Shown: one piece after another, positions 1 through 64,000 of the stretch | Position numbering within the stretch: the first letter of the stretch is position 1 | Layout of the letters: each line of letters begins with the position of its first letter | NCBI GenBank assembly: GCA_946409545.1 | Contig: CAMJWT010000001.1 | Location: forward strand, 71,483 to 135,482 | DNA length: 64,000 nucleotides | Direction: 5' to 3' | DNA from: an uncultured Clostridia bacterium | GTDB lineage: Bacteria > Bacillota_I > Bacilli_A > RF39 > UBA660 | Program-made: the position numbers and the translations under genes | Notes under the pieces: generated by a model | Told to the model about the DNA's origin: nothing | Databases searched by the model: none | Seen by the model: the letters and a program-made list of their open reading frames with translations, nothing else

Positions 1-2
1 CA

Positions 3-221
3 ATTAAAGTTTTATCAGAATTTGCTAAAAATCATCCAGCTGTAGAATTAAAGGTAGGTATCGTTGATAAGGAAGTAACTGATAAGAATAAGTTAGCTGC
101 CCTTGCAACTATTCCTTCAAGAGAAGGATTACTTACAATGCTTGCTGGTGGTATGATTGGTATCGCAAGAGATTTATCAATCTGCTTAGATTTATATGCT
201 AAACAAAAAGAAGAAAATTAA
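3..221 (+). CDS. rplJ: 50S ribosomal protein L10, C-terminal part (5' end lies outside the window)
   Basis: Open frame 3 from the window edge to TAA at 219-221. Sits immediately upstream of rplL in the conserved L10-L7/L12 arrangement. The translated tail '...LAALATIPSREGLLTMLAGGMIGIARDL...' is L10-like. Confidence 0.7.
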   Translation: MKVLSEFAKNHPAVELKVGIVDKEVTDKNKLAALATIPSREGLLTMLAGGMIGIARDLSICLDLYAKQKEEN

Positions 222-239
222 TTAGAGGAGGAATTTAAA

Positions 240-617
240 ATGGCAAAATTAACAAGAGATGAATTTATTAGTTCATTAAAAGAAATGAGTTTATTAGAAA
301 TTAAAGAATTAGTTGATGCAATGAAAGAAGAATTTGGTGTAGATCCAAGTGCTGTAGCTGTTGCTGCTCCAGTTGCTGGTGGTAGTGATGCTAGTGCTGA
401 TGCTGCTCCAAGTGCAGTTACTGTAACATTAGTTAACGCTGGTGCTGCAAAAGTTAACGTTATCAAGGTTATTAAAGAAATTACTGGATTAGGATTAAAA
501 GAAAGTAAAGATATCGCTGATAACGGTGGTGCTGTTAAAGAAAATATTCCAGTTGCTGAAGCTGAAGAAATTAAAGCTAAATTAGAAGAAGCTGGCGCTG
601 AAGTAGAAGTAAAATAA
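240..617 (+). CDS. rplL: 50S ribosomal protein L7/L12
   Basis: 125 aa. Has the Ala/Val-rich flexible hinge and the conserved C-terminal domain 'KVIKEITGLGLKESKD...'. GGAGG RBS lies 7 nt upstream. Confidence 0.95.
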   Translation: MAKLTRDEFISSLKEMSLLEIKELVDAMKEEFGVDPSAVAVAAPVAGGSDASADAAPSAVTVTLVNAGAAKVNVIKVIKEITGLGLKESKDIADNGGAVKENIPVAEAEEIKAKLEEAGAEVEVK

Positions 618-633
618 TTGATAATAAACTTTT

Positions 634-663
634 AGATATAGAGAAATCTATATCTTTTTTTTT
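634..663 (+). terminator. rho-independent terminator after rplL
   Basis: Hairpin agatatag-(agaaat)-ctatatct followed by a T8 run. Confidence 0.5.
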
Positions 664-695
664 AGACATTTGTTATAATTACAATAGGTGATAAT

Positions 696-1247
696 ATGGA
701 TAATAAAAGAATAACAGAAGCAGAATTACAAGCGATAGATCCTACGTTTGTAGAAAGTAGTTTTATATCAAAAGTTGATAATATTTTTATAATGTTACAT
801 TCTTCTGTAATGTTAGGAAATTTAGAAAGAATTAAACATAAATTAAGTGATGAATTAATTAAAAGATATCAAAATTTAATTGATAATTTTAATGCAAATA
901 ATATAAGACAAATGTATGATGAATTAAATGTTAAATCAACAATGATAACTGGTATGTATGAAACAGAGAACGAATATATTATTGAGGTATTGTTAGTATC
1001 TAGATATATGGATTATTTAGTTAGAAAAGACAATAATCAATTTATTAGTGGTAATAATTCATATCGTACGGAAAAGAATAATTATCTAACTTTCTCTAAA
1101 AAGAAAAATGCAAAAGTAGAAGGTATGACAAGAAAATGTCCTGGTTGTAATGCAAATATTGATTCTAATAGCTCTGGTAAATGTCCATATTGTGGTACTT
1201 TCTATGATACTGTTAATTATGATTGGATTTTAAAGGATATAAGATGA
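696..1247 (+). CDS. Hypothetical protein with a putative Tim44/NTF2-like domain and a C-terminal CxxC...CxxC zinc ribbon. Paralog of 3997..4440.
   Basis: 183 aa. Ends 'CPGCNANIDSNSSGKCPYCGTFYD'. Shares 'MLxSxVMLGNLxRxKxKxSDxxxxxYQ..IDxFNxNNxRQMY...NYLTF' with the 3997 ORF. Confidence 0.4.
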   Translation: MDNKRITEAELQAIDPTFVESSFISKVDNIFIMLHSSVMLGNLERIKHKLSDELIKRYQNLIDNFNANNIRQMYDELNVKSTMITGMYETENEYIIEVLLVSRYMDYLVRKDNNQFISGNNSYRTEKNNYLTFSKKKNAKVEGMTRKCPGCNANIDSNSSGKCPYCGTFYDTVNYDWILKDIR

Positions 1248-2065
1248 AAAAAGATAATAAGAAAAGAATATTACTATTATCATTAATCTTAGGCTTATTT
1301 TTATTGTTTATTAATGTAAGAGCTGATTCAGGATATGATGTAGACTGGGGTGGAGGTGGCTCCGGCGGAGGCGGAGACATCAGTGGAATCTTTGATTTAA
1401 TCCTATTACTATTTAGAAATCCTATATTATTTATTATTGTTGTAATAATAATTGTTATTTTAGTGATTTATATGAATAAAAAAGATAAGACTTTACATAA
1501 TACAACTTCTATGGGATTAACTTTATTCACACATCGTCAAATTCCTTATGAACAAGTTAGTGCAATTCTAGGAAATATTGATATGAATGCCTTTATTAAT
1601 GATCGATTCAATGATTTTGTAGCGATTCAAAATGGATGGATGAATTTTAATCATGATTTGTTAAGAACTAAACTTACAGATGAATTATATAATCAATATG
1701 CTATTCAATTAGATACAATGCAAATTAAGAATCAACAAAATGTTATGAGTGACTTTAACTTATTCCAAGGTATGATTACAGGAATTATTCAAGAAGGAAA
1801 TAAAGTAACTTTAACAATGGAAATAATAACAGGATTCTTTGATTATTTAACCGAAAATGGACAAGTCGTAAGAGGAAAAAATGATCGAAAAGTAGTTGTT
1901 CATTATGAATTAACATTTGTATGCAATTTAGGAAGTAATGGCTTATGTCCAAACTGTGGAGCTAAGTTACCTGAAACGAATGTATGTGACTTCTGTCATT
2001 CTGTTGTTCCTAATGTTGGTACAGATTGGGTTATGTCTAAAAAAGAGACTTTAAAACAAAAATAA
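1244..2065 (+). CDS. Membrane protein with N-terminal TM helix, Gly-rich linker, Tim44-like domain and C-terminal zinc ribbon
   Basis: Start chosen at the ATG overlapping the upstream stop (ATGA), with AAGGA 8 nt upstream. Hydrophobic N-terminus, 'DWGGGGSGGGGD' linker, second TM, then 'CPNCGAKLPETNVCDFCHS'. The Gly-rich linker plus TM arrangement recalls bacterial Tim44-like (COG4395) proteins. Confidence 0.4.
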   Translation: MKKDNKKRILLLSLILGLFLLFINVRADSGYDVDWGGGGSGGGGDISGIFDLILLLFRNPILFIIVVIIIVILVIYMNKKDKTLHNTTSMGLTLFTHRQIPYEQVSAILGNIDMNAFINDRFNDFVAIQNGWMNFNHDLLRTKLTDELYNQYAIQLDTMQIKNQQNVMSDFNLFQGMITGIIQEGNKVTLTMEIITGFFDYLTENGQVVRGKNDRKVVVHYELTFVCNLGSNGLCPNCGAKLPETNVCDFCHSVVPNVGTDWVMSKKETLKQK

Positions 2066-2091
2066 CATTTACAATTCAGTTTTCTTCTAGT

Positions 2092-2757
2092 ATGATATTT
2101 CATATGAAGAAGAGACTGTTTTTTTTATTTATTTTTATAATAATATTAGTGTTTTTCCTTAATGGAATTATTGTAGGAACATCAAAAAATAGAATAATAA
2201 CTATTAATGAATTAAAGGATATCAAAGATATTGATGCTATTTTAGTATTAGGATGTAAAGTTAATCCAGGTGGTAATCCTTCTATGATGTTAGATAGAAG
2301 ATTAGAGAAGGGTATTGAAGTATATAAGACGATTGGCACAAAACTATTATTATCTGGTGATCACGGCCAGAAAGAATATGACGAAGTTAATACTATGAAA
2401 GAATATGTATTAAGTACGGATATCAATATTGATGATGTTTTCTTAGACCATGCTGGTTTTTCAACTTATGATAGTTTATATCGCGCTAAATATGTATTTG
2501 GTGTTAAAAAGATGGTTATTGTCACCCAAAGATATCACTTATTTAGGGCTCTTTATATTGCTAAATCCTTAGGAATAGAAGCTTATGGTATACCAGCCGA
2601 TAATATTCCTTATAGGTTTATAAATATTAAAAATGAAATAAGAGAAGTATTAGCAAGAGATAAAGATTTTTTCAAAGTAATAATTAAGCCAAAAAGCAAA
2701 TATTTAGGCGATAAAATTGATATTAAAGGAAGTGGAAGACTAACTTTTGATAAGTAG
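2092..2757 (+). CDS. SanA/YdcF (DUF218) family membrane protein
   Basis: N-terminal TM helix. Has 'DAILVLGCKV...PSMMLDRRLEKGIEVYK...LLLSGDHG...EYDEVNTMKEY', which fits DUF218/SanA. Start could also be the ATG at 2104; there is no clear SD for either. Confidence 0.5.
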   Translation: MIFHMKKRLFFLFIFIIILVFFLNGIIVGTSKNRIITINELKDIKDIDAILVLGCKVNPGGNPSMMLDRRLEKGIEVYKTIGTKLLLSGDHGQKEYDEVNTMKEYVLSTDINIDDVFLDHAGFSTYDSLYRAKYVFGVKKMVIVTQRYHLFRALYIAKSLGIEAYGIPADNIPYRFINIKNEIREVLARDKDFFKVIIKPKSKYLGDKIDIKGSGRLTFDK

Positions 2758-2816
2758 TCTTTTTTTTTATTTTTTTTTATGTTATAATAATTTTGATTTA
2801 AGATAGGAGGAAAAAA

Positions 2817-3941
2817 ATGGGATTAATTAAATCAGCAATTCAATCTATCAGTGGTGAACTTAGTGACCAATGGAAAGATTATATTACATGTGATGACATG
2901 GATATGAATACTTTAATGATTAAGAAGACAACTAAATCAGGTATCATATCTAAGAGTAGTGCAATTATGGTTGCGCCTGGCCAAATTGCCGTAATTTTTG
3001 ATTCAGGTAAAATTTTGGATGCAACAGCAGAAGAAGGAACTTATACTTTTGATGCTTCAACATCTCCATCATTCTTTGCAGGACAATTTGGAGCTGTATT
3101 TAAAGATTTATGGGCTCGTTTCACTTATAATGGAACAGTACCAAAACAACAAGCAGTATTCTATATTAATGCTAAAGAAATTTTGGATAATAAGTTTGGA
3201 ACACCTGCACCAGTTCCATTCCAAGATTATTCACATCCAATTCCAAATGAAATGACAGGAACTATTACACCTCTTCGTGTACAAGTTAAATGTTTCGGTA
3301 AATATACATATAAAATTACTGATCCAGCTGTATTCATGAGAGAATATGCAGGAACAGGTGATGTAGTTACTAAAGATGTTCTAAATGAACAAATGAGAAG
3401 TGAAGTTATTGCTTCATTCCAAAACGTATTAAATGAACTAGGAACAGAAGCTCATAAAGTTCCAGTTCTAGAACTTCCAAGTAGAACTGATGAAATCAAG
3501 ACTACAATGGATGAAAAAGTTTATGATGAACCAATTCGTAAACGTGGAATTCAAATTACAGGATTCGCTATTGAATCAGTAACATTAGATGATGAATCTA
3601 ATAAGAAGATTGATGAATACGAACACAATTCTAACGCTAGAATGCAACAAGGTCGTGTTCTTAACGTTATGGAAACTGCAGCAGGTAATGCTAATGGCGC
3701 AGGAGCAGGCTTTATGGGTCTAGGTATGATGAATATGGCTACTGGTGGAATGAACACTGCAGTTATGCAAAATGCTTTCACTCCACAACAACCAGCTGCT
3801 CAACCAGCAGCACCAGCTCCAGCAGCAGCACCAGGTGAAGCACCTGCAGCTCAAGGAGAAGTTGCTTTCTGTCCAAATTGTGGAACAAAATCAAGTGGCG
3901 GAAACTTCTGTACTAATTGCGGAACAAAATTACATGGTTAA
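2817..3941 (+). CDS. SPFH-like (COG4260/YdjI-type) protein with a C-terminal double zinc ribbon
   Basis: 374 aa. N-terminus 'MGLIKSAIQSISGELSDQWKDY', Ala/Pro/Gly-rich linker, then 'FCPNCGTKSSGGNFCTNCGTKLHG'. AGGAGG RBS. This architecture matches the family annotated as 'putative virion core protein'/YdjI, which is PspA-associated in B. subtilis. Confidence 0.5.
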   Translation: MGLIKSAIQSISGELSDQWKDYITCDDMDMNTLMIKKTTKSGIISKSSAIMVAPGQIAVIFDSGKILDATAEEGTYTFDASTSPSFFAGQFGAVFKDLWARFTYNGTVPKQQAVFYINAKEILDNKFGTPAPVPFQDYSHPIPNEMTGTITPLRVQVKCFGKYTYKITDPAVFMREYAGTGDVVTKDVLNEQMRSEVIASFQNVLNELGTEAHKVPVLELPSRTDEIKTTMDEKVYDEPIRKRGIQITGFAIESVTLDDESNKKIDEYEHNSNARMQQGRVLNVMETAAGNANGAGAGFMGLGMMNMATGGMNTAVMQNAFTPQQPAAQPAAPAPAAAPGEAPAAQGEVAFCPNCGTKSSGGNFCTNCGTKLHG

Positions 3942-3946
3942 TTAAT

Positions 3947-3972
3947 ATAGAAAGAGGTTTTCCTCTTTCTAT
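3947..3972 (+). terminator. rho-independent terminator
   Basis: Perfect 11-bp stem atagaaagagg/cctctttctat with a tttt loop. Confidence 0.5.
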
Positions 3973-3996
3973 ATCATTCTTTTAACGGGAGGATGT

Positions 3997-4440
3997 ATGA
4001 GCGTAGATGATTTAGTTAAAAAAGACTCTTCTTTTGGAATATCTAATTTTATTTCTGCAGCTAATAGCATGTATGTAATGTTACAATCTGCAGTCATGCT
4101 TGGCAACCTTTCACGCGTTAAAAGTAAAATTAGTGATAAAGTTTTACAAAAATATCAACATATTATTGACGAATTCAATAATAATAATCTTCGTCAAATG
4201 TATGAAGATATTAATATAAAAAAAACAGAAGTATTATCAATAACAAATAAAGATAATGATTATTACATTCAAGTATTAATCACTAGCTTAGCAAAAGATT
4301 ATGTTGTTGATAAAAAGAATTTAGAATATCGATATGGTGTTAATAATCAAAAGATTACGAAAAGTAATTATTTAACTTTTAGAAAAGATTATAATGATAT
4401 TAATAATCCATGGATTCTAGATGATATTTATACTAATTAA
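3997..4440 (+). CDS. Hypothetical protein, paralog of 696..1247 that lacks the zinc ribbon
   Basis: 147 aa. Contains 'MLQSAVMLGNLSRVKSKISDKVLQKYQHIIDEFNNNNLRQMYEDIN...NYLTFRK'. GGGAGG RBS. Confidence 0.4.
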   Translation: MSVDDLVKKDSSFGISNFISAANSMYVMLQSAVMLGNLSRVKSKISDKVLQKYQHIIDEFNNNNLRQMYEDINIKKTEVLSITNKDNDYYIQVLITSLAKDYVVDKKNLEYRYGVNNQKITKSNYLTFRKDYNDINNPWILDDIYTN

Positions 4441-4446
4441 AGAAAA

Positions 4447-4477
4447 TTATAAACATTTTTGTTTATAATTTTTTTTT
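4447..4477 (+). terminator. rho-independent terminator
   Basis: Stem ttataaaca/tgtttataa followed by a T9 run. Confidence 0.45.
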
Positions 4478-4520
4478 ATAAAAATATATGTTATAATATC
4501 TTGGATTTGTGGGTGATATT

Positions 4521-7328
4521 ATGGATAAAATAATCATTAAAGGAGCAAGAGAAAATAATTTAAAGAATATTAATCTTGAACTTCCTAAAAATAAATTAAT
4601 TGTAATGACAGGTCTATCTGGTAGTGGAAAGAGTAGTTTAGCTTTTGATACTATTTATGCTGAAGGCGAAAGACGTTATGTTGAAAGTCTTTCTAGTTAT
4701 GCTAGACAATTCTTAGGTGGAACTGAGAAACCTGATGTTGATAGTATTGAAGGGTTATCTCCAAGTATTAGTATTGATCAAAAAAGTACAAATAATAATC
4801 CAAGAAGTACTGTAGGTACAGTTACTGAAATATATGATTATTTAAGACTTTTATTTGCAAGAATTGGTGTTCCATATTGTCCTCGTCATAATAGACCTAT
4901 AACAAGTCAATCTGTTGAAGAAATTGTTAATAAAATATTAGAGTATCCAGAAGGAACTAAATTAGTTATTCTTTCACCAATTGTATATGATGAAAAAGGT
5001 ACTCATAAAGATTTATTTGATGATCTTCGTAAAGAAGGATTCATCAGGGTTAGAGTTAATGGTGAAATGTATGATTTATCAGAAGACATTAACTTAGAAA
5101 AGAATCTAAAAGATAAGATTGATATTGTTATTGATCGTATTGTTATTAAAGAGAATATTAGGACAAGATTATTTGAATCAATTGAACTAGCTACTAATAA
5201 ATCAAATGGTAAAGTAGTAGTTGATATTGTAGGTGATAAAGAAGTATTATTTTCTACTAAATATGCGTGTCCAGAATGTGATTATTCACTACCTGAACTT
5301 GAACCTCGTATCTTTAGTTTTAATAGTCCATATGGGGCTTGTCCAGAATGTAAAGGTTTAGGAACTAAATTAAAAATGGATCCTGATCTTGTTATTCCAA
5401 ATAAGGATAAAAGTTTAAATGAGAATTGTATTCAAACATTATCAGACGATAAAGAAAGTATTGATTATAAAAAGTTAGAGATTGTTTGTAAGCATTATCG
5501 TATTGATATGAATAAACCATTTAAGAAGTTATCCAAAGATAAACAAGATATTATTTTATATGGTTCTAATGAATTAATTGATTTTAAGATTACAACTAAA
5601 AGTGGTAATGTTAATAAAAGTACGACTTTCTATGAAGGTGTTATTAACAATCTAGAACGTCGTTATATGGAAACATCTTCTGAATGGATTCGTGATTGGT
5701 TATCTAACTATATGATTGAACTTGAGTGTCCCGTATGTCATGGAGCAAGACTTTCAGATGCGATTCTTAATATTTTCATTAATAAGAAAAATATTTATGA
5801 TATTACGTTAATGTCTATTTCAGAATTACTTGATTGGTTTAAAAATATAAAATTATCAGATTATCAAAAAGATATCGCTGGTTTATTAATTCAAGAGATT
5901 GTTAATCGATTAACTTTTTTAAATAATGTTGGATTATCTTATTTAACATTATCAAGACAAGCAGGTACTTTATCTGGTGGTGAAAGTCAAAGAATTAGAT
6001 TAGCTACCCAAATTGGATCAAGATTAACTGGTGTACTTTATGTACTTGATGAACCAAGTATTGGTCTTCATCAAAAAGATAATCAAAAATTAATTAATTC
6101 TCTTCTTGAGATGCGTGATTTAGGTAATACTTTAATTGTTGTTGAACATGATAGTGATACAATGCTTGCTAGTGATTACTTAGTAGATATAGGACCAGGT
6201 GCTGGTGATGATGGTGGTTACGTTGTAGCTTGTGGAACACCTTCTGAAGTTATGGCAAACCCTAATAGTATTACCGGACAGTATTTATCTGGTAAATTAA
6301 TGATTGATGTTCCTAAGAAACGTAGAAAAGGTAATGGTAAATATTTAGAAGTTTTTGGTGCTAAAGCAAATAACCTAAAAAATATTGATGTTAAATTTCC
6401 TCTTGGTAAATTTGTTTGTGTTACCGGTGTATCAGGAAGTGGTAAGAGTAGTTTAGTTAATGAAATACTTATGAAAGAAATTAGTAGTAAGTTATATAAA
6501 TCTAAAGAGAAACCGCTTGCTTTTGATAAGATTAAAGGTATTGATAATATTGATAAATTAGTCTTTATTAGTCAAAATCCTATTGGTAGAACTCCACGTA
6601 GTAATCCAGCTACCTACACTGGTGTATTTGATGATATTCGTGACTTATATGCAAGTACAAAAGAAGCGAAAGCTTTAGGCTATGGAAAGAATAGATTCTC
6701 TTTCAATGTTAAAGGTGGACGTTGTGAAGCTTGTTGGGGAGATGGTGTTAAAAGAATTGAAATGCACTTTTTGCCAGATGTTTATGTACCTTGTGAAGTA
6801 TGTCATGGAACAAGATATAATAGTGAAACACTAAGTATTAAGTATAAAGATAAAAATATTGCGGATGTTCTTGATATGAGAGTTACTGAAGCTTTGAAAT
6901 TTTTTGAAAATATACCTAAGATTAAACATAAGTTACAAACAATGGAAGACGTTGGTTTAGGTTATGTTAAACTTGGTCAATCAGCAACAACTCTATCTGG
7001 TGGTGAAGCTGGCCGTGTAAAATTATCTAAAGAACTTCAAAAAAAGCCAACAGGTAAGAGTTTATTCATTCTTGATGAACCAACAACAGGACTTCATACT
7101 GATGATATTAAGAGATTACTTGTTATCTTACAAAGAATCGTTGATAATGGGGATACGGTTATTGTTATTGAACATAACCTAGATGTTATTAAAGTATCAG
7201 ATTATATTATCGACTTAGGTCCTGATGGTGGTAATATGGGAGGAACTGTTGTAGCTTGTGGTACTCCTGAAGAAATTGCTAAAGTTAAAAATAGTTATAC
7301 AGGCGAATTTTTGTCTAAAATGTTGTAA
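4521..7328 (+). CDS. uvrA: Excinuclease ABC subunit A
   Basis: Two ABC ATPase modules ('GLSGSGKSS', 'GVSGSGKSS', 'LSGGE...') and zinc-finger Cys pairs. I prefer the ATG at 4521 over the upstream GTG at 4509. Confidence 0.95.
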   Translation: MDKIIIKGARENNLKNINLELPKNKLIVMTGLSGSGKSSLAFDTIYAEGERRYVESLSSYARQFLGGTEKPDVDSIEGLSPSISIDQKSTNNNPRSTVGTVTEIYDYLRLLFARIGVPYCPRHNRPITSQSVEEIVNKILEYPEGTKLVILSPIVYDEKGTHKDLFDDLRKEGFIRVRVNGEMYDLSEDINLEKNLKDKIDIVIDRIVIKENIRTRLFESIELATNKSNGKVVVDIVGDKEVLFSTKYACPECDYSLPELEPRIFSFNSPYGACPECKGLGTKLKMDPDLVIPNKDKSLNENCIQTLSDDKESIDYKKLEIVCKHYRIDMNKPFKKLSKDKQDIILYGSNELIDFKITTKSGNVNKSTTFYEGVINNLERRYMETSSEWIRDWLSNYMIELECPVCHGARLSDAILNIFINKKNIYDITLMSISELLDWFKNIKLSDYQKDIAGLLIQEIVNRLTFLNNVGLSYLTLSRQAGTLSGGESQRIRLATQIGSRLTGVLYVLDEPSIGLHQKDNQKLINSLLEMRDLGNTLIVVEHDSDTMLASDYLVDIGPGAGDDGGYVVACGTPSEVMANPNSITGQYLSGKLMIDVPKKRRKGNGKYLEVFGAKANNLKNIDVKFPLGKFVCVTGVSGSGKSSLVNEILMKEISSKLYKSKEKPLAFDKIKGIDNIDKLVFISQNPIGRTPRSNPATYTGVFDDIRDLYASTKEAKALGYGKNRFSFNVKGGRCEACWGDGVKRIEMHFLPDVYVPCEVCHGTRYNSETLSIKYKDKNIADVLDMRVTEALKFFENIPKIKHKLQTMEDVGLGYVKLGQSATTLSGGEAGRVKLSKELQKKPTGKSLFILDEPTTGLHTDDIKRLLVILQRIVDNGDTVIVIEHNLDVIKVSDYIIDLGPDGGNMGGTVVACGTPEEIAKVKNSYTGEFLSKML

Positions 7329-7353
7329 AGTTCTCATTTGAGAACTTTTTTTG
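7329..7353 (+). terminator. rho-independent terminator after uvrA
   Basis: agttct-(catttg)-agaact followed by T7. Confidence 0.5.
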
Positions 7354-7403
7354 TTTATTCTCTTTTATTCAATGTGATATTCTTATATTGTAGGAGAATA
7401 GAA

Positions 7404-7577
7404 ATGGATGAAAAGATTAATGAAGCTTCAGGAGAAATAAAAAAATATTTTGATAATTTACCTTTGATAGATGAAAAGGATATTAAAGACTTTAATTTTT
7501 TTGAGTCATGTTTGTATCTTGAAAAATTAAATTTATTAGATAGTTTAACAAGTAGAGAAGGTGAAGATAATGAGTGA
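7404..7577 (+). CDS. Small hypothetical protein (57 aa)
   Basis: AGGAGA RBS lies 6 nt upstream of the ATG. TGA stop overlaps the start of the next ORF. Confidence 0.3.
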   Translation: MDEKINEASGEIKKYFDNLPLIDEKDIKDFNFFESCLYLEKLNLLDSLTSREGEDNE

Positions 7578-9780
7578 AGTAGTTGCTATTAATTATCCCG
7601 CTTTTAATACAAGAGTTAAAACTAATAAAAGACAAGTTATTAAGCAGTTAGAGAAAAAAGTTGAAGAAGGAAAACTAGATATGTTAAAAGCATCATTAAG
7701 AGAGAAAAGTATTACTTTTAATGATGAAATAACTGATTATTATCAATTTGTTGATTCTCTTCAAAGTTTAACAGGACCAGATTTAATAATTGCCAATAAA
7801 TTAGTTAATAACATAAATCGTGAAGTTGATCGTATGATTTTATCATTAAAAGATGGTTCAACTAGTGCTTTTACTAAGTTTTTACAAACAGTTAATGATA
7901 AAGTATTAAGTCCTGTTGGAAATGTTGTTACGAATTCTCTTGCGATGAATACTGTTCTTAGTTTAATACCATCAATTCCTGTTAAAATGGGTGTTTCTAT
8001 TTTGTTAACAGGTATGTCTTTAACTAATATTTATAAGGTTGATAAGTATAAAATGGTTACCAATCGAACTTATGAATTAGATAAAGTATTACAAGAATTA
8101 GAAACAACAATTGATAAAGATGGTAATATTATCGATACTAGATTTAGTGAAAATGATCAAACCATTATTCGAAGTTTTTTAAAAACGAATAATGTTATAT
8201 ATGAAGATACAGGATATCTTTCTTTAAGAGAAGCGGTTTATAGTTTATCAGTTGAACAAAAAGAAGAATTATGTCGAAAACTTGATATGAATAAAGAGCA
8301 AGAGGAGCGAATTGAAAAATTAAACGATAATCTATTTACAAGAATAAGAAAAAAAGTTATAACTCCTATTGCTGTTGCTACAACCGGAGGAGTAGGTTTA
8401 GCAACGTCTATTAATTCTATTGATCCAACCCTTTTAGCAGCCCCTCTTAATGGTACACTAGTAGGAACAATTGTATCAAAATTAACCGAAAGTAAAGTAA
8501 TTGGATGGGTATCAGGAGCTATTACAGGATGCTTAAACTTTGTTGGTAAGTTTATACCTGCTATAAGTAGTTTAGTTAATAAAGTATCAGCTATAGAAAA
8601 CGTTGCAGTTCTTGCTGTAGCTGGAGCAGGTGTAGGTCTATTAGGTGTAATAGGTAAAGGCATCTATAATGCGATAAAGAATAGGAAGAATATCTTTAAT
8701 ACGCAAAAACTTCAAAAGAAATTGGCAGATAAAGATCAAGAACTATATGGAGAAAAAGATATTGAAGAAATAAGTAGAATGCGTGAGATTCTAAAAGAAA
8801 GATCTCATAAAGAAGAAACCTTTATCATTAGTATCGTATGTCAATATATGAATGAAATAGGTGTTGAATATGAAAAAGCGCCTCATAATTTACAAGAACT
8901 ACAAGAATTAATAAATGGTTTATCAAATAAAGAGAAGAGACAAATTAGAAAATTATTTGAATCATTAGAAGAATTTTTACATAGAGAACCAAATAAATTT
9001 AAAAGGTGTATGAAAAAAGCTGGTAAATTTATTAAAACGGTTGTAACTTTAGGTCTTGCTGGAATGAGTGTTACTAATATTCTTACAAGTGGTGGATTCT
9101 TTGCAATGATTAAAGAAAAGTTATTTGGTGTAGAACCGGTAGTAAAACCAGAATATTTATCGTTTGATGATTCAAAAGGAAGAGCAGCTTATGAAAGTGA
9201 ATATGGTGAGGTTATTAATGAAGTAGTAGAAACACCGATGGCAAACCCAGAACCTCAACCAGGACCTGCCCCAGTAACACCAACCCCAACGCCTACTCCA
9301 ACACCGACACCAGGTCCATCAGTAAATATGACACCAGAAACTCCAGTAACGACACCTAAACCAAAATATGTTTGTGGAAGATTACCAAAGTTAAATTATA
9401 ATTTACAGGATGTTTGCTTGGGAACAACTAACGTTGACTTATCTTCACTTCCTGATGATGAATTGTTATCATTAATTGTTAATTCACCTGATTATCGATA
9501 TACAGCACATATTTTAGAGGTAATGGATAAGGATACTTTCTTAAGATTTAAGACTTTAATTGAAAACAGTCCTAAAATAAATCGTAATGGTTGTTTAAGT
9601 TATCAATGGGTAAAAGATTGTTTGAATGCTCGAATAAATACTGAAAATCAAGTTATTAAAAATGCTATTGATGCTTATAATGCTAAAGTAAATTTAGATG
9701 ATATAACTAACAAGGTTGGTACAGGTATTGGTATAGCAGCCGCTATAACTGAAGAAGAAAAACAAGTTAAAACAAGATAA
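7570..9780 (+). CDS. Large hypothetical membrane protein with Gly-rich amphipathic/TM segments, a Pro-Thr linker and a Cys-containing C-terminal domain
   Basis: Roughly 736 aa from the ATG at 7570. Has several hydrophobic Gly-rich stretches ('AVATTGGVGLATSI', 'AVLAVAGAGVGLLGVIGKG'). Has a 'PTPTPTPTPTPGP' linker and a C-terminal domain carrying CGRLP...C...C...C. Confidence 0.5.
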   Translation: MSEVVAINYPAFNTRVKTNKRQVIKQLEKKVEEGKLDMLKASLREKSITFNDEITDYYQFVDSLQSLTGPDLIIANKLVNNINREVDRMILSLKDGSTSAFTKFLQTVNDKVLSPVGNVVTNSLAMNTVLSLIPSIPVKMGVSILLTGMSLTNIYKVDKYKMVTNRTYELDKVLQELETTIDKDGNIIDTRFSENDQTIIRSFLKTNNVIYEDTGYLSLREAVYSLSVEQKEELCRKLDMNKEQEERIEKLNDNLFTRIRKKVITPIAVATTGGVGLATSINSIDPTLLAAPLNGTLVGTIVSKLTESKVIGWVSGAITGCLNFVGKFIPAISSLVNKVSAIENVAVLAVAGAGVGLLGVIGKGIYNAIKNRKNIFNTQKLQKKLADKDQELYGEKDIEEISRMREILKERSHKEETFIISIVCQYMNEIGVEYEKAPHNLQELQELINGLSNKEKRQIRKLFESLEEFLHREPNKFKRCMKKAGKFIKTVVTLGLAGMSVTNILTSGGFFAMIKEKLFGVEPVVKPEYLSFDDSKGRAAYESEYGEVINEVVETPMANPEPQPGPAPVTPTPTPTPTPTPGPSVNMTPETPVTTPKPKYVCGRLPKLNYNLQDVCLGTTNVDLSSLPDDELLSLIVNSPDYRYTAHILEVMDKDTFLRFKTLIENSPKINRNGCLSYQWVKDCLNARINTENQVIKNAIDAYNAKVNLDDITNKVGTGIGIAAAITEEEKQVKTR

Positions 9781-9804
9781 GACTTATTTAATAAGTCTTT
9801 TTTG
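9781..9804 (+). terminator. rho-independent terminator
   Basis: gacttatt-ta-aataagtc followed by T6. Confidence 0.5.
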
Positions 9805-9855
9805 TTGGAAAAATAAAGCTTTTGTTATATAATACGAAAGTGAAGTGGTGATATT

Positions 9856-10695
9856 ATGAACAGAGTATTTTTAGATTTAGGCTTTATAAAAATATATTGG
9901 TATTCAATTATGATTTTAACAGGAGCCATTTTAGGTATTTTTCTTGTATATAAAGAATTTAAAAGATTAAAGTTTGATACTAAAGGATTAGATAATATGG
10001 CTTTTTATACCATTCTTTTTGGTCTTTTAGGAGCAAGAATTTGGTATGTATTATTTAATCTATCAGAATATAAAAATAATTTATTAGAAGTATTTGCTGT
10101 TTGGAATGGTGGACTTGCTATTCATGGAGCTATCTTTGGTGGCTTAACATTTTTATATTTTTATTGTAAGAAGAAAAATATTCATTTCTTAAAAATAGCG
10201 GATGTTGTTATGCCTGCTGTATTAATAGGACAAATCGTAGGTAGATGGGGTAATTTCTTTAATCAAGAAGCTCATGGTGGAGAAGTAACAAGAGCCTTTC
10301 TTGAGAAGTTATGTATTCCGGATTTTATAATTAAAGGTATGTTTATAAGAGGCAAATACTATCATCCAACATTTTTCTATGAATCGATTTTTAATTTGTT
10401 ATTATTACTTTTTATCGTTGTATTTAGAAGATATAAAAAAGTTAAAGAAGGTATGATTTTCTCTATATATTTAATGGGATATGGAATACTAAGATTCTTT
10501 ATTGAAAGTATGAGAACAGATAGTTTGATGCTAGGAAGTATTCGTGTTGCTCAAGTTGTATCTATTGCTTTCTTTATAAGTGGTTTAGTATTAATGATTA
10601 TATCTATTAAAAAACATGATGATTATAATAAAATAGAAGAAAAAGAAGAAACAAAGAAGAAAAACATAAAGAAAAAGAGTAAGAAGGTGAAATAA
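9856..10695 (+). CDS. lgt: Prolipoprotein diacylglyceryl transferase
   Basis: Has the Lgt signature 'GRWGNFFNQEAHGG', multiple TM helices and a Lys-rich tail. Confidence 0.9.
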   Translation: MNRVFLDLGFIKIYWYSIMILTGAILGIFLVYKEFKRLKFDTKGLDNMAFYTILFGLLGARIWYVLFNLSEYKNNLLEVFAVWNGGLAIHGAIFGGLTFLYFYCKKKNIHFLKIADVVMPAVLIGQIVGRWGNFFNQEAHGGEVTRAFLEKLCIPDFIIKGMFIRGKYYHPTFFYESIFNLLLLLFIVVFRRYKKVKEGMIFSIYLMGYGILRFFIESMRTDSLMLGSIRVAQVVSIAFFISGLVLMIISIKKHDDYNKIEEKEETKKKNIKKKSKKVK

Positions 10696-11630
10696 TGCTT
10701 TCTTTCACAATGAATGTTAAAAATGAATTATCATTACAAGATAATGAACGTAACATGGAAATGATTGAACTTTCTGCTTTTATAAGAAATAATGGCAAAT
10801 ATGAAGATAATAAAATAATTCTTAGTACCGAAAATAATAAAGTTGCTAAACATATTTATATATTAATTAAGAAAATGTTTAATGTTGTAGCTAATATTAT
10901 TGATAAAAATAATTCTTTTAATCGAAGTAGATTACTTTTAATAGAAATAAATCAAAAAGTAGAAAATATATTAAAAGATTTATATGTACTATCGGAAGAT
11001 AATAAATATTTATCAAATGTTCCTGATTTTTTTGTTGATAATGAAGATGATAAAAGAGCATATCTACGTGGAGTTTTTCTTGCAACAGGTAGTGTTAATG
11101 ATCCCAAAACAAGTCGATATCATTTAGAATTCTTTATAAATGATGAAGAGGAAGCAAAATATATATCGAGTTTATTAAATGAATTTTATTTAAACAGTAA
11201 GATTATTAAAAAAGAGAAAAAATATATGGTCTATGTTAAAGAGGCCGAAAAAATAGGTGATTTCTTACGAGTTATTAATGCCCCACAAGCTGTAATGTAT
11301 TATGAAGATATAAGAATATATCGTGATCATAAAAATATGACTAATCGTCTTAATAATATGGAACAAGCTAATATTGAGAGAATCATTAATACTTGTAATG
11401 AACAAATCGAAGATATTCACTTGATTCTTGATACTTTAGGTGAACAGTTTTTAGATGAAAAAACATTAGAAGCTGCTACTTATCGATTAAAGTATCCAGA
11501 ATCTTCTCTACAAGAGTTGAGTGATATTATGGAGTATGAGACGGATAAACCGATTACCAAATCGGGATTAAATCATCGTTTTCGTAAAATTAAAGAAATT
11601 GCTAATAGAATAAGGAGTGAGAAAAAATGA
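10695..11630 (+). CDS. whiA: DNA-binding protein WhiA
   Basis: Has 'YLRGVFLATGSVNDPKTSRYHLEF', typical of the WhiA LAGLIDADG-like domain, plus a C-terminal HTH. TAATG overlap with lgt. Confidence 0.8.
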   Translation: MLSFTMNVKNELSLQDNERNMEMIELSAFIRNNGKYEDNKIILSTENNKVAKHIYILIKKMFNVVANIIDKNNSFNRSRLLLIEINQKVENILKDLYVLSEDNKYLSNVPDFFVDNEDDKRAYLRGVFLATGSVNDPKTSRYHLEFFINDEEEAKYISSLLNEFYLNSKIIKKEKKYMVYVKEAEKIGDFLRVINAPQAVMYYEDIRIYRDHKNMTNRLNNMEQANIERIINTCNEQIEDIHLILDTLGEQFLDEKTLEAATYRLKYPESSLQELSDIMEYETDKPITKSGLNHRFRKIKEIANRIRSEKK

Positions 11631-12160
11631 AATATTTTAAAAAAATGGAAGGTGAAAAAGTATATTTATCACCAATTAATTTAGATGATTATGAAACATA
11701 TGTTAAATGGTTAAATAACCCTGTTATAACCCAATTTTTAGATTGTAATGATAGTTTAATTACTTTATCAAATGAGCAAGAATTATTACCTAAGATTGCT
11801 AATGGTGAATTTACTTATGCAATTATAAAAAAAGAAGATGATACTCTTCTTGGTAATGTAGGATTGACAAAGATCGATTATAAAAATGGTAAAGCTTCAT
11901 TAGGAATTTTTATTGGTGAAGAAGAAAATCTATCTAAAGGATATGGTAGTGAAGCTATTAAGTTAATTCTAAATTTTGCTTTTAATGAAATAAGACTTCA
12001 TAGTGTTTATTTAACAGTATTTGCTAATAATCCTCGTGCTATTAAAGCTTATACAAAATGTGGTTTTCAAGAATTTGGAAGACGTCATGAAGCTATTTAT
12101 CATGATGGAAAATATCACGATTTAGTTTATATGGAAATAATTAATAAAAACTCTTTATAG
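11627..12160 (+). CDS. GNAT family N-acetyltransferase (RimJ/L-like)
   Basis: 177 aa with a GNAT fold pattern ('...GYGSEAIKLILNFAF...'). ATGA overlap with whiA. Confidence 0.65.
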   Translation: MKYFKKMEGEKVYLSPINLDDYETYVKWLNNPVITQFLDCNDSLITLSNEQELLPKIANGEFTYAIIKKEDDTLLGNVGLTKIDYKNGKASLGIFIGEEENLSKGYGSEAIKLILNFAFNEIRLHSVYLTVFANNPRAIKAYTKCGFQEFGRRHEAIYHDGKYHDLVYMEIINKNSL

Positions 12161-12170
12161 AGTTTTTTTT
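12147..12170 (+). terminator. rho-independent terminator
   Basis: aaaactct-ttat-agagtttt followed by T8. Overlaps the GNAT stop codon. Confidence 0.45.
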
Positions 12171-12252
12171 GTAAACAAGAAAAAAACTTGGCTTAAAATA
12201 ACGTGTTTTTAAATGTTTATATGATATACTATAATAGAAGGATAGTGAGGGT

Positions 12253-13905
12253 ATGTTATCAGATAATATTTTAGTTAGTGTAAATAATATGGAAATAGAG
12301 GTTGCTAAAGGTACAACTCTTTTGGAAATAAGTAAAATGTTTAGTAACTCTGGAAGACCAAGTATAATTGCTAAAGTTAATGGTCATTATGTAGAATTAA
12401 ATGAAGTGGCTTTACCTAATAGCAATATTGAGTTTTGTGATGTAACACATTATTATGCTAATAGAGTTTATGCTAATGGTTTGATATATTTAATTAATTA
12501 TGCATTTAATGAACTATATAATGGTAAAAATACAATTGTTGTTAAACATTCTGTAGATCGTTCATTATGTATTGAAACGACTAGTAAAATTACTAAAGAA
12601 GATATAAAAAAGGTAGAAGAGAAGATGAAATCAATTGTTGATGCTAATCTTCCTATTACGAAAGTAACAGTATTAAAAAGAGAAGCAATTGATTATTTTA
12701 CAAAAACTCATGATTTATCAAAAGTTAAATTATTGAAATTTGTTTCTAAATCTTATGTTCATTTATATAAAATGGGTAATATGTATAATATGATTTATAG
12801 CAAAATGCCTGCTGAAACTTCATGTTTAAACGAATTTTCATTAACATATTTAGATGATAGTGAATTTGTATTAAGTTATCCAAATATTTATACAAATAAT
12901 AATATTCATAAATATGTTCATCATGAAAAATTCTTTGAAGTATTCCGCGATGAAAAAGATTGGGGAAAATTAATGCATATTCAAACTTGTGCTGACTTAA
13001 ATGAGATTGTATCAAATGGTAATATGAAATATTTAATAAGTATGAGTGAAAATATTCAAAATAAGAAGTTGTTACAAATAGCAGAAGATATTGTTAAGAA
13101 TCATAAACAAGTAAAAATTGTTTTAATGGCAGGACCAAGTAGTAGTGGTAAGACAACAACTTGTTCTAAACTTTCAATGGCTTTAAAGTGTTATGGTGTT
13201 ACACCAAAAATGATTTCGATGGATAATTTCTTTGTAGAAAGAGTCGATACTCCAAAGAAAGAAAATGGTGAATATGATTTTGAATGTTTAGAGGCTGTTG
13301 ATTTAAAACTATTTAGTAAGACAATGAAGTCATTACTAGATGGCAAAGAAACGGCAATGCCTACATTTGATTTCTATTCTGGTGAAAAGAAATTTAAAAC
13401 AAAAATGAAACTACAAGATGATGATATCTTATTGATTGAAGGTATTCATGCCTTAAATCCAAAAGTATTAGCGGATATTGATGCTAATAAAAAGTTCAAG
13501 ATTTATTTATCACCATTAACAGCAGTTAATATAGATAGAGATAATCGAATTTTCTTAACAGATAATAGATTGCTTCGTCGTATGATTAGAGATAATCGTA
13601 CAAGAGGATATACTCCTTCTGATACATTAAATATCTGGGATGATGTTCGTGCTGGTGAAGAGAAATATATCTTCCCATTCCAAGATGAAGCAGATGTTGT
13701 CTTTAACACATCGTTAATATATGAATTTTGTATTTTAAAAACATATGTATTACCATTATTATTCTCGGTAAAAATGGATGATCCAAATTATGATGAAGCT
13801 GTAAGACTTATGAAGGTATTAGATTTATTCTTACCAATGACAAGCGAAGCCATTCCGGCAGATTCAATATTAAGAGAATTTATAGGAAATAGTTATTTTG
13901 AATAG
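12253..13905 (+). CDS. Uridine kinase-family nucleoside kinase with an N-terminal TGS-like domain
   Basis: P-loop 'MAGPSSSGKTTT' sits in the C-terminal half. The N-terminal ~60 aa has a TGS/ubiquitin-like pattern. 550 aa. Confidence 0.65.
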   Translation: MLSDNILVSVNNMEIEVAKGTTLLEISKMFSNSGRPSIIAKVNGHYVELNEVALPNSNIEFCDVTHYYANRVYANGLIYLINYAFNELYNGKNTIVVKHSVDRSLCIETTSKITKEDIKKVEEKMKSIVDANLPITKVTVLKREAIDYFTKTHDLSKVKLLKFVSKSYVHLYKMGNMYNMIYSKMPAETSCLNEFSLTYLDDSEFVLSYPNIYTNNNIHKYVHHEKFFEVFRDEKDWGKLMHIQTCADLNEIVSNGNMKYLISMSENIQNKKLLQIAEDIVKNHKQVKIVLMAGPSSSGKTTTCSKLSMALKCYGVTPKMISMDNFFVERVDTPKKENGEYDFECLEAVDLKLFSKTMKSLLDGKETAMPTFDFYSGEKKFKTKMKLQDDDILLIEGIHALNPKVLADIDANKKFKIYLSPLTAVNIDRDNRIFLTDNRLLRRMIRDNRTRGYTPSDTLNIWDDVRAGEEKYIFPFQDEADVVFNTSLIYEFCILKTYVLPLLFSVKMDDPNYDEAVRLMKVLDLFLPMTSEAIPADSILREFIGNSYFE

Positions 13906-13914
13906 GAGGTATTT

Positions 13915-14916
13915 ATGAGAGTAGCGATAAATGGTTTTGGAAGAATAGGTAGATTAGTTTATAGATTGATGGATAATGATCCAACATTAGAGGTTGTAGC
14001 AATTAACGATTTAACGGATGCTGAACAACTTGCATATTTATTAAAATATGATACAAATCATCGTAATTATCGTATTGATGATATTAGTTTCGATGATGAA
14101 AATTTAATTGTTGGTGGTAAAAAAATAAGAGTTTATGCTGAAAAAGATCCAGCTATGTTGCCATGGGCAGAACTTGGTATTGATGTAGTATTTGAATGTA
14201 CCGGATTATTTACTGACGTAGAAAAAGCTTCTGCACATATTAATGCTGGTGCTAAAAGAGTAATCATTTCTGCACCTGCTAAAGGAGAAGCTAAAACGGT
14301 TGTATATAACGTAAATCATAATATTTTAGATGGTACTGAAAAGATTATATCAGCAGCAAGTTGTACAACAAACTGTCTTGCTCCAGTACTTAAAGTAATT
14401 GAAGATAATATTGGTATTACTAAAGGATATATGACAACAGTTCATGCTTATACCAATGATCAAGCAACTCTTGATGTTGCTCATAAAAAAGGTATTAAAG
14501 CAAGACGAGGAAGAGCATGTGGAGCAAACATTGTTCCAGCGTCTACTGGTGCTGCATCAGCGATTGGTCTTGTTATTCCATCACTTAAAGGGAAATTAGA
14601 TGGTAGTGCTATGCGTGTTCCTGTTCCAACAGGAAGTGTTATTGATTTAACTCTTGAATTAAATCGTAATACATCGGTTGAAGAAATTAATAATTTATTT
14701 ATAAATAATCAAAATGAAACGTTAAAGTTTACAATGGATCCAATTGTATCAAGTGATGTTATTGGATCACATTATGGAGCTGTCGTTGATGGATTATGTA
14801 CTAATGTTCTAGAAGTAGATGGCAAGCAATTAGTTAAAATTGTTGCTTGGTATGATAACGAAATGGGATATAGTACACAAATGGTTAGAACCGCACGTTT
14901 CTTAGTAAGTAGGTAA
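13915..14916 (+). CDS. gap: Glyceraldehyde-3-phosphate dehydrogenase
   Basis: Has 'INGFGRIGRLV' and 'ASCTTNCLAP', the GAPDH NAD-binding and active-site motifs. AGGAGG RBS lies inside the end of the upstream gene. Confidence 0.95.
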   Translation: MRVAINGFGRIGRLVYRLMDNDPTLEVVAINDLTDAEQLAYLLKYDTNHRNYRIDDISFDDENLIVGGKKIRVYAEKDPAMLPWAELGIDVVFECTGLFTDVEKASAHINAGAKRVIISAPAKGEAKTVVYNVNHNILDGTEKIISAASCTTNCLAPVLKVIEDNIGITKGYMTTVHAYTNDQATLDVAHKKGIKARRGRACGANIVPASTGAASAIGLVIPSLKGKLDGSAMRVPVPTGSVIDLTLELNRNTSVEEINNLFINNQNETLKFTMDPIVSSDVIGSHYGAVVDGLCTNVLEVDGKQLVKIVAWYDNEMGYSTQMVRTARFLVSR

Positions 14917-14920
14917 TATT

Positions 14921-15079
14921 ATGATAGAGTTTTTTAGAGATACCTTAGATGGAAGAGTCTATTTAGTTACAGCTGTAATTTGTGTCTTTCTTATCCTTGC
15001 ATGCATAGGTTATCTAGTAACTAAAAAAATTGAGGAAGATAAAAAGAAATTACTTGCTGTCCAACCTCCACAAATGTAG
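14921..15079 (+). CDS. Small single-TM protein (52 aa)
   Basis: ATG is 5 nt after the gap stop. 'VYLVTAVICVFLILACIGYLV' is a TM helix followed by a KK-rich stretch. Not in the ORF track because it is under 60 aa. Confidence 0.3.
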   Translation: MIEFFRDTLDGRVYLVTAVICVFLILACIGYLVTKKIEEDKKKLLAVQPPQM

Positions 15080-15082
15080 AAT

Positions 15083-15107
15083 AGTGATATTTTATATCAC
15101 TTTTTTA
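15083..15107 (+). terminator. rho-independent terminator
   Basis: agtgatat-ttt-atatcact followed by T6. Confidence 0.5.
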
Positions 15108-15171
15108 TTTGTAAAATTTTATTTTTTGTTATACTTATGATATAATTTCAATTAGAGAGTAAGGTGAAGAT

Positions 15172-15870
15172 ATGGGATTTATTGAATTTAATAATGTCTC
15201 TAAGCAATACAAAAATGGCGTTACAGCCTTATATGATTTAGATTTATCGATTGAAAAAGGTGACTTTGTCTTTATAATTGGTGGATCTGGAAGTGGTAAA
15301 AGTACGTTAATAAAATTGTTATATAGAGAAGAAAAACCAACTAAAGGTATCATTAAAGTTGGTGGAATAAATGTATCTAAATTAAGAAATAGAAATGTAT
15401 ATAAATTAAGAAGAAAACTTGGTATTGTTTTCCAAGATTATCGATTATTACCAAAATTAACAGTATATGAAAATGTTTCTTTTGCTTTGGAAGCTATTGG
15501 TGAAAAGAAAAGTAATATAAGACCTAAAGTTTTAAAGGCATTAGAACTTGTTGGATTAAAAAATAAAGTAAGAGAATATCCTGATAATTTAGCAGGTGGT
15601 GAGCAACAAAGGGTAGCGATTGCAAGAGCAATTGTTAATGAACCTCCATTACTAATATGTGATGAACCAACAGGTAACCTTGATCCAACAAGAAGTTTAG
15701 AAATCGTTAAATTAATTGAAGAAATTAATAAAAAAGTTGGAACAACAGTTCTTATGGTTACTCATGATGAGGTAATTGTTAATAAAATGAAGAAACATGT
15801 TATTGCCCTTAAAGATGGACATTTATACAAAGATTACAAGAAAGGGGAGTATGTAAATGAAGTTCTTTAG
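15172..15870 (+). CDS. ftsE: Cell division ATP-binding protein FtsE
   Basis: Has Walker A 'GGSGSGKST', the ABC signature 'LAGGEQQRVAIARA' and Walker B. Followed by ftsX. Confidence 0.9.
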   Translation: MGFIEFNNVSKQYKNGVTALYDLDLSIEKGDFVFIIGGSGSGKSTLIKLLYREEKPTKGIIKVGGINVSKLRNRNVYKLRRKLGIVFQDYRLLPKLTVYENVSFALEAIGEKKSNIRPKVLKALELVGLKNKVREYPDNLAGGEQQRVAIARAIVNEPPLLICDEPTGNLDPTRSLEIVKLIEEINKKVGTTVLMVTHDEVIVNKMKKHVIALKDGHLYKDYKKGEYVNEVL

Positions 15871-16765
15871 AATATTTGCTAGAAGTTTTCGTGATTCCCT
15901 TAAAAGTATAGGACGTAACTTTTCTTTGTCTATCGCATCAATTACTTGTGTAATGATAACTTTGATTATTGTAGGAGCAGCTTTATTATTAACATATAAT
16001 ATTGATAATGCTACTAATTCATTAAAAAATGATTTATCAATTGTCGTTTTTGTTAGTAATGAAGCAGACCAATTTGATATAACAACGATTGATACAAAGA
16101 TTAAAGGAATAAGTAATGTTGATACAAAAAATGTAACGTTAAAAACGAAAGCTGAAATCAAACAAGAAATGATGGAAAGTAATGATACTTTTAAAAACAT
16201 TATGGAAGATTGGGATGATGATGAGAATCCTCTTCAAAATGTATATATCGTAAAAGTTATTAATGCTGATAAAATTGAGAATACAGCTAAAGAGATCGAA
16301 AAAATAGAAAAAGTAGCTCAAGTTAAATATGGTGAAGGAACTGTAGGAACTTTATTATTGGCCTTTAATTCCATCAAAAAAGGCTCTTATATCGCTGTTG
16401 TGGCATTAATAGTAGTAACAGTCTTCCTAATTATAAATACTATTAAATTGACTATTTTCTCACGTAAGAGAGAAATATCAATTATGAGACTTGTTGGTGC
16501 AAGTAATTCATCAATAAAGATGCCATTTGTTTTTGAAGGAATGTTTTTAGGAATAATTGGTTCAATTGTACCTATAATATTAATGGTTTATACATATAAT
16601 TGGATATATGAAAACTTTAATGGTAAATTATTACTTGCTGATATCTTTAAAATAATTGAACCATCTAAAATACTATTTAATTCTTGCTTAATTATATTAG
16701 CTATTGGAACAGTTGTTGGTATGTTTGGTAGTTCAATGGCTGTAAGAAAATATTTAAAAGTATAA
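15857..16765 (+). CDS. ftsX: Cell division permease FtsX
   Basis: Four TM helices with a large extracellular loop. Directly downstream of and overlapping ftsE. Confidence 0.85.
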   Translation: MKFFRIFARSFRDSLKSIGRNFSLSIASITCVMITLIIVGAALLLTYNIDNATNSLKNDLSIVVFVSNEADQFDITTIDTKIKGISNVDTKNVTLKTKAEIKQEMMESNDTFKNIMEDWDDDENPLQNVYIVKVINADKIENTAKEIEKIEKVAQVKYGEGTVGTLLLAFNSIKKGSYIAVVALIVVTVFLIINTIKLTIFSRKREISIMRLVGASNSSIKMPFVFEGMFLGIIGSIVPIILMVYTYNWIYENFNGKLLLADIFKIIEPSKILFNSCLIILAIGTVVGMFGSSMAVRKYLKV

Positions 16766-16800
16766 TAAAAAAGATAAGTTTGAAACTTATCTTTTTTTAT
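16766..16800. terminator. bidirectional terminator between convergent ftsX (+) and the 16808 gene (-)
   Basis: A-tract, then stem aagataagt/acttatctt, then T-tract. Confidence 0.5.
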
Positions 16801-16807
16801 TTCTTAA

Positions 16808-17377
16808 TTAAAAACTAATTGATGCACTATTTGTTACATATGTTGCAAAATCAGCATCTGTTTTAATACTAAATGTTTGAGTAGATGTTGAAGGTGTATC
16901 ACCTAAATTATATCCAGTTACTCTTGTAGGATCTGCTGTATCACCATATACAGCAGTATATGTTCTAACTTCTTTTTTATAAGTTATTGTTGGATATCCT
17001 TCACCATCAACATTAGTTTCTGTTACAAAGTATTTAATTTGTTTAGTTGTATTATCATCTTCAATTTTACAAGGTGTATCAGATACTTTACTTGCTGCAT
17101 CTCTAGCCCAACCATCAAATTTTTGAGCTTTTGCAATCATATCATCATATTTTGCTTGCATTTTATCAAGTAAATCTGTTGATTTATCATTAATAGTAGT
17201 AATCATTGCAAGCCAACTATCTCTTGTTTCAGCGATAGATGAAAGATCACTATCATCGATTATTTTTTTATAAGTATCACTTATTGTTTTTATTGTTGTA
17301 TCAATATTTAATTTAGCTTCTTCAAGTGGCCTTTTAAAATTTGTTACAACTAATTCTTCATATGAAATTCTTGCCAT
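16808..17377 (-). CDS. Hypothetical protein with a helical N-terminal half and Thr/Tyr-rich C-terminal half
   Basis: 189 aa. Second gene of a minus-strand operon with 17387..18661 (10-nt spacing, GGAGG RBS). Confidence 0.45.
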   Translation of the reverse strand: MARISYEELVVTNFKRPLEEAKLNIDTTIKTISDTYKKIIDDSDLSSIAETRDSWLAMITTINDKSTDLLDKMQAKYDDMIAKAQKFDGWARDAASKVSDTPCKIEDDNTTKQIKYFVTETNVDGEGYPTITYKKEVRTYTAVYGDTADPTRVTGYNLGDTPSTSTQTFSIKTDADFATYVTNSASISF

Positions 17378-17386
17378 AACTACCTC

Positions 17387-18661
17387 CTAAAATTCTACCC
17401 ATTGTTCTTCAGGAGAACCTTCTTCAGAAATCTTAGCACTTGTAATATTTCCGTCTTCATCTGATTTATAATCATAAATATTATATTCTCCTTCAGGAAG
17501 AGCTTCTTCATCGGCTACACTATCACCGTTTTCTTGTTTTTTCTTAACGTAGATAGTTGCTCCTAAACCAACAACTAGAACACCTAGGACACCACCAAGA
17601 ATCTTATTCTTGCTGCTACTAATTGTAACTTTTGATCCGTTACCTAAGTCAACATTTTGTGGATTAGTAAATGTGTAACCATATTGTTCAAATGTTCCGC
17701 CATCAATATACTTACCATCTTTATAGATTTGAATCCATTGTTCAGGTTCGCCATCTTTACTAATTCTAATTGCTGTAACATTTGAATTAGAATCAGAAGC
17801 GATAGCGTAAACTTTATATTTACCTGGCTCTAATTGTCCAATTAAATTATTATCTTTATCATAAATAGGAATACCACCACTAGTACAATCGAATGATCCT
17901 ACTTGGTTAGTTTCATAATAAGAACCTACTGGCACACCATCTTGAACAACTCTAATCCATTGTTCAGGTTCTGTTCCATCAGGACTTACCCTAACAGCGA
18001 TAACATTTCCATTTCCATCTTTTAGTTCTTCATAAACTTTATATTGACTTGTTGTTGCTGTTCCCGTTGGATTACCGTTTTCATCAGTAATAATTGTTCC
18101 ATCTTTTGTTACTGTTAATGTTCCTAAACCATTATTTGTTGTTGGGTCAGTAGAATCTGTATTGAATTGATCAATTAAAGAATCAACTGTTGGTGTAACT
18201 GCTACAACTACTTCTTCGTCTTCAGTTGGATTTTCATCAGTTGGCTCTTCCTCGGTTGGAGTCTCATCTGTTGGTTCTTCTTCAGTAGGAGTTTCTGGAT
18301 CTGGTGTCCAATCATCTCCACCGCTCCAGTTGTTATTTCCACGTGGACGACGACTTTCTTCCTCTTCTTCTTCACCATCTTCATCGGTCATAATGATTCC
18401 TTCAAAGACTTGGGCCATTTCCATACCTATTTTGTTAATGCATCCAGCGATTGTTTGATCTGACTCATCTCCAGGTTCACCACACCATTCTTTAGCATCA
18501 AATTTATCACCAATTATTTCTTTAGGCTTAACTTCTACAATTTGTTCATCTGTATTATATTTGTTTATTCTCTCAAAAGCATCAGTTCTTTGTTTTAAAT
18601 TGGCATTTAATATTGTTAGTACATCTGTATCGATTGTTAACATTTCATCACCTATCCTCAT
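17387..18661 (-). CDS. Repeat protein lacking a signal peptide and anchored by one C-terminal TM helix, with an acidic cytoplasmic tail. Paralogous in architecture to 21684..24254.
   Basis: Has an 'EEEEEES...TEEEPTDETPTEEEPTDENPTEDEE' acidic linker. Has repeats 'NVIAVRVSPDGTEPEQWIRV' and 'NVTAIRISKDGEPEQWIQI'. Has the TM helix 'ILGGVLGVLVVGLGATIYV' followed by KKK. The tail 'EGEYNIYDYKSDEDGNITSAKISEEGSPEEQWVEF' repeats the motif. Confidence 0.5.
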   Translation of the reverse strand: MRIGDEMLTIDTDVLTILNANLKQRTDAFERINKYNTDEQIVEVKPKEIIGDKFDAKEWCGEPGDESDQTIAGCINKIGMEMAQVFEGIIMTDEDGEEEEEESRRPRGNNNWSGGDDWTPDPETPTEEEPTDETPTEEEPTDENPTEDEEVVVAVTPTVDSLIDQFNTDSTDPTTNNGLGTLTVTKDGTIITDENGNPTGTATTSQYKVYEELKDGNGNVIAVRVSPDGTEPEQWIRVVQDGVPVGSYYETNQVGSFDCTSGGIPIYDKDNNLIGQLEPGKYKVYAIASDSNSNVTAIRISKDGEPEQWIQIYKDGKYIDGGTFEQYGYTFTNPQNVDLGNGSKVTISSSKNKILGGVLGVLVVGLGATIYVKKKQENGDSVADEEALPEGEYNIYDYKSDEDGNITSAKISEEGSPEEQWVEF

Positions 18662-18775
18662 TATAATTATAAAGTATTATTTGATTGAATGCAATTTTAA
18701 AACAATTATTACAAGAGTTATTTTGTTTATTTTACATTTTTCGTCGATATATCGTGTAAATTTAAAGTATAAAGT

Positions 18776-18804
18776 TTGCATTTATAAAATCTAGATGATA
18801 GAAT
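18776..18804 (+). promoter_or_regulatory. Putative sigma-A promoter for the WXG100 pair
   Basis: TTGCAT, 17-nt spacer, then TAGAAT. Confidence 0.4.
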
Positions 18805-18827
18805 GAAAATAGAGAGGAGTGTATAAT

Positions 18828-19139
18828 ATGGGCATGATTTCAGTTAATCCTGAAAAATTAAATGAATTATCAGAATATTATAGCAATAAATTTGATACAA
18901 CATATAGAGATGTAACAGAAAGATTCGGAACAACTATTGGAAAGTTGTCAACTACTTGGGAAGGTGAGGAGGCAACTACTGCTAATGCAGCATATGAAAA
19001 AATTAAAGCTTCCCTACAAAGAATAGAAGAAAGATCTAACGATATTAAACGTATTGTTGCTGGAAAAGCAACTGGATTCCAAGAAACTGTTGATAATACT
19101 AAGAGAAGTTTCAATCAAATGGATGATGTAAAATTTTAA
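18828..19139 (+). CDS. WXG100 (ESAT-6-like) family protein
   Basis: About 103 aa from the ATG at 18828 (AGGAG 9 nt upstream). Central 'TTWEGEEATTANAAYEKI' W-x-G motif between two predicted helices. Confidence 0.55.
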   Translation: MGMISVNPEKLNELSEYYSNKFDTTYRDVTERFGTTIGKLSTTWEGEEATTANAAYEKIKASLQRIEERSNDIKRIVAGKATGFQETVDNTKRSFNQMDDVKF

Positions 19140-19160
19140 TATAAGGAGTAATTAGTAATT

Positions 19161-19433
19161 ATGGATAATAGAAAGATTAATGTAGAAGAAGCTAAACAAC
19201 AAATTACTGAATTAAAGAATGTTAGAGAAGAGTTAGAAAAAGTTGTTAGTGAACTTGAAACTCAATTCTTAGCAGAATTTTCTAATGCTTATGATAGCCA
19301 AAGAGCTCAAGAATTAAAAGCTAACATTGATGCAATGAAAGTAGAAATTGATAATATTAATAAAGAAACAAATACAATTACACAAATTAGTGAAGAATAT
19401 GTAAGAAGTTCTGAAGCTACTGATGTACAATAA
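19161..19433 (+). CDS. Small helical WXG100-like/EsxB-like partner protein
   Basis: 90 aa, coiled-coil-like. AAGGAG RBS. Lies immediately downstream of the WXG100 gene. Confidence 0.45.
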   Translation: MDNRKINVEEAKQQITELKNVREELEKVVSELETQFLAEFSNAYDSQRAQELKANIDAMKVEIDNINKETNTITQISEEYVRSSEATDVQ

Positions 19434-19458
19434 AAAAAGCTACGGCTTTTTTTATTTT

Positions 19459-19485
19459 CTCTTATTTTAGCACTCTCTATTGACA
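19459..19485 (+). promoter_or_regulatory. CIRCE (HrcA operator) inverted repeat upstream of clpB
   Basis: TTAGCACTC-N9-AAGTGCTAA versus the consensus TTAGCACTC-N9-GAGTGCTAA, one mismatch. Overlaps the -35 of the promoter. Confidence 0.6.
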
Positions 19486-19499
19486 AGTGCTAAAATAGT
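19472..19499 (+). promoter_or_regulatory. Putative sigma-A promoter of clpB
   Basis: TTGACA, 16-nt spacer, then TATAAT. Confidence 0.5.
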
Positions 19500-19527
19500 G
19501 CTATAATCTTTTTAAAGAGGTGAGATT

Positions 19528-21618
19528 ATGATGCAAAATGAAGAGAATGAAAATGTTCTTGAAAAATATGGACGTGATGTAACTAAAGCATCCAAGGATG
19601 GTAAAATTGATCCTGTAATTGGTCGTGATGATGAAATCCGTAGTATTACAAGAATATTATCAAGAAAAACAAAAAATAATCCAGTATTAATAGGAGAACC
19701 TGGTGTTGGTAAAACTGCTATTGTTGAAGGTCTTGCCAATCGTATAGTTAAAGGAGATGTTCCTAATAGTTTAAAGAATAAGACAATTTGGGAACTCGAT
19801 TTAGCAAGTTTAGTAGCAGGTGCCAAATATCGTGGTGAATTTGAGGAAAGATTAAAAAATGTATTAAATGAAATCAAGAAGAGTGAAGGTAATATTATCA
19901 TGTTTATTGATGAAATACATATGATAGTAGGTAATTCTGGCGATGGAGCTATGGATACAGGTAATATTTTAAAACCTATGCTAGCTCGTGGTGAAATTCA
20001 TGTAATTGGTGCAACAACTTTAAATGAATATCGTAAATTCATTGAAAAAGATGGAGCACTAGAACGTCGTTTTCAAAAAATTAAAGTTAGTGAACCAACT
20101 GTAGAAGATACAATAACAATTCTTCGTGGCTTAAAACAAAGATTTGAAATCCATCATGGTGTTAATATTACGGATAAAGCTCTAGTTTCGGCCGCTACTT
20201 TATCTAATCGATATATAACTGATCGTTATCTTCCTGATAAAGCCATTGATTTAATTGATGAAGCTTGTGCAACAATTCGTGTTCAAATGGATTCTGTTCC
20301 TATTGAACTTGATACTTTAACAAGAAAGATATTAAGTTTAGAAATTGAAAGACAAGCAATAAAAAAAGAAAAAGATGAGTTTAGTAAAAAGAGACTTCAA
20401 CAAATTGAAGATGAACTTTATAACTTAAAACAAGATGAAAATAAACTTAAAGAAGCTTGGGAAAAAGAAAAAGGTGTTAATGATAAAATTAAAGCCAAAA
20501 AACAAGAACTAGAAAAAGCTAAATTTACACTTGAAACAGCAGAAAACAATTATGATTTAGAAACAGCAGCTAGATACCGTCATGGGGAAATACCTAGAAT
20601 TGAAAAAGAACTTGCTGAACTAAATAATTTATCAGAAAATAGAATTCTTAGTGATACCGTTAATGAAGAAGATATTGCAGAAGTTATATCTAAGTGGACA
20701 AATATTCCTATTTCTAAATTAATGAGTGGTGAAAGAGAAAAACTTCTTCATTTATATGATAATATGAAAAAATACATTAAAGGACAAGACGAAGCTTTAA
20801 AACTAGTTAGTGAATCTATTTTAAAATCACGTGCTGGTATTAAAGATCCAAATCGTCCTATTGGTTCCTTTATTTTCTTAGGTCCAACTGGTGTTGGTAA
20901 AACAGAAGTTGCTAAAACATTAGCTCTTGAACTATTTGATGATAAAAGTCATATGGTAAGAATTGATATGTCTGAATATATGGAAAAATTTAGTGTATCA
21001 AGACTAATTGGTTCCCCTCCAGGTTATGTTGGCTATGAAGAAGGTGGACAACTTACTGAAGCGGTTAGAAGAAATCCTTATAGTATTGTTTTATTTGATG
21101 AAATTGAAAAAGCTGATACGGAAGTATTAAACTTATTACTACAAATTCTTGATGACGGTCGTATAACTGATTCTAATGGACGTACTGTAGACTTTAAAAA
21201 TACCATAATTATTATGACAAGTAATATTGGTAGTGAAGAAGCTTTATCTGGTGATAAACAAAAAGTCTTAGAAGAATTAAGACATTATTTAAGACCAGAG
21301 TTTATTAATCGTGTTGATGAAATAATTATTTTTAATCCATTATCTAAAGAAGTTATCTATGAAATTCTTGATAAAATAATTGAAGAAATTGAAGAAAGAC
21401 TAAAAGATAAGAATTTAAAAATCAAGTTAACAGAAGAAGCAAGAAACTATTTAGTCGATATTGGTTATGATGTTAATTATGGAGCTAGACCATTAAAAAG
21501 AGCAGTTTCTCGTAGTATCGAGACGATTCTTGCTGAAAAAATCATTAATGGCGAAGTTAAATATGGAGATACTGTTACTTTTGATTATAATGGAGAATTA
21601 TTTGTAAAGAACCTTTAG
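19528..21618 (+). CDS. clpB: Chaperone ClpB (short form lacking the N-terminal domain)
   Basis: Two AAA+ modules ('GEPGVGKT', 'GPTGVGKT') and a long coiled-coil M-domain between NBD1 motifs. 696 aa, which implies no N-domain, as in Mollicutes ClpB. Confidence 0.9.
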
Positions 21619-21633
21619 AAGGTTCTTTTTTTG
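21607..21633 (+). terminator. rho-independent terminator after clpB
   Basis: agaacc-(tttagaa)-ggttct followed by T7. Confidence 0.5.
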
Positions 21634-21683
21634 TGTTAAAAAAAGATATAATATGCTATACTCTATAATAGAGAGGTGTTGTA

Positions 21684-24254
21684 ATGAGTGATACTAGTAA
21701 TTCTTATGAAATAAAGGATTTGGATGTTAAATCGGTAAGTACAGCAATTAATAATTGTTTAGTTTTACTCTCTGATGAAGAATTGGACTCCATGAGTAGT
21801 TTTTTGTGTTCAGAATCTAATGATATTAAACCGGATTTTCTTAAAATTACACCTTCTGATATAGAAAGCACTTTAATTATGGGTAGAATTTTGCAAGACT
21901 CCAAAAGTTCTAGAAAAACACCAGTGGATTTTAATCAAGTTTTTTATAAAGAAGCTAAAACAACAATGAGTAATGGTTTTTCAAGTTTAAGATCAGTTAT
22001 TGAAAAAATAAATAATTCGATTATTACTTGGAATAATATTTTAAATGAGAATACAGAAATAGATAAAGAATTAGAAGAAATACAAGCTCCAAAAGATGAT
22101 TTACCACCTACTGAATCTAAAATAACTGTTGAAAATGATCTTGTAGGTGTAACTGATACTGGTTCCAAAGTTAACATACCAGCTGGTGAATATGACTATG
22201 GTGAAATAAAGACGGTTAATGGTAAAACCTATATGAAGATAGTAATTAATGGTGTTGAATATTGGGTTTTATTTAAAGATGGAGTTATTGTTTCTTATAT
22301 TGCTTCTTTAATTGATACCAATGTTTATGTTGGTGCTGCTATTGTTGGATTAACTCTTCTTGGAACAGCAATTAATATTCCACCAGGTGATTATAAAATT
22401 CATGATGCTAAAGATATAGATGGTAAAACTTATATTCAAATAGAAGTTAATGGAGAAACCGTTTGGGTATTATTCGAAGATGGTAAAATTGTTCCTTACG
22501 CTGATTCTTCAAATATAACACCTGTAGTAATTGTTACATCAACAATTGTTGGTATAACTGAAAATGGTGAAAAAGTTACAATACCATCAGGAACATACGA
22601 AATCTTAGGTACAAAAACAATTGATGGCAAAACTTATGTCAAAATTAGTATAAATGGTGTTGAATATTGGGTATTATATGAAAATGGCGTAATTGTTCCT
22701 TATAAAGAAACATCAGGTGAAGAAAGAGAGCCATATAATGGAGAATTCAATGATATTTCAATAACAATTTATGTTGATGGTAATCCTATTAATCTAAAGA
22801 GTGGTGAATATACAATCATTTCTACTTTTGAGAGTAATGGACAAACATATGCCGTTATTCTTTATAAAGGAAAATACTATATTGTTTTATTAGATGAAAA
22901 TGGAAATATTGTTGATGGTTCTGATGCTACTCTTGTTAAAGGTGTTTATACAATATTAAATACAGATATTACAATTAATATTGATGGAGAAAAAATCAAT
23001 ATCAAAGCTGGTAAGTATCAAATTATCGCTATTATGGAAATTAATGGTAAACGTTATGGACTTATCTTAATAGATGGTAAATATTATTGGGTATTAATTG
23101 ATGAAAATAATAATATAATTCCTAATAGTGAAGGAGATCCTGTAATAAAACCATCTGTCATTGTTACAGAACCAATTACGATAATAGTAAATGGTGAACC
23201 AGTTACGATTACTCCTGGATCATATGTAATATTAAATATAAAAACAATTGATGGAAAACGTTATGTTCTATTATTGATTAATGGAGTTTATTATTGGGTA
23301 TTAGTAGATGATAATAATAATATTGTTCCAAATGGTGAAGGATTTAAAGCCAATTCAATCGTAATTGTAATAGATAATGATTTAGTAATTATTGTAGATG
23401 GTGAACCAGTTAAAATTACTCCAGGAACGTATACAATCTTAGATGTTCAAATAATTAATGGTAGAAAATATGGTTTAATCTTAATTAATGGAAAATATTA
23501 CTGGGTACCATTAGATGAAAATGATAATATTGTTCCAAATGGTGAAGCAATACCATTTGAAAAAATGACATTTGATTGGGATAGAGAATTAATCTTTATC
23601 ATTAATGGTGAAAAAATTATTGTAAAACCAGGTACATATACAATTCTTCGCGTTATTCATTATGATGATGGAAGTTATGCATATTATGTATTAATAGATG
23701 GTAAATATTATTGGTTCCATTTTGATAAAGATGGTAATTTCAAATATGCATATATTGAAATACCAGGAAATGGTGTTTATACAATTGATACAGAATTAGA
23801 AATAATTGATGAATTAGGTCATGTTGTTGGTATGACTGATCAAACAACATATCATATATATTCTATTATTTATGATGCTGATGGTAATATTATTGCTATT
23901 AGAATCTCACCACCTGGAGAACCTGAAAGATGGATTTATGTAAGAAGTAAAGGAAAAACGGATGGAACATATATTCCAACAGAAGAAGATCCTAGTAAGT
24001 CTAGTGATTCTGTTAAATATTCACACTTTAAAGACCATAAATTAGTATTAGGATGTCTTTTAGGACTTGCATCAGTTATTGGTGGTGCAATAGTTTACAA
24101 AAAGAAGAAAAACTCCAAAGAAAAATTAGAAGAGTATGAGTTAGAAGATGGAGAATATCCTGTATTTGAAGAAGATTTTGATGATGATGGTTCCGTTTCT
24201 CTTCGAATAAATAATGATTCTTCTGAAGATGATTATTGGATGGAGGTTAGATAG
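21684..24254 (+). CDS. Large repeat protein without a signal peptide, with eight tandem ~57-aa beta-rich repeats, a C-terminal TM anchor and an acidic tail
   Basis: 856 aa. Repeats look like 'VNIPAGEY..GKTYMKIVINGVEYWVLFKDGVIV'. Last repeat is 'NIIAIRISPPGEPERWIYV'. The TM helix 'LVLGCLLGLASVIGGAIVY' is followed by KKKK. The tail is 'DGEYPVFEEDFDDDGSVSLRINNDSSEDDYWMEV'. Confidence 0.55.
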   Translation: MSDTSNSYEIKDLDVKSVSTAINNCLVLLSDEELDSMSSFLCSESNDIKPDFLKITPSDIESTLIMGRILQDSKSSRKTPVDFNQVFYKEAKTTMSNGFSSLRSVIEKINNSIITWNNILNENTEIDKELEEIQAPKDDLPPTESKITVENDLVGVTDTGSKVNIPAGEYDYGEIKTVNGKTYMKIVINGVEYWVLFKDGVIVSYIASLIDTNVYVGAAIVGLTLLGTAINIPPGDYKIHDAKDIDGKTYIQIEVNGETVWVLFEDGKIVPYADSSNITPVVIVTSTIVGITENGEKVTIPSGTYEILGTKTIDGKTYVKISINGVEYWVLYENGVIVPYKETSGEEREPYNGEFNDISITIYVDGNPINLKSGEYTIISTFESNGQTYAVILYKGKYYIVLLDENGNIVDGSDATLVKGVYTILNTDITINIDGEKINIKAGKYQIIAIMEINGKRYGLILIDGKYYWVLIDENNNIIPNSEGDPVIKPSVIVTEPITIIVNGEPVTITPGSYVILNIKTIDGKRYVLLLINGVYYWVLVDDNNNIVPNGEGFKANSIVIVIDNDLVIIVDGEPVKITPGTYTILDVQIINGRKYGLILINGKYYWVPLDENDNIVPNGEAIPFEKMTFDWDRELIFIINGEKIIVKPGTYTILRVIHYDDGSYAYYVLIDGKYYWFHFDKDGNFKYAYIEIPGNGVYTIDTELEIIDELGHVVGMTDQTTYHIYSIIYDADGNIIAIRISPPGEPERWIYVRSKGKTDGTYIPTEEDPSKSSDSVKYSHFKDHKLVLGCLLGLASVIGGAIVYKKKKNSKEKLEEYELEDGEYPVFEEDFDDDGSVSLRINNDSSEDDYWMEVR
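22155..23950 (+). repeat. Coding tandem repeat array (8 units of ~165-175 bp) inside 21684..24254
   Basis: Protein-level periodicity '(V/I)x(I/V)(P/K)xGxYxI...(I/N)(D/N)GKxYxxIxINGxxYWVLxDxNxNIVPN'. DNA copies are diverged. Confidence 0.45.
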
Positions 24255-24255
24255 T

Positions 24256-24930
24256 ATGAGTACAATGTCAAGATATACGAATAAAAATGGACCTTTTGCT
24301 CCACCTACAGATAGTGGTCATACTGTTCAAGGTATATTAAATAGTTCGTATTTTAAAAATTTAAGTAAAACTTATGATAAATTATTTAACATTTGTCAAA
24401 AAATTAAAGGCATTCAAAATAGTTTAATTGATGCATCAGGATCTGATATTAATAAAGTTAATGATGATTTAGAGAAAGTTTATAAAGCTTTTAGTGACTT
24501 ACAAGATAAAATTGATAGTCGTGGTAGTATTATGCTTGATAATGCTATTAGATATGATAATGTATATGAAGCTAAACGAAGTTTAATAGGTACAACGATT
24601 AATCATACCGAAACGATTATAAAAAAAGGTAGTGTATATGTTGCTCTAATGTATCGCTACTGGGATACGGTTCGTGAACAAACAGATTTTGTTGAAGGTA
24701 TTGAATATGGAACAGATGGATACATATATTTAAAAGTAAAAAGAACTGTAAGGACAGTTGATCGTCAAAACAAGAATTTATGGGTGTTTGCTAATTTTAA
24801 TGATAACTATGATATGGAAGAAACATCTGACCCTATAATAACTACTTATAATTATGGTCTTAAGGTATTCTTTGATGGAACTTATGAATCTCTTGATAAT
24901 CTAACATTTTTATCTGCAGCACCTAAATAA
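24256..24930 (+). CDS. Hypothetical protein (224 aa)
   Basis: ATG with a GGAGG RBS, overlapping the end of the upstream gene. No recognisable motif. Confidence 0.45.
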   Translation: MSTMSRYTNKNGPFAPPTDSGHTVQGILNSSYFKNLSKTYDKLFNICQKIKGIQNSLIDASGSDINKVNDDLEKVYKAFSDLQDKIDSRGSIMLDNAIRYDNVYEAKRSLIGTTINHTETIIKKGSVYVALMYRYWDTVREQTDFVEGIEYGTDGYIYLKVKRTVRTVDRQNKNLWVFANFNDNYDMEETSDPIITTYNYGLKVFFDGTYESLDNLTFLSAAPK

Positions 24931-25016
24931 AGTGTAAATATAAAAATGAATTAAAGTGATTAATTGATATAAAAAAATGATTATGATATTATAAAAATAT
25001 AAGGAGGATATAAAAC

Positions 25017-25307
25017 ATGGTTAAAATTTCTTATAATTCTAGTAATATGGATAGTGTTATAACTTCATTAAGAACTAAAAAAGCATCTTTTGATGAAAGT
25101 GTTTCTACTGTTACAACAGCTATTCAAACTATTGAAAATGGAAATAACTGGAGTGGAACTGATTATGAGTTAGCAAAGTTAGACTTTGATGCTATTCTTG
25201 CCAATATGACTAAGATTGGAAATAATATAGCAAGTATTGAAGCTGCTTTAACTACAGTACAAACTAATATGGCTGCCAATAAATATGGAGGTAACGGTAA
25301 TGGATAA
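25017..25307 (+). CDS. WXG100 family protein
   Basis: 96 aa. 'NGNNWSGTDYELAKLDFDAI' W-x-G motif between helices. AAGGAGG RBS. Confidence 0.5.
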   Translation: MVKISYNSSNMDSVITSLRTKKASFDESVSTVTTAIQTIENGNNWSGTDYELAKLDFDAILANMTKIGNNIASIEAALTTVQTNMAANKYGGNGNG

Positions 25308-25653
25308 TAATATGACTGCTGCTGCTAATGCAGCTATAAGAGATGTTACATTAGAGATAGATACTGATGCTGTATTAGAGCAACTAGCTATTATGAAAAA
25401 TGTTCTTGGTGAACAAGAAAGAGCTTTATTACAAGATTTTGGTGAAACTTTATCAACAGCTTGGAAAAGTGGTAATGCTACTTTAGTAGCTGGTAAGATT
25501 GAAGAAATCAATACTTCATTTACTACAATGGCAGGAATTATTGATAAACTTGTAGATAAAGTTAATTCATATGTTGCTAATGTTCAAAAAGCAGAAGAAG
25601 TTTCTTTCAATAATGGCGAAGAATCTAGTGCACCTGCTCAAACAGAACAATAA
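25300..25653 (+). CDS. WXG100-like partner protein
   Basis: About 117 aa from the ATG at 25300 (GGAGG 8 nt upstream). Helical, with 'TAWKSGNATL'. Confidence 0.4.
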   Translation: MDNNMTAAANAAIRDVTLEIDTDAVLEQLAIMKNVLGEQERALLQDFGETLSTAWKSGNATLVAGKIEEINTSFTTMAGIIDKLVDKVNSYVANVQKAEEVSFNNGEESSAPAQTEQ

Positions 25654-25690
25654 AAAAAACAAACGTTTATTCGTTTGTTTTTTATTTTTT
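25652..25690. terminator. bidirectional terminator
   Basis: A8, then stem aaacaaacg/cgtttgttt with a tttatt loop, then a T-run. Lies between convergent genes. Confidence 0.55.
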
Positions 25691-26368
25691 TACATATTGT
25701 CTTGGATTTGTTTCTTCAGTAAATAAAGTTGATATTTCATCGATTTCTTCTTTAGAGTAATCTTCACCTAAATTTTGTTCAATATAATTATCACGAATTT
25801 CATGTAATCTTGTTAAAAGACCTTGTAAGTTTTGAAGATGATCTTCTTTTTCATTACATTCATTTAATAAGTTTTTATTATTTTCTAAATCGTTTTCAGC
25901 TTCATGTAAATCTTTAATTGTTCTTTTAGCACTATATTGTTTATCTCCGTATAAATCATTATATGGTTTAAATCTTTCGTTTTCTTGAATCTTTTTATCA
26001 CATACCATACTTGAAGTATGATAAGCTACATAATCAGTTGCCCAAATAAGTATTGGTAAGAATGTAGTAAATGTAATATTACCTGCAATTAGAGATGCAA
26101 TGATTAATCCTATTGTTATAACGGCAACTAAGAGTGCTGGAAGAATATATAAGAATTTTTTCATCTTATTATATTTAGGATATCTCTTTTGAATAGTTTC
26201 ATCTTCCATTAATGTTTCTAATAATTTAATTAATTGTTTCTTATCATTAATTGTTTCTTGAATTTTATTTTTATCAAGTGATTTTAATTCTTCATTTAGT
26301 TTATTAATAGCTGTTTGAACTTTATTTGTTTCATTCTTTAATTTTGTCATAAAAACTCCTTTTGCCAT
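25682..26368 (-). CDS. Hypothetical membrane protein with coiled-coil flanks
   Basis: 228 aa with two central TM helices ('FLYILPALLVAVITIGLIIASLIAG', 'FTTFLPILIWATDYVAY'). Confidence 0.45.
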   Translation of the reverse strand: MAKGVFMTKLKNETNKVQTAINKLNEELKSLDKNKIQETINDKKQLIKLLETLMEDETIQKRYPKYNKMKKFLYILPALLVAVITIGLIIASLIAGNITFTTFLPILIWATDYVAYHTSSMVCDKKIQENERFKPYNDLYGDKQYSAKRTIKDLHEAENDLENNKNLLNECNEKEDHLQNLQGLLTRLHEIRDNYIEQNLGEDYSKEEIDEISTLFTEETNPRQYVKK

Positions 26369-26519
26369 TATTATAGCATGTCTTAGTTTAATATCTAGTA
26401 TTTTTGTAAAGTAATAGTAAAAAAATAATTGATTTAAATAGTTATATATGATATATTACATAACGAGTAAGAAATTACTCCTTGGCGAAAGCCCGTTTAG
26501 TCCAAAAGGAGGTGTAAGG

Positions 26520-37081: not shown

Positions 37082-37261
37082 TATTTACTTTTTATATGTT
37101 TTATGGTATAATACAAGACAACAAAAGGGAGTAATTCCGCGTTTTATATCGTCAGGACGTTTTATACCGGTATAAAAGATTATTATTGAATGAGACTTTT
37201 GCTTAGCAAAAGTTTTTCTTTTGCTATAAATAATGATATAATGATGAAAGGAGGAATATTT

Positions 37262-38017
37262 ATGATTATTGGAATCATTGTTATTGTCGTTTTTATTATT
37301 TTAGGTTCAATTAAACAAATTGATCAATTTGAAAGAGGAATTAAATTCCAAAGAGGTAAATTCAAGAAAATTATGCAACCAGGATGGAATATCGTATTAC
37401 CTATCATTCAATCATATAGAAAGGTAGATATTCGTACTAAAGCTGTTGACGTACCAGAACAAGATGCTATTACAAAAGATAATGTAAGTGTACGTATTAA
37501 TGCTGTTATTTACTATAAGATATTCGATGCTAGTAAAGCTATTCTTGAAGTTGAAAACTTCTATTATGCTGTATCACAATTAGCTCAAACAACAATGCGT
37601 AATGCTGTTGGTGAAGTATCTCTAGATGAATTATTATCAGAAAGAGAAAAAATATCTGCAAAGATTTGTGAAATTATTGATAAAGCTACTGATCCTTGGG
37701 GAATTAAAGTAGAGAATGTTGAACTTAAAGACGTATCTCTTCCAGAAGAAATGAAGAGAGTTATTGCTCGTGTTGCTGAAGCAGAACGTGAGAAGATGGC
37801 TGTTATTACTAAAGCTCATGGTGAAGTTGAAGCTGCTGAAAACTTAAATAAGGCTGCTGAAACACTTGCTCAAAATCCAGTTGCTGTTCATTTAAGAACT
37901 CTTGAAACTATCAATGATTTATCAAGTGATCAATCAAATACTATTATTTTTGCATTACCACTTGATGTTTTAAAATCATTTGATACATACAATAAAAAGA
38001 ACAGTAAAAGTGAATAG
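37262..38017 (+). CDS. SPFH/band-7 (stomatin-like) membrane protein
   Basis: N-terminal TM helix. 'RGIKFQRGKF...GWNIVLPIIQSYRKVDIRTKAVDVPEQDAITKDNVSVRINAVIYYKI' is stomatin-like. AAAGGAGG RBS. Confidence 0.75.
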   Translation: MIIGIIVIVVFIILGSIKQIDQFERGIKFQRGKFKKIMQPGWNIVLPIIQSYRKVDIRTKAVDVPEQDAITKDNVSVRINAVIYYKIFDASKAILEVENFYYAVSQLAQTTMRNAVGEVSLDELLSEREKISAKICEIIDKATDPWGIKVENVELKDVSLPEEMKRVIARVAEAEREKMAVITKAHGEVEAAENLNKAAETLAQNPVAVHLRTLETINDLSSDQSNTIIFALPLDVLKSFDTYNKKNSKSE

Positions 38018-38042
38018 TGTAAATATCGATTAAAAAGTGATG

Positions 38043-38071
38043 AATTTCATCACTTTTTTTGTTTACCTTTA
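38043..38071 (+). terminator. rho-independent terminator
   Basis: agtgatg-(aattt)-catcact followed by T7. Confidence 0.5.
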
Positions 38072-38109
38072 ATAATTTTGCGTTATATAATTAAAATAGG
38101 AGTGGTGTG

Positions 38110-38337
38110 ATGAAAAAGATAATTTTAGAAGAGAATGGTAAAGATGTTGAATATGATGTTTTGTTTACCTTTAAAGATGAAAAGAATAATAAAGAATATA
38201 TAATATATACGGATGACAGTGAATATTTATATGCAGCTTATTTTGATAATGGAGAAATAAATTATATCGATAATCCCACTGATCAAGCTTTTATCGAAAA
38301 AGTTATTGATATAGTTAAAAAGAGTGTGGAGGAATAA
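38110..38337 (+). CDS. DUF1292-like small acidic protein
   Basis: 76 aa with 'ILEENGKDVEYDVLFTFKDEKNNKEYIIYTDD...'. AGGAG RBS. Confidence 0.5.
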   Translation: MKKIILEENGKDVEYDVLFTFKDEKNNKEYIIYTDDSEYLYAAYFDNGEINYIDNPTDQAFIEKVIDIVKKSVEE

Positions 38338-38338
38338 T

Positions 38339-39448
38339 ATGGCTAAAGTTAGTAATTTTAATGGTAAAGTAGTAAAAAGTGTTGTTCAAAGTAAAAAAAT
38401 ATCATTTGGTTCTAAAATTAGAGTAGTCGTTATTTCTGATTTGCATAATTATACTACTGATAGAGAACAAGCTAGCCGTCTAGCTGAAGAAATAAAAAGA
38501 CAAAATCCCGATTTTATTTTTATAGCAGGTGATATTTTTAATCTTGGAAAACAATGGGAAGATGAAACCTCATTATCAGGATTATGGTATTTTCTTGGTA
38601 ACGTTTCTGAAGTTGCACCAGTATTTATTACATGGGGTAATCATGATATTGTAGGTACTACTGATAAAAATAGAGAAGAAAGGTTAAAGAATCTTCGTCT
38701 TCTTGAAAAAGCAAGACCTGGTGAAGTATATCCACTATATAATGAATGTGTAATCGTAAAAGGTATGGAAGTTATGGGCTTTGTACCAACATTAGGTATT
38801 TTAGGTGGATTATCTAATCAACTTCATGGTATTGCTCATGATAAATTTATAGATATGTATGAAAAGAAAGGTGCAAGATTCTCAAGTGATCCAAGTAGAA
38901 TGAAAACTTACTTAGGTCATAATCCTCATTTAATTGCGGCTTCTGAAAATGGAGTTGGTTTAGGAAGCTTAAAAGTATGTGACTTCTTTGTAACTGGTCA
39001 CTTACACAATGGATATAAATTAGTAATTGAACACTTAAGAAAAATGTTTAAAATGAAACCAAAAGAGTTATCTTCTCTAGCCTTTGATAAAGGCTGGGTT
39101 GAACAACCTATTGTTGTTAATAGAAAAGGTCTTCCGATTCTTACTAGCCTTTATCCAGTTTTTATGGGACATACAAATTTATGCCGAGGAATTGTTTATA
39201 TAGATGATGATGCACAACAAAAATATCTACAGTTACCTGATGGTAGTATGTATAAAAATTCCTCTAGTAAACCTAATGTTCAAGTTTGGGAACCAATTCT
39301 TCCTGATCTTGCAAGAAAAGAAATAATGGATGATGATTTATCATGTATGATTATTTCTGAAGGTATAAATCCAGGCTTTGTTTCTGGTGAAGAAATGGCA
39401 ACAATGAATACTGTTGATTTTGTTAATACAGTTGATAGTCAAAAATAA
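38339..39448 (+). CDS. Calcineurin-like metallophosphoesterase
   Basis: Has the motifs 'VVISDLHN', 'IAGDIFN' and 'TWGNHD'. Confidence 0.7.
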   Translation: MAKVSNFNGKVVKSVVQSKKISFGSKIRVVVISDLHNYTTDREQASRLAEEIKRQNPDFIFIAGDIFNLGKQWEDETSLSGLWYFLGNVSEVAPVFITWGNHDIVGTTDKNREERLKNLRLLEKARPGEVYPLYNECVIVKGMEVMGFVPTLGILGGLSNQLHGIAHDKFIDMYEKKGARFSSDPSRMKTYLGHNPHLIAASENGVGLGSLKVCDFFVTGHLHNGYKLVIEHLRKMFKMKPKELSSLAFDKGWVEQPIVVNRKGLPILTSLYPVFMGHTNLCRGIVYIDDDAQQKYLQLPDGSMYKNSSSKPNVQVWEPILPDLARKEIMDDDLSCMIISEGINPGFVSGEEMATMNTVDFVNTVDSQK

Positions 39449-39475
39449 GATTAGTTTAAAACTAATCTTTTTATT
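39446..39475 (+). terminator. rho-independent terminator
   Basis: Stem agattagt/actaatct followed by T5. Confidence 0.45.
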
Positions 39476-39535
39476 TCTATTGTATTTAAAAAATATTTAT
39501 GGTATCATTTATGTATAATAAGGGATGGTATAGAT

Positions 39536-40405
39536 GTGAATTATACTAGTATTTTTTTGGATTCCATTAAACCAAATTTAGAGGGTATTGATGAAATTAA
39601 AGAAAGACTTGATAATTCGATGGATGAATATAAAAATCTAGATGAATTAGTCTTTTTTATTGGAGATGATTCTAAAAAGATTATTGATTTTCCTAATCAG
39701 GATTTAGTTAATAATTATTTATCGTTAATTTCCAAAGATGAAAAAGAATATCAAGCAATAAAGTACTTAGTTTCAACAAACGATAAAAAGATGCGTTTTT
39801 TACCTCAATATGTTGATTCTGTTGTTAATCTTGAAAGTTTAGCAATAGGTATTAGAAGTATAAAAAATAACTTATCAAGAGAGATTGATGATTTAAGTTC
39901 AACATATTATGAAAAATGGTTAAATAAAAAATATTATGATATCTTCTCTTCTAATAATATTTATTTATCTGATCCAAGTGAGTTTTCTATATATTTAAAA
40001 AAGTTAGAAATTCCAGATGATTTAAAAGTTAATATATTAGGAGAAGCTGTTAAGTGTAATAATATCTATTATCAAAAATATTATGATAATACAGATGATT
40101 ATATTAAGTTTATTAATGATAATCGAATATTCTTATTAAACAAGTTTAAGAGTTTAGAAGATAGTTTAAGTAAATATGTTAATCTAGATTGTAGTTTAGA
40201 AGACATATTAAGTTATAGTAATCGATATGATTTAGAAAACTTATTACTTGCTAAAAAGATATGGATTGTTAATAAAGTTAATGATAATTATTTAAATAAT
40301 GATATGAATGGATTAAATGATTTAATAAAAGATTTTAATTTCATTAATACATTAGAGAACAAGAATAAAGAAGAAATAGAAAGAATAATAAAGGAAGGGC
40401 ATTAA
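39536..40405 (+). CDS. Hypothetical protein (first gene of a coupled three-gene operon)
   Basis: 289 aa. Putative GTG start, so the start is uncertain. No TM helix. Confidence 0.4.
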   Translation: MNYTSIFLDSIKPNLEGIDEIKERLDNSMDEYKNLDELVFFIGDDSKKIIDFPNQDLVNNYLSLISKDEKEYQAIKYLVSTNDKKMRFLPQYVDSVVNLESLAIGIRSIKNNLSREIDDLSSTYYEKWLNKKYYDIFSSNNIYLSDPSEFSIYLKKLEIPDDLKVNILGEAVKCNNIYYQKYYDNTDDYIKFINDNRIFLLNKFKSLEDSLSKYVNLDCSLEDILSYSNRYDLENLLLAKKIWIVNKVNDNYLNNDMNGLNDLIKDFNFINTLENKNKEEIERIIKEGH

Positions 40406-40406
40406 A

Positions 40407-42554
40407 ATGAAAGAAGAATTATTAAAAGTTTTAGAAACAAAGCTAGATAGTATTAATAAAAACATTGAGTCCTTAGATTTAATTAATACTAGATTAAATG
40501 GAGAAGAAGAGAATCTAAACTATGTACAACAAATTCTTGGATATTTTAAAAATGAAGAAGATGGTTATGATATTAATAGATTTTCTTTGTTAGATAAAGA
40601 GAATTTTAATAAATGTTTAGAATTAGTACCAGATTCTACAAAAGGTAAGTTTCAAACTAATAGTTGTAATTATGATGGTCTTGTTTATTTAATAAATGGT
40701 ATCAATAATGGTATTGCTCTTACTTTAACGGAAGAACAACAACAAGCTATTGAATTGATGATTAATGGCCTTAGTGATAAGAAAATTGATTATCAAGCTA
40801 GAATAGATGGTATTAAGTTAGCAAGAGATAGATTAGAAGTTAGTGATCCTAATGCCTTAGAATTATCTAAAGAAAAATATCAAAGTATTGTTAATGAACT
40901 AAATAATAATGATTATATTTCAGAAACTGATGATGTCATTAATGCTATTAACTATTCTAATGTTGAGCAAAATAAAGTTGTTGATATGTTAAGTTATTTA
41001 TTAAAATATAATGCTGACATTTATAATGAAAGAGTAGAAGTAGGACTACAAAATCCAACATATGTTGCAAATGAAGAGGTTCAACAAGTTGTTCCTACTG
41101 AAGAAGTTTATGAAGCTCCAGTTGAAACAAATATGGAAATGCCTGTAGATGTCCCAACAGAAGAAGTATATGAAAATCCTCAAGAAATGGATTTTATGCC
41201 TACTGAAGATTATGAAGAAGTTAGTGCTGAGGAAACAGAAATACCTCAAGAAGAATCTGTTCCTCTTGAAGTATATCAAGAAACTGAAGTTCCAGCAGAT
41301 GTTCCTGTTGATAATACTGAAGTAGAAACACCTATCGAAACAGCTGTTTCAGAAGAAGTACAAGAAGAAATTAATAAATTAGTTACTGAAGAAGAACCAG
41401 AAGAATATCAAAATAGTGAATTAGAAATTACACCAGCTCCTCTTGAAGTAGAAGCACATAGTGACATGATTAATAAAGATGAATTAGATTCTTTATTACA
41501 GGGTTATCATATTAAACTAGATGATGAATTTGATGATAGCTTATTATATGGTGATATTAATAATTATCGTGATATTTTAGATAATCTTCGTAATCAAGAT
41601 GTTTTATCAACAATTAGTAAAAATCAAATATTACTAAAAAATATCTTAATTTATTCTAATAATGAATTAATTGATAATGTTCTTGAAATAATTAGAAATG
41701 ATTTTTCTATCGATGATGATGATTATGTAGAAACAGCTAAGATTACAATTGATACATTACCAGCAATCTTTGTTAATGAACCAATTGGAACATATGATAA
41801 TTTTATTCGTAATGTTGAAATGTTTAAGAGATTAAACTTCGATATGATTAACTTATTTGATTTTAGTAGAGAATTATTAGTAGTTGATAATAACTTACTT
41901 GAAAGTAATTATCAATTAGTAAGTAGATATGATATTAATATTGATGAAAAGAATGCTAAGTATTTACTTGCAATTCCAAATGTTGTTGAAAGAATGGATT
42001 ATTATGTTGAATCTTTATATGATGATAAGATTACTAGAAAGACATTTGATGGTATTAATATTATTAGAATGTATCCAAGTAAACTTGATACTGTAACAGA
42101 TTTAACGATTAAGAGATTGCGTTATTCTAGTGAGAATGGTAAGAAGATGTTTGGTTCTCGTGAAAACAGTATTTCTGGTGAAGTTGCTAATTTAAAAGTA
42201 GATGTTTTGAATATCCCTGATAATTATATGGCTTCATTCTTCAATAATGAATTTGATGATATAACTGGTGAAGAAATAACTTCATTTGAACAAATGCTTC
42301 TAGCTAATAATAATTATCAATTTGTTGAAGATGAATTATTACAAAAATTAAATATGTATCGTGATGGATTAAGATATTCAATTGAAAATGTTAATGTTTC
42401 TTATAATAAAGTATTAAGAAATTACAATATTTTAATTAATAATAATATTGATCCACAAAAAGCATTAGAATTCGCAGTATGTTATAACCTTGTTATTACC
42501 AAAGATGAATACATTAAAGTAAAAAATGTTTTAAATACATTGGGAGGTAAATAA
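40407..42554 (+). CDS. Hypothetical large acidic protein with a central Glu/Pro/Val-rich low-complexity region
   Basis: 715 aa. Start is 2 nt after the upstream stop. Central region '...VPTEEVYEAPVETNMEMPVDVPTEEVYENPQEMDFMPTEDYEE...'. Confidence 0.5.
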   Translation: MKEELLKVLETKLDSINKNIESLDLINTRLNGEEENLNYVQQILGYFKNEEDGYDINRFSLLDKENFNKCLELVPDSTKGKFQTNSCNYDGLVYLINGINNGIALTLTEEQQQAIELMINGLSDKKIDYQARIDGIKLARDRLEVSDPNALELSKEKYQSIVNELNNNDYISETDDVINAINYSNVEQNKVVDMLSYLLKYNADIYNERVEVGLQNPTYVANEEVQQVVPTEEVYEAPVETNMEMPVDVPTEEVYENPQEMDFMPTEDYEEVSAEETEIPQEESVPLEVYQETEVPADVPVDNTEVETPIETAVSEEVQEEINKLVTEEEPEEYQNSELEITPAPLEVEAHSDMINKDELDSLLQGYHIKLDDEFDDSLLYGDINNYRDILDNLRNQDVLSTISKNQILLKNILIYSNNELIDNVLEIIRNDFSIDDDDYVETAKITIDTLPAIFVNEPIGTYDNFIRNVEMFKRLNFDMINLFDFSRELLVVDNNLLESNYQLVSRYDINIDEKNAKYLLAIPNVVERMDYYVESLYDDKITRKTFDGINIIRMYPSKLDTVTDLTIKRLRYSSENGKKMFGSRENSISGEVANLKVDVLNIPDNYMASFFNNEFDDITGEEITSFEQMLLANNNYQFVEDELLQKLNMYRDGLRYSIENVNVSYNKVLRNYNILINNNIDPQKALEFAVCYNLVITKDEYIKVKNVLNTLGGK

Positions 42555-42555
42555 T

Positions 42556-42855
42556 ATGGAATTCTTGATTAAATATAATTTTACAAAGAAAGATATTGAA
42601 ACAATTGAAAAAAGTATAACAGAAACAGAATTAAGAAATGTTAAAATGAATGCCAATAATATTGTTCAAGTAGTTGATTATTTAACTTCACTTGGAATAA
42701 CTAAAGATACAATGAGAGATTTATTTATCTATCAAATTGGTATCTTCCATAGAACTAAAGGTGAACTTGAACAAGTATTTGATGAATATGAAATTGAATC
42801 AATTGTTAAATCATTAAATTATGATGTTAACACAATTGATATGGTTGAATTTTAA
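42556..42855 (+). CDS. Hypothetical small protein (third gene of the operon)
   Basis: 99 aa. Start is 2 nt after the upstream stop. Confidence 0.45.
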   Translation: MEFLIKYNFTKKDIETIEKSITETELRNVKMNANNIVQVVDYLTSLGITKDTMRDLFIYQIGIFHRTKGELEQVFDEYEIESIVKSLNYDVNTIDMVEF

Positions 42856-42906
42856 AAATATCTTGCATTTATAAAATAATTAAGTTAAAATAAATAACAA
42901 TGAAAG

Positions 42907-42947
42907 GAGTAACTATATTTATTTTTAAAATAGTTACTCTTTTTTTG
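42907..42947 (+). terminator. rho-independent terminator preceding the rpoB leader
   Basis: 9-bp stem gagtaacta/tagttactc followed by T7. Confidence 0.55.
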
Positions 42948-43127
42948 TTTAAAATAATGCAAATGTCATAAATGTGTCTAGCATATTGACAAAATAAAAG
43001 AAAATTGATTATTTCCTTTCTTTTTTGTTGACTAGAAATATTATTTGTGTTATTAATATATGTTGGCGACATATTATTTTGTATAATATGTAATAGTAAA
43101 AAATAATACGTAATGGGGTGAATTTTA

Positions 43128-46100
43128 ATGGCTTATAAGCTAGTTAATTGTGGCGATTATCGTCAAAGAAGATCCTTCTCAAGGATAAAGAAAAGTTATG
43201 AATTAAAAGATTTACTTGAAATTCAAAAAAAGAGTTATCAATGGTTTGTTGATACAGGTATAAAAGAAGTATTTGATGACTTGTTCCCCGTAGAAAATTT
43301 CTCTGGAACTCTATCATTAGAATTTGGTGATTATCATTTTGATGAACCAAGATATTCAATTAAAGAAAGTAAGGATAGAGAGTCTACTTATGCAGCTCCA
43401 CTTAAGATTGATGTTAGATTATTTAATCATGAAACCGGTGAAGTAAAAGAACAAGAAATATTCTTAGGTGATATGCCAGTAATGACGGATAGTGGTACTT
43501 TCATTATCAATGGTGCAGAACGTGTAATTGTATCTCAATTAGTAAGAAGTCCAAGTGTATACTTTAATCGTGAAATTGATAAGAGTGGTAGAAGTTTAAT
43601 TACATCACAAATTATTCCAACACGTGGTACATGGTTAGAATTCGAAACTGATGCTAGAGATGTTGTATATGTTCGTATTGATAGAACAAGAAAAGTAGCT
43701 TTAACTACCCTTTTACGTGCTTTTGGTTTATCTAGTGACGAAGATATTTACAAAGTCTTTGGTAAAGATCCATATATTGAAAATACAATAGCTAAAGATA
43801 GTACAAGAAATACTGATGAAGCTTTAATTGAAATATATGAAAAATTAAGACCAGGAGAACCTAGTACACTTGATAGTTCTAAAAACCAAATTATTACAAG
43901 ATTCTTTGATGAATTCCGTTATGATTTAGCCCGTGTAGGACGTTATAAATTTAATAGAAAGTTAAATGTAACAGATAGATTATTAAATCAAACTTTAGCA
44001 GAAGATATTAAAGTTGATAATGAAGTTAAATTTGCTAAAGATACATTAATTACAAAAGATGTCTTAGAAGAAATGAAGACTATCTTTAATAGTGGTTATA
44101 ATTTAAAACCAGCTAAGATTAATGAAGAATTAGATACTTATGGAAATATTCAAACAATTAAGATTTATAATCCTAATGATAAGAAAGAAAAATTAATTGT
44201 AATCGGTAATGATTATAATATAGATGTTAAGAGATTAACTATTAGTGATGTTTATGCATCAGTAAGTTATTACTTAAACTTATTACATGGTGTTGGTAAC
44301 TTCGATGAAATTGACCATTTAGGTAATCGTCGTATTAGACAAGTAGGAGAATTATTACAAAATCAATTTAGAATTGGTGTAGCTCGTATGGAAAGAGTTA
44401 TTCGTGAACGTATGACTACTCAAGAAATGGATGAAGTAACTCCTAAAACATTAATTAATATAAGACCAGTTACAGCTGCTATGAAAGAGTTCTTTGGTTC
44501 ATCACAACTTTCACAATTCATGGATCAAACGAACCCACTTGCAGAATTAACTAATAAACGTCGTCTATCTGCTTTAGGTCCAGGTGGATTATCAAGAGAT
44601 AGAGCTGGTGTTGAAGTACGTGACGTTAACCCTTCACATTATGGACGTATTTGTCCTATTGAATCACCAGAAGGACAAAATATTGGTCTTATTACTTCAC
44701 TTGCTAGTTACGCTAAAATTGATGAATATGGATTTATTATGACTCCATATCGTAAGGTTGAAAATAAGAAATTAACTGATGAAGTTGTTTATTTAACAGC
44801 CGATGAAGAACAAGATTATGTTATTTCACAAGCTACTATTGAAGTAGATGATAAATTTAATATTGTACCTGAAAAAGTAACAGCTCGTTATAAAGGTGAA
44901 AATATTATTACTAAATCAGAAGATGTTGATTATGTCGATGTATCACCACAACAAGTAGTTGCTGTAACAACAAGTTGTATTCCATTCCTAGAACACGATG
45001 ATGCAACTCGTGCTTTGATGGGTGCAAACATGCAACGTCAATCAGTACCATTACTTAGAAGTGAAGCTCCATTTGTTGGAACAGGTGTAGAATATGCAGC
45101 TGCTCGTGACTCTGGTGCTGTAGTTCTTGCTAAAGCAGATGGTGTTGTTGATTATGTTGATGCTAAGAAGATTGTTATTAAAAATGCTAAGGGACAAGAT
45201 GTTTATTATATGTCTAACTATGAGTTATCAAACTCTGGTTCTATTTCACATCAACGTCCAATTGTTCATGTAGGTGATAAGATTAAACGTGGTCAAACAA
45301 TTGCTGATGGACCAAGTACTAATCAAGGTGAACTTGCCCTAGGTAAGAATATGGTTGTTGCCTTCATGACATTTAATGGTTATAACTATGAAGATGCCGT
45401 TGTATTAAATGAAAATTTAGTTAAAGACGATGTATTCACATCACTTTATCTAGAAGATTATCAAATGCAATGTCGTGATACCAAATTAGGTCCTGAAGAG
45501 ATTACTCGTGATATTCCAAATGTTAGTGAAGAATCTCGTAAGAACTTAGACGAAAATGGTATTGTAATGATTGGTACAGAAGTACATGAAGGTGATATCT
45601 TAGTTGGTAAAGTAACTCCAAAAGGTATGGCTGAACTTACTTCAGAAGAAAAATTATTACATGCTATCTTCGGTGAAAAAACAAGAGAAGTTCGTGATAC
45701 ATCACTTCGTGTTCCACATGGTGGCGATGGTATTGTTCACGATGTTAAGATATATAGTAGAAAAGATAATGATGAATTACCAGCTGGTGTTTCTAAAGTT
45801 ATTAGAATTTATATAATTCAAAAACGTAAGATTCAAGTTGGTGATAAGATGTCTGGTCGTCATGGTAATAAAGGTGTTATTTCACTTATTCTTCCACAAG
45901 AAGATATGCCATTCTTACCAGATGGTCGTCCAGTTGATGTAATGTTAAACCCAATGGGTGTTCCATCACGTATGAATATTGGACAAATCCTAGAACTTCA
46001 TTTAGGTATGGCTGCTAAGAAATTAGGAGTTTACTGTGCTACACCAGTATTTGATGGTGCAACAATAGATGATGTTCATGAAATGATGGCTGAAGCTCAT

Positions 46101-46727
46101 ATGGAACCAGATGGAAAGACTGTTTTATATAATGGTCGTACTGGTGAACCATTTGATAATCGTGTATCAGTTGGTGTTATGTATATGATTAAACTACACC
46201 ACATGGTAGATGATAAACTTCATGCAAGAAGTACAGGTCCTTATTCATTAGTAACTCAACAACCACTTGGAGGTAAAGCTCAATTTGGTGGTCAAAGATT
46301 TGGTGAGATGGAAGTTTGGGCTCTATATGCTTATGGAGCTGCTCATACATTACAAGAAATCTTAACTGTTAAGTCTGATGATGTAATTGGTCGTGTTAAA
46401 GTATATGAATCAATTATTAAAGGACAAGATGTTAATAGAGCTGGTGTTCCAGAATCATTTAGAGTTCTTATGAAAGAATTCCAAGCTTTAGGCTTAGACT
46501 TAAAGATTGTTAATGATGATGGTGAAATACTAGATCTTAAAGAAATTGAAGAAGATGAGGATAAAGAAGATATTAATCCAAATCTTGATGAGGTTGAATT
46601 AAATCCTGTTGTCAAAGATGTTGAACCAGATGATGACTGGGAAGAAGAATCAGAATTTGATGATGAGGATAGTTTAGATGATATCGATGATGAAGATATT
46701 GATTTAGATGAAGGAGGGGAATTCTAA
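43128..46727 (+). CDS. rpoB: DNA-directed RNA polymerase subunit beta, with a ~90-aa acidic C-terminal extension
   Basis: N-terminus '[16 protein letters not shown]...SYQWFVD'. 1199 aa. C-terminus '[22 protein letters not shown]...[12 protein letters not shown]'. Confidence 0.97.
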
Positions 46728-49700
46728 TGATAGATGTTAATAAATTTGCTGCATTAAAAATAGGAATTGCATCTCCTGAAATGATTAGATCATGGAGTTA
46801 TGGTGAGGTTAAAAAACCTGAAACTATTAACTACCGTACATTACGTCCTGAACGTGATGGATTATTCTGTGAAAAAATCTTTGGACCAACTAAAGATTTT
46901 GAATGTGCCTGTGGTAAATACAAACGTGTTCGTTATAAGAACATCGTTTGTGACCGCTGTGGCGTTGAAGTAACAAGAAGTAAAGTACGTCGTGAACGTA
47001 TGGGTCATATTGAACTTGCTACACCTGTATCACATATTTGGTACTTTAAAGGTGTTCCATCTAGAATGGGTCTAGTTCTTGATATGTCACCACGTGACTT
47101 AGAGGAAGTATTATACTTTGTTAGTTATGTTGTAATTGATAAAGGTATTGCTCCACTTGAAAATAAGCAAACATTATCTGAAAAGGAATATCGTGCATAT
47201 TATGAAAAATATGGTGATGGTTTCAAAGTAGGTATGGGTGCTGAAGCTATCAAAGAATTATTAAAACAAGTTAATATTGAAGAAGAAATTAATAAGATTA
47301 AAGAAGAGCTTGAAGGTGCTCAAGGACAAAAACGTATTCGTTTAATTAAGAGACTTGATGTACTTAATGCTTTCTATCAATCTGATAATAAACCTGAATG
47401 GATGATTCTAGATTGTATTCCAGTAATACCTCCAGAATTACGTCCTATGATTCAACTAGATGGTGGAAGATTTGCAACAAGTGACTTAAACGATTTATAT
47501 CGTCGTGTTATTAACCGTAATAACCGTTTAAAGAAGTTAATTGATTTAAATGCTCCACAAATCATTATTCAAAATGAAAAACGTATGCTTCAAGAAGCAG
47601 TTGACTCATTATTTGACAATGGTAGACGTGGAAGAAGTGTCACTGGTGCGGGAAATCGTCCATTGAAATCACTTTCTAGTATGTTAAAAGGTAAACAAGG
47701 TCGTTTCCGTCAAAACTTATTAGGTAAACGTGTTGACTATTCAGGTCGTTCAGTTATCGTCGTTGGACCAGATCTTAAGATGTATCAATGTGGTATTCCA
47801 AAAGATATGGCTCTTGAGTTATTTAAACCACATGTTATTCATGCGTTAACAACAAGAAGAAAAGATAGTGCTGAACCAATTTGTTCAAATATTAAAGCTG
47901 CTAAACGTTTAATAGAAAATAAAGATCCTCAAGTATGGGATATTGTAGAAGATGTTATTAAAGAGCATCCAGTTCTATTAAACCGTGCGCCAACTTTACA
48001 TAGATTAGGTATTCAAGCATTTGAACCTATTCTAATTGGTGGTAAAGCAATTAGACTTCATCCACTTGTTTGTACAGCATTCAATGCTGACTTCGATGGT
48101 GACCAGATGGCTGTACATGTACCTCTATCTGAAGAAGCTATTGCAGAAGCTCGTTTATTAATGTTAGGTGCTAATAATATCCTACATCCAAAAGATGGAT
48201 CTCCAATTGTTACTCCATCACAAGATATGGTATTAGGTAATTATTACATAACAATGGAAAAAGCAGGATTAGAGGGTGAAGGTAGAGTATTTAAAAACTC
48301 TAACGAAGCTATTATGGCTTACGAAAGACGTGAGATTACGCTTCATACAAGAATCGCTGTTCCTGTTCGTTCATTTAAACATAAGTTATTTATTGAAGAA
48401 CAAAAAGATAAATATTTAGTAACAACTCCAGGTAAATTAATCTTTAATGAAATTTTACCAGATTCATTTGCGTTCATTAATGAACCAACTGATGAAAATA
48501 TTACAACAATGACACCAAACAAATATTTCTTAAATATGGGAGTTAATATTAAAGAAGAAATCGCTAAGATGCCTCTAGTTAAGCCTTTTGCTAAAGGAAC
48601 TCTAGAAAGTATCATTGCGCAAACATTCAAACGTTATAGAACTACAGAAACAAGTATCATGCTTGATAGACTAAAAGATTTAGGATTCAAGTATTCAACA
48701 CTTGCAGGTATCACTGTTTCTGCTGCTGATGTTAAAACTAGTGTTAAGAAAGGTGAAATCATTGCAAGTTCTAATAAACTTGTTGATACTGTTAATAAAC
48801 AATATACTCGTGGTTTAATAACTAATGAAGAACGTTATAATAAAGTAATTGAAATATGGAATAATGCTAAAGCTGAAGTTCAAAAAGAACTAGAAGTTTA
48901 TGCAAAAGAAGATGTTGATAATCCAATCTTCATGATGATGAACTCTAAAGCTCGTGGTAATATTTCTAACTTTACGCAACTTGCTGGTATGCGTGGCTTG
49001 ATGGCTAAACCAGATGGTACCCCAGTTGAAATCCCAGTTACATCTAACTTCGTAGAAGGACTATCTGTTGATGAATTCTTCTTATCAACACATGGTGCTC
49101 GTAAAGGATCTGCCGATACTGCTCTTAAGACAGCTGACTCAGGTTACTTAACAAGACGTTTAGTTGATGTAGCTCAAGATATTATTGTTAAGGAAGATGA
49201 TTGTGGCACTGATCAAGGTGTTATGGTTCATGCCTTCATTAATGATAAGAATGGTTCTGTAATTGAAAAATTATATGACCGTATTGTTGGTCGTTATGCA
49301 AGTAAACAAGTTGTTAATCCAAAGAATGGAAAAGTACTTGTTGAACGTAATGATTTAATTACTGAAAGTATTGCTGAAAAAATAGTAGATGCTGGTATTA
49401 CTGAAGTAGAAGTTCGTTCACTTCTTACATGTAACACACCAAATGGTGTATGTTGTAAATGTTATGGACGTAACCTTGCTACTGGAAATATCGTTGAAGT
49501 TGGTGAAGCTATTGGTGTTATGGCTGCTCAATCTATCGGTGAGCCAGGTACCCAATTAACAATGCGTACCTTCCATACTGGTGGTGTTGCTGGTGAAGAA
49601 GATATTACACAAGGTCTTCCTCGTGTACAAGAATTATTCGAAGCTCGTAACCCTAAAGGTAAAGCTACTATTGCGGAAATTTCAGGAAAAGTTACAAAAA

Positions 49701-50377
49701 TCACTGAAGATCATGGTAAGTTCAAGATCGTTGTTGAAAATAAATTAGAGACAAAAGAACATGTAACTAACTATGGATCTAAACTTCGTGTAGAAAAAGG
49801 TGATATGGTTGTTCCTGGTGATAAATTAACTGAAGGTGCTATTAGCCCTAAAGAATTATTAACCGTAACTGACCCACTTACTACACAAGAATATATCTTA
49901 AAAGAAGTACAAAACGCTTATCGTAGTCAAGGTGTTGAAATTTCTGATAAACACGTTGAAGTTATCGCTAAACGTATGATTGATAAGATTAGAGTTGTTG
50001 ATGGTGGAGACACATATTTACTTCCTGGTTCTCTTGTTAACTTCCATGAATTTACTGATGGAAATAAGAAGATTATCATTGAAGGTAAACGTCCTGCTAC
50101 TGGTGTACCAGTTCTATTTGGTATTACTAAAGCATCTCTTGGAACTGATTCCTTCTTATCAGCTGCTTCTTTCCAAGAAACAACACGTATCTTAACAGAT
50201 GCAGCTATTCGTGGTAAGACTGATAATTTAGTTGGTCTTAAAGAAAATGTTATCGTTGGTAAACTTATCCCTGCAGGAACTGGTATTAAAGCTTATCAAA
50301 AAGTTGATTATGATCTAGCTAACCAATTCGCAGAAGATGAACCAATGGAAGCACTTGAAAACGAATTTATGGAATAA
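46727..50377 (+). CDS. rpoC: DNA-directed RNA polymerase subunit beta'
   Basis: Zn-finger '[23 protein letters not shown]' and catalytic '[12 protein letters not shown]'. 1216 aa. Confidence 0.97.
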
Positions 50378-50380
50378 TTA

Positions 50381-50408
50381 AAGATTGAGTTTAACTCAAT
50401 CTTTTTTT
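50381..50408 (+). terminator. rho-independent terminator after rpoC
   Basis: Stem aagattgag/ctcaatctt followed by T7. Confidence 0.55.
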
Positions 50409-50441
50409 GTGGTAAAATTAATATGAGAATAAGGAGAGTGT

Positions 50442-51611
50442 ATGAAAAATATAAAGGATTTTGATTTAAATAACAAAAAGGTAATTATAAGAGTAGACTT
50501 TAATGTACCTATGAAAGATGGTGTGATTACTGACGATAATCGTATTGTATCAAGTTTGGAAACAATTAATTATGCCATTAATAATGGAGCTAAAGTAATT
50601 CTTATGTCACACTTAGGTAGAGTTAAAGAAGAAAGTGATAAAGAAAAGAATACTTTATTACCAGTAGCTGAAAAGTTATGTAAGATATTAGATAAAAATG
50701 TTTATTTCTCTCATTATACAAGAGGAGAAAAATTAGAAAGTGCTATTAATAATTTAAAACCAGGAGAAGTTTTATTAATGGAGAATACTCGTTATGAAGA
50801 CTTAGATGGTAAAAAAGAAAGTGGTAATGACCCTGAGTTAGGTAAATATTGGGCATCTCTTGGAGATATCTTCATTAATGATGCTTTTGGAACCTGTCAT
50901 AGAGCTCATGCATCTAATGTTGGTATTGCGTCATATCTTCCAAGTGGTGTTGGTTTCTTAGTTCAAAAGGAATTAGATAATATGTTACCAGTTATTAATA
51001 ATCCTGAATATCCGTTTGTTGTTATTTTAGGTGGAGCTAAAGTAAGTGATAAGATTGGTATTATTGAAAATTTAATTGATAAAGTAGATAAAATCTTAAT
51101 TGGTGGCGGAATGGCTTATACCTTCCTAAAAGCTAAAGGATTAAATGTTGGTAATTCCTTAGTAGAAGAAGAAAAACTTGATTATTGTAAAGACTTACTT
51201 AAAAAGACGAATAAAATTGTTCTTCCAATCGATCATGTATGTTCTAAAGAAATAGGTGGAGAAGCAGTAACAAAAGGATTCCTTGATAAAGATGATATTG
51301 GCTTAGATATTGGACCTGAAACTGTTAGTATTTTTGAAGCTTATATTAAATCTGCTAAGACCATTGTATGGAATGGACCATTAGGAGTTTGTGAAAATCC
51401 ATTGTATACAAACGGAACAATTGGTGTTTGTAAGTTATTAGATAAGAATAACGCTAAGATTATTGTAGGTGGTGGTGATACAGCAGCTGCTGTTATTTCC
51501 CTAGGTTATAAAGATAATGTAACGCATATATCAACAGGTGGTGGAGCATCTCTTGAATTATTAGAAGGAAAAGAATTACCTGGAGTAGCTATTATTGGCA
51601 AGGTGCAATAA
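50442..51611 (+). CDS. pgk: Phosphoglycerate kinase
   Basis: 'RVDFNVP...' N-terminal motif and '[12 protein letters not shown]' C-terminal motif. Confidence 0.95.
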
Positions 51612-52324
51612 TGAAAATCCTTGGTTTCAATTTAAAAATGAATCTCCTTCCCCATGAAATAGATGATTATATCAAGGAAATAAAAAAGAATAAGTTAGAT
51701 AATACTATTTTCTTTCCATCCATCATTTATATTGAGAAATTTAATAATAATCAAATAACTGTTGGCTCCCAAGATATCGCTTTTAATAAAAATGGAGCTT
51801 ATACAGGGGATGTATCTATTTATCAATTAAAAGAATTAGGTATTAAATATAGTATTGTTGGCCATTCTGAAAGACGAGCTAATTATTATGATGATCGTTA
51901 CGTTAATAAAAAAATCAAACTATGTATTGATAATGATGTAACCCCATTATTATGTGTTGGTGAATCTGGTGATGAAAATAGTAAAAATGAAACATATTAC
52001 ATATGTATAGATGAAATCAATAAAGCTTTTGTTGGCAATGATAATTTAGATAAAGTTATCTTAGTTTATGAACCAATATGGGCTATTGGCAGTGGAAAAA
52101 CACCAACTAATGATTTTATTGACGAAATTGTTTCTAATATAAAAAAATACGTGTATAATAAATATGGAGTTAAGTTGAAAGTACTATATGGTGGAAGTGT
52201 AAGTGATGAAAATATTTCAAAACTTATCCAGATAGATAGTGTTGATGGTTTTTTAGTAGGTGGAAGTTCACTAAAGACAGAATCTATTAAAAAAATGATT
52301 GATATTGTAGGGGAGAATAGGTAA
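51611..52324 (+). CDS. tpiA: Triosephosphate isomerase
   Basis: Has 'VGHSERR' and 'YEPIWAIGSGKT'. ATGA overlap with pgk. Confidence 0.9.
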   Translation: MKILGFNLKMNLLPHEIDDYIKEIKKNKLDNTIFFPSIIYIEKFNNNQITVGSQDIAFNKNGAYTGDVSIYQLKELGIKYSIVGHSERRANYYDDRYVNKKIKLCIDNDVTPLLCVGESGDENSKNETYYICIDEINKAFVGNDNLDKVILVYEPIWAIGSGKTPTNDFIDEIVSNIKKYVYNKYGVKLKVLYGGSVSDENISKLIQIDSVDGFLVGGSSLKTESIKKMIDIVGENR

Positions 52325-52812
52325 TGAAGAAAAAACGTCATCAAAAAGGAATAAAAGATAGAATTACAAGATTTAAAAGAAGAAAAGACAAAGAAAAGCG
52401 TAAACAAGAACGAATTTATTCTAATGTGTTACTAAAAATGATTGATATGTATGAGCCAAATGGTGAGGATTGGATGGGCTTTAAGCTTACAGACAATAAT
52501 ACATATACTTTCCATCACATTCGCGAAAGAAGAGTTGGTGGTAAAGAAGAACTTGAGAATGGTGCTATTTTAACCCATTTTGGTCATCAATTTTTAAATC
52601 ATCTTGATTCTCATAACAAAAGAGCTTATAACGATTATCAAGCAATTTTTAGAAGAATTAATAAATCTCGTGGACCTATTGATGATGATTTAAGAGAAGA
52701 TATCTATGGTATGATGTTAGATACCTTCTACTATAATGAATATGGTTTATCTAAAGAAGTATTACAGTATTATGAACCATTTCTTGAAAAACCTAAAGTT
52801 AAAAAATTGTAA
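52324..52812 (+). CDS. HNH-like nuclease-family protein (no zinc-binding Cys pairs), translationally coupled to tpiA
   Basis: Has 'YTFHHIRERRVGGKEELENGAILTHFGHQFLNH', an H-H..GG..N..H..H pattern. Very basic N-terminus. TAATG overlap with the tpiA stop. Confidence 0.4.
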   Translation: MKKKRHQKGIKDRITRFKRRKDKEKRKQERIYSNVLLKMIDMYEPNGEDWMGFKLTDNNTYTFHHIRERRVGGKEELENGAILTHFGHQFLNHLDSHNKRAYNDYQAIFRRINKSRGPIDDDLREDIYGMMLDTFYYNEYGLSKEVLQYYEPFLEKPKVKKL

Positions 52813-52846
52813 AGAGTAATCTTTAATGTAGTTTATAAGAGGAAAA

Positions 52847-53548
52847 ATGAAAAATATTTTATTGTTATCAAATGATAGCAGTTTTATGGAATCTTTTAAA
52901 GACTATGTTAAAGATAACTCTTTTTTTAAATTTAGTTTTAATAATTCCATAAAAAAAATAGTAATTAATAATTATGATTTAATAATAATTGACTATTTTA
53001 TGAGTGAATATGATGGATATGATTATTTAAAGATAATTAATAATAAAATAAAGGTTATTATTTTACTCCCTTATTATATAGATGATGTAATTAAAATGAT
53101 TTCATCTTTTAATATTTCTTATATCTTAATAAAACCTATAATTTTTTCTAATTTATTAGATAAAATTGATATTATTTGTAATAATAAAAGAAATTATAAA
53201 GAGGTTATCGATAAAGAGATTCTTAAATTATTTAGTTTTTTAGGTTTATCTTTTAAATATCGAGGTGTTTATTTATTATATAGAACAATTTTTCTTGTTA
53301 TTAATGATAATGTCCCGATTAATATAGATTTATATAATATTTTATCTAAAGAATGTGGCGATACTAAAGAGTCAATAGAACGAAATATTAGATATTCAAT
53401 TCAAGTATCTTGCTCAAGAATGAGTCCATCCATTATAGATGAATTCTTTGGTAATATTTATAATCAATATACTGGTTTAATAGGAAATCTAGAATTTATA
53501 AATGTTATTGTTAAAAATATAATAATTATGATAAATAAAAAAGACTAA
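52847..53548 (+). CDS. Spo0A-like response regulator with a partly degenerate receiver domain
   Basis: C-terminal 'GLSFKYRGVYLLYRTIFLV.NDNV...LYNILSKECGDTKESIERNIRYSIQVSCSRMS' matches the Spo0A_C pattern G-x-P-x-x-IKGY-YL..AI....ND...TK.LY..IAK....T.SRVERAIRHAIEVAWSR. The N-terminus resembles a receiver, with 'DLIIIDYFMSEYDG' and 'ILIKP', but has N-D-S in place of the acidic D-D pair. Confidence 0.5.
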   Translation: MKNILLLSNDSSFMESFKDYVKDNSFFKFSFNNSIKKIVINNYDLIIIDYFMSEYDGYDYLKIINNKIKVIILLPYYIDDVIKMISSFNISYILIKPIIFSNLLDKIDIICNNKRNYKEVIDKEILKLFSFLGLSFKYRGVYLLYRTIFLVINDNVPINIDLYNILSKECGDTKESIERNIRYSIQVSCSRMSPSIIDEFFGNIYNQYTGLIGNLEFINVIVKNIIIMINKKD

Positions 53549-53553
53549 TATTA

Positions 53554-54822
53554 TTAGTCTTTTAATTTTATTTTTCCACTTGCAAGTTTTCTTTTATAGA
53601 ATGAATATATTAATGGATTAATAACTAAATCTAATTCACCAATATATTCAATAATTGAAGAATTATATCCACTTTTATTCTTAATTGCTCCAAAGTATTT
53701 ACTTGCCTTATTAAAGTTACCAGGAACAGATCCTAAATCAATGTATGAATACCCTTTTTTACCATAATATTTCATTATTTCATATGTTGTTAATGGTAAT
53801 GCATTTAAATTTTTATGTTCAGGTACAACATAATTAGAAACAATTGTTGCTCCTTTACCACTAGTTATAACTAGTGCTGCTCCAATAATTAAACCATCAG
53901 GATTATTTCTAATTAGATTCATAGAAATACTTAGATTACTTTTTAATTCAGCAAGTTTTTTATCAGATTCAATTTTGTCATTTATTACAAGTTGCATATT
54001 ATATTTTCTAGCATCAGACTCGGAAATAATATTAGCTAAACTATTATTTTTTTCTATTTCTGCACTATAAAGTTTATTAATATTCTCAGTATACTTTTGT
54101 GTATCTAAGAAAGTAAAAAAGATTTGTGCATTATCTGTTTCATCAAAAACATTAAATAATGTTTTAATAAACTTAACATTTTTTCCTTTTATTATTCTTT
54201 TGGTAACATCTAAGAAAAAGTTAATATCATTTTTAGAATCAGGAATTACTGTTAATGCTTTCTTTTGATCTAGAGTTATTTCTTCTTGTCTCTCTTTAGA
54301 GAATGACATAAATAATGTTTGAGGATTTGGATCTAATTTTGCATAAGAAGAAAATCTTGGTAACATATTTTCATTATATAAGTTAAATCCCATATGTTCG
54401 TAACTGTTTTTCTTAAAATTTCTAAGAATTTCTTTAGATGATTCACTATCTACTTCGTTATCTCCTAAAGAATCATATTTACGATAAATAATAGGGGGAT
54501 CTATTTTTATAAAAATAAATTTTTGTTTCTTTAATAATCTTTTTAATGCCTCTGTCAATTGTCTACAAAGTGATAGATCAGAATAATCTATTAAGAATCC
54601 TCGTGGTGCGTAAGCATATTTATAGCCCCACAAGATTTCTTTATAAACTAGCATTGAAGCTCCAACAATAACGCCATTATCTTTGAATCCTAAATAGTGT
54701 ATATCATATCCTTCTAGTTCTGCCTTTAGATTAGCATAATTAGATGTTTGACAATATGATGCATACTTATGATTAAGTGAGTACTGATCAAATTCTTCTT
54801 TAGATAAAGTAATTATTCTCAT
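53554..54822 (-). CDS. FemAB-family peptidoglycan branch aminoacyl-transferase
   Basis: 422 aa. Has the FemABX two-GNAT-lobe layout with a central coiled-coil insertion. Confidence 0.7.
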   Translation of the reverse strand: MRIITLSKEEFDQYSLNHKYASYCQTSNYANLKAELEGYDIHYLGFKDNGVIVGASMLVYKEILWGYKYAYAPRGFLIDYSDLSLCRQLTEALKRLLKKQKFIFIKIDPPIIYRKYDSLGDNEVDSESSKEILRNFKKNSYEHMGFNLYNENMLPRFSSYAKLDPNPQTLFMSFSKERQEEITLDQKKALTVIPDSKNDINFFLDVTKRIIKGKNVKFIKTLFNVFDETDNAQIFFTFLDTQKYTENINKLYSAEIEKNNSLANIISESDARKYNMQLVINDKIESDKKLAELKSNLSISMNLIRNNPDGLIIGAALVITSGKGATIVSNYVVPEHKNLNALPLTTYEIMKYYGKKGYSYIDLGSVPGNFNKASKYFGAIKNKSGYNSSIIEYIGELDLVINPLIYSFYKRKLASGKIKLKD

Positions 54823-54961
54823 CTCGACACCTCTACTATATTATACTTAAATTATTAATTTATATCAATAAAAAAAGAACTTTTATAATAGTGATAAACA
54901 CTTAATTTTTTTTTATTAATGTGGTATATTATAATAGATATTTCAAATTGAAGGTGGTTGT

Positions 54962-56182
54962 ATGAAAAAAAATAATTTTATTACAAGATTTTTCTCTAAT
55001 ATAAAGAAAAGTATTACAAAAAGTAAGAATAAGTTCACTATTATCGAAGTATTATCATTTATGGTTGTATCATTTGCTTTAGGTTTAATAGCAGGTGGTA
55101 TCATAATGTATGGAAAAGGTAAATTTAATGGTGAAATATCTTCTTCATTAGATGAATTTATTGCAACATATAATGATATTTTAAATAATTACTATGAACC
55201 TGTTGATGGTGATAAACTATTAGAAGCTGGTATTAATGGAATGGTTAATTATTTAGGTGATCCATATTCAACGTATTATACACCAGAACAATCACAAGAA
55301 TTCAATGAATATTTAGATGGTAAATTCTGTGGTATTGGATCAGAAATCCAAATTGATAATGAATCTGGTTATATTAAATTAGTTAAAGTATATGAAAATA
55401 GTCCAGCTGCTAAAGCAGGTTTAAAAGATAATGATTTATTAATTAAAGTTGATGGAGTAGATATTAAAGGAAAAGCTTTATCTGATGTTACTGCTATTGT
55501 TAAAGGAGAACAAGGAACAGTTGTTAAATTAACAGTAAGACGTGATAATAAAGATTTTGGCGTTGAAGTAACAAGAGATTTTGTTGATATAATTAGTGTT
55601 CAAGGAGAAATAATTGAACTTCAAGGTAAAAAGATAGGTTATATCGATGTTGCTATTTTTGCTGAAAATACTGATGTTCAATTTGAAAAAGAGTTAAAGA
55701 AATTAGAAGAAGAAAAGATTGATGCCTTAATTATTGATTTAAGAAGCAATACAGGTGGTCATTTAAAGACAGTTACTAATATGATTTCCTTATTTATTAA
55801 AAAAGGTGAAGTTATATATAAATTAAAAACAAAAGAAGTAGTAGAAGACTTTAAAGATCTAACAGAAGAACATCGTGAGTACCCAATAGCAATCTTAATA
55901 AATGAGATTAGTGCATCTGCAAGTGAAGTCTTTACAGCAGCCCTAAAAGAACAATATGGAGCTTTAGTAATAGGTGCAACTTCATATGGTAAAGGTAAGG
56001 TTCAAAAATCATATCAATTATCTAGTGGGGCCATGATTAAATTTACATATCAAGAATGGTTAACACCAAAAGGTGATTATATTGATGGAAAAGGTATTGA
56101 ACCTGATATTAAAATAGAATATAAACAAGAAAAGGAAAGAGATTCACAATTAAATAGAGCCCTTCAAGAATTGGTAAAGTAA
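54962..56182 (+). CDS. ctpA: S41 family C-terminal processing peptidase
   Basis: N-terminal TM helix. PDZ region 'KAGLKDNDLLIKVDGVDIKG'. Catalytic 'ILINEISASASEVF'. Confidence 0.8.
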   Translation: MKKNNFITRFFSNIKKSITKSKNKFTIIEVLSFMVVSFALGLIAGGIIMYGKGKFNGEISSSLDEFIATYNDILNNYYEPVDGDKLLEAGINGMVNYLGDPYSTYYTPEQSQEFNEYLDGKFCGIGSEIQIDNESGYIKLVKVYENSPAAKAGLKDNDLLIKVDGVDIKGKALSDVTAIVKGEQGTVVKLTVRRDNKDFGVEVTRDFVDIISVQGEIIELQGKKIGYIDVAIFAENTDVQFEKELKKLEEEKIDALIIDLRSNTGGHLKTVTNMISLFIKKGEVIYKLKTKEVVEDFKDLTEEHREYPIAILINEISASASEVFTAALKEQYGALVIGATSYGKGKVQKSYQLSSGAMIKFTYQEWLTPKGDYIDGKGIEPDIKIEYKQEKERDSQLNRALQELVK

Positions 56183-56183
56183 T

Positions 56184-56921
56184 ATGAAAGAAAGTGAAAT
56201 CCTTGAAAAGATAGGCTATAAAGGTGAATATACAAAAGAAGTTAAAAAGAAGTTAAAAGAATTGCTTAAAAAGTATCACCCTGATCATTATAAAGGAAGT
56301 GATGATACTTTTAAGACAATTAATAAAGTTAAAAAAGATCTAGAATCTGGAAAAAAATTAAATTATAATATTCCAAAGAAAGAGAGTAATACTAAGAATG
56401 TTAGTTCAGATGATTATATATGGTATTTAAATAAAATAGATGAATTAACAAGAAAAAAAGAATCGTTAATTAAATTAAAAGATGAAAAGCAAAAAACATT
56501 ATTTGCATTACAAGATAAATATCGTGTTGAATACGATATTGATATTAAAAATCGTGATGTTGAAAATGATAATTCTAATGATATGCTTTATCTTCACGAA
56601 AATAGACAATTATTATATATGATTTTAACAGTAATAATTTTAATAACAATCGCTTTTATCTTTATGAAAATATATTATCCAATAATTGTTCTAGTAGTTC
56701 TTATGATTTTATTAATAGTTAAAATAGTTGATATACATAAGAATATCAAAGAAAATATTGATGATAATAAAAAAGTATTAGATAAAAGTCGAAATAGTTT
56801 TAAAAAAATTAATGTTATCAACAAAGAAATAAATAATTTATACCGTGAAATATGGGAAATAGATTGTGAAATAGGAAGATTAACGACAAAAATTAATTTA
56901 TATTACAATCATTTAAAGTGA
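56184..56921 (+). CDS. J-domain (DnaJ-like) membrane protein
   Basis: Has 'LKELLKKYHPDHYKGSDDTFKTINKVKKDL', which contains the HPD motif. Two TM helices. Coiled-coil C-terminus. Confidence 0.55.
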   Translation: MKESEILEKIGYKGEYTKEVKKKLKELLKKYHPDHYKGSDDTFKTINKVKKDLESGKKLNYNIPKKESNTKNVSSDDYIWYLNKIDELTRKKESLIKLKDEKQKTLFALQDKYRVEYDIDIKNRDVENDNSNDMLYLHENRQLLYMILTVIILITIAFIFMKIYYPIIVLVVLMILLIVKIVDIHKNIKENIDDNKKVLDKSRNSFKKINVINKEINNLYREIWEIDCEIGRLTTKINLYYNHLK

Positions 56922-56928
56922 GGCATTT

Positions 56929-58407
56929 ATGAAAAAGATAATCGAATTTTTTAAGAAAATATTTGCATGGATATTATCTTTATTCTTAGATAGAAAACAT
57001 CTAAAAAAGAATAGAATGAATAAAAAACGTGTTTATGCACATGAAGTAAGTAGTAAAGCTGTTCCCGTAAAAGAATTTAGTCATCGTGATGAAGATATGG
57101 GAAGTGCGCATGTTATTAAGTCATATCCATATACAGAAGCTAAAGAATTAAAATCTATTGTTGAATTAGTTGAAGAGTTAAAAGAGAAGATTATTAGTGA
57201 ACCTGATATTGAAAAGAAAGTTGATAGCAAAGAATTAGCTGAAACAATAAAGAAAATTGATGAAATAAAAGAAGTAGTTAATAAAAATTTAACGGTTATG
57301 CAAACAGAGGAAATTAAAGAGATTTTGCATGAATCAATTAAAGATCCTGAAGTTAGTGTAACAAAAGAAGAAAAAATAGATAAAATAAAGAAAGATATTA
57401 ACGAAGTAGTTGATAATAAATTAGATAAACATGAAAAAGATTTAATTGAAAAAGCATGTGAAAAATATGAGAAAGTAAATTATGTTATCGCTACAACAGT
57501 TGAGATAGAAGAAATCGAAAAAGATTTAAAAGACTTAGCAGATGAAATAAAAGTTAATAATCATAAGAAAAATTATTATGTCGATAAAATTAATGAAATT
57601 AAAAAGAAGATAGAAAGACTTCAAAAAATTAATAAGATACCTTCTGTTTATGAAGAACTTGAAAGATTAAAAGAAGATTTCTATACTAAAGAACATGATA
57701 AATATGACTTATTATATAATAAAGAAGTTTTTATTAATTTAGATCAACAATGTGATGAATTATTAGAAACTATTGAAACAAGAGAAAAAGAACAAGAAGT
57801 TATTAAAGTAGAACAAAAAGAAGCAAGAGAAGAAAGAGAAAGAGAAGAACATCAAAAAAGAGTTGAACAAGAACAACAAAGAGAAGAGGAACGAGAAAGA
57901 CGCCAAGCAGAAAAAGATGAATATATTGATAACATTATCAAAAGATATCGAGATTTAAAAATCGCTGCTGATTTAATCTCTACAGGAATTATTTTTCATG
58001 CTTTAAGGAAAAAGAATAAATCAATAGTTCAAGTATTACAAGATGATTATGATGATTTCTTGCGTGGTGAAGATGCTCCTTTTGAATTTGATCGAAATAG
58101 AAGGAAAACCGAAGTTGCTGTTCTTTATAATAATCTTTTAGAAACCTTAACAGGATATCAAGGATTACCTTTTGAACCTGTTATGCATATTAATTATCCA
58201 TATCAAAACTTATTAGAGGAAACTTTAGCGGTTAAAGATACTGTTGATCGTATGACAACAGCAAAAACCGGACATGATATGGTTATGGATGAAAAGTCAG
58301 TAATGGTATCTGATAAATTAAATTCTGAATTAACGATGGAAAAAGAAAATAATAGAGCTAAAGGTAAAGTTGATAAAGTATTAATTAGAAAAGTGGGAGA
58401 ACAATAG
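56929..58407 (+). CDS. Hypothetical Glu/Lys/Arg-rich coiled-coil protein
   Basis: 492 aa. Has 'REEREREEHQKRVEQEQQREEERERRQAEKDE'. The N-terminal hydrophobic stretch is a possible anchor. Confidence 0.45.
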   Translation: MKKIIEFFKKIFAWILSLFLDRKHLKKNRMNKKRVYAHEVSSKAVPVKEFSHRDEDMGSAHVIKSYPYTEAKELKSIVELVEELKEKIISEPDIEKKVDSKELAETIKKIDEIKEVVNKNLTVMQTEEIKEILHESIKDPEVSVTKEEKIDKIKKDINEVVDNKLDKHEKDLIEKACEKYEKVNYVIATTVEIEEIEKDLKDLADEIKVNNHKKNYYVDKINEIKKKIERLQKINKIPSVYEELERLKEDFYTKEHDKYDLLYNKEVFINLDQQCDELLETIETREKEQEVIKVEQKEAREEREREEHQKRVEQEQQREEERERRQAEKDEYIDNIIKRYRDLKIAADLISTGIIFHALRKKNKSIVQVLQDDYDDFLRGEDAPFEFDRNRRKTEVAVLYNNLLETLTGYQGLPFEPVMHINYPYQNLLEETLAVKDTVDRMTTAKTGHDMVMDEKSVMVSDKLNSELTMEKENNRAKGKVDKVLIRKVGEQ

Positions 58408-58450
58408 TTTTTTCTCACTTTTTTTGTTATAATCATAATAGAGAGAGATT

Positions 58451-58915
58451 ATGAAGAGATTTGTATTTGTTTTATTAATATTATTATTCATAACAGGCTG
58501 TGGTAATAAAGAAGAAGTACCTAAAGGTGATATTCTTGATTTTGATGTTCCTGAATCATTATCTAATTACTATGAATATGATATGTTTAGATATCATTTA
58601 AATATTCGATCTAAATATGAAGGAAAACCATATAATAATACAATCTTTTCGTTTGTTTTAAATAATAGTCAAGGAATGTATTTATTTAATTATAATCAAA
58701 TAACTAAAGATGATATTAATAAAGATTTATACCAAAGTAAAATAGTATCTAATAATAAATTATTTATGTACTATATTCTAGATGATACTATTAAGATTAT
58801 CTATGATATTGATAGTAACTATTACTTACAATTATCCATAAAATCACTTAATAGTGATATAAATGATATTGAAGAATTATTTAATTATTTTGATTTTGAT
58901 ATAACCATAATATAA
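58451..58915 (+). CDS. Hypothetical small lipoprotein
   Basis: Has the lipobox 'LFITGC'. 154 aa. Confidence 0.5.
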   Translation: MKRFVFVLLILLFITGCGNKEEVPKGDILDFDVPESLSNYYEYDMFRYHLNIRSKYEGKPYNNTIFSFVLNNSQGMYLFNYNQITKDDINKDLYQSKIVSNNKLFMYYILDDTIKIIYDIDSNYYLQLSIKSLNSDINDIEELFNYFDFDITII

Positions 58916-58961
58916 AAAATTGTCTAATAAAGAATTTTTGTTCTTTTTAGATCTTTTTTTG

Positions 58962-58990
58962 TTGTTATAAAAAAGTAGTTAAGATATAAT
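58962..58990 (+). promoter_or_regulatory. Putative sigma-A promoter
   Basis: TTGTTA, 17-nt spacer, then TATAAT. Confidence 0.4.
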
Positions 58991-59019
58991 TAAATAGATA
59001 GGATTAATAATGGTGGTAT

Positions 59020-60069
59020 ATGAAACTTATAACAAAGTTTTTTTTAACAATTGATTTCTTAATAATTTCATTGTTGGTATTAATATATGTACCATCATTT
59101 AAGAATATTCAAGAAATGTTTGTTAATGATATTTCAATTGGTAAAAACATAAAATATTTATCTTATGTTTTTTATGATGAAAAGAAAGTAGATAGTTTAA
59201 TTAATGATTATTATGAAGAATCTTCTTTTGAAGAACAATCATATGGAGATTCTTATATTAAAGTTCAAGATAAAATGAAATATGATAATATTTATGATCA
59301 ATTAGTTTTATCTAGAGATCCAGGTAATGATGATTATAAAGTAATTAAAACAATAATTGGTCGTTTCCCTGCATATATTGTTGTTATATATCATCCTGAA
59401 GATGTTCAACTATTAAGATCAAGAGCTTTTAATACACCTGATCGTTATTCAGGATTATCAACAGTTAAACAAATGACTAAAAGTGCTGGCGCTGTAGTTG
59501 GAATTAATGGTGGTGGCTTTAGAAGTGATTCAAGAACCTTTGGTATTGATACCCCAACTGGTTATATTATTAAAAATGGTGAGATTATATGGAATAGTAA
59601 GGGAAAGGGAAACCTTATTTGTATGACATATGATAATCAGTTAAAACTTATTAAAACGACAGGACAAGATGCTATCGAAAATCATAATGTTCGTGATGCT
59701 ATGCAATTTGGACCATTCTTAATAGTAGATGGAGTAAGTCAAAAGGTAGGTTATCATGCTGGAGGATTCCATCGAGCTGCAAGAACGGTTATCGCTCAAA
59801 GAAAAGATGGTATTATGTTATTTGTAGTAACCGATAACTATGGTAGTTTCTATGATGGACCAAATATGAGTGAAATCATTAAAAAACTAGAGTTATATGG
59901 TGTATATAATGCTGCTAATCTAGATGGTGGTGGTAGTGCTCAATTAGTAATTAATGGTAAACTATATAATCATCCAGTTAGTACTTATAATGTCCCTGTT
60001 AATGGTGGCAATGGTAGAAGTGTTGTTAATGGATGGGGATTAATTGTTGGAAGCGGAAATAAAGATTAG
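59020..60069 (+). CDS. Phosphodiester glycosidase family protein (NAGPA-like)
   Basis: N-terminal TM helix. Has the 'NLDGGGSAQLV' signature of the phosphodiester glycosidase family. Confidence 0.5.
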   Translation: MKLITKFFLTIDFLIISLLVLIYVPSFKNIQEMFVNDISIGKNIKYLSYVFYDEKKVDSLINDYYEESSFEEQSYGDSYIKVQDKMKYDNIYDQLVLSRDPGNDDYKVIKTIIGRFPAYIVVIYHPEDVQLLRSRAFNTPDRYSGLSTVKQMTKSAGAVVGINGGGFRSDSRTFGIDTPTGYIIKNGEIIWNSKGKGNLICMTYDNQLKLIKTTGQDAIENHNVRDAMQFGPFLIVDGVSQKVGYHAGGFHRAARTVIAQRKDGIMLFVVTDNYGSFYDGPNMSEIIKKLELYGVYNAANLDGGGSAQLVINGKLYNHPVSTYNVPVNGGNGRSVVNGWGLIVGSGNKD

Positions 60070-60100
60070 ATTATTATAATCTTTTTATAACGAGGAATGT

Positions 60101-61273
60101 ATGAAAAGAATGAAGATTGGATTATTTACAGATGCCTTTTTTCCTATGACAGATGGTGTCGGCATGGTCGTTCATAATTATGCAAAAAATTTGAATAAAT
60201 TTGCTGATGTAATTGTTTTTTGTGCAAAGTATAAAAAGATGTTTGATGATTCTATATTACCATATAAAGTAGTTAGATGTTCATCAATTAAAATGCCAAT
60301 AATTGATTATTCTTTACCAACGCCAGATATCGATTACAGCTTTATTAAAGAATTGGATAAATATGAATTAGACATTGTTCATATTCATTCACCATTTACT
60401 TTAGGAAAACTTGGTTTAAAGTATGCTAAAAAACATCATTTGCCTGTAGTTGCAACAATGCATAGTCAATATAAACAAGATTTTATGCGTGCAGTTAAAT
60501 TTGAAAATATGGCTAGTGTTTTAACTAAAGTAATTGTTGATGTTTATGATAAATGTACCGAATGTTGGGCTGTAAATACTGAAGTGGCGCGAATTTATTT
60601 TGAAGAATATGGGGTAAAAAAGATGCCACGTGTTATGAATAATGCAACGGAAATGATGCCATTAGAAGATAAAGAAAAAGCTAAGAAATTAATAAATCAA
60701 AAATGTCATCTTGACGATAAAACAAAAGTCTTTCTTTTTGTAGGTCGACTAAATAATTTAAAAAATATTTTTTTCATTGTTGATGTTATGAAATTAATAA
60801 AGAAGAATAATAAAAATTTAGATTTTAAAATGATTTATGTTGGTGAAGGACAAGATGAAAAAGAATTAAATAAAAGAATAAGTGATAATAATTTAGATGA
60901 AGATATTATCGTCTATGGAAAAGTTGATGATCGTGAATTATTAGCATCGTTTTATTGTAGAGCCGATTTATTTATTTTCCCATCTATGTATGATGCTTCA
61001 AGTATTGTTCAAATAGAAGCAGCTTCTCAAGAGACCCCAGGAATATTTGCTAGTGGATCTGCCACTTCAGCTACAATTGCTGATAATGTTAACGGTTTTA
61101 TTGAAGAATTAGATAGTAACAAGTTTATGAAGCGTATATTAAATATTATAAGTGATGAAAAAAAATTAAAGATTGTTGGTAAAAGAGCTTATAAAGATTT
61201 GTATGTTAATTGGGATAATAGAATTAAAGAAGTATATCATCGTTACCAAGAATTAGTTAAAGATAACAAGTAG
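60101..61273 (+). CDS. GT4 family glycosyltransferase (possible diacylglycerol glycosyltransferase/glycolipid synthase)
   Basis: GT-B fold with a C-terminal E-x7-E-like region ('IVQIEAASQETPGIFA'). N-terminus resembles known DAG glucosyltransferases. Confidence 0.6.
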   Translation: MKRMKIGLFTDAFFPMTDGVGMVVHNYAKNLNKFADVIVFCAKYKKMFDDSILPYKVVRCSSIKMPIIDYSLPTPDIDYSFIKELDKYELDIVHIHSPFTLGKLGLKYAKKHHLPVVATMHSQYKQDFMRAVKFENMASVLTKVIVDVYDKCTECWAVNTEVARIYFEEYGVKKMPRVMNNATEMMPLEDKEKAKKLINQKCHLDDKTKVFLFVGRLNNLKNIFFIVDVMKLIKKNNKNLDFKMIYVGEGQDEKELNKRISDNNLDEDIIVYGKVDDRELLASFYCRADLFIFPSMYDASSIVQIEAASQETPGIFASGSATSATIADNVNGFIEELDSNKFMKRILNIISDEKKLKIVGKRAYKDLYVNWDNRIKEVYHRYQELVKDNK

Positions 61274-61299
61274 GTGTACATTTGTACACCTCTTTTTTT
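61272..61299 (+). terminator. rho-independent terminator
   Basis: aggtgtaca-tt-tgtacacct followed by T7. Confidence 0.55.
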
Positions 61300-61398
61300 A
61301 TTGTTATTTAACGATATATCTATAAAAAATATTATTTTCTTTTTCTTTGTTATTTTAAAAAAATAATTAGTAACTTTTGGTGTAACAAGGAGGTATAG

Positions 61399-64000
61399 AT
61401 GAAAAAGTTACAAAAATTATTTTTAATTCTTATCATTTTATTATCAATGAAAGTATCTGCAAAAGAATATAGTGAAACTTTTATTGATAAAGCTAATTGG
61501 ATAAGTGGAGATTATGTTAACAAAGAGAAAGGAGGCAGTAAAAAATATCAACAAATGTATACTATCAAAAGAAAAAGTGATGGTAAGTTTGTATATTGTA
61601 TTGAACCAGGAGTATCGATTAAAGATGGAAAGATAATTAAAGGTTATGATGAAGATTATTTAGATGTTACCAAGTTCACTACTGAAGAATGGGATCGGAT
61701 AACTAAACTTGCGTATTATGGTTATGGTTATAAAGATAATAAATATGATCATACAGGGATTCATTGGTATACGATAACGCAATTTATGATTTGGAAGACG
61801 GTACCTAATGGTTATAATATCTATTTCACAGATAAATTAAATGGTAAAAAGATTGAAAAATATAATAAAGAAATGAAAGAGATGGAAGATATTTTAAGTA
61901 CATATCATATGTTACCATCATTTCATAATAAAACATTTAAATATTTAGTTAATGATAAAAAAGAGATTATAGATAATAATAATGTTTTATCTAGTTTTAA
62001 TCTATTAACAAAAGGCAATGTATCTATTAATGATAATAAATTAGTAATTAATAATAACAATGTAGGAACATTCCAATATGAGTTATCAAAATCATATAAT
62101 CGTTATGGTAATATTCCGATTGTTTATATTGATAGTTCATCACAAAATTTAATGAGTGTAGGTGATATTGAATCAAGTAAATCAATGGTAAAAATAATAA
62201 TTAATGATACAAAAGTAGTTGGGCATAAACTAGATAGTGAAACAATGGATAATAAAGGATTAGGAGAAGCAACTCTATCTGGAGCCGTTTATGGAATATA
62301 TGATAGTAATGATAAATTAGTTGAAGAAGTAATAACAGATAATAAGGGGGAATTTATAAGTAAATCATTACCATCTTATGGTAAATATTATATTAAAGAA
62401 ATAAAAGCATCGAATGGTTATAATTTAAATTCAAATAAATACTATTTTGAAGTATCAGAAACTAATTCTTTTCCAATAATAAACTTATACGAAGATGTCA
62501 TAAGAGGTAAACTAGAAATAACAAAATATTTATCATCAATTAATAATGGTAAAACATTTGAAAAAGACGCATTATTTCAAGTATTTGATAAAAATAATAA
62601 ATTATATAAAGAAGCTAAAAGTGATAGTAATGGTTATATTTTATTTGATTTACCTTATGGAAGTTATACTATTAAGCAAAAAAGTACAACTAATAATTAT
62701 AAAATGGTTGATGATTTTAAAGTTAGTATAACGAAAAATGAAATAATTAAAAAAGAGCTTATTGATGAATTAAAAGAAGCAAAGATCAAATTAATAAAAA
62801 GGGATTTAGAAACCAAAGAAATAATAAGAAAAGAATTAACTTTTAAAATATATGATATAGATCATAAAAAATATTTATGTGAGAATGATAATTGTACTTT
62901 TAAAACAAATAAAGATGGTTATTTTATAACAAATAAGGCTTATTTATATGGTAATTATCAAATAGAAGAACAAAATGAAAATTTAGATAATTATTATTGG
63001 AATAGTGAAGCATTATTTTTTAAAATTGATGATAATGTTAAAGATAAGTTAATAATTATTGATTTTTATAATAAAGAGATTAAAGGTAGTTTAGAATTTA
63101 CCAAATTAGATTTATCTACAAGTGAACCACTTCCTAACACCCTAATGGAAATATATGATATAAATGGAAATATTGTATTTAAGGGAAGAACTGATAATAA
63201 TGGCAAAATCAAAATTTTTGATTTGCCTTTCGGCAAATACTATTTAAAAGAACTAGAAGCCCCCCAAGGTTATATGGTTAATGAAGAGGTGATGGAATTT
63301 GAAATAAAATCTGATGAAATTGTTAAAAGTATGATGAAAGATGAAAGAAAGTTAGGAAAAATAAAAATAAAGAAAATAGGCGAAGAACCTGTAATAGATA
63401 ATGGTTATACATATGTTGATAAAAAACTAGCTAATGTATCATTTTCATTATTTGCAAGAGAAGATATTATTTTAAATAACAAAATAATCTTTAAAAAGAA
63501 TGATTTAGTTTATCAAGGCATAACTAATGAAGAAGGTGAACTATTAATCAATGATTTAATAATAGGTAAATATTACTTAAAAGAAGATAAAACTTTAGAA
63601 GGTTATCTAATTGATGATAAAGAATATGATTTTGAAATAAATAGTAATGAAGAAAAAGAAATTGTTGTTAAAAACTACTTAATAAAAGGTAGTATGGAAT
63701 TTACGAAAACTAGTTTTTCAACAAGTGAACCGCTTCCTAATACTTTAATGGAATTTTATGATAATAATGATAATTTAATTCTTCGTGATAGAACTGACTC
63801 TAATGGGCAAATTTTAATAAATTCTCTTCCTTACGGAAGTTATTATTATAAAGAACTAGAAGCCTCCGAAGGTTATTATGTGAATCCTGATAAACACTAT
63901 TTTGAAATTAAAGAAAATGGGGTAGTAGTTAAAGATAATTTAACTGATGATATGATTATTGTTCCTGATACTTATAAAGATAGTAATAACAATTATTTTA
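61399..64000 (+). CDS. Surface adhesin (3' end lies outside the window) with a putative N-terminal thioester domain followed by Cna-B/prealbumin-like repeat domains
   Basis: AAGGAGG RBS. Signal peptide 'MKKLQKLFLILIILLSMKVSA'. 'FVYCIEPG' and 'TITQFMIW' resemble the Cys and Gln motifs of Gram-positive thioester domains. Repeated 'TDxNGxIxIxxLPxGxYYxKELEAxxGY' is the Cna-B pattern. The frame stays open to the window end. Confidence 0.5.
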   Translation, partial: MKKLQKLFLILIILLSMKVSAKEYSETFIDKANWISGDYVNKEKGGSKKYQQMYTIKRKSDGKFVYCIEPGVSIKDGKIIKGYDEDYLDVTKFTTEEWDRITKLAYYGYGYKDNKYDHTGIHWYTITQFMIWKTVPNGYNIYFTDKLNGKKIEKYNKEMKEMEDILSTYHMLPSFHNKTFKYLVNDKKEIIDNNNVLSSFNLLTKGNVSINDNKLVINNNNVGTFQYELSKSYNRYGNIPIVYIDSSSQNLMSVGDIESSKSMVKIIINDTKVVGHKLDSETMDNKGLGEATLSGAVYGIYDSNDKLVEEVITDNKGEFISKSLPSYGKYYIKEIKASNGYNLNSNKYYFEVSETNSFPIINLYEDVIRGKLEITKYLSSINNGKTFEKDALFQVFDKNNKLYKEAKSDSNGYILFDLPYGSYTIKQKSTTNNYKMVDDFKVSITKNEIIKKELIDELKEAKIKLIKRDLETKEIIRKELTFKIYDIDHKKYLCENDNCTFKTNKDGYFITNKAYLYGNYQIEEQNENLDNYYWNSEALFFKIDDNVKDKLIIIDFYNKEIKGSLEFTKLDLSTSEPLPNTLMEIYDINGNIVFKGRTDNNGKIKIFDLPFGKYYLKELEAPQGYMVNEEVMEFEIKSDEIVKSMMKDERKLGKIKIKKIGEEPVIDNGYTYVDKKLANVSFSLFAREDIILNNKIIFKKNDLVYQGITNEEGELLINDLIIGKYYLKEDKTLEGYLIDDKEYDFEINSNEEKEIVVKNYLIKGSMEFTKTSFSTSEPLPNTLMEFYDNNDNLILRDRTDSNGQILINSLPYGSYYYKELEASEGYYVNPDKHYFEIKENGVVVKDNLTDDMIIVPDTYKDSNNNYF
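63091..63900 (+). repeat. Tandem coding repeats (~600-bp period) for Cna-B-like modules
   Basis: Near-identical DNA 'acaagtgaacc(a/g)cttcctaa(c/t)ac' at about 63118 and 63721. Protein level: 'FTKLDLSTSEPLPNTLMEIYD' versus 'FTKTSFSTSEPLPNTLMEFYD'. Confidence 0.45.

Follow-up and report, generated by a model that had tools for sequence, protein, structure and literature searches.

Which partners serve a YdjI-type SPFH protein when neither YdjG and YdjH nor PspA is encoded beside it? To our knowledge, the partner dependence of such a protein has been studied only for YdjG, YdjH and PspA of B. subtilis. YdjG is built of two N-terminal ribbons, a central domain and a C-terminal transmembrane (TM) helix, and YdjH carries a TPM domain. 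YdjI itself is soluble and reaches the membrane only via YdjG/YdjH (Scholz 2021, PMC8581546), and it is by YdjI that PspA is tied to the membrane in B. subtilis (PMC8581546). The question is raised by a cluster of five genes in the genome of an uncultured gut member of the Bacilli, located in a 64-kb stretch of DNA (hereafter the window), which a preliminary description had read as a Psp-like envelope-stress module without pspA. We infer, with about even confidence, that the locus encodes an SPFH membrane module of the YdjGHI type, in which the anchors would be Tim44-like ribbon proteins.

Locus organization and transcription signals

The five ORFs were found at the coordinates first proposed, all on the + strand, between rplL and uvrA (Table 1). 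The idea of a single operon did not hold, and in this, as in having no known sigma-W context, the cluster differs from pspA-ydjGHI of B. subtilis: the SPFH gene (ORF4) has a promoter-like element of its own and a strong terminator, so that co-transcription with ORF1 and ORF2 is not indicated. The TGTTATAAT element is present in seven copies in the window, all on the + strand, which does not exceed chance (that number was reached in 7 of 100 shuffles). No SD sequence precedes the ORF3 ATG at 2104, and the ORF3 mRNA may therefore be leaderless.

Table 1. Genes and putative control elements between rplL and uvrA (positions in the window)
Feature	Position	Strand	Evidence
AT-rich hairpin + T-run, probable terminator after rplL	634..655	+	fold -9.5 kcal/mol, z -1.8; weak support
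TGTTATAAT extended -10 element, upstream of ORF1	671..679	+	
ORF1, type T, soluble Tim44-like protein + 4-Cys ribbon	696..1247	+	Pfam, AF2, Foldseek, Cys conservation
ORF2, type A, predicted membrane-anchored Tim44-like protein + ribbon	1244..2065	+	Pfam, hydropathy, alignment
Promoter-like TTTACA-17-TATGAT just 5' of ORF3	2068..2096	+	consensus match only; speculative
ORF3, DUF218/SanA-like membrane protein	2092..2757	+	Pfam, NCBIfam
TGTTATAAT extended -10 element upstream of ORF4, then AGGAGG ribosome-binding site	2780..2788	+	
ORF4, YdjI-type SPFH protein	2817..3941	+	Pfam, BLASTP to YdjI, alignment
Intrinsic terminator after ORF4, 13-bp stem	3945..3974	+	fold -17.2 kcal/mol, z -5.2
ORF5, ribbon-less paralogue of ORF1 ('T5')	3997..4440	+	Pfam, identity to ORF1
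AT-rich hairpin + T-run, terminator after ORF5	4439..4476	+	fold -13.8 kcal/mol, z -7.2
Third TGTTATAAT, upstream of uvrA	4489-4497	+	

Since SPFH/band-7 proteins are known in some defense contexts, and distant partial homologues (<=33% identity) were detected in nine phage records, the cluster could be anti-phage defense or mobile-element cargo. This explanation, already disfavored, is highly improbable: no significant PADLOC match was obtained (the sole hit, DrmMII at E 0.008, had no stretch that passed), the placement between rplL and uvrA is kept in relatives, the base composition is like that of the rest of the window, and no integrase or repeats were noted.

The SPFH protein

ORF4 matches Band_7_1 (PF13421) at 84.1 bits (cut-off 24, E 1.4e-23), and a BLASTP comparison with an authentic Bacillus YdjI (P0123) gave 23% identity over 333 residues (E 2e-16), in agreement with the proposed likeness to COG4260-type SPFH proteins and YdjI. 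Its plan is that of YdjI, with no TM segment (no hydrophobic 19-mer is present), a Band_7_1 domain, a low-complexity linker rich in Gly, Met, Ala and Pro, and a ribbon of the form FCPNCG..FCxNCG. Judged by sequence, ORF4 is thus a distant homologue of YdjI with the same architecture. Both the start MGLIKSAIQ... and the linker rich in Ala and Pro are as first reported. In place of the supposed double ribbon there is one 4-Cys ribbon (CPNC-x9-CTNC, residues 352-368) composed of two look-alike knuckles, whose four cysteines are invariant in 14 orthologues; in relatives, such ribbons occur in tandem, two or three at a time. Unlike YdjI, ORF4 begins with an extra, invariant amphipathic segment (MGLIK...), and the hydrophobic moment of this N-terminal 18-mer (0.43-0.47) is close to that of PspA helix alpha-0 (0.49), compared with 0.15 for YdjI.

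In SPFH-NfeD pairs, a small membrane protein is thought to anchor or regulate the SPFH scaffold. The window resembles these pairs and the flotillins (FloA/FloT, HflK/C, QmcA-YbbJ) in that the gene for an SPFH scaffold accompanies one for a small membrane protein, but ORF4 is a member of the Band_7_1 subfamily with neither TM helix nor hairpin, and it lacks an NfeD partner. Elsewhere in the window (37190-38017) there is also a classical Band_7 gene, distinct from ORF4.

Tim44-like proteins with an inserted zinc ribbon

All three ORFs that had been called Tim44-like pass the Pfam gathering cut-off for Tim44 (PF04280, 29.6 bits), namely ORF1 (52.3 bits, E 8.6e-14), ORF2 (43.7 bits, E 3.8e-11) and ORF5 (55.6 bits, E 8.6e-15). 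The NCBIfam models gave scores below their cut-offs, with at most 51 bits (ORF5) against 80 for the Tim44/TimA adaptor NF033779, and 20.5 bits against 200 for TimA NF033778. Structure modeling of these proteins covered ORF1, for which AF2 returned a confident model (pLDDT 92.7, pTM 0.85) that Foldseek matched at probability 1.00 to mL45, Tim44 (2cw9, TM 0.61), 3qk9 and TIM23 complexes. As modeled, ORF1 is a Tim44/NTF2-like alpha+beta fold, and it can be superposed on mL45 and on Tim44 from human and yeast (TM ~0.6), all of them tethers that act at the membrane surface. The window's proteins differ from Tim44, mL45 and alphaproteobacterial TimA in the 4-Cys zinc ribbon that ORF1 and ORF2 have before the last strand, in being a split pair (one TM-anchored, one soluble) or a tandem fusion, and in having no tie to protein import or ribosomes.

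The motifs quoted in the preliminary description are all found in the ORF sequences, and the paralogy of ORF1 and ORF5 proved sound (45% identity, E 5e-38); ORF1 and ORF2 are also paralogues (25% identity, E 5e-17). Several points about the ribbons need correction. Instead of five zinc-ribbon proteins there are three, as CxxC pairs occur in ORF1, ORF2 and ORF4 and in neither ORF3 nor ORF5. The knuckles, given as 13-17 residues apart, are separated by 11 residues in ORF1 and 9 in ORF2, and the ribbons, thought to be terminal, sit as inserts ahead of the final beta-strand of the Tim44 fold (C148, C151, C163 and C166 in ORF1). The cysteine pairs are conserved in orthologues, as had been predicted: 29/30 for type A, 14/14 for type T and 38/39 for type B, a third recurrent SPFH partner, which hhalign places in the same Tim44-plus-ribbon family (99.4%, E 3e-21). 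ORF5 is missing precisely the 33 residues that make up the ORF1 ribbon insert, and its type is restricted to the window and two 90%-identical relatives (L001 and L002); it is a recent, ribbon-less duplicate of ORF1.

ORF2 starts with a signal-peptide-like helix ending in an invariant ADSG, followed by a Gly/Ser stub, a TM helix and a Tim44 domain, predicted to be cytoplasmic, that carries the ribbon CPNC..CDFC; in the type A alignment D28, G30 and CPNCGA are invariant. The TM helix and the GGGGSGGGG run were correctly noted, but the run is not a linker: lying between the signal-peptide-like helix and the TM helix, it forms an extracytoplasmic stub. The start of ORF2 overlaps the stop of ORF1 (ATGA), and the two genes are a tight, translationally coupled pair. 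Across loci the A and T genes are mostly separated by -25 to +12 nt, and in some sequences both proteins are naturally fused into a single chain (P0361, P0375, P0377, and the distant P0406, P0425 and P0437). A predicted model of an A-T fusion (pTM 0.41) was uninformative on domain packing.

Alternative partner sets beside the SPFH gene

The retrieved B. subtilis operon has the order PspA-YdjG-YdjH-YdjI. In sister species of the window's host, orthologues of ORF4 directly follow true homologues of YdjG (35% identity, E 2e-74) and YdjH/TPM (E 1e-12) in this same order, and YdjG and YdjH are absent throughout the 64-kb window, where the Tim44-like genes occupy their place; like YdjG, these partners bear ribbons and a TM anchor. 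We sampled 89 loci centered on SPFH orthologues, which are 59–91% identical across ~80 species of gut Bacilli and nearly always have a partner set adjacent. YdjG-like and/or TPM genes lie beside the SPFH gene in 47/89 loci and type A/T Tim44-ribbon genes in 24/89, the window included, and the two sets never occur together at an SPFH locus (0/89; Fisher p = 1e-10). Type B is found directly upstream of SPFH in 39 loci, and seven of the 89 are without any partner. At least four gene orders combine SPFH with A/T (T-A-SanA-SPFH, SPFH-T-A-SanA, SPFH-A-(A)-T and A-T-SPFH), which argues for a repeated or maintained association. On contig L095 the A-T pair lies 5 kb from a YdjG-like gene, so both partner sets may share one genome.

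Seen from the type A protein the linkage is looser. SPFH adjoins in 19 of 67 non-duplicate loci, and in 6 of the 19 loci that extend 3 kb or more to either side, so that the A-T pair also functions where no SPFH gene adjoins it; roughly two in three loci have none within 6 kb of the pair. This supports a somewhat doubtful yet serious alternative in which two independent membrane modules stand side by side: the Tim44-ribbon pair, with its ORF5 copy, would act on its own at the inner membrane, for example as a lipid-binding or lipid-transfer unit, and its adjacency to a separate SPFH gene would reflect shared location or co-regulation, with no complex formed. The SPFH gene's own promoter-like element and terminator fit this explanation, as do the other added domains borne by tandem fusions of the pair in distant phyla, and the source names, which include 'predicted lipid-binding transport protein (Tim44 family)'. 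It is opposed by the frequency of adjacency (~30%), which together with the number of gene orders is far above expectation for unrelated genes, by the strict exclusion of A/T and YdjG/TPM sets at orthologous SPFH genes, and by the position of type B, from the same family, next to SPFH.

The SanA-like gene behaves differently. ORF3 has an N-terminal TM helix, a DUF218 domain (78.8 bits against a cut-off of 27.6, E 4.5e-22) and no ribbon. The name SanA is right as far as DUF218/SanA likeness goes, since SanA is its top NCBIfam match and the E. coli protein (SanA/DUF218, YdcF-like) shares the TM helix and domain; ORF3 is not a true SanA, scoring far below the equivalog cut-off (NF008092, 95.3 bits against 363). 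Its linkage to SPFH is confined to 4/89 loci, all in the window's immediate clade, and we regard it as a lineage-specific neighbor outside the module core, where it had been proposed as a member.

Absence of PspA

Using PspA probes validated against Pfam (PF04012), we searched the window and 88 loci, translated in six frames, and then 80 further loci. No PspA/IM30 was found in the window, where none of the PspA-sized ORFs gave a match, or in the 169 related loci. The absence of PspA, correctly noted for the window, is therefore no peculiarity of this locus, and points to a variant of a known membrane-organization module, not a Psp system. A Psp-like envelope-stress module could still be envisaged with PspA/IM30 encoded elsewhere, or with the cluster replacing PspA. 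The homology to YdjI, which links PspA to the membrane in B. subtilis, and the YdjGHI-like context in relatives agree with it, and band-7 operons may work with PspA homologues encoded at a distance (Ravi 2024, PMC11237479). We consider it unlikely, as no stress-type promoter or regulator is visible and the Tim44-like proteins, described as accessory parts of Psp systems, are unrelated to Psp components beyond a generic ribbon: in profile-profile comparison they share with YdjG a 28-column ribbon and not its central domain, and they form a separate two-gene module that is mostly found away from SPFH.

Proposed model and implications

The YdjGHI-type module that we favor makes predictions on contacts between the proteins, their localization at the membrane and their physiological role. 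ORF4 would be a YdjI-like SPFH scaffold, soluble or peripheral, ORF2 a single-pass membrane protein presenting its ribbon-bearing Tim44/NTF2-like domain to the cytoplasm, and ORF1 its soluble partner. Together, ORF2 and ORF1 could build a platform of two Tim44-like domains at the membrane's inner face, which would recruit the SPFH oligomer or position it, much as YdjG and YdjH serve YdjI in B. subtilis, with membrane binding probably aided by the amphipathic N-terminus of the SPFH protein. The likely output would be a PspA-independent organization or maintenance of membrane regions.

A single group of SPFH orthologues thus has species-dependent partners, either YdjG/YdjH or Tim44-like ribbon proteins and never PspA, which suggests an older module of SPFH protein plus anchor, to which PspA was added specifically in Bacillus. 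As the hosts are uncultured gut Bacilli, the practical impact is moderate. In bacteria, Tim44-like proteins have hardly been studied; they may serve as membrane tethers for SPFH scaffolds, and this gives a functional context to the relatives that mitochondrial Tim44 and mL45 have in bacteria. More tentatively, and on the less probable side, the split or tandem Tim44-with-inserted-ribbon pair could be a widespread bacterial inner-membrane tether, interchangeable with YdjG/YdjH as SPFH receptor; it would then be the bacterial counterpart of the membrane-tether role of Tim44/mL45 in mitochondria, and the CPxCG ribbons, common to both partners, might be docking elements. For several thousand uncharacterized Tim44-ribbon proteins a testable hypothesis is thereby provided, the family comprising ~4,000 clusters at 50% identity, some of them in high-GC phyla.

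Gene content and protein architecture

The window is low in GC (approximately 28%), with nearly all of its genes on the + strand, and five ORFs are enclosed in it between rplL and uvrA, each scoring above its Pfam gathering cut-off (see the table of features). The Tim44 and SPFH folds that the preliminary description had assigned by eye were recovered by Pfam, as Tim44 in ORF1, ORF2 and ORF5 and as Band_7_1 in ORF4, and the window's Tim44 proteins did not reach the NCBIfam TimA and adaptor cut-offs. Naming ORF3 SanA was partly justified, in that SanA was its top NCBIfam match, at 95 bits vs a cut-off of 363. CxxC pairs were present in ORF1, ORF2 and ORF4 and absent from ORF3 and ORF5, so that the cluster does not consist of five zinc-ribbon proteins as had been thought, and the supposed double ribbon of ORF4 is a single four-cysteine ribbon (CPNC-x9-CTNC), of which its orthologues carry one to three in tandem.

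Features of the window (nt positions)
Feature	Position(s)	Strand	Assignment
rplL	240-617
TGTTATAAT, exact copies	671, 2780, 4489, 27547, 29126, 36387, 58425	+ (coding)	extended -10 element
ORF1 (type T, soluble)	696-1247	+	Tim44 (PF04280), 52 bits
ORF2 (type A, membrane-anchored)	1244-2065	+	Tim44, 44 bits
TTTACA-17-TATGAT	2068-2096
ORF3	2092-2757	+	DUF218, 79 bits
ORF4	2817-3941	+	Band_7_1 (PF13421), 84 bits
ORF5	3997-4440	+	Tim44, 56 bits
uvrA	4509-7328
79-aa and 739-aa ORFs	7338-9780
222-aa ORF	36413-37081		no Pfam match
Classical SPFH gene, 275 aa	37190-38017		Band_7, E 7.5e-39
rpoB/rpoC-sized ORFs	43128-50377		identified from size only (1199, 1216 aa)
Spo0A homologue	52847-53548		Spo0A_C, E 2e-14; receiver domain

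ORF1 and ORF5 are paralogs, as proposed earlier (45% identity, E 5e-38), and ORF5 equals ORF1 minus exactly the 33-residue ribbon segment; ORF1 and ORF2 share 25% identity (E 5e-17). The ribbons of ORF1 and ORF2, previously placed at the C-terminus, are instead inserted ahead of the last beta-strand (...DW[IV]L) and are not C-terminal tails. At the N-terminus of ORF2 is a signal-peptide-like helix, terminated by an invariant A-D-S/V-G motif and followed by a Gly/Ser(/Asp/Trp) stub, one transmembrane (TM) helix and a cytoplasmic Tim44 domain, which makes the GGGGSGGGG stretch an extracytoplasmic stub rather than a linker. In the type A alignment (A3), the stub after the invariant ADSG consists of repeated units like SWDSGS and SYDSGS (e.g. 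L008 8677-9525, L013 9085-9954) and ranges from ~15 to > 80 residues in length, that of the window being GGGGSGGGG only. An AF2 model of ORF1, built from 41 homologues, was confident (pLDDT 92.7, pTM 0.85), and Foldseek grouped it with mitoribosomal mL45, human Tim44 (2cw9, TM 0.61), yeast Tim44 (3qk9, 2fxt) and Tim44 in TIM23 complexes. Searching PDB sequences with profiles of the T family and of SPFH turned up no solved relative of either family, generic ribbon matches apart.

ORF4 is a homologue of YdjI

The YdjI search probe, both ends of which agree with primers printed in PMC8581546, returned the authentic Bacillus protein (P0123), whose locus reads PspA_IM30, YdjG, YdjH (TPM), YdjI. ORF4 and YdjI have the same architecture and align, at 23% identity and E 2e-16, over 333 residues, in agreement with the relationship suggested earlier. 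In B. subtilis, YdjI is soluble and requires YdjG and YdjH for its arrival at the membrane and for PspA recruitment (Scholz et al., PMC8581546); YdjG consists of two ribbons, an NTF2-like domain and a TM segment, YdjH of TPM and a low-complexity tail, and YdjI of band-7 and a ribbon (Ravi et al., PMC11237479). ORF4 is also TM-less, and its N-terminus is amphipathic and invariant, with a hydrophobic moment (0.43-0.47) comparable to that of PspA helix alpha-0 (0.49), whereas that of YdjI is 0.15. Many uncultured gut Bacilli and MAGs labelled 'Tenericutes' encode orthologues of ORF4 (59-91% identity).

That no PspA gene was in view, as reported initially, was upheld on a larger scale: the window and 88 related loci (1.4 Mb), translated in six frames, gave no match to probes with confirmed PspA_IM30 identity (E 2e-41 and 9e-49), the profile set found no PspA in 80 further type A loci, and the PspA-sized ORFs of the window all proved to be other things. 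The absence of PspA from the regions covered is therefore the rule for the whole clade.

Two mutually exclusive partner sets at SPFH loci

We classified the neighbor genes at 89 loci centered on SPFH orthologues. YdjG-like and/or TPM genes lay directly upstream of SPFH at 47 of these, approximately half of which also had a type B gene, while type A and/or type T Tim44-ribbon genes were found at 24, type B as the sole partner at 11, and no partner at seven. Members of the YdjG-like class are genuinely homologous to YdjG (35% identity, E 2e-74), and those of the TPM class match YdjH (E 1e-12). Type B proteins have an N-terminal TM segment, a domain and a CPNCG..CxYCG ribbon, and by hhalign (99.4%, E 3e-21, and 98.2%) they fall into one Tim44-plus-ribbon family with ORF1 and ORF2. 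YdjG/TPM and A/T were never seen together at an SPFH locus (0 observed vs ~13 expected, Fisher p = 1e-10). At some partnerless loci YdjG/TPM have clearly been deleted, the surroundings being otherwise the same (L057 and L060 vs L055), and at others an unrelated pilin-like gene lies upstream. Profile-profile comparison did not reveal homology between the central domains of YdjG and the Tim44-ribbon proteins, aligning the ribbon only (28 columns).

The arrangement in a 90% relative (L001, L002) is identical to that of the window; an 80% relative has the permuted order SPFH-T-A-DUF218, again flanked by rplL and uvrA, and closer-to-middle relatives read SPFH-A-(A)-T or A-T-SPFH. Linkage of DUF218 is limited to the window's clade, and ORF5 to the window and L001/L002. 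A defence or mobile origin of the cluster is unlikely, given that the PADLOC scan gave no defence match, that its place among core genes is kept in relatives, that its base composition is ordinary for the window, and that a phage collection yielded nine matches only, all distant and partial.

Further genes were noted around SPFH loci. A DUF5684 membrane protein (476-926 aa across loci) with a huge Pro/Gln/Met-rich low-complexity region stands immediately upstream of type B and SPFH in L005 (3436-6216, 926 aa), where it has a C-terminal CPVC..CPIC ribbon, and the pattern recurs in L016, L017, L026 and L079; it may be a further ribbon-bearing partner. In many YdjG-TPM-SPFH loci, an ankyrin-repeat protein of ~250 aa is encoded 3' of SPFH (L055 9304-10062, L057, L060), ahead of MiaB-like and YlbF-like genes.

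The A-T pair as a unit

As a reciprocal test, 80 metagenome loci were collected from the type A motif. A and T adjoined in ~75 of them, with gaps mostly of -25 to +12 nt, and SPFH adjoined type A in 19 of the 67 non-duplicate loci, or in six of 19 when at least 3 kb was present on both sides. An exhaustive profile search gave 4,019 representative clusters, 2,313 of them with E values of 1e-10 or lower, and many of the best matches were proteins of 410-760 aa with two Tim44-ribbon domains, i.e. natural A-T fusions, some from distant high-GC lineages. The AF2 model of one fusion (P0361, 18 homologues) had confident single domains and disordered linkers, with an overall pTM of 0.41. Taken together, the adjacency, the fusions and the presence of SPFH next to only a minority argue for the A-T pair as an autonomous unit, the halves of which would act together and which docks beside an SPFH gene frequently, not always. 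On one contig (L095), SerS and a YdjG-like gene cut off by the contig end (12117-12866, E 5e-47) follow an A-T pair (6004-7436) at a distance of 5 kb, which suggests that the two partner sets are near neighbors in some genomes; the exclusivity of YdjG/TPM and A/T thus holds for adjacency and may not extend genome-wide.

From genomic association, substitution logic and analogy, we propose that ORF2 and ORF1 could form a membrane-anchored, two-domain Tim44-like platform, which would position ORF4 at the membrane as YdjG and YdjH do for YdjI. The main rival to such a platform is that the Tim44-ribbon and SPFH modules are functionally independent neighbors. YdjI-type modules and their PspA link are already published. 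Our searches of the searchable literature found no paper combining Tim44-like and SPFH proteins, and neither the pairing of the SPFH group with Tim44-ribbon proteins, nor the exclusivity of the latter with YdjG/YdjH at the SPFH locus, nor a split/fused two-domain Tim44-ribbon family; database names of the Tim44-ribbon proteins are generic.

Transcription signals

The element TGTTATAAT lies upstream of ORF1, ORF4 and uvrA, and most of its copies are 20-40 nt upstream of an ORF start. Its count of seven is not above chance, the strand and positions being suggestive, and it probably represents the form of extended -10 promoter that the organism prefers; a sigma-70 promoter scan gave as many matches as expected from shuffled sequence. 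ORF1 and ORF2 overlap by ATGA, an AGGAGG ribosome-binding site precedes ORF4, a strong terminator hairpin follows it (-17.2 kcal/mol, z -5.2), and hairpins with T-runs are found 3' of rplL (weak) and of ORF5 (z -7.2). Given ORF4's own signals, the hairpins and the ATGA overlap, the cluster looks like several units rather than one operon, namely ORF1-ORF2(-ORF3), ORF4, and ORF5 by read-through. The ATG at 2104 in the SanA-like gene is 7 nt downstream of the end of TTTACA-17-TATGAT and lacks a Shine-Dalgarno sequence, and the mRNA of this gene may be leaderless.

Other features of the window

Scanning the entire window against Rfam at gathering thresholds returned no family. The 79-aa and 739-aa ORFs between uvrA and lgt are missing from L001/L002 (90% identical), where lgt directly follows uvrA; the 739-aa protein has several hydrophobic segments, a PTPTPTPTPTP linker and no Pfam, NCBIfam or PADLOC match, and, compared with the 875-aa gene that occupies the corresponding place in L008, proved unrelated. 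The window has another SPFH gene, of the classical kind, 33 kb away from the cluster and beside the 222-aa ORF; no NfeD partner was identified for it. In most bacteria rplL and rpoB adjoin; here, rplL is ~42 kb from the ORFs assigned to rpoB and rpoC by size only, and in L001 the Tim44/SPFH cluster comes after the series secE-nusG-rplK-rplA-rplJ-rplL. Although related MAGs are labelled 'Tenericutes/Mycoplasmatota', the Spo0A homologue points to a Firmicute lineage that forms endospores or has an endospore-forming ancestor.

Follow-up and report, generated by a model that had tools for sequence, protein, structure and literature searches.

An overlapping gene pair between uvrA and lgt of an uncultured Clostridia bacterium: a predicted polytopic membrane protein of an apparently new family and its presumed small acidic partner

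The gene pair and its transcription unit

The window, i.e., the whole 64-kb stretch of DNA from an uncultured Clostridia bacterium that was analysed here, carries two overlapping genes between uvrA and lgt on the forward strand, to which all feature coordinates below refer. The first codes for a protein of 57 aa (7404..7577; ATG at 7404, stop TGA at 7577) and the second for one of 736 aa (7570..9780); the flanking genes uvrA, lgt and whiA are recognized as NCBIfam equivalogs. We take the ATG at 7570 as the start of the large ORF, in preference to the GTG at 7561 from which a mechanical ORF call obtains 739 aa, because its homologues begin with MSE or MND. An earlier note on this DNA had described this very arrangement and surmised that the two genes are coupled, a proposal that the junction bears out. 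The ORFs overlap by 8 nt (ATGAGTGA), and within this translational-coupling junction (7560..7577) a Shine-Dalgarno GGTGA (7560-7564) and the ATG at 7570 are embedded in the last codons of the small gene (G-E-D-N-E-stop). The same GGTGA...ATGAnTGA layout recurs at the related loci L002, L004, L007 and L008 and accounts for the conserved "GDxNE" tail of the small protein; as variants, L009 has GGTAG and L011 the stop TAG. Across loci, the tail of the small ORF carries GGTGA-type Shine-Dalgarno sites, and the 8-nt overlap is retained in most, the genes being adjacent and non-overlapping in L014 and L019. The small ORF has its own Shine-Dalgarno, AGGAGA (7392..7397, read from the sequence), with equivalent AGGAG/AGGTG sites 5' of it in the relatives. 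Both genes are real and under purifying selection, with dN/dS values of 0.18-0.38 for the large and 0.07-0.47 for the small one. Scans for Rfam families and tRNAs came up empty over the whole window.

The intrinsic terminator of uvrA (7327..7355; 9-bp stem, 4-nt loop and U run) was recovered by both a consensus scan and RNA folding, its hairpin (7327-7348) having a free energy of -9.8 kcal/mol (z -3.9), which none of 200 shuffled sequences equaled in stability. It is retained in L002 and L004, and the pair is thus shielded from upstream transcription. Downstream, RNA folding identifies a second, weaker intrinsic terminator immediately 3' of the large ORF (9779..9804; 9-bp A/U-rich stem, U6; hairpin 9779-9799, -7.1 kcal/mol, z -2.4, 8 of 200 shuffles equally stable), which the consensus scan missed because it contains only two G-C pairs; right after it comes a sigma-70-like promoter for lgt (9805-9833). 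Upstream of the small ORF, we noticed a promoter-like extended -10 box, TGTGATATT (7373..7381, read from the sequence; no good -35), whose TGTGATA recurs in L002 and L004 with the same spacing to the start codon, a similar box being present in L021. Since the sigma-70 scan did not list this box, we treat it as an inferred promoter only. Hence, the independent unit proposed earlier on the basis of terminators on both sides stands, and the two genes would constitute a small operon that has a candidate promoter and a terminator of its own.

Domain architecture of the two proteins

We derived the topology of the large protein from hydropathy and from the K+R counts in the flanks of its hydrophobic segments over 61 family members. 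This charge bias places the same flank in the cytoplasm in 53 of the 61 members for TM1, in 60 for TM2, in all 61 for TMa and in 60 for TMd; it is weaker for the last TM helix (33 vs 10 members). With the positive-inside rule being obeyed in 53-61 of 61 members, the protein is therefore probably oriented N-in/C-out, with three cytoplasmic domains and with its linker and C-terminal domain outside.

The N-terminal cytoplasmic domain (aa 1-112; 7570..7905), which makes the soluble N-terminus shorter than the ~130 aa first estimated, is predicted to be a helical hairpin (helices 9-45 and 57-94), as judged from conservation and an AF2 pLDDT of 72-87 over aa 11-100. A conserved turn motif, L93-x2-G-S97-T-x-A-F-x-K-F, runs from it into the first hydrophobic helix of the TM1/TM2 membrane hairpin (aa 116-155; 7915..8034), which is recognizable by hydropathy and K+R bias; both of its helices are only marginally hydrophobic, their outer turn comprises just four residues (PSIP), and P134 is conserved in >90% of members. 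What follows is a predicted cytoplasmic alpha/beta domain (aa 156-262; 8035..8355) that we term the signature domain, this being the most conserved and best-modelled part of the protein (pLDDT 81-93 over aa 161-250). It is typified by the motif ELxxILxELExTKDxxGxIIDTRF...DTGYLSLRxxIYxL and has no PDB or Pfam match. The "DTG" of this motif was considered as the mark of an aspartic protease and rejected: it stands where a helix begins, within a small domain of the alpha/beta type for which there is no protease fold match.

The signature domain leads into a Gly/Ala-rich membrane region (aa 263-366; 8356..8667), delineated by hydropathy, conservation, K+R bias and zipper motifs. It opens with TMa (aa 263-283; G274xxxA278) and closes with TMd (aa 344-366; G352xxxG356), and between these lies a conserved 60-aa middle stretch (aa 284-343) with three strict glycine-zipper motifs together with the motifs IDP, NG, IPxxG and AxEN. 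The hydrophobic peptides originally quoted from this protein map to aa 268-302 and 346-364, and their likeness to glycine zippers holds, with the strict motifs falling at aa 291-320 and a motif being present in that region in 42 of the 61 members. Their description as amphipathic fits only aa 309-343, and then moderately (hydrophobic moments of 0.37-0.40); the main hydrophobic helices have low moments (0.06-0.20) and are therefore transmembrane-like rather than amphipathic, on which ground we rejected amphipathic pore helices. In comparison with L002, the segment aa 263-366 shows the lowest dN/dS (0.057). The AF2 monomer fails to place it (pLDDT ~35 over aa 266-365; pTM 0.39), leaving the membrane core without a usable model. 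The mechanical ORF list also includes an antisense ORF of 141 aa (8238..8663), which falls in the part of the large gene that codes for the Gly/Ala-rich stretch.

On the C-terminal side of TMd there is a basic cytoplasmic helical domain (aa 367-489; 8668..9036; conservation and pLDDT 72-90 over aa 371-470) with a charge of +6 and KR-rich ends. In the AF2 model, TMd extends as a single long helix to ~aa 411 and helix 474-505 enters the last TM helix; more generally, helices 136-178, 255-281, 330-411 and 474-505 are each continuous between membrane and cytoplasm. The last TM helix (aa 490-514; 9037..9111; GLAGLSxxDI...GxF), supported by hydropathy and its charge flanks, has seven K/R in the preceding 15 aa and an acidic segment after it. 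This acidic segment and the Pro/Thr-rich stalk that succeeds it (aa 515-600, stalk core aa 559-598; 9112..9369) are predicted to be extracytoplasmic and are disordered in the AF2 model. The (PT)n linker noticed from the outset lies at aa 559-582; no tandem repeat was found in the DNA of the Pro/Thr linker, and 16 of the 61 members contain a P-rich 30-aa span, with a P fraction of >=0.3.

The stalk carries a helical C-terminal ectodomain (aa 601-714; 9370..9711; pLDDT 81-96 over aa 601-700), followed by a short Gly-rich hydrophobic tail, VGTGIGIAAAIT, with a charged end and the stop codon (aa 715-736; 9712..9780). The earlier note had delimited here a ~170-aa domain with four cysteines; the size comes down to about 135-150 aa, and the cysteines (602, 616, 675 and 684) are indeed present. 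We rejected a disulfide-bonded cysteine domain, as conservation of these four residues fails already in P0003, a homologue of 70% identity. The ectodomain is homologous in most members of 700-780 aa (profile coverage to position ~737), and in others it varies or is replaced: where the window protein has its short tail, distant members carry a full TM helix and a basic tail, and a single distant member, P0091 (~19% identity), has a GH25 muramidase in place of the C-terminal domain (Pfam 1.8e-5, just under the cut-off; PHROG endolysin 2.5e-8). The Pro/Thr linker, the GH25 domain of P0091 and the additional TM helix with its basic tail all fit a C-terminal region that lies outside the cell.

The 57-aa protein is acidic (16 D+E vs 7 K+R) and presumed to be a cytoplasmic partner. 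It has no Pfam match and belongs to a family of 88 members, all unannotated and all of 37-107 aa (most 50-65 aa), which share the helix motif F-[YF]-E-x-[CA]-L-Y-L-E-K-L-N-x-L-D with invariant Y38, L42 and N43. Its gene is the only constant neighbor of the large gene: an acidic partner gene of 50-65 codons with the motif F-x-E-x-x-x-Y-x-x-x-L-N lies directly upstream, overlapping or abutting, and is present in 15 of the 16 loci whose large gene carries the N-terminal domain. Conversely, the two loci L016 and L020 together have three large genes with no small ORF beside them, and the relatives there are also devoid of the N-terminal domain (aa 1-112). The most likely inference is that the small protein binds this domain.

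Family membership and genomic distribution

The large protein had been regarded as an orphan, a view that the searches overturn. A protein search returned 11 close homologues, the same 11 being obtained with a repeat word-indexed alignment search, and a profile search returned 149 matches, with 75 cluster representatives below 1e-30. Like the window protein, the members are marked by the signature domain (ELExTKDxxGxIIDTRF...DTGYLSLR) flanked by Gly-rich TM helices with GxxxA/GxxxG. A short subfamily shares the signature domain (hhalign E 3e-47) and has a polar loop of variable length instead of the zipper stretch, which is therefore outside the family's minimal core. Alignments of the broad family are too divergent for pattern scans. 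The sole name recovered by a cluster look-up is "hypothetical protein".

The pair occurs in ~16 loci, which represent 8 or more different neighborhoods. The order uvrA, pair, lgt holds across homologues of 57-98% identity, and another clade maintains the order PFOR, pair, recG; the pair thus appears to be resident and vertically inherited at core-genome positions. A scan of one metagenome contributed no more than 8 further loci, of which 7 encode proteins 50-99% identical to the window protein. Diverged members often lie near division or cell-wall genes, an association drawn post hoc and without a control set. Thus, in L017 the pair is placed between murD and, further on, murG-murB-ftsQ; in L008 it is 4.4 kb upstream of mraZ-rsmH-ftsL; in L007 it is near ylmH and a Mur ligase; and in L016 the gene lies between rsmD and ylbD, with divIVA-sepF beyond rsmD. 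The window itself has lgt, whiA and ftsEX in the vicinity of the pair, and at other loci polysaccharide deacetylase and YkuD genes are neighbors.

No clear orthologous family of known function emerged when we looked for one. Scans of both proteins and the 61 members against Pfam, NCBIfam, PHROGs and PADLOC yielded sub-threshold noise only (e.g., Spore_III_AB, RTX, crAss_THB and ATP synthase c), and sequence-profile searches of the PDB with the full family and the short subfamily gave nothing relevant. The initial impression that the domain organization is unlike that of any described family is upheld. A weak Pfam likeness is to the SpoIIIAB/GspF-type platform proteins (PF09548), in which a TM helix, a ~100-aa cytoplasmic helical domain and another TM helix likewise alternate. 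However, the match over aa 140-257 (E 0.008), of a kind made by only 2 of the 61 members, scores 16.6 bits, far below the Pfam cut-off of 32.5; there is no secretion ATPase nearby, and spoIIIA genes were found in none of the examined loci, so that we do not class the protein with this family. The earlier note had also allowed that the Gly-rich helices might be ordinary polytopic transporter helices; their membrane behavior is indeed polytopic, whereas no transporter family was matched.

A possible envelope complex and its rivals

As there is no domain of known function, the role of the pair can be read only from its architecture and loose genomic context. The best explanation, which we hold tentatively and at somewhat less than an even chance, is that the pair forms a resident, envelope-spanning complex joining cytoplasmic domains and a small partner to a wall-facing module. 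Briefly, the membrane part would comprise the TM1/TM2 hairpin, the Gly-rich TMa...TMd block and one last TM helix, packed by small-xxx-small and glycine-zipper helices, probably as an oligomer. The three folded cytoplasmic domains (the N-terminal helical hairpin, the signature alpha/beta domain and the basic helical domain) would each be rigidly joined to a membrane helix, and the Pro/Thr stalk would present the helical ectodomain to the cell wall. Within the family, this outer module is apparently exchangeable, as the GH25 muramidase of one distant member suggests. The 57-aa acidic protein, produced by coupled translation, would most likely dock on the N-terminal cytoplasmic domain, and the complex might then transmit a cytoplasmic state or partner to the wall-facing module. 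Its role could accordingly resemble that of MapZ, RodZ or RsgI, with the complex serving as a tether or regulator associated with the envelope or with division rather than as a toxin.

MapZ (LocZ) of Streptococcus pneumoniae offers the nearest parallel, with a cytoplasmic N-terminal part, a membrane anchor, a flexible low-complexity linker and a small ectodomain on a stalk; the location of several family members near division or cell-wall genes is a further MapZ-like point. The MapZ linker is Ser-rich and its stalk bears a folded ectodomain (PMC4931243), whereas the linker of the window protein is Pro/Thr-rich. RodZ and the RsgI anti-sigma factors are more loosely alike, in that a cytoplasmic domain is joined via a flexible linker to a wall-facing ectodomain. 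However, all three have a single TM helix, unlike the window protein with its 5-7 membrane segments, three cytoplasmic domains and obligatory 57-aa partner, in which no sequence, domain or fold similarity to them was detected. Hence, the comparison would be a functional analogy of logic and not one of membership.

A doubtful alternative is that the large protein assembles into a resident homo-oligomeric channel or conduit of the producing cell's membrane, with aa 284-343 and the GxxxG helices lining the pore, and the cytoplasmic domains and the small protein gating it like mechanosensitive, ion or export channels. It would account for the three strict [GAS]xxxGxxxG motifs and for the low dN/dS of the segment bearing them; conserved polar residues (N282, D285, P286, N294, E343 and N344) cap the hydrophobic block, and the failure of the AF2 monomer on this region is as expected if an oligomer is required. 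In NCBIfam, aa 321-371 also resemble ATP synthase subunit c, at a sub-threshold level (E 0.44) that reflects c-ring-like composition only. However, no known transporter or channel family is matched by profile or fold, the short subfamily swaps the zipper stretch for its polar loop, and such a role would leave the large and variable stalked ectodomain unexplained.

The pore-forming or holin-like reading favored in the earlier note fares far worse, and we deem it highly improbable that the protein damages membranes as a toxin, bacteriocin or holin-like effector, e.g., a glycine-zipper toxin of the T7SS LXG type with the small protein as its chaperone or targeting partner. The likeness to the LXG toxins TelE and TspA lies in an N-terminal domain that is helical and bears a conserved turn motif of Leu and Gly (here L-x-x-G), small helical proteins encoded directly upstream, and glycine-zipper hydrophobic helices; LXG toxins do work with small partner proteins (PMC10434224, PMC10801868). 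However, this likeness is superficial. The zipper of TelE is C-terminal (PMC10434224), whereas that of the window protein is central (aa 291-320) and set among segments that behave as constitutive TM helices, their positive-inside topology being fixed across 61 members. Neither an LXG domain (PF04740) nor WXG100 is matched by the window protein at E<=1 or by the 61 members at E<=0.1, and the window protein matches no other toxin Pfam at E<=1. For the member P0044, the RTX N-terminal domain gives a sub-threshold match (E 0.008), a weak point in favor of a toxin. No T7SS genes were found in the window, which covers only 64 kb of the genome, and no EssC-sized ORF is seen there, the only ORFs of >1000 aa being an adjacent pair of 1199 and 1216 aa (43128..50377) that lay outside the domain scan. 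The genes downstream vary by locus (lgt, DUF2935, recG, a MurJ-like gene), so that there is no conserved immunity gene, and the vertical conservation at syntenic core-genome positions likewise speaks against a toxin. Holins are proteins of about 60-220 aa with 1-4 TM helices, encoded in a lysis cassette beside an endolysin; at 736 aa the window protein far exceeds this size, and the absence of phage matches and of phage or lysis genes nearby sets it apart from them.

Finally, domestication of a tape-measure- or ejection-type protein from a phage or conjugative element is a barely credible origin for the large protein. The notion was prompted by its long helices, Gly-rich hydrophobic segments and occasional muralytic C-terminus (the endolysin-type GH25 domain of P0091), by Foldseek best matches (BFVD, PDB) that include cyanophage pre-ejectosome and tape-measure proteins and of which none is significant (E >= 0.33, TM < 0.12), by one member's match to crAss_THB (1.3e-4) and by T4SS genes 1.5-9 kb upstream in L017, against which stand tblastn searches of 50,697 phage and 72,556 plasmid records and an IMG/VR scan that found no relatives, a core without a significant PHROG match (the window protein's only one being phrog_7694, function unknown, E 0.0097), examined loci that are all non-phage, with no tail genes or lysis cassette, and a positive-inside topology typical of a resident membrane protein. 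As no phage, plasmid, T7SS, immunity or lysis setting came to light, none of the readings as a holin, a toxin or a tape-measure protein is supported.

Returning to the envelope-spanning complex, a more specific version of it, which we advance as a speculation that is quite unlikely to hold in full, is an envelope machine specific to a lineage of uncultured Bacilli from gut and rumen: a zipper membrane core in oligomeric form, controlled from the cytoplasmic side by the signature domain and the 57-aa partner, would position or regulate the wall-facing module and serve as a new landmark or regulator of division or of the cell wall. Were this so, the machine would fill a role taken elsewhere by MapZ, EzrA and FtsEX-type systems. 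Conserved hypothetical membrane proteins are numerous, and the novelty in this case appears to lie in family and fold membership, none of the known families tested having been matched, and not in mechanism. At the least, two new co-inherited families that lie outside current libraries, a ~730-aa membrane protein and its ~55-aa partner, now come with a clear signature and topology. The uncultured small-genome Bacilli across which the pair is conserved are common in gut and rumen metagenomes, and their wall and division machinery has largely been inferred from model organisms. If the proposed coupling across the envelope is correct, the pair would represent an undescribed component of the cell wall or division apparatus of these bacteria.

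A translationally coupled gene pair between uvrA and lgt

In this low-GC window (~22-40% per 500 nt), uvrA (4509..7328) ends in a terminator, a hairpin with a U run at 7327-7348 (-9.8 kcal/mol, z -3.9 by RNA folding), and the 75-nt spacer before the small ORF (57 aa; ATG at 7404 to TGA at 7577) contains a TGTGATATT box and, further on, AGGAGA as a Shine-Dalgarno (SD) sequence. The large ORF (736 aa; ATG at 7570 to 9780) starts within the small ORF's final codons (ATGAGTGA), an overlap of 8 nt, and has a GGTGA SD at 7560-7564. A weaker hairpin with U6 follows at 9779-9804 (-7.1 kcal/mol, z -2.4); 3' of it come a promoter-like site, lgt, whiA, a GNAT gene, a uridine-kinase-like gene, gap, ftsE and ftsX. 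The conserved tail of the small protein, 'G-D/E-x-N-E', is accounted for by the large gene's translation signals embedded there: GGTGA(T/A) supplies the SD and AATGA includes the ATG.

The pair recurs in relatives and is syntenic within clades, the sources being metagenome assemblies and MAGs of uncultured Bacilli, with one chromosome of 1.49 Mb. Pattern-based locus scans under-sample distant relatives. Among the loci collected, the small gene precedes the large one wherever the N-terminal domain is present and the upstream DNA is available, except at L015: it does so in the window, L002-L006, L007, L008, L009/L010, L011, L012, L013, L014, L017, L018, L019, L021-L023 and L030. The same 8-nt overlap is usual; at L014 the genes are adjacent without overlap. 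The pair lies between uvrA and lgt-whiA in the window and L001-L006, an FNT transporter and DUF2935 in L007, PFOR and recG in L013 and L021-L023, and murD and the murG region in L017. That the two genes stay together amid such differing neighbors marks them as a co-travelling, functional unit. Both are under constraint: dN/dS against relatives is 0.07-0.47 in the small gene, while in the large one it is 0.18-0.38, with the lowest value, 0.057, in the Gly-rich segment. The sequence evidence shows two real genes forming one translationally coupled unit, and here the earlier note, which had proposed a coupled pair between flanking terminators, stands with small corrections; all the peptides it quoted are found in the large protein. 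The L015 large gene occupies the PFOR-recG position without a small ORF, and in the L013 MAG the large gene is broken into 77-aa and 569-aa ORFs (5989..7947); each may reflect faulty assembly or genuine decay.

The large protein had been taken for an orphan. A word-indexed search returned 11 homologues (98-31% identity), and a profile search run exhaustively over 1.84 billion cluster representatives gave 149 matches at E<=1e-3, of which 104 reach <=1e-10 and 75 reach <=1e-30. About two dozen at the weak end align solely over the Pro/Thr linker, which leaves a true family of ~125 representatives; none of the profile-matched representatives bears a name beyond "hypothetical protein". The small-protein family has 88 members, mostly of 50-65 aa (range 37-107), with no annotation.

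Several features of the surroundings deserve mention. Upstream of uvrA, three Tim44-like domain proteins (696..1247, 1223..2065, 3997..4440), a SanA/DUF218 protein (2092..2757) and an SPFH/Band-7 protein (2817..3941) that carries an Ala/Pro-rich linker and ends in a zinc ribbon together form an arrangement (696..4440) conserved in L001, L002 and L004, which may be a membrane-microdomain module. Local GC peaks of 0.40 (3501..4000) and 0.36 (9001..9500), against ~0.27, coincide with the Pro/Ala-rich linker of the SPFH protein and the Pro/Thr-rich linker of the large protein, and reflect composition, not foreign DNA. A 141-aa antisense ORF from a mechanical ORF list (8238..8663, minus strand), opposite the Gly/Ala-rich segment, probably arises as a side effect of codon composition. 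Two reverse-strand ORFs (16808..18661, minus strand) break an otherwise all-plus-strand block, and the GC skew is locally negative over 17001-18500. Between gap and ftsE, relatives have a conserved 52-54-aa ORF without a Pfam match (L001 17328..17486; L005 10375..10539), whose window equivalent comes after 14916. In L001 and L002, a region in which leader RNAs commonly occur, secE-nusG plus the ribosomal protein genes L11-L1-L10-L12, lies directly upstream of the syntenic block; the whole 64-kb window has no Rfam family at gathering score and no tRNA. Just upstream of the Mur ligase gene (taken as murD) and the pair, L017 carries a conjugative T4SS set (1..8441; TraC-like, VirB4-like, peptidase C39-like and a VirD4-type coupling protein), probably an integrated element unrelated to the pair.

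Membrane topology and modular anatomy of the large protein

Hydropathy delineates a TM1/TM2 hairpin (aa 116-133 and 138-155, with a four-residue turn), TMa (263-283), a conserved, moderately hydrophobic 60-aa stretch (284-343), TMd (344-366) and a last helix, TMe (490-514). The soluble N-terminus is ~112 aa rather than ~130. The Gly-rich helices had been described as amphipathic; the five TM helices have hydrophobic moments of 0.06-0.20 and are hence not so, values of 0.37-0.40 being reached only at aa 309-343. Counting Lys+Arg over the 15 residues on either side of each helix across 61 family members, we found a cytoplasmic-side bias at TM1 in 53, TM2 in 60, TMa in all 61, TMd in 60 and TMe in 33 (versus 10). 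Flanks so one-sided typify a constitutive membrane protein whose topology is fixed. This predicts a cytoplasmic location for the N-terminus, for aa 156-262 and for aa 367-489, whereas the turn 134-137, the stretch 284-343 and everything after aa 514 lie outside; two extra spans in 284-343, if formed, leave all other sidedness unchanged. Judged from sequence, then, this is a conserved polytopic N-in/C-out membrane protein. The suspected glycine zippers do occur as strict motifs (aa 291-320; 42 of the 61 members), with GxxxA in TMa and GxxxG in TMd; the strict motifs fall within the conserved stretch between these two helices.

AF2 models improved from a mean pLDDT of 55 with 12 sequences to 69 with 61 (pTM 0.39). 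By 10-residue block means, four regions are confident: an N-terminal helical hairpin (aa 11-100, pLDDT 72-87), an alpha/beta domain (161-250, 81-93), a helical domain (371-470, 72-90) and a C-terminal helical domain (601-700, 81-96). Long unbroken helices (136-178, 255-281, 330-411, 474-505) bridge the membrane and cytoplasmic parts. For the Gly-rich block 266-365, pLDDT remains ~35 even with 61 sequences, which would fit, without proving, a need for partners or oligomerisation. Foldseek gave no significant match to the model in PDB (best E 0.77) or among viral structures in BFVD (best E 0.33), and PDB sequence-profile searches of the family were negative.

The most conserved element is a cytoplasmic signature domain with the motifs ELxxILxELExTKDxxGxIIDTRF and DTGYLSLR. 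A short subfamily (260-440 aa), which aligns to aa 148-417 (hhalign E 3e-47), has only this domain together with TMa and TMd, which a polar loop of variable length connects. At L020 (1355..3266) two tandem paralogues of this kind (274 aa and at least 355 aa) consist of the signature domain and a transmembrane hairpin, with no small upstream ORF. Both that ORF and the N-terminal helical domain are absent from the short genes and the N-terminally shorter L016 gene; their joint absence, in a small sample, suggests that the N-terminal domain is the functional partner of the 57-aa protein.

Beyond the last transmembrane helix the members vary from 9 to 934 aa. About a quarter have a Pro-rich stalk; a helical C-domain is common to most members of 700-780 aa, P0049 and P0023 have unrelated repeats, and distant members of 850-1030 aa end in a further Gly-rich transmembrane helix and a basic tail. 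The window protein's own C-terminal domain spans ~135-150 aa, shorter than the ~170 first proposed, and a homologue at 70% identity has lost the four Cys. One distant member, P0091, which keeps a 53-aa upstream partner, bears a GH25 muramidase-type domain beyond its last transmembrane helix (Pfam E 1.8e-5, 25.6 bits against a cut-off of 27; PHROG endolysin family E 2.5e-8); as a muramidase has to be on the wall side, this agrees with the C-out topology. The family thus carries an exchangeable external module on a stalk.

Possible function and significance of the pair

Past topology and conservation, we infer the following as the most likely mechanism. The pair's complex would reside in the producer's own membrane, packing or oligomerising via small-xxx-small helices; the acidic 57-aa protein would bind the large protein's N-terminal cytoplasmic domain, and the complex would couple the cytoplasm to the wall-facing module. 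The main rival, a glycine-zipper channel in the self-membrane gated from the cytoplasm, draws on conserved polar caps (N282, D285, N294, E343, N344) and on a membrane core that AF2 could not fold as a monomer; however, in the short subfamily a polar segment takes the place of the zipper stretch, which speaks against the zipper being central to what the family does, and we consider a channel less likely. The pore-forming, holin-like resemblance seen in the earlier note, together with toxin and tape-measure readings, is not supported: LXG, WXG, bacteriocin, holin and tape-measure profiles (Pfam/NCBIfam/PHROG-type scans) matched neither the window protein nor family members, nor did defence-system models; 50,697 phage records, 72,556 plasmids and IMG/VR hold no relatives; no examined locus has phage, lysis or T7SS genes; no conserved downstream gene offers an immunity factor among the loci compared; and the large gene sits in a syntenic core position, as expected under vertical inheritance. 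TelE-type toxins have an essential C-terminal zipper and lie beside T7SS and immunity genes (PMC10434224); here the zipper motifs are central, and the loci compared show neither T7SS genes nor a conserved immunity gene. Only two window ORFs exceed 1000 aa, neighbours of 1199 and 1216 aa (43128..50377) that were left out of the domain scan.

The proposed coupling of cytoplasm to wall recalls the logic of MapZ, RodZ and RsgI, the MapZ ectodomain being borne on a flexible linker (PMC4931243); the large protein is homologous to none of the three, and its membrane part is multi-pass. Diverged members map within or next to regions for division and the cell wall: between murD and murG-murB-ftsQ (L017), 4.4 kb upstream of mraZ-rsmH-ftsL (L008), between rsmD and a ylbD-like gene with sepF and divIVA 4-5 kb off (L016), near ylmH and a Mur ligase (L007), and near polysaccharide deacetylase or YkuD genes (L018, L021-L023). 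In the window, lgt and whiA adjoin the pair and ftsEX is 5.4 kb downstream. This association, made post hoc and without a control set, is taken as a lead only towards a role at the wall.

Conserved hypothetical membrane proteins are common, and newness of family and fold is no evidence of a new mechanism. As the earlier note had supposed, the organisation matches no described family: no test placed the pair in a known family. We therefore regard the two proteins as founding two undescribed families that are inherited together, and the pair as new in family and fold.

Follow-up and report, generated by a model that had tools for sequence, protein, structure and literature searches.

How would a large protein that lacks a signal peptide reach the cell surface, and would the small WXG100-type proteins encoded beside it take part? 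The question is raised by two loci in the 64-kb stretch of DNA analyzed here (the window), each of which an earlier note had described as a pair of small WXG100-type genes next to a large repeat protein. All of the open reading frames that it had listed were found in place, but it had missed a fourth gene in each module (A and F). The unit is a four-gene cassette of Esx1, Esx2, Big and Mid, present in the window in two copies: module 1 consists of A (Mid-1), B (Big-1), C (Esx1-1) and D (Esx2-1), and module 2 of E (Big-2), F (Mid-2), G (Esx1-2) and H (Esx2-2). No pairwise similarity was found within C/G, D/H or A/F, whose members are linked only via orthologues and profiles. A genome scan gave 4 related loci and a metagenome scan 15, and the same four families recur as a cassette in about seven genomic contexts.

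C (18828..19139, plus strand, 103 aa), with a W-E-G motif at 18957-18965, matched the WXG100 family (PF06013) with 31.9 bits (E 1.7e-7), above the curated Pfam cut-off of 27.3, and its earlier assignment to this family is thereby borne out. G (25017..25307, plus strand, 96 aa; W-S-G at 25149-25157) scored 22.4 bits (E 1.5e-4), below that cut-off, and is tied to C by an orthologue in the related locus L007 and by the family profile; its assignment thus holds at the level of the family. In the alignment of C, G and nine orthologues, W-x-G is invariant (11 of 11), and 10 of the 11 members match WXG100 individually (E<=0.01). The top PDB matches of the Esx1 profile were Staphylococcus aureus EsxA (E 1.8e-6), GBS SAG1039 and Bacillus anthracis EsxB, with alignments that span the full length; such alignment to the EsxA/EsxB hairpins (2vs0, 3gvm, 4j7j; E about 1e-6) implies a predicted helical-hairpin fold for Esx1. 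The downstream partners are D (19161..19433, plus strand, 90 aa), in which the W-x-S motif of the Esx2 family is degenerate to Y-D-S (Y-x-S) at 19290-19298, and H (25300..25653, plus strand, 117 aa), with W-K-S at 25462-25470. Singly, neither D nor H matched PF06013; they belong to a second WXG100-like family by way of their orthologues and profile comparison. Seven of the 11 Esx2 members match WXG100 (E<=0.01; best E 2.3e-6), and hhalign placed the Esx2 and Esx1 profiles together with a probability of 78% and the W-x-S and W-x-G motifs in register. Against PDB, the Esx2 profile found 12fa at E 8e-4, amid coiled-coil noise. Judged by sequence comparison, all four small proteins fall in two WXG100-type families, whose members are 89-117 aa long, and these family identities are firm.

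All of the Esx matches lie under the stricter cut-off of TIGR03930. The type VII export motif, defined as YxxxD/E or FxxxD after the second helix (PMC10801868), is conserved in neither the Esx1 nor the Esx2 alignment; C has FNQMD, which is not kept in its orthologues. The earlier note had pointed to the Lap families DUF3130 and DUF3958, and this comparison came out negative: neither was among the Pfam matches at E<=1 for C, G and H, nor among the best 25 of 35 for D.

The large proteins share a firm architecture. B (17387..18661, minus strand, 424 aa) has, in order, an N-terminal domain of two helices joined by a KPKEI turn (18362-18661), an acidic P/T/E-rich linker (18131-18361), two SH3b-like repeats (17657-18130), a transmembrane (TM) helix (17546-17602, residues 354-372), and KKK with an acidic tail that carries a further repeat motif and ends in WVEF (17390-17545). 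E (21684..24254, plus strand, 856 aa) has a helical N-terminal domain whose turn motif is KPDFL (21684-22058), eight repeats of about 68 aa of its own type (22179-23783), one B-type SH3b-like repeat (23784-23978), a TM helix (24042-24098, residues 787-805), and KKKK with an acidic tail ending in YWMEVR (24099-24251). The last approximately 190 aa of the two are in common (BLASTP E 2e-13). As the earlier note had described, each has a single strong hydrophobic helix, which lies roughly 50 aa before the C-terminus and is followed by lysines and a tail (51-52 aa; net charge -11 in B and -10 in E) in which the motif of the preceding repeat appears once more. Residues 214-232 of E were rejected as a second TM helix, because they form a beta segment between repeats, of a kind found in every repeat.

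Each open reading frame was taken to begin at the first start codon that follows a stop and is thus maximal; upstream extension of B and E is impossible, and neither can gain a signal peptide from a corrected start. An upstream start or a Sec signal peptide was rejected on this ground, no N-terminal hydrophobic stretch was found in either protein, and the absence of a signal peptide, claimed earlier, is firm. All 37 recognisable Big members have the same architecture and no signal peptide; their TM helix begins the last 46-89 aa or so of the protein, and the tail has a mean net charge of -8.3. The suggestion that the large proteins form a family of their own is supported: the family is coherent, previously unannotated and C-terminally anchored in 37 of 37 members. 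It is also rare, with 50 clusters in a set of 1.84 billion representatives. The helix, lysine flank and tail are its most conserved parts, and a conserved glycine zipper was not found in the helix on comparison of the family. Sortase anchoring was rejected, since B and E have neither a signal peptide nor an LPXTG motif; about 50 residues still follow the basic flank, and the Pfam family Gram_pos_anchor gave only E 0.37.

In structural comparison, the Big repeats have an SH3b-like fold, which is firm and which the earlier note had overlooked; their nearest structural relatives are extracellular, wall-binding SH3b domains. Sequence identity to the SH3b domains of lysostaphin, the endolysins PlySb, LysPBC5 and 2638A, and Lactobacillus SlpA is 10-16%. 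In contrast to these, most Big members have no Pfam SH3 match: LytB_SH3 was matched by 2 of 19 members (E 7e-7), and B and E themselves were unmatched. Furthermore, SH3b domains of the lysostaphin type are joined to an enzyme, whereas the Big repeats are joined to a TM anchor and a helical N-terminal domain. The fold suggests that the Big repeats may be of the wall-binding type. The claim that both large proteins carry the same tandem repeat motif holds in part; in E, AIRISPPGEPERWI is found in one repeat only, and the other eight are of a different, possibly related, type. The number and type of repeats vary among Big members, and the linkers are rich in P/T/E or N/S/G. Matches to Imm64, DUF3659, RHS, FlgD_ig and DUF1508 were short and partial, lay on the Y-D-x-x-G-N repeat motif, and were not taken as domain assignments.

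The N-terminal domain of Big matched none of the families and structures with which it was compared. LXG (PF04740) was not matched by B, E or 19 members of the Big family in Pfam; a WXG100 hairpin was rejected (hhalign probability 1.3%), and the domain profile found no solved structure among PDB sequences. In the AlphaFold2 (AF2) model of B, confidence is low in this domain. With shallow alignments, hhalign detected no homology between the domains of B and E, and the K-P-x-[ED]-[FIL] turn motif common to them and the family suggests, on this motif alone, that they may be akin. No toxin domain was recognised in Big by Pfam, and membership of the LXG, Lap, PE/PPE or LPXTG groups finds no support.

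Mid-1 (A; 16808..17377, minus strand, 189 aa) has no Pfam match. Its AF2 model (mean pLDDT 86.6) consists of a long helical hairpin (residues 6-42 and 46-95) and a beta domain (104-170). Mid-2 (F; 24256..24930, plus strand, 224 aa) is a divergent paralogue of A; the two have no pairwise similarity, and the paralogy comes from family alignments. Mid orthologues follow every Big gene, and the position of F is conserved in L001-L005. Alignment of the Mid hairpin to the profile of the WXG100 proteins was weak (probability 42%, E 2.7e-4, 72 columns). No TM segment was found in Mid, and its fold search against PDB gave nothing at E<0.01; faint matches to VirB8/NTF2-like and levivirus-coat folds, all above this value, were disregarded.

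The Big N-terminal domain with its K-P-x-E-F turn, Mid, and the SH3b-like repeat with its post-membrane copy are three unannotated protein families confined to an uncultured lineage of gut and rumen Bacilli, which is known from metagenome assemblies only. Conservation of the cassette is firm; its setting is a core-genome synteny, ftsX-clpB-rpsF, which is itself conserved, rather than variable islands. G and H share 8 nt, a single base lies between the stop codon of E and the start codon of F, and A lies 9 nt downstream of B; these overlaps and abutments suggest co-translation of the cassette partners. Judging from the gene layout, the divergent region between the B-A and C-D units (18662..18827) is presumed to hold both promoters; its -35/-10 matches are weak and no more numerous than in shuffled sequence. 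A bidirectional terminator-like hairpin (25654..25683) closes the E-F-G-H unit. Neither clpB, which has its own consensus promoter and terminator and without which cassettes also occur, nor the 2-TM protein at 25682-26368, which L007 has even though it lacks module 2, was accepted as a member of the module. A phage origin was likewise rejected, as a search of viral contigs found no relative of the cassette.

Our preferred reading, held tentatively and at a little under an even chance, is that the cassettes are type-VII-style cargo modules, which would bring to the surface a wall-binding protein anchored at its C-terminus. The known type VII variants all have one or two small WXG100-related genes beside their candidate substrates, and the products of these genes bind the helical targeting domain of the substrate (PMC11217815, PMC10801868). 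We infer complex formation, export, an ATPase, a topology and wall binding as follows. Esx1 and Esx2 would probably pair as a helical-hairpin heterodimer, and the Esx proteins, Mid and the N-terminal domain of Big would assemble into a helical targeting bundle, to be recognised by an EssC-type ATPase whose gene lies elsewhere. Big would be exported without Sec for most of its length from the N-terminus, and its C-terminal helix retained in the membrane, with the lysine-rich flank and acidic tail on the cytoplasmic side. Outside, the SH3b-like repeats would bind the producer's own wall while the linker and N-terminal domain extend outward, and the end product would be a membrane-to-wall tether or a surface-display protein.

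The WXG100 identity, the conserved cassette, the lack of a signal peptide, the charge bias across the helix, the Mid hairpin and the overlapping or abutting genes count for this reading, and the extracellular nature of the SH3b fold makes an outside location, and hence a non-Sec route, plausible. Several points count against it: no ATPase was found in the window or the related loci, the Big N-terminal domain is neither LXG nor WXG100, no export motif is conserved, lysines flank both sides of the helix, and one beta motif lies before as well as after it, an arrangement that no simple topology accounts for. Furthermore, Helicobacter pylori HP0062 is among the PDB matches of the Esx1 profile; to our knowledge H. 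pylori has no type VII secretion system, and WXG100-like proteins in organisms without one count against the reading as well. It is rather unlikely, though worth stating, that a type VII or type VII-like pathway here serves membrane-protein biogenesis, threading about 370-790 N-terminal residues outward and releasing the C-terminal helix sideways, to give a wall-bound, C-terminally anchored surface protein whose tail, in the cytoplasm, mirrors its extracellular repeat. Also against the cargo-module reading, type VII systems are not known to leave their substrate anchored by a C-terminal TM helix, and PMC11217815 contains no such case.

An alternative, which we consider unlikely, is the opposite topology of a tail-anchored protein: the bulk and repeats would be cytoplasmic, the helix inserted by YidC/Sec and the acidic tail of about 50 aa outside, with nothing secreted and the WXG100-like proteins and Mid as cytoplasmic partners. 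The combination of no signal peptide and a TM helix close to the C-terminus (here 46-89 aa away) is the textbook layout, and acidic tails, which can be translocated with the aid of the membrane potential, are seen here in a strongly acidic form that bears the wall-binding-type motif; moreover, neither the window nor the related loci yielded a secretion ATPase. The earlier note had argued from the KKK that the bulk is extracellular. Since lysines also precede the helix, this positive-inside argument is weaker than stated there; however, over 13 aa on each side in 37 proteins, the C-side flank carries twice the basic residues of the N-side one (4.9 versus 2.5 K+R), a bias that favours a cytoplasmic tail, as far as charge predicts it, and disfavours its translocation. 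The tail-anchored topology also fits poorly with repeats whose nearest structural relatives are extracellular, and with P/T/E- or N/S/G-rich linkers typical of wall-spanning regions, and it leaves the strict linkage to two WXG100 genes without a reason.

We regard as improbable that Big is a fully secreted type VII effector against other cells, its repeats binding the target wall, its Gly-rich helix entering the target membrane, and Mid acting as chaperone or immunity protein. Among type VIIb toxins there are reportedly proteins, TelE and TspA for example, that depolarise membranes and have Gly-zipper helices, which would be a precedent. The number and type of the repeats look polymorphic, and tandem Big-Mid pairs sit behind a single Esx pair in L010, L014 and L015. 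However, the helix, flank and tail are the most conserved parts, unlike a variable toxin end, the glycines form no conserved zipper, no toxin domain was recognised, and the cassettes lie in core-genome synteny and are absent from viral contigs. The usual immunity proteins to membrane toxins have a TM segment, and Mid has none. The WXG100-type accessory genes do resemble Lap genes (PMC11217815, PMC10801868).

It has equally little probability, in our judgement, that the lineage lacks an EssC-type ATPase, so that the surface is reached by an undescribed route, possibly by means of the cassette's own hairpin proteins, or that the WXG100-like proteins are non-secretory, as WXG100-fold proteins do occur outside type VII (HP0062). 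The earlier note had reported no ATPase in the window, and indeed no EssC/FtsK-type ATPase, EssB, EsaA or YukD was seen in the 64 kb. Nor was an EssC-type ATPase found within 10 kb of a cassette in 31 related loci, in which no open reading frame reaches the EssC size of at least 1000 aa (the largest, UvrA, has 946-952 aa). Following the DNA beyond the ends of the window in search of an ATPase yielded a 4.4-kb contig at one end. The related loci cover about seven contexts and roughly 200 kb of DNA from a lineage known solely from metagenome assemblies, a small share of the genome, and type VII substrate clusters are often distant from the machinery genes; both weaken the case for a missing ATPase. 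Moreover, every described type VII variant couples WXG100 proteins with an EssC/EccC ATPase (PMC11217815).

Returning to the cargo-module reading, the closest analogues are the LXG-Lap and pe-ppe-esx-esx cassettes. The mycobacterial pe-ppe-esx-esx cassettes (T7SSa) are four-gene units duplicated away from ESX-5 and dependent on a distant secretion locus. They resemble E-F-G-H in having two larger hairpin-type proteins followed by an Esx pair and in occurring in several copies per genome; however, they belong to another phylum, there is no sequence tie to PE/PPE (PPE only at E 0.064, for C), and Big is membrane-anchored with SH3b repeats. As in LXG-Lap1/Lap2 (or Lap3/Lap4) of T7SSb, two small WXG100-like proteins accompany a large protein that has a helical N-terminal domain and no signal peptide, often away from the secretion genes (PMC10801868, PMC11217815). 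Unlike in LXG-Lap, the Big N-terminal domain is not LXG, the small proteins match canonical WXG100 (PF06013) rather than DUF3130/DUF3958, their genes either diverge from the large gene or follow it instead of preceding it, the C-terminal part consists of SH3b repeats, TM anchor and tail instead of a toxin domain, and a hairpin-plus-beta protein takes the place of a recognisable immunity gene. EsaA and TsdI, envelope-spanning type VII components of which the latter has Ig-like repeats, likewise combine a large beta-rich region, extracellular in their case, with a C-terminal membrane helix in a type VII context (PMC11217815), but TsdI has a Sec signal peptide and sits inside the secretion locus, whereas Big has no signal peptide and its own Esx pair.

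In Bacillota, the type VII cargo known so far comprises small Esx proteins together with toxins that are soluble or form pores. If the reading is true, a conserved core-genome cassette would add a structural, cell-envelope role to this cargo, and would also pose the question whether a TM segment can leave the type VII channel laterally. If the lineage lacks EssC, the same surface protein would be made by a wholly undescribed route, one dependent on the WXG100-type hairpins that the cassette itself encodes.

Four gene families, here called Esx1, Esx2, Big and Mid, co-occur in every related locus, with Esx1-Esx2 typically divergent from Big-Mid. Module 1 of the window has this layout and consists of Mid-1 (16808-17377, minus strand), Big-1 (17387-18661, minus), Esx1-1 (18828-19139, plus) and Esx2-1 (19161-19433, plus). 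In module 2, the Esx pair lies instead downstream of Big-Mid (Big-2, 21684-24254; Mid-2, 24256-24930; Esx1-2, 25017-25307; Esx2-2, 25300-25653; all plus), and the last two genes overlap by 8 nt. The observation of the earlier note, in which the window had been read without database searches, is real and its open reading frame positions were all correct; the finding is more structured than was described there.

The proposal that Esx1-1 is a WXG100 protein was confirmed with Pfam (31.9 bits against the curated cut-off of 27.3, E 1.7e-7). For Esx1-2, the same family was matched with E 1.5e-4, yet its score of 22.4 bits is below the cut-off. No pairwise similarity was detected between the two; an 89-aa orthologue in the related locus L007 is matched by both (40% and 26% identity, respectively). 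W-x-G is invariant in the alignment of 11 Esx1-type proteins, ten of which match WXG100 individually, and the best solved structures for the family profile are Staphylococcus aureus EsxA, S. agalactiae SAG1039 and B. anthracis EsxB (full length, E 2e-6 to 7e-5). Esx2-1 and Esx2-2 belong to a sister family with the motif W-x-S (Y-x-S in Esx2-1), and for them the WXG100 assignment holds through the family, seven of whose 11 members match (best E 2.3e-6). When the Esx2 and Esx1 profiles are aligned, their motifs coincide (hhalign probability 78%, E 1.7e-5). On the basis of these matches and profiles, each module encodes a predicted EsxA/EsxB-like pair.

Mid-1 lies within the range of the earlier note, where it was left uninterpreted. 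Mid-1 and Mid-2, each directly downstream of its Big gene, have no pairwise similarity, and alignment of orthologues places them in one family. The AlphaFold2 model of Mid-1 is confident (pLDDT 86.6): helices at residues 6-42 and 46-95 form a long hairpin, and an antiparallel beta domain comes after it. No solved fold matched the model below E 0.01, and the alignment of the hairpin with the WXG100 profile, which runs end to end, is weak (probability 42%). In L011, a second Mid paralogue (11877-13148, plus; 423 aa) directly behind the first combines the usual N-terminal hairpin and the beta domain with a C-terminal extension of about 200 aa that is rich in Ser and Thr.

Big-1 (424 aa) and Big-2 (856 aa) are maximal open reading frames, so a signal peptide from a corrected upstream start is ruled out, and neither has an N-terminal hydrophobic stretch; the reported absence of signal peptides thus stands. 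In both, a single strongly hydrophobic segment of 19 residues (354-372 in Big-1, 787-805 in Big-2) is followed by KKK or KKKK, respectively, and a tail of 51-52 aa with a net charge of -11 or -10. The acidic tail of Big-1 spans residues 373-424. The final 190 residues or so are common to both (BLASTP E 2e-13). Tandem repeats with a shared motif had been ascribed to both proteins; this applies to Big-1, with two repeats in residues 178-335 each ending in A(V/I)R(V/I)S-x-DG-x-EPEQWI, but Big-2 has only one such repeat, after eight repeats of another type of about 68 aa. As reported, one further motif copy lies beyond the helix in both, at the extreme C-terminus (WVEF in Big-1, WMEVR in Big-2). 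The KKK had been taken to place the bulk of the protein outside. Among family members, the 13-residue flanks of the helix contain on average 4.9 K+R on the C-terminal side and 2.5 on the N-terminal side, which favours a cytoplasmic tail, although less decisively than KKK implied.

An exhaustive HMMER search with the Big-1 repeat region against 1.84 billion representatives yielded no more than 50 clusters with E<=1e-3. A dozen of the matches are unrelated repeat proteins and a few are fragments; all the others have a single architecture: an N-domain without a hydrophobic segment, in which a K-P-x-E/D-F/I/L turn with an invariant proline at about residue 45 separates two helices; a low-complexity linker; repeats of both types; a hydrophobic helix 46-89 residues before the C-terminal end; and an acidic tail, which averages 59 aa and a net charge of -8.3 and ends in EYWVEV. 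In none does the repeat follow a Sec signal peptide. The N-domain, which AlphaFold2 modelled as two helices with low confidence in Big-1, had no LXG match, was rejected as WXG100 (probability 1.3%), and had no match among PDB sequences. In the same model, which drew on 19 homologues, only the repeat region is confidently predicted (pLDDT about 80). Its fold relatives include the LysPBC5 and phage 2638A endolysin binding domains, the lysins Ly7917, PlyGRCS and PlyPy and, at lower rank, the TagH C-terminal domain and the SlpA teichoic-acid-binding domain; the top match of an independent Foldseek search was the SlpA lipoteichoic-acid-binding domain (probability 0.99), and two family members match Pfam LytB_SH3 (E 7e-7). 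From these fold and family matches, the modelled repeats are SH3b-like, nearest in fold to the wall-binding modules of lysins.

The cassette occupies about seven chromosomal neighbourhoods (ftsX/clpB, clpB/rpsF, PAP2/dNK, clpP/whiA, PRK-clpP/GNAT, NMT1/arcA and tsaD) and was found in no viral contig. In one lineage, a single Esx pair precedes two Big-Mid pairs in tandem (L010 5416-11832; L014 7634-14362; L015 5205-11933), a layout reminiscent of polymorphic effector arrays; two small open reading frames (111 and 158 aa) lie between these pairs in L014 and L015. The clpB gene (19528-21618, plus), which lacks the N-terminal domain (ClpB profile positions 148-850 of 853), lies exactly between modules 1 and 2. 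It has its own sigma-70-type promoter (19480-19507; perfect 12/12 consensus, extended -10) and terminator (21606-21628), and a bidirectional terminator ends module 2; clpB is therefore a neighbour and not a member. In three relatives clpP, not clpB, adjoins the cassette, and in one of them, L009, an AAA+ gene of the SpoVK/CbbX/EccA type is about 1 kb away (EccA model 188 bits, under the model's cut-off); the positions concerned are L009 525-2114 (minus) and 2219-2800 (plus), L011 8038-8619 and L012 7517-8098. The coiled-coil protein at 25682-26368 (minus; 228 aa), which has a hydrophobic hairpin of two helices at its centre, was also rejected as a member, since it is kept next to rpsF in L007 too, where module 2 is missing.

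The window (G+C 28%, code 11) reads as bacterial core chromosome (uvrA, lgt, whiA, gap, ftsEX, clpB, rpsF-ssb-rpsR, dnaB, rpoBC, pgk, tpi) without tRNA genes. Assemblies from ruminant gut metagenomes contain near-identical DNA (GCA_016291895.1 and others), and remoter relatives are labelled as uncultured Bacilli or Erysipelotrichaceae MAGs. The MAGs with the cassette include GCA_016291895.1, GCA_016295045.1, RUG12925 / CACZTI01 and CAKPMB01. A LysM-G5-M23 peptidase gene and lgt, both from Pfam, and an open reading frame that is FemAB-like by eye (53554-54822) indicate a walled cell. The products of a cluster at 696-4440 (plus) include a membrane protein that contains a Tim44-like domain (1223-2065) and, at 2817-3941, an SPFH/Band-7 protein whose C-terminus bears zinc ribbons. 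Two small proteins of the cluster appear paralogous by eye (696-1247 and 3997-4440). The 739-aa protein at 7561-9780 (plus), whose sequence combines coiled-coil stretches, a (TP)n linker and several hydrophobic segments rich in Gly, matches no Pfam family and is kept beside lgt in L007, L008 and L029. A uracil-DNA glycosylase gene (35681-36373) lies between the genes of two paralogues that share 28% identity with E 5e-28 (34995-35672, 225 aa, and 36413-37081, 222 aa; both plus); both paralogues have an N-terminal helix followed by an SWWS/LWSS motif and match nothing in Pfam or PDB. Two neighbouring proteins of 289 and 715 aa (39536-42554, plus), helical-looking by sequence, the second with a long central acidic E/P/V-rich region, have no Pfam match.

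By organisation, the nearest known systems are the LXG-Lap cassettes of T7SSb, and mycobacterial pe-ppe-esx-esx cassettes are also among them; the present cassette belongs neither to LXG nor to PE/PPE. Every type VII variant has an EssC/EccC ATPase and a WXG100 protein, and one or two small WXG100-related genes almost always flank candidate substrates (PMC11217815); in LXG systems, LXG-Lap-Lap trimers form the export signal (PMC10801868). As the earlier note had stated, no FtsK/SpoIIIE-type ATPase was found across the 64 kb, whose large unannotated proteins have no relevant Pfam match, and the 31 related loci contain no EssC-sized open reading frame (the largest is UvrA, 946-952 aa).

Big might be an inverted, purely tail-anchored cytoplasmic protein, which its C-terminal helix and missing signal peptide would suit and its wall-binding-like repeats would not; we consider this unlikely. 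That Big is an effector which is secreted completely and inserts into a membrane, with Mid acting as its chaperone or immunity protein, is a reading that the array-like tandem layout might recall but that seems improbable. It is likewise hardly probable that the lineage lacks EssC and either uses another route or secretes nothing whatever. The most economical reading, held tentatively and at a little under even chances, is a type-VII-style cargo cassette for a membrane-anchored Big, in which the export of Big, the ATPase behind it, the assembly of a complex and the topology are each inferred. Against this reading stand the N-domain, which falls in no known targeting family, and the repeat motif duplicated beyond the membrane helix. 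Insertion of a membrane protein by a type VII-like route is a further, less probable reading. In such a cargo cassette, the Esx pair and the hairpin protein Mid would escort the signal-peptide-less Big, the SH3b-like repeats would belong outside the cell, and the C-terminal helix and its basic flank would hold Big in the membrane of the producer.

What the first reader, a model, noticed from the sequence alone, without database searches (positions are those of the whole stretch)
22155..23950. Eight tandem ~57-aa repeats of an unrecognised beta-rich module in the 856-aa protein
Seen in sequence. There is a clear periodicity '(V/I)x(I/V)PxGxYxIxxxKxIDGKxYxxIxINGxxYWVLx(D/E)xNxNIVPN', for example 'VTITPGSYVILNIKTIDGKRYVLLLINGVYYWVLVDDNNNIVPN'. 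A related 'xIRISxDGEPExWI' unit recurs in the 424-aa minus-strand protein and in both cytoplasmic tails. I cannot assign it to a named repeat family from memory. The DNA copies are diverged, which suggests an old duplication under selection rather than recent slippage.
Basis: seen in the sequence. Interest (0 to 1): 0.5.

Follow-up and report, generated by a model that had tools for sequence, protein, structure and literature searches.

The report
Tandem SH3-like repeats, WXG100-linked membrane protein
The 856-aa protein really does carry eight (plus one divergent ninth) tandem copies of a ~69-residue all-beta module that belongs to no named family, probably folds like a small SH3-type barrel, and defines a rare family of membrane-anchored proteins always encoded next to WXG100 (type VII secretion-type) genes in uncultured gut Bacilli.

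Summary
The 856-aa ORF (21684-24254, +) holds eight in-register tandem repeats, but the period is 67-71 aa, not 57. Each copy is recognised by an HMM of the other seven at 41-90 bits; shuffles reach 14 at most. A half-copy ends the tail after the TM helix.

An exhaustive profile search of 1.84 billion proteins finds 15 representatives with the same architecture: helical N-domain without signal peptide, 2-9 modules, TM, acidic tail ending EYWVEV. It also finds one protein in a phage-type tail/baseplate gene cluster.

In most independent loci with downstream sequence the gene starts a conserved cassette: family protein, ~200-aa protein, WXG100, WXG-like partner. The adjacent clpB is not conserved there.

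Best reading: a new sequence family of wall-spanning or binding surface proteins exported by a WXG100/T7SS-type route. Export route, topology and ligand are inferred. No EssC lies in the window.

The parts
21684..24254 (+). CDS of the 856-aa repeat protein
   Evidence: ORF. A GAGAGGTG ribosome-binding site lies 7 nt before the ATG. Orthologues are 99/85/73% identical with the same architecture. dN/dS is 0.16-0.20.
21684..22112 (+). N-terminal domain (aa 1-143): predicted helical, no signal peptide, conserved 'KPxF' motif
   Evidence: Helices in the AF2 model, but pLDDT is below 35. P50 is the only nearly invariant family column (A7). No Pfam or PDB match; LXG appears in one member only, at E 0.044.
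22113..22319 (+). repeat 1 (aa 144-212)
   Evidence: Leave-one-out 61.6 bits.
22320..22520 (+). repeat 2 (aa 213-279)
   Evidence: Leave-one-out 56.4 bits.
22521..22730 (+). repeat 3 (aa 280-349)
   Evidence: Leave-one-out 81.3 bits.
22731..22937 (+). repeat 4 (aa 350-418)
   Evidence: Leave-one-out 60.9 bits.
22938..23144 (+). repeat 5 (aa 419-487)
   Evidence: Leave-one-out 89.3 bits. Modelled at high confidence.
23145..23351 (+). repeat 6 (aa 488-556)
   Evidence: Leave-one-out 89.6 bits. Modelled at high confidence.
23352..23558 (+). repeat 7 (aa 557-625)
   Evidence: Leave-one-out 86.4 bits.
23559..23768 (+). repeat 8 (aa 626-695), the most divergent of the eight
   Evidence: Leave-one-out 41.2 bits.
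23769..23951 (+). ninth, divergent module next to the membrane (aa 696-756; contains the 'IRIS' core at aa 721-753)
   Evidence: Unit HMM 62 bits. Same strand pattern as the repeats in the model. hhalign against the repeat profile: probability 76%, E 2.4e-5.
24042..24098 (+). single transmembrane helix (aa 787-805, LVLGCLLGLASVIGGAIVY), followed by KKKK
   Evidence: Hydrophobic 19-mer, conserved in all family members.
24150..24248 (+). C-terminal half-module in the acidic tail (aa 823-855, ...DDYWMEV)
   Evidence: Unit HMM 56.8 bits. The tail motif G.Y.V(Y/F)E...R(I/V)....EYWVEV-COOH is conserved family-wide.
24256..24930 (+). 224-aa cassette partner, start 1 nt after the stop codon of the 856-aa gene
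   Evidence: Start and GGAGG site. Homologue follows the family gene in L006, L007, L008, L009, L011 and L012.
25017..25307 (+). 96-aa WXG100-like protein (NWSG motif)
   Evidence: Pfam WXG100 22.4 bits (below the 27.3 cut-off) and TIGR03930 26.4 bits, both full length. Homologous to the L007 103-aa protein, 1e-10.
25285..25653 (+). 122-aa helical partner of the WXG100-like protein
   Evidence: Homologous to the L007 114-aa protein, 1e-8, and present in L006, L009 and L011. A bidirectional terminator-like hairpin lies at 25654-25683.
17387..18661 (-). 424-aa paralogue: helical N-domain, acidic PT/E linker, two ecto modules, TM, tail half-module
   Evidence: Three unit hits at aa 205-238, 280-312 and 391-424. 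Aligns with the family C-terminal region. L013 carries the same arrangement.
16808..17377 (-). 189-aa partner downstream of the 424-aa gene
   Evidence: A W189-like ORF directly follows the family gene in L013 (1.6e-14).
18819..19139 (+). 106-aa WXG100 protein (TWEG motif), divergent from the 424-aa gene
   Evidence: Pfam WXG100 31.9 bits, above the 27.3 cut-off. The same divergent arrangement occurs in L013.
19161..19433 (+). 90-aa helical protein paired with the 106-aa WXG100
   Evidence: ORF. Conserved in L001 and L005. Weak TIGR03930 hit, 16.5 bits.

Best explanation
The 856-aa protein belongs to a rare, so far unnamed family of single-pass, C-terminally anchored envelope proteins of uncultured, probably reduced-genome gut Bacilli.

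Its body is a string of nine ~60-70-aa all-beta modules: eight close copies plus one divergent copy next to the membrane. Each probably folds as a small SH3-like barrel with a short beta extension at its N-terminal end. A half-module ends the acidic tail after the TM helix.

The gene is the first of a conserved four-gene cassette: family protein, ~200-aa protein, WXG100 protein, WXG-like helical partner.

Proposed mechanism (inferred):
- The helical N-domain, which has no signal peptide, pairs with the small WXG100-type proteins and is exported by a type VII-type route.
- The TM helix stops transfer, and the lysine cluster and acidic tail stay in the cytoplasm.
- The module string, roughly 25-30 nm if extended, spans or binds the cell wall or a surface polymer. 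It would act as a stalk or adhesin.

Shown: the repeats, the family, the cassette and purifying selection. Supported but weak: the SH3-like fold. Inferred: export route, topology and ligand.
For: Repeats.

New sequence family:
- Only a partial, sub-threshold DUF1508 match. No PDB sequence match.
- An exhaustive profile search of 1.84e9 representatives gives 52 hits. Fifteen share the full architecture: P0002, P0004-7, P0011-14, P0021, P0034, P0035, P0037, P0048.

Cassette: the order family gene, W224/L7_186 class, WXG100, W122/L7_114 class is seen in L007, L006, L009 and L011, and in part in the short contigs L008 and L012. The 424-aa type cassette is seen in L013. W106 passes Pfam WXG100; W96 and L7_103 are full-length sub-threshold matches with a WxG motif.

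No signal peptide in any family member (sequences).

Topology: 3-7 K/R in the 15 residues after the TM helix against 1-5 before it.

Extracellular binding role: two good copies of the module (49.5 and 35.5 bits; E 1.5e-19 library-wide) sit in P0009. That protein is encoded just downstream of T4_baseplate, M23 peptidase, CIS_tube and Phage_base_V genes, which is where phage tail-fibre or receptor-binding proteins usually sit.

The organism has a wall: FemAB and LysM-G5-M23 genes are present.

Selection: dN/dS is 0.06-0.19 over the repeats.
Against: - No EssC/FtsK-type ATPase or other T7SS core gene lies in the 64-kb window or in the 20 kb of L007. The rest of the genome could not be read.
- The N-domain matches neither LXG nor WXG100, and its model confidence is very low.
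- A T7SS cargo that stays anchored by a C-terminal TM helix is not an established class (own knowledge).
- The K/R bias across the TM helix is moderate, not decisive.
- A homologous unit on both sides of the membrane is unexplained.
Confidence: 0.45

Rival explanations
1. Tail-anchored cytoplasmic scaffold. The long N-terminal part, including the modules, stays in the cytoplasm. Only the ~50-aa acidic tail is outside. The WXG100-like proteins act as cytoplasmic partners.
For: There is no signal peptide. No T7SS machinery lies in the window. The TM helix is close to the C-terminus, as in tail-anchored proteins. SH3-like folds are also common in cytoplasmic proteins.
Against: The lysine/arginine cluster (3-7 K/R) lies directly after the TM helix in all 14 members tested, which disfavours translocating the tail. 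The same module occurs in a protein at the phage tail-fibre position, which works outside the cell. WXG100 proteins are secretion-associated (own knowledge).
Confidence: 0.2
2. A T7SS-delivered antibacterial effector. The SH3-like modules target a competitor's wall, the C-terminal hydrophobic helix plus tail is the toxic, membrane-inserting part, and the neighbouring genes are chaperones or immunity genes.
For: The WXG100 cassette resembles LXG-toxin/Lap operons (own knowledge of T7SSb). In L007 the N-terminus of the 186-aa partner resembles that of a 436-aa protein with an M90-like HEMGH peptidase domain, a toxin-like layout. SH3b domains target lytic enzymes to walls (hits).
Against: In polymorphic toxins the N-terminus is conserved and the C-terminus varies. 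Here the C-terminal TM and tail are the most conserved part and the N-domain the least: 11-38% identity to the window protein outside the near-identical orthologue P0003 (63%). No polytopic immunity-type gene is conserved in the cassette; W228 is absent from L007. One TM helix followed by KKKK looks like an anchor.
Confidence: 0.12
3. The repeats are simply members of a named repeat family: DUF1508/YegP, RHS/YD hairpins, or an Ig-like Big/PKD domain.
For: Pfam DUF1508 gives 47 bits summed for the whole protein. RHS_repeat gives summed hits in the distant members P0012 and P0014. The YDxxGN hairpin motif is shared.
Confidence: 0.05

Closest known systems
Bacterial SH3-like wall-binding repeats (SH3b of lysostaphin and endolysins; GW/R repeats of InlB and AtlE; TagH C-terminal SH3-like domain)
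   Same: Small all-beta barrel of about 60-70 aa. Used in tandem arrays on Gram-positive envelope proteins and on phage proteins. These are the best structural matches, with weak sequence hints to GW and TagH_SH3-like.
T7SSb substrates with helical N-domains and WXG100-like targeting partners (LXG toxins with Lap proteins; TspA of S. aureus)
   Same: Large protein without a signal peptide and with a helical N-terminus, encoded next to two small WXG100-type helical proteins in a conserved cassette. TspA likewise combines a helical N-domain with a membrane-active C-terminus (abstract of PMC7456083, listed).
   Different: The N-domain is not detectably LXG. No EssC is seen. The C-terminus is conserved rather than polymorphic. 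The middle is a module array, not a toxin domain.
DUF1508 / YegP (PF07411)
   Same: Shares the hairpin 'GKYYWxLxDxNGxII', which matches profile positions 3-25.
RHS/YD repeats (PF05593)
   Same: The 'YxYDxxGNII' hairpin motif. Summed weak hits in distant family members.
   Different: No stretch passes on its own and there is no hit in the window protein. The model shows discrete small barrels, not a continuous YD shell.

Membership tests
DUF1508 / YegP (PF07411) | A domain-level match over the whole 48-position profile, above the 22-bit cut-off | tested here: not met
   Best stretch covers profile positions 3-25. The one repeat tabulated scores 18.9 bits, and only 7 of 24 repeats match at all (best E 3.9e-5). 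The 47 bits are a sum over repeats.
DUF1508 / YegP (PF07411) | Fold resembles solved YegP-type structures | tested here: not met
Bacterial SH3-like domains (SH3b, GW, TagH_SH3-like) | Sequence match to a family profile above its cut-off | tested here: not met
   GW matches 4 of 24 repeats (best E 0.017). TagH_SH3-like matches 2 of 24 (best E 0.013).
Bacterial SH3-like domains (SH3b, GW, TagH_SH3-like) | Small SH3-type beta-barrel fold | tested here: inconclusive
Bacterial SH3-like domains (SH3b, GW, TagH_SH3-like) | Binds peptidoglycan or teichoic acid | not testable with these tools
   Needs binding assays. Indirect support only: the module also occurs in a protein at the phage tail-fibre position.
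RHS/YD repeat (PF05593) | Many ~38-aa YD hairpins, each matching the profile | tested here: not met
   No hit in the window protein at E up to 0.1. P0012 and P0014 have summed scores only, with 0 stretches passing.
Ig-like Big / PKD domains | Pfam match or Ig-like fold | tested here: not met
T7SS substrate (WXG100 / LXG superfamily) | Encoded next to WXG100-family genes | tested here: met
   W106 passes Pfam WXG100 (31.9 against 27.3). W96 and L7_103 are full-length sub-threshold matches with a WxG motif. The cassette is conserved in L006, L007, L009, L011 and L013.
T7SS substrate (WXG100 / LXG superfamily) | N-terminal LXG or WXG100 domain detectable by sequence | tested here: not met
   Of 13 N-domains scanned, one hits LXG at E 0.044. 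The PDB profile search finds nothing.
T7SS substrate (WXG100 / LXG superfamily) | An EssC/EccC FtsK-type ATPase and other core genes in the genome | tested here: inconclusive
   None in the 64-kb window or in 20 kb of L007.
T7SS substrate (WXG100 / LXG superfamily) | Secretion depends on the T7SS | not testable with these tools
   Needs genetics in an uncultured lineage or a heterologous system.

The most novel reading that the evidence does not exclude
This may be a new class of WXG100/type VII-dependent cargo. Instead of a soluble toxin, it would be a membrane-anchored surface fibre built from a new SH3-like module, exported without a signal peptide in reduced-genome gut Bacilli. It would serve wall spanning or attachment. 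The same module has been taken up by a protein encoded where phage tail fibres usually are. The conserved C-terminal half-module (…EYWVEV-COOH) would be the cytoplasmic handle recognised by the export machinery or a partner.
Probability: 0.25. Interest if true: 0.65.

Novelty: new variant of a known kind. Interest (0 to 1): 0.45.

Why it matters
If this holds, it adds a new domain family, suitable as a new Pfam entry, and a new four-gene WXG100 cassette. It would also extend what WXG100/T7SS-type systems export, from small helical proteins and toxins to anchored surface structures. The lineage is an abundant but uncultured group of animal and human gut Bacilli whose surface biology is essentially unknown. 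The presence of the same module in a protein encoded at the tail-fibre position of a phage-type tail/baseplate cluster hints at a shared surface ligand. If it is only a wall-binding repeat protein, it is still a clean new member of the SH3-like wall-binding theme, but of modest interest.

Tried and rejected
- Tandem Repeats Finder on the DNA found only short 9-13-nt rows and nothing with a ~207-nt period. The copies are too diverged.
- The word-indexed protein search was narrow. The full protein gave three close orthologues. The C-terminal family profile A3 gave two fragments. P0009 gave only itself.
- A scan of 185,579 GTDB species genomes with the C-terminal alignment found no confirmed relative.
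- Foldseek with the full-length model (pTM 0.26) gave only generic beta-meander hits (propellers, OspA, Rhs) at TM about 0.1, and was discarded.
- The afdb50 library was not available.
- Foldseek against the PDB with the good two-repeat model gave nothing below E 0.028.
- PDB sequence profile searches with the repeat and with the N-domain gave nothing real.
- Viral contig scans with P0009 and with the repeat alignment found no relatives.
- PHROGs gave one family of unknown function at 25 bits.
- ClpB as part of the system was rejected. clpB has its own perfect sigma-70-type promoter (19480-19507) and a terminator-like hairpin (21606-21628). It is also absent from the cassette in L007 and from the sequence held for L006 and L009.
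- The hydrophobic stretch at aa 215-227 is not a second TM helix. It aligns with the beta strands that open the other repeats.
- Looking up the exact window protein to extend the contig found no record.
- Literature searches on DUF1508/YegP, on T7SS in RF39/RFN20 and on T7SS with SH3b found no description of this family.
Full report
**1. The observation**

The ORF at 21684-24254 (+) encodes 856 aa. It has a good ribosome-binding site. The motif G..YWVL recurs at aa 190, 257, 325, 396, 465, 534, 603 and 673, a period of 67-71 aa. Aligned in register, the eight units (aa 144-695, nt 22113-23768) are 19-51% identical as protein and 44-65% as DNA. Tandem Repeats Finder finds nothing with this period.

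In a leave-one-out test, an HMM of seven units scores the eighth at 41-90 bits. 1000 shuffles of that unit reach 14 bits at most. No other frame of the window holds a copy. So there are eight real tandem repeats, but of ~69 aa rather than ~57.

Three copies are in the 424-aa minus-strand protein and two in the 856-aa protein. One copy in each protein lies after the TM helix.

**2. Anatomy of the protein**

- Aa 1-143 is a predicted helical domain with no signal peptide. Model confidence there is very low.
- Aa 144-695 holds the eight repeats.
- Aa 696-756 has the same strand pattern and contains the 'IRIS' core.
- A profile of this juxtamembrane module from 16 family sequences aligns in register with the repeat profile (hhalign probability 76%, E 2.4e-5, 47 columns). 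The unit HMM also hits the main repeats of distant family members at 8-27 bits. It is therefore a divergent ninth copy.
- Aa 787-805 is a 19-residue hydrophobic helix followed by KKKK.
- The 51-aa tail is acidic (net charge -10) and ends in a three-strand half-module...DDYWMEVR.
- The hydrophobic stretch at aa 215-227 aligns with the opening strands of the other repeats and is not a TM helix.

**3. Family**

The word-indexed search found only three orthologues (99, 85 and 73% identity), all with eight repeats. Orthologous repeats are more alike than paralogous ones. dN/dS over the repeats is 0.06 (versus L001) and 0.19 (versus L005). This indicates an old duplication under purifying selection.

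An exhaustive HMMER search with the repeat profile against 1.84 billion cluster representatives gave 52 hits at E up to 1e-3. Reading the sequences and re-scoring them locally shows 15 with one architecture. That architecture is a ~100-140-aa helical N-domain without signal peptide, 2-9 modules, a juxtamembrane module, a TM helix plus K/R cluster, and an acidic tail ending G.Y.V(Y/F)E...R(I/V)....EYWVE(V/M)-COOH. The 424-aa protein of the window is a paralogue.

Most other hits are unrelated repeat proteins that collect many weak hairpin matches. Two of them are informative: P0029 (GW plus C39 peptidase) and P0049 (an SH3_3-like repeat by eye).

One hit is a true match in a different context. 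P0009 (693 aa, no TM helix) has two good copies (49.5 and 35.5 bits; E 1.5e-19 library-wide). It is encoded just after T4_baseplate, M23 peptidase, CIS_tube and Phage_base_V genes, where phage tail-fibre or receptor-binding proteins usually sit.

The family was not found in 185,579 GTDB species genomes with the patterns used, nor in IMG/VR.

**4. Named families**

Pfam-A reports DUF1508 (47 bits for the whole protein). The alignment covers only profile positions 3-25 of 48, the hairpin 'GKYYWVLIDENNNII'. The one repeat tabulated scores 18.9 bits against a cut-off of 22, and only 7 of 24 repeats match at all. Distant members give summed RHS_repeat scores with no stretch passing on its own. No Ig-like family appears. 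NCBIfam, PHROGs and a PDB sequence profile add nothing. The module maps to no characterised family.

**5. Fold**

The full-length model is poor overall (pLDDT 55.7, pTM 0.26) but all-beta over the repeats. Its Foldseek hits are meaningless.

A model of repeats 5-6, built with 21 two-repeat sequences, is good (pLDDT 86.2). Each unit has three short strands followed by three to four longer ones.

I rate 'SH3-like small barrel with an N-terminal beta extension' at about 65%.

**6. Context**

The organism is an uncultured low-GC (23-34%) walled Firmicute. The window carries FemAB, Lgt, WhiA, UvrA and, by size, rpoB/rpoC. Orthologous contigs add a LysM-G5-M23 peptidase gene. RpoB is 80-90% identical (best segment) to 'uncultured Bacilli bacterium' MAGs from rabbit, goat, sheep, horse and Hadza gut. 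It is 80% identical to Clostridium sp. CAG:417, and 73% to Coprobacillus sp. CAG:605 and Mycoplasma sp. CAG:956. From memory, not tested, these belong to the RFN20/RF39-type reduced-genome Bacilli. One relative is a 1.31-Mb circular MAG.

Around the gene lie, in order:
- 189-aa (-)
- 424-aa paralogue (-)
- WXG100 106 aa (+)
- 90 aa (+)
- clpB (+)
- 856 aa (+)
- 224 aa (+), start 1 nt after the stop of the 856-aa gene
- WXG100-like 96 aa (+)
- 122 aa (+)
- a bidirectional terminator-like hairpin
- 228-aa membrane protein (-)

W106 passes Pfam WXG100 (31.9 bits against 27.3). W96 is a full-length sub-threshold match with an NWSG motif.

A metagenome scan with the distant subfamily's C-terminal profile returned eight loci. 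In L007, a family member shares ~30-50% identity with the family over the C-terminal region. It is followed by homologues of W224 (5e-14), W96 (1e-10) and W122 (1e-8), next to uvrA and without clpB. The same order recurs in L006, L009 and L011, and as far as the short contigs reach in L008 and L012. L013 reproduces the 424-aa cassette, with a W189-like gene downstream and a divergent W106-like WXG100.

The conserved unit is therefore four genes. clpB has its own perfect sigma-70-type promoter and a terminator-like hairpin, and is incidental.

**7. Mechanism**

Shown:
- a selected array of nine modules on a single-pass protein
- a conserved partnership with WXG100-type genes
- the same module on a protein at the phage tail-fibre position

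Inferred:
- With no signal peptide and a K/R cluster directly after the TM helix (3-7 K/R in the 15 residues after it, 1-5 before), the favoured topology is N-out, C-in.
- That requires a dedicated export route. The WXG100 partners point to a type VII-type route in which the helical N-domain bundles with the small helical proteins, by analogy with LXG-Lap complexes (own knowledge; PMC10801868, listed).
- The module string would then span or bind the wall, or bind a surface polymer. At ~3 nm per SH3-sized domain (my estimate), the nine ecto modules would extend ~25-30 nm.

Against this:
- No EssC is seen.
- The N-domain is not detectably LXG.
- An anchored T7SS cargo has no established precedent.
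- A homologous half-module on the cytoplasmic side is unexplained.

**8. Rivals**

- A tail-anchored cytoplasmic scaffold (0.2).
- A T7SS antibacterial effector (0.12). This is disfavoured because the C-terminus is the conserved part.
- Plain membership of DUF1508, RHS or Ig-like families (0.05). Tested and not met.

**9. Verdict**

This is a new sequence family and a new WXG100-linked architecture within known themes (SH3-like wall-binding repeats, T7SS-type cassettes), so I class it as a new variant of a known kind. Interest is moderate (0.45). The function is inferred and unproven.

Noticed in passing
window 19528-21618 (+): A ClpB-type double AAA+ ATPase of 696 aa that lacks the usual N-terminal domain. 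It sits between the two WXG100 cassettes. It has its own perfect sigma-70-type promoter (TTGACA-16-TG-TATAAT, 19480-19507) and a terminator-like hairpin (21606-21628). The adjacency is kept in the close orthologous loci L001, L002 and L005 but not in L007.
   Followed up: partly
L094 10001-12082 (P0009): A 693-aa protein with two copies of the same module. It is encoded just downstream of T4_baseplate, M23 peptidase, CIS_tube and Phage_base_V genes in a wolf gut metagenome contig, where phage tail-fibre or receptor-binding proteins usually sit. It has no Pfam or PHROG match.
   Followed up: partly
L007 15590-16900 (-): A 436-aa protein with a C-terminal M90-like HEMGH metallopeptidase domain (Pfam 7.8e-10). 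Its N-terminal ~190 aa resemble the N-terminus of the cassette's 186-aa partner (blastp 3e-7). Two small ORFs follow it. The layout resembles a toxin with an immunity gene and shares the cassette's N-domain.
   Followed up: partly
window 7561-9780 (+): A 739-aa protein with several hydrophobic segments and a Pro/Thr-rich linker. It has no Pfam match and lies between uvrA and lgt.
   Followed up: no
window 61399-63999 (+), runs off the window end: A large ORF with a signal-peptide-like start and repeated 'DxNGxxxxxxLPxGxYxxKExxAPxGY' units. By eye these look like SpaA/Cna-B-type adhesin or pilin domains. Not scanned against any library.
   Followed up: no
window 27586-29094 (+): A 502-aa lipoprotein-like protein (hydrophobic N-terminus followed by a Cys) with no Pfam match, inserted between rpsR and rplI. 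It is conserved at the same place in L001 and L002.
   Followed up: no
window 40407-42554 (+): A 715-aa, very acidic protein with no Pfam match, upstream of rpoB.
   Followed up: no
window 25682-26368 (-): A 228-aa protein with a hydrophobic stretch in the middle, long enough for two membrane segments, convergent with the cassette. It shares the bidirectional terminator-like hairpin at 25654-25683. It is conserved in L001 and L005 but absent from L007.
   Followed up: partly
window 24214-24930 (+): The mechanical ORF list starts the downstream gene at 24214 (238 aa), overlapping the 856-aa gene. The start at 24256 (224 aa) has a GGAGG site, lies 1 nt after the stop codon, and agrees with the gene calls on the orthologous contigs.
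   Followed up: yes

Follow-up and report, generated by a model that had tools for sequence, protein, structure and literature searches.

The locus described here comprises three genes, ORF1, ORF2 and ORF3, together with the signals that flank them, within a window of 64,000 nucleotides (the whole stretch of DNA that was analysed). The features are as follows.

39447..39478, + strand: upstream intrinsic terminator, a 10-bp A+T-rich hairpin (39447-39469) followed by a U-run
39480..39508, + strand: candidate promoter, inferred by eye, TTGTAT, 17 nt, TGgTATCAT (extended -10)
39520..39525, + strand: RBS AAGGGA, 10 nt 5' of the ORF1 GTG at 39536
39536-40405, + strand: ORF1, 289 aa, GTG start
40407-42554, + strand: ORF2, 715 aa
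42556-42855, + strand: ORF3, 99 aa
about 42896-42949, + strand: operon intrinsic terminator, a hairpin followed by U7, with the 5' arm AAAGGAGTAACT

The positions and lengths of the three genes agree with those in a first-pass annotation, as does the stop-N-ATG pattern it described; its spacing of 2 nt needs correction, since the gap from stop to start is 1 nt at both the ORF1/ORF2 junction (TAAaATG) and the ORF2/ORF3 junction (TAAtATG). The same annotation had placed terminators on either side, which RNA folding bears out: the hairpin at 39447-39469 has a dG of -8 kcal/mol (z -3.6) and that at 42896-42949 a dG of -20.1 kcal/mol (z -7.5), with 0/200 shuffles as stable in either case and a U-run after each. 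The first terminator belongs to the upstream metallophosphoesterase gene. The second is present as a single copy within the window, its 5' arm is sequence-conserved among relatives, and an equivalent hairpin and U-run follows ORF3 in 31/31 related loci. Both were missed by a consensus scanner because their stems are A+T-rich; similarly, the candidate promoter was not listed by the consensus scan because its -35 hexamer matches at only three of six positions. An Rfam search of positions 38000-44000 returned no match.

Architecture and kinship of the encoded proteins

ORF2, the largest of the three proteins, can be divided into four parts.

40407..41042, + strand: N-terminal helical domain, residues 1-212, with motif SCNYDGLVYLINGINNG; AlphaFold pLDDT 82-92
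41043..41459, + strand: polyanionic linker, residues 213-351, predicted disordered; AlphaFold pLDDT <50
41460..42011, + strand: first half of the C-domain, residues 352-535, all-helical repeat
42012..42554, + strand: second half of the C-domain, residues 536-715 plus the stop codon, alpha/beta subdomain

In the AlphaFold model, two confident domains surround the disordered segment, and the motif listed for the N-terminal domain is conserved in alignment A1. The linker corresponds to the acidic region rich in E, P, V and T that had been noticed at first pass; it spans 139 aa and holds a net charge of -42 with one basic residue. Among 34 ORF2 homologues it varies from 98 to 209 aa and from -24 to -61 in net charge, remaining always polyanionic, and its sequence is unconserved. 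The two halves of the C-domain carry net charges of -21 (residues 352-535) and -3 (residues 536-715), the latter half bearing the family signature TIKRLRYSSENGKKxFG and ISYNKVLRNY. The conserved basic residues of ORF2 are grouped at 569-597 and 668-671.

Profile comparisons show ORF1 (pI 4.7) to be, at the level of sequence, a paralogue of the ORF2 N-terminal domain over residues about 10-185, while residues 186-289 constitute an extension found in some lineages only; most ORF1 homologues measure 175-207 aa. The hhalign alignment of ORF1 with the ORF2 N-domain runs end to end over 175 columns (E 1.3e-4, probability 53%), and real ORF2 N-domains reach a median score of 13.4 bits with the ORF1 HMM and a maximum of 26 bits, against 11.0 bits for the best of 3,700 shuffles.

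ORF3 is a proline-free, eight-helix protein of pI 4.6 that resembles the mTERF motif, and it ends in a C-terminal tail, SxNYDVNTxDxIEF, that is invariant and predicted to be disordered. Its kinship to the ORF2 C-domain repeat unit, first hinted at by an HMM search of a tiny database, was rejected as sequence paralogy: 38 of 4,700 shuffles equalled or exceeded the score of the best real match, and hhalign of ORF3 against the ORF2 C-domain was negative. No DNA tandem repeat was found. A hydrophobic heptad pattern is visible by eye in ORF2 and ORF3.

All three proteins, and every domain within them, are acidic (pI 4.1-5.1), and none has a transmembrane segment by Kyte-Doolittle analysis, as had been claimed at first pass, the maximal 19-residue mean being 0.6-1.0 as opposed to 3.3 in the neighbouring SPFH protein. 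The earlier description of them as unknown proteins holds insofar as nothing in Pfam, NCBIfam, PHROGs or PADLOC reaches a curated threshold, so that no well-known family is matched in these libraries, and PDB sequences searched with the ORF2, ORF3 and distant-family profiles gave nothing significant; it fails in that the predicted folds of the ORF2 C-domain and ORF3 resemble mTERF and ORF1 is related to the ORF2 N-domain. The three are functional genes under purifying selection: against relative L014, which is 90% identical, dN/dS is 0.16 for ORF1, 0.13 for ORF2 and 0.03 for ORF3 (rpoB, 0.04), and within ORF2 it is 0.10 in the N-terminal domain and 0.37 in the linker.

Conservation of the operon and the wider superfamily

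ORF1, ORF2 and ORF3 form one native chromosomal transcription unit that is tightly coupled and co-conserved. Neither of the outcomes named at first pass as a refutation, a match to well-known families or a lack of co-conservation, was observed. Among contigs of related rumen and gut MAGs, ORF3 lies 3' of ORF2 in 36/36 loci, mostly with a 1-nt overlap, and ORF1 lies 5' of ORF2 in 31 of 34, being absent from the other three and from L020. Whether the trio is always syntenic, a question raised at first pass, can thus be answered in the affirmative for ORF2 and ORF3, which are the invariable core, and in the negative for ORF1; the trio as such is not strictly obligatory. The carriers constitute a clade of uncultured rumen/gut Bacilli/Erysipelotrichaceae-type MAGs, and the operon is confined to this clade, in keeping with the suggestion of a lineage-specific system.

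Beyond the clade, the ORF2 C-domain and ORF3 recur as a pair. With clusters defined at 50% identity, an exhaustive profile search recovered 219 representatives at E <= 1e-3, and 51 of these reach E <= 1e-30. Members share the conserved C-domain residues N469, Y508, D531, E535, Y657 and S665-x-x-K668-x-x-R671 (ORF2 numbering), usually followed by a coupled ORF3 homologue of ~95-100 aa. Among six distant contexts at other chromosomal sites (five of them loci with DNA, the sixth GCA_016648615.1, for which the gene table alone was read), an ORF3 homologue stands directly downstream in three; the distant downstream gene matches ORF3 with an hhalign probability of 98.3% (E 1.7e-14) and HMM E-values from 4e-16 to 7e-13. 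Neighbours in these contexts include gpr/spoIIP, PRC-barrel and glycosyltransferase genes, and pssA/psd, and the upstream partner proteins (325-630 aa) do not resemble ORF1 significantly. Scanning 35 distant relatives, their neighbours and odd-length relatives against Pfam yielded nothing significant. The ORF2-C/ORF3 pair is the conserved core of an undescribed Bacillota protein superfamily that has no Pfam model, in which S665, K668 and R671 represent a clear candidate functional site. A penicillin-binding-type active site was considered for the S-x-x-K motif and dropped, as no fold match supported it.

Resemblance to mTERF proteins and possible roles

In mitochondria and chloroplasts, mTERF proteins hold a central place in the regulation of gene expression. 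MTERF1 binds DNA, whereas MTERF3, MTERF4 and mS93 bind rRNA or the ribosome; MTERF4 is a stoichiometric adaptor with a partner protein, serving an RNA-modifying enzyme in the MTERF4-NSUN4 pair. Foldseek comparison of the AlphaFold models, a check proposed in the first-pass annotation, placed mTERF proteins at the top for ORF2, the leading two matches being MTERF3 and MTERF1 with probabilities of 0.89-0.90. Foldseek gives no aligned residues, and the match was assigned to residues 352-535 of the model by helix pattern. For ORF3 there were four matches in all, including MTERF1 and mS93, with E-values of 4.7-9.5; first among them ranks chain y, probably MTERF4, of a mitoribosome assembly intermediate. 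As modelled, the ORF2 C-domain and ORF3 have the ~30-residue three-helix units and superhelical solenoid of the mTERF fold, and the models show both to be mTERF-like in this sense of fold resemblance.

The sequence-level evidence differs between the two proteins. ORF3 scores 17.8 bits (E 0.0017) against Pfam mTERF PF02536, below the gathering score of 23.1 bits, and this family is the commonest sub-threshold match of ORF3 homologues (22/44, best E 6.5e-5). None of 34 ORF2 homologues has even a weak match to it, and 1 of 35 distant relatives does (E 7.9e-4). Comparing the profiles of the ORF2 C-domain and of ORF3 each with itself revealed no internal repeats, with a best off-diagonal probability of <1%. 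The mTERF unit signature, in which position 8 is proline and positions 11, 18 and 25 are hydrophobic (Roberti 2009, as cited in PMC11417379), is absent, for ORF3 lacks proline and P452 alone is invariant and comparably placed in the ORF2 C-domain.

Taken together, these observations favour, at a tentative probability of about 0.45, a soluble, hetero-oligomeric and acidic mTERF-like adaptor or regulator that would act on nucleic acid or a nucleic-acid machine. ORF2 would be the hub, its N-terminal domain most likely pairing with the paralogous ORF1 and its linker of 100-200 residues tethering the C-terminal domain; ORF3, as a mini mTERF-like protein, would probably dock onto ORF2 through its invariant acidic-aromatic tail. 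Complex formation is suggested by the coupling of the genes and by the paralogy of ORF1 with the ORF2 N-domain, and we infer its target and the role of the linker by analogy: the conserved basic patch on the C-domain of ORF2 may be where the complex contacts a nucleic acid or a nucleic-acid machine, and the polyanionic linker may serve as a spacer or compete with nucleic acid by mimicry. Classic nucleic-acid binding by a basic groove fits poorly with the acidity of all three proteins. A more far-reaching version, in which ORF2 and ORF3 form a second, architecturally distinct bacterial mTERF class (a split large/mini complex with ORF1 as partner and a nucleic-acid-mimicking linker, with transcription or the biogenesis of ribosomes as its target in gut Bacillota), must be regarded as unlikely.

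The alternative that best survives, though somewhat unlikely, is a protein-only scaffold without a nucleic-acid role, serving for instance cell division, the envelope, sporulation or proteostasis. Basic protein partners would be bound, or assembly driven, by the helical repeats together with the polyanionic linker, and the mTERF likeness would come down to a common solenoid geometry. The acidity of every domain suits such a scaffold, as do the coiled-coil and helical-bundle proteins that follow the mTERFs among the Foldseek matches, the distant relatives' lack of a consistent place beside transcription or translation genes, and the fast evolution of ORF2 (~41% identical where rpoB is ~89% identical), a trait of many structural and scaffold proteins. 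However, the top fold matches are mTERF specifically rather than HEAT, ARM or TPR, the mTERF sequence signal of ORF3 is not compositional (0/10 shuffled controls match Pfam mTERF), a basic S-x-x-K-x-x-R helix is among the features conserved throughout the superfamily, and the sole characterised prokaryotic mTERF-like proteins bind DNA (PMC11417379).

The chromosomal setting bears on a further alternative, by which the operon would encode a regulator of rpoBC expression or an RNA polymerase accessory factor, with the linker as a delta-like acidic tail and the hairpin after ORF3 as an attenuator. The operon adjoins (MTS-)rpoB-rpoC directly on their 5' side at every clade locus reaching that far, the hairpin is conserved in sequence as noted above, and both mTERF1 and, in plants, mTERF6 terminate transcription (PMC6085346). 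Nevertheless, the adjacency is missing in distant relatives with the ORF2-C/ORF3 pair; the wider Bacillota family keeps this pair elsewhere on the chromosome, and the rpoB adjacency is therefore a matter of clade colinearity, as exemplified by L072, which is colinear with the window locus from dnaB to tpi. The hairpin itself looks like an ordinary intrinsic terminator with A-tract and U-tract, so that transcription of the operon is kept apart from that of rpoB. Clade colinearity, the conserved terminator and the absence from distant relatives mean that the rpoB neighbourhood, offered at first pass as a functional hint, provides no evidence for a link to RNA polymerase. In Pfam and NCBIfam the operon proteins resemble neither delta nor another family that binds RNA polymerase, a JGI 'sigma54-like' label and weak Sigma54_CBD matches in 2 of 44 homologues being probably spurious, and the RNA polymerase explanation is accordingly improbable.

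Other neighbours were considered in the same manner. The metallophosphoesterase, also suggested as a hint, is kept in the closest relatives L015 and L049 only, an SPFH gene lying directly upstream at the other loci, and a functional tie to it was rejected since the adjacency is unconserved. In most relatives an MTS/YbxB-like gene, divided from the operon by the terminator, stands between ORF3 and rpoB; it is missing from the window and its subclade, and its place beside rpoB is ancestral in Firmicutes (rplL-ybxB-rpoB order in B. subtilis). A tie to this methyltransferase on the analogy of MTERF4-NSUN4 was considered and found unsupported. Finally, an anti-phage defence, toxin-antitoxin or mobile module inserted by chance beside rpoB is very improbable and was rejected: quick evolution, an unannotated family and weak PADLOC matches (PtuB, E 2e-4, over 47 residues of ORF1; DpdG, E 2.6e-4, for ORF3) speak for it, but the matches are short, sub-significant and mutually unrelated, GC3 is host-like (0.10-0.14, as in neighbouring genes), purifying selection is strong, the operon keeps one chromosomal position throughout the clade, no integrase or mobile-element gene was seen among the neighbours inspected, and no relatives were found in phages, plasmids or IMG/VR.

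The analysis adds a conserved operon of gut and rumen Bacillota that encodes a predicted mTERF-like hub with a polyanionic linker and a mini mTERF-like partner, a tractable bacterial system for the role of the mTERF fold outside organelles, and it delineates a sizeable 'dark' superfamily of 219 clusters around the candidate site. To our knowledge, organellar mTERF regulators were long believed to be restricted to eukaryotes; a second bacterial mTERF class, if true, would supply a counterpart and possibly an evolutionary relative of them. If the likeness is convergent, the result would still be of use in annotating an acidic scaffold complex specific to the lineage, albeit of far less importance.

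Comparison with known systems

In the delta subunit (RpoE) of Firmicutes RNA polymerase, a long disordered polyanionic region comes after a small folded domain, and the present locus likewise has a polyanionic protein encoded beside rpoB. The acidic part of ORF2, however, is an internal E/V/P/T-rich linker rather than a C-terminal D/E tail, and its adjacency to rpoB is unconserved outside the clade.

Likeness to the eukaryotic mTERF family (PF02536: MTERF1-4, plant mTERFs and mS93) extends to the recurrent sub-threshold Pfam match of ORF3 homologues, with no match at the gathering score, and the repeats of ORF2 and ORF3 are degenerate, without detectable sequence periodicity. In contrast to the eukaryotic proteins, the operon is bacterial, its products are acidic rather than basic and the signature proline is mostly gone; ORF2 adds an N-terminal helical domain, the polyanionic linker and a C-terminal alpha/beta subdomain, and the system is divided between two coupled genes, one for a large and one for a mini mTERF-like protein.

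In the literature searched, there appears to be one report of prokaryotic mTERF-like proteins, namely the pTERFs of 2024 (Nucleic Acids Res 2024, PMC11417379), which were presented as the first distant prokaryotic mTERF homologues, with pTERF1 being MBQ3414883.1. These are tandem-repeat proteins of uncultured Bacillota, rumen MAGs included, that bind DNA with nanomolar affinity and are built as regular arrays of 3-11 three-helix mTERF-like units (PMC11417379); the candidate identifier TR_35_C32_2 suggests a period of 35 residues. ORF2 and ORF3 share with them a source in uncultured Bacillota, including rumen MAGs, and mTERF-like three-helix units. Judged by the pTERF description, they differ in having no regular tandem array of ~35-residue near-identical units, and they are instead acidic proteins with added domains, encoded within a conserved three-gene operon.

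Operon organization and coding content

The three consecutive genes upstream of rpoB, in a window of 28% G+C, constitute a native, insulated, and translationally coupled operon, the elements of which are listed here together with the genes that precede it.

36413-37081, gene for a 222-aa protein with no family match
38107-39448, DUF1292-like gene (76 aa) and calcineurin-like metallophosphoesterase gene (374 aa) with a 14-nt overlap, between the SPFH gene and the operon
39447-39469, upstream terminator, hairpin followed by a U-run (dG -8 kcal/mol, z -3.6)
39536-40405, + strand, ORF1, 289 aa, GTG start
40407-42554, + strand, ORF2, 715 aa
42556-42855, + strand, ORF3, 99 aa
about 42896-42949, downstream terminator, hairpin followed by U7 (dG -20.1 kcal/mol, z -7.5)

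The ORF listing reproduces the protein lengths of the first-pass annotation, and the stop-N-ATG pattern described there is found at both junctions (TAAaATG for ORF1/ORF2, TAAtATG for ORF2/ORF3); the accompanying spacing of 2 nt is corrected to a stop-to-start gap of 1 nt. The ORF1 GTG follows an AAGGGA ribosome-binding site after 10 nt, the N-terminus MNYTSIFLD is kept among homologues, and a candidate promoter of the extended -10 type (TTGTAT, 17 nt, TGgTATCAT) was read by eye in the interval from the upstream terminator to this AAGGGA site. Folding confirms the terminators annotated on both sides of the operon, neither of which was picked up by a consensus scanner because their stems are A+T-rich. 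Similarly, the annotated lack of TM helices agrees with the absence of any hydrophobic segment from ORF1-3, the top Kyte-Doolittle 19-residue mean being ≤1.0 versus 3.3 in the neighbouring SPFH protein. The proteins also retain their status as members of no recognised family, with no above-threshold match in Pfam, NCBIfam, PHROGs, or PADLOC and no match in profile searches of PDB sequences, while every database homologue is unnamed and of MAG or metagenome origin.

On the - strand, a terminator-like match inside the acidic-linker coding region (41241-41274) and a 77-aa ORF opposite that region (41046-41279) were rejected as features, being by-products of GAA/GTT-rich sequence.

Domain architecture and predicted fold

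An alignment of 34 ORF2 sequences resolves two conserved parts, the N-domain (1-212) and the C-domain (352-715), on either side of a hypervariable linker, in keeping with an AlphaFold2 model (mean pLDDT 76.5) in which both domains are confident and residues 213-351 are disordered. The acidic region rich in E, P, V, and T noticed earlier in the 715-aa protein maps to these residues, 213-351, with a net charge of -42. All 34 homologues carry such a linker of 98-209 residues (D+E 27-43%, net charge -24 to -61), so that its polyanionic character is conserved and its sequence is not. A [DE]FHF motif occurs in 16 of the 34 linkers (alignment columns about 306-312), is absent from the window's subclade, and is a possible short linear motif for docking.

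By profile comparison, ORF1 and the ORF2 N-domain are paralogues. A profile built from 40 ORF1 sequences aligns end-to-end with the N-domain over 175 columns (E 1.3e-4, probability 53%), as compared with E 0.047 and probability 1% for the C-domain control; in HMMER, the median score of real N-domains is 13.4 bits (maximum 26), and 73% of them beat every shuffle (best of 3,700, 11.0 bits). The ORF1 profile further matches residues 4-195, the N-domain, of the distant ORF2-like protein at L008. Lengths of 175-207 aa are usual among ORF1 homologues; the 289-aa protein of the window carries 100 additional residues at its C-terminus.

An mTERF-like fold for both ORF2 and ORF3 has moderate support from predicted structures and profiles. 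For ORF2, the top Foldseek ranks against the PDB are MTERF3 (3m66) and MTERF1 (3mva), with probabilities of 0.89-0.90 and E-values of 0.17-0.34, and the other matches are generic coiled coils attributed to the N-domain; moreover, residues 357-535 of the model repeat a long-long-short helix pattern that fits three-helix mTERF units. Against this, Pfam mTERF was matched by none of 34 ORF2 homologues. For ORF3, Pfam mTERF is the commonest match among homologues (22/44, best E 6.5e-5; none of 10 composition-matched shuffles), the window's copy being sub-threshold (E 0.0017). Its predicted structure comprises eight helices (pLDDT 87), and three of its four Foldseek matches are mTERF-type, with poor E-values (4.7-9.5). 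Membership of ORF2 and ORF3 in PF02536 is not established, neither matching at threshold. One ORF3 homologue bears the JGI name 'DNA-directed RNA polymerase specialized sigma54-like protein', and Sigma54_CBD is weakly matched by 2 of 44 homologues (best E 0.0037); this resemblance is probably a spurious similarity among helical proteins.

Searching 1.84 billion cluster representatives exhaustively with a profile extends the superfamily to 219 proteins at E <= 1e-3, 51 of them at E <= 1e-30. A second tier, made up of 550-700-aa proteins, matches the C-domain alone. The six distant contexts inspected adjoin gpr-spoIIP (L008), rplU-rpmA-obg (L009), PRC-barrel, glycosyltransferase, and ApbE genes (L011, L012), or frr, pssA, and psd (L013, GCA_016648615.1). 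Three of the six (L008, L011, L012) have an ORF3 homologue of 94-101 aa directly downstream (hhalign probability 98.3%, E 1.7e-14; HMM E 4e-16 to 7e-13), and the upstream partners are varied, with no detectable kinship to ORF1, which points to ORF2-C plus ORF3 as the conserved core. Residues N469, Y508, D531, E535, Y657, S665, K668, V669, and R671 are conserved in both tiers; S665-x-x-K668-x-x-R671 (42400-42420) together with D531 and E535 stand out as the shared polar residues, also in the distant ORF2-like family, and no known motif accounts for them. The most marked signature, and the leading candidate for a functional site, is the S-x-x-K-x-x-R helix that follows a beta-hairpin. At L008, a 445-aa protein downstream of the ORF2/ORF3 pair (10182-11519) weakly matches the C-terminal signature subdomain (HMM E 9e-4, 22-sequence search) and possibly represents a further paralogue within the module.

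Taken as a working model, the three proteins would assemble into one complex in which ORF1 pairs with the ORF2 N-domain and ORF3 docks on ORF2 via its invariant, acidic-aromatic, predicted-disordered C-terminal tail (D-x-I-E-F-COOH). By analogy with mTERFs and with the pTERFs, a prokaryotic mTERF-like class of rumen Bacillota that binds DNA (PMC11417379), the complex would serve as an adaptor or regulator whose target is a nucleic acid or a nucleic-acid machine. One rival reading is a purely protein-binding scaffold. The chief objection to canonical nucleic-acid binding along the mTERF groove is charge: each of the three proteins and each domain is acidic (pI 4.1-5.1), the mTERF-like half of ORF2 carries a net -21, and the distant family ranges from acidic to neutral. 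Conserved basic residues cluster in the C-terminal subdomain of ORF2.

Synteny, relation to rpoB, and native origin

Strong ORF2 homologues number >120, and the gene is present in six species-representative genomes. By title these are MAGs of uncultured Erysipelotrichaceae, Bacilli, or Clostridia, recovered from rumen (RUG), horse faeces, and the human gut (Hadza); another 58 loci came from a metagenome scan. Among loci with sufficient flanking sequence, ORF3 lies directly 3' of ORF2 in 36/36, most commonly with a 1-nt overlap, and ORF1 lies upstream in 31/34. In one subclade (L016, L018, L019, also L020), ORF1 is absent and ORF2 begins ~170-200 nt past the SPFH gene, while the sister loci L017 and L021 retain ORF1, which is therefore dispensable or relocated. 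On the earlier question of whether the trio is always syntenic, the ORF2/ORF3 pair is invariable in the close clade and ORF1 is not. The metallophosphoesterase gene, whose adjacency had been considered suggestive but not diagnostic, precedes the operon, together with the DUF1292-like gene, only in the closest relatives (L015, L049). In the distant set, L009 likewise has a DUF1292 gene in the vicinity of its ORF2-like gene. In tblastn, the 222-aa protein (36413-37081) shows 26-29% identity over ~2 kb in L014-L019, suggesting a relative that is much longer or repeated there.

Adjacency to rpoB, likewise considered suggestive, is real in the clade and would favour an rpoBC-specific regulator; the context data speak against this reading. 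A relative with 64% ORF2 identity (L072) shares the window's gene order from dnaB to tpi, so the adjacency reflects clade-wide colinearity; a hairpin and U-run follow ORF3 in 31/31 loci, which insulates the operon transcriptionally from rpoB; and rpoB was near none of the ORF2-like genes in the six distant contexts. In most relatives, ORF3 and rpoB are separated by a gene for an MTS-type SAM methyltransferase (PF05175, E 1e-40 or better; for instance, L002 6244-6843, L005 8888-9469, and L007 5012-5653) that resembles B. subtilis ybxB. It is absent from this interval in the window (42856-43127) and its subclade, and tblastn found no copy elsewhere in the 64 kb.

The post-ORF3 hairpin (42896-42949) occurs once within the window. 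Its 5' arm, GAAAGGAGUAACU, includes a Shine-Dalgarno-like AAAGGAG and is sequence-conserved with compensatory variants among L002-L063, despite ORF2 identity of only ~40%; the hairpin may be a plain terminator or may act as an attenuator ahead of (MTS-)rpoBC.

A defence or mobile module is disfavoured by the surroundings: housekeeping genes (rplI, dnaB, rlmH, a UDG-family gene, SPFH, rpoB, rpoC, pgk) enclose the operon, its third-position G+C of 0.10-0.14 equals that of its neighbours, and no relatives were found in GenBank phages, PLSDB plasmids, or IMG/VR. ORF1-3 are real, native genes, with dN/dS against the relative L014 of 0.16 for ORF1, 0.13 for whole ORF2 (N-domain 0.10, linker 0.37, C-domain 0.07), and 0.03 for ORF3, as compared with 0.04 for rpoB. 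At the level of divergence where rpoB identity is ~89%, identity is ~85% for SPFH, ~50% for ORF3, ~41% for ORF2, and ~27% for ORF1; the operon evolves fast yet under constraint.

Comparison with known systems

The operon lies outside every curated family. As a dark-matter system it is well defined, with an organelle-like fold and fold scores that are no more than moderate. Its closest known kinds are the eukaryotic mTERFs, by fold, and the pTERFs, the one prokaryotic mTERF-like class in the literature searched; architecture, charge, and operon organization set it apart from the two.
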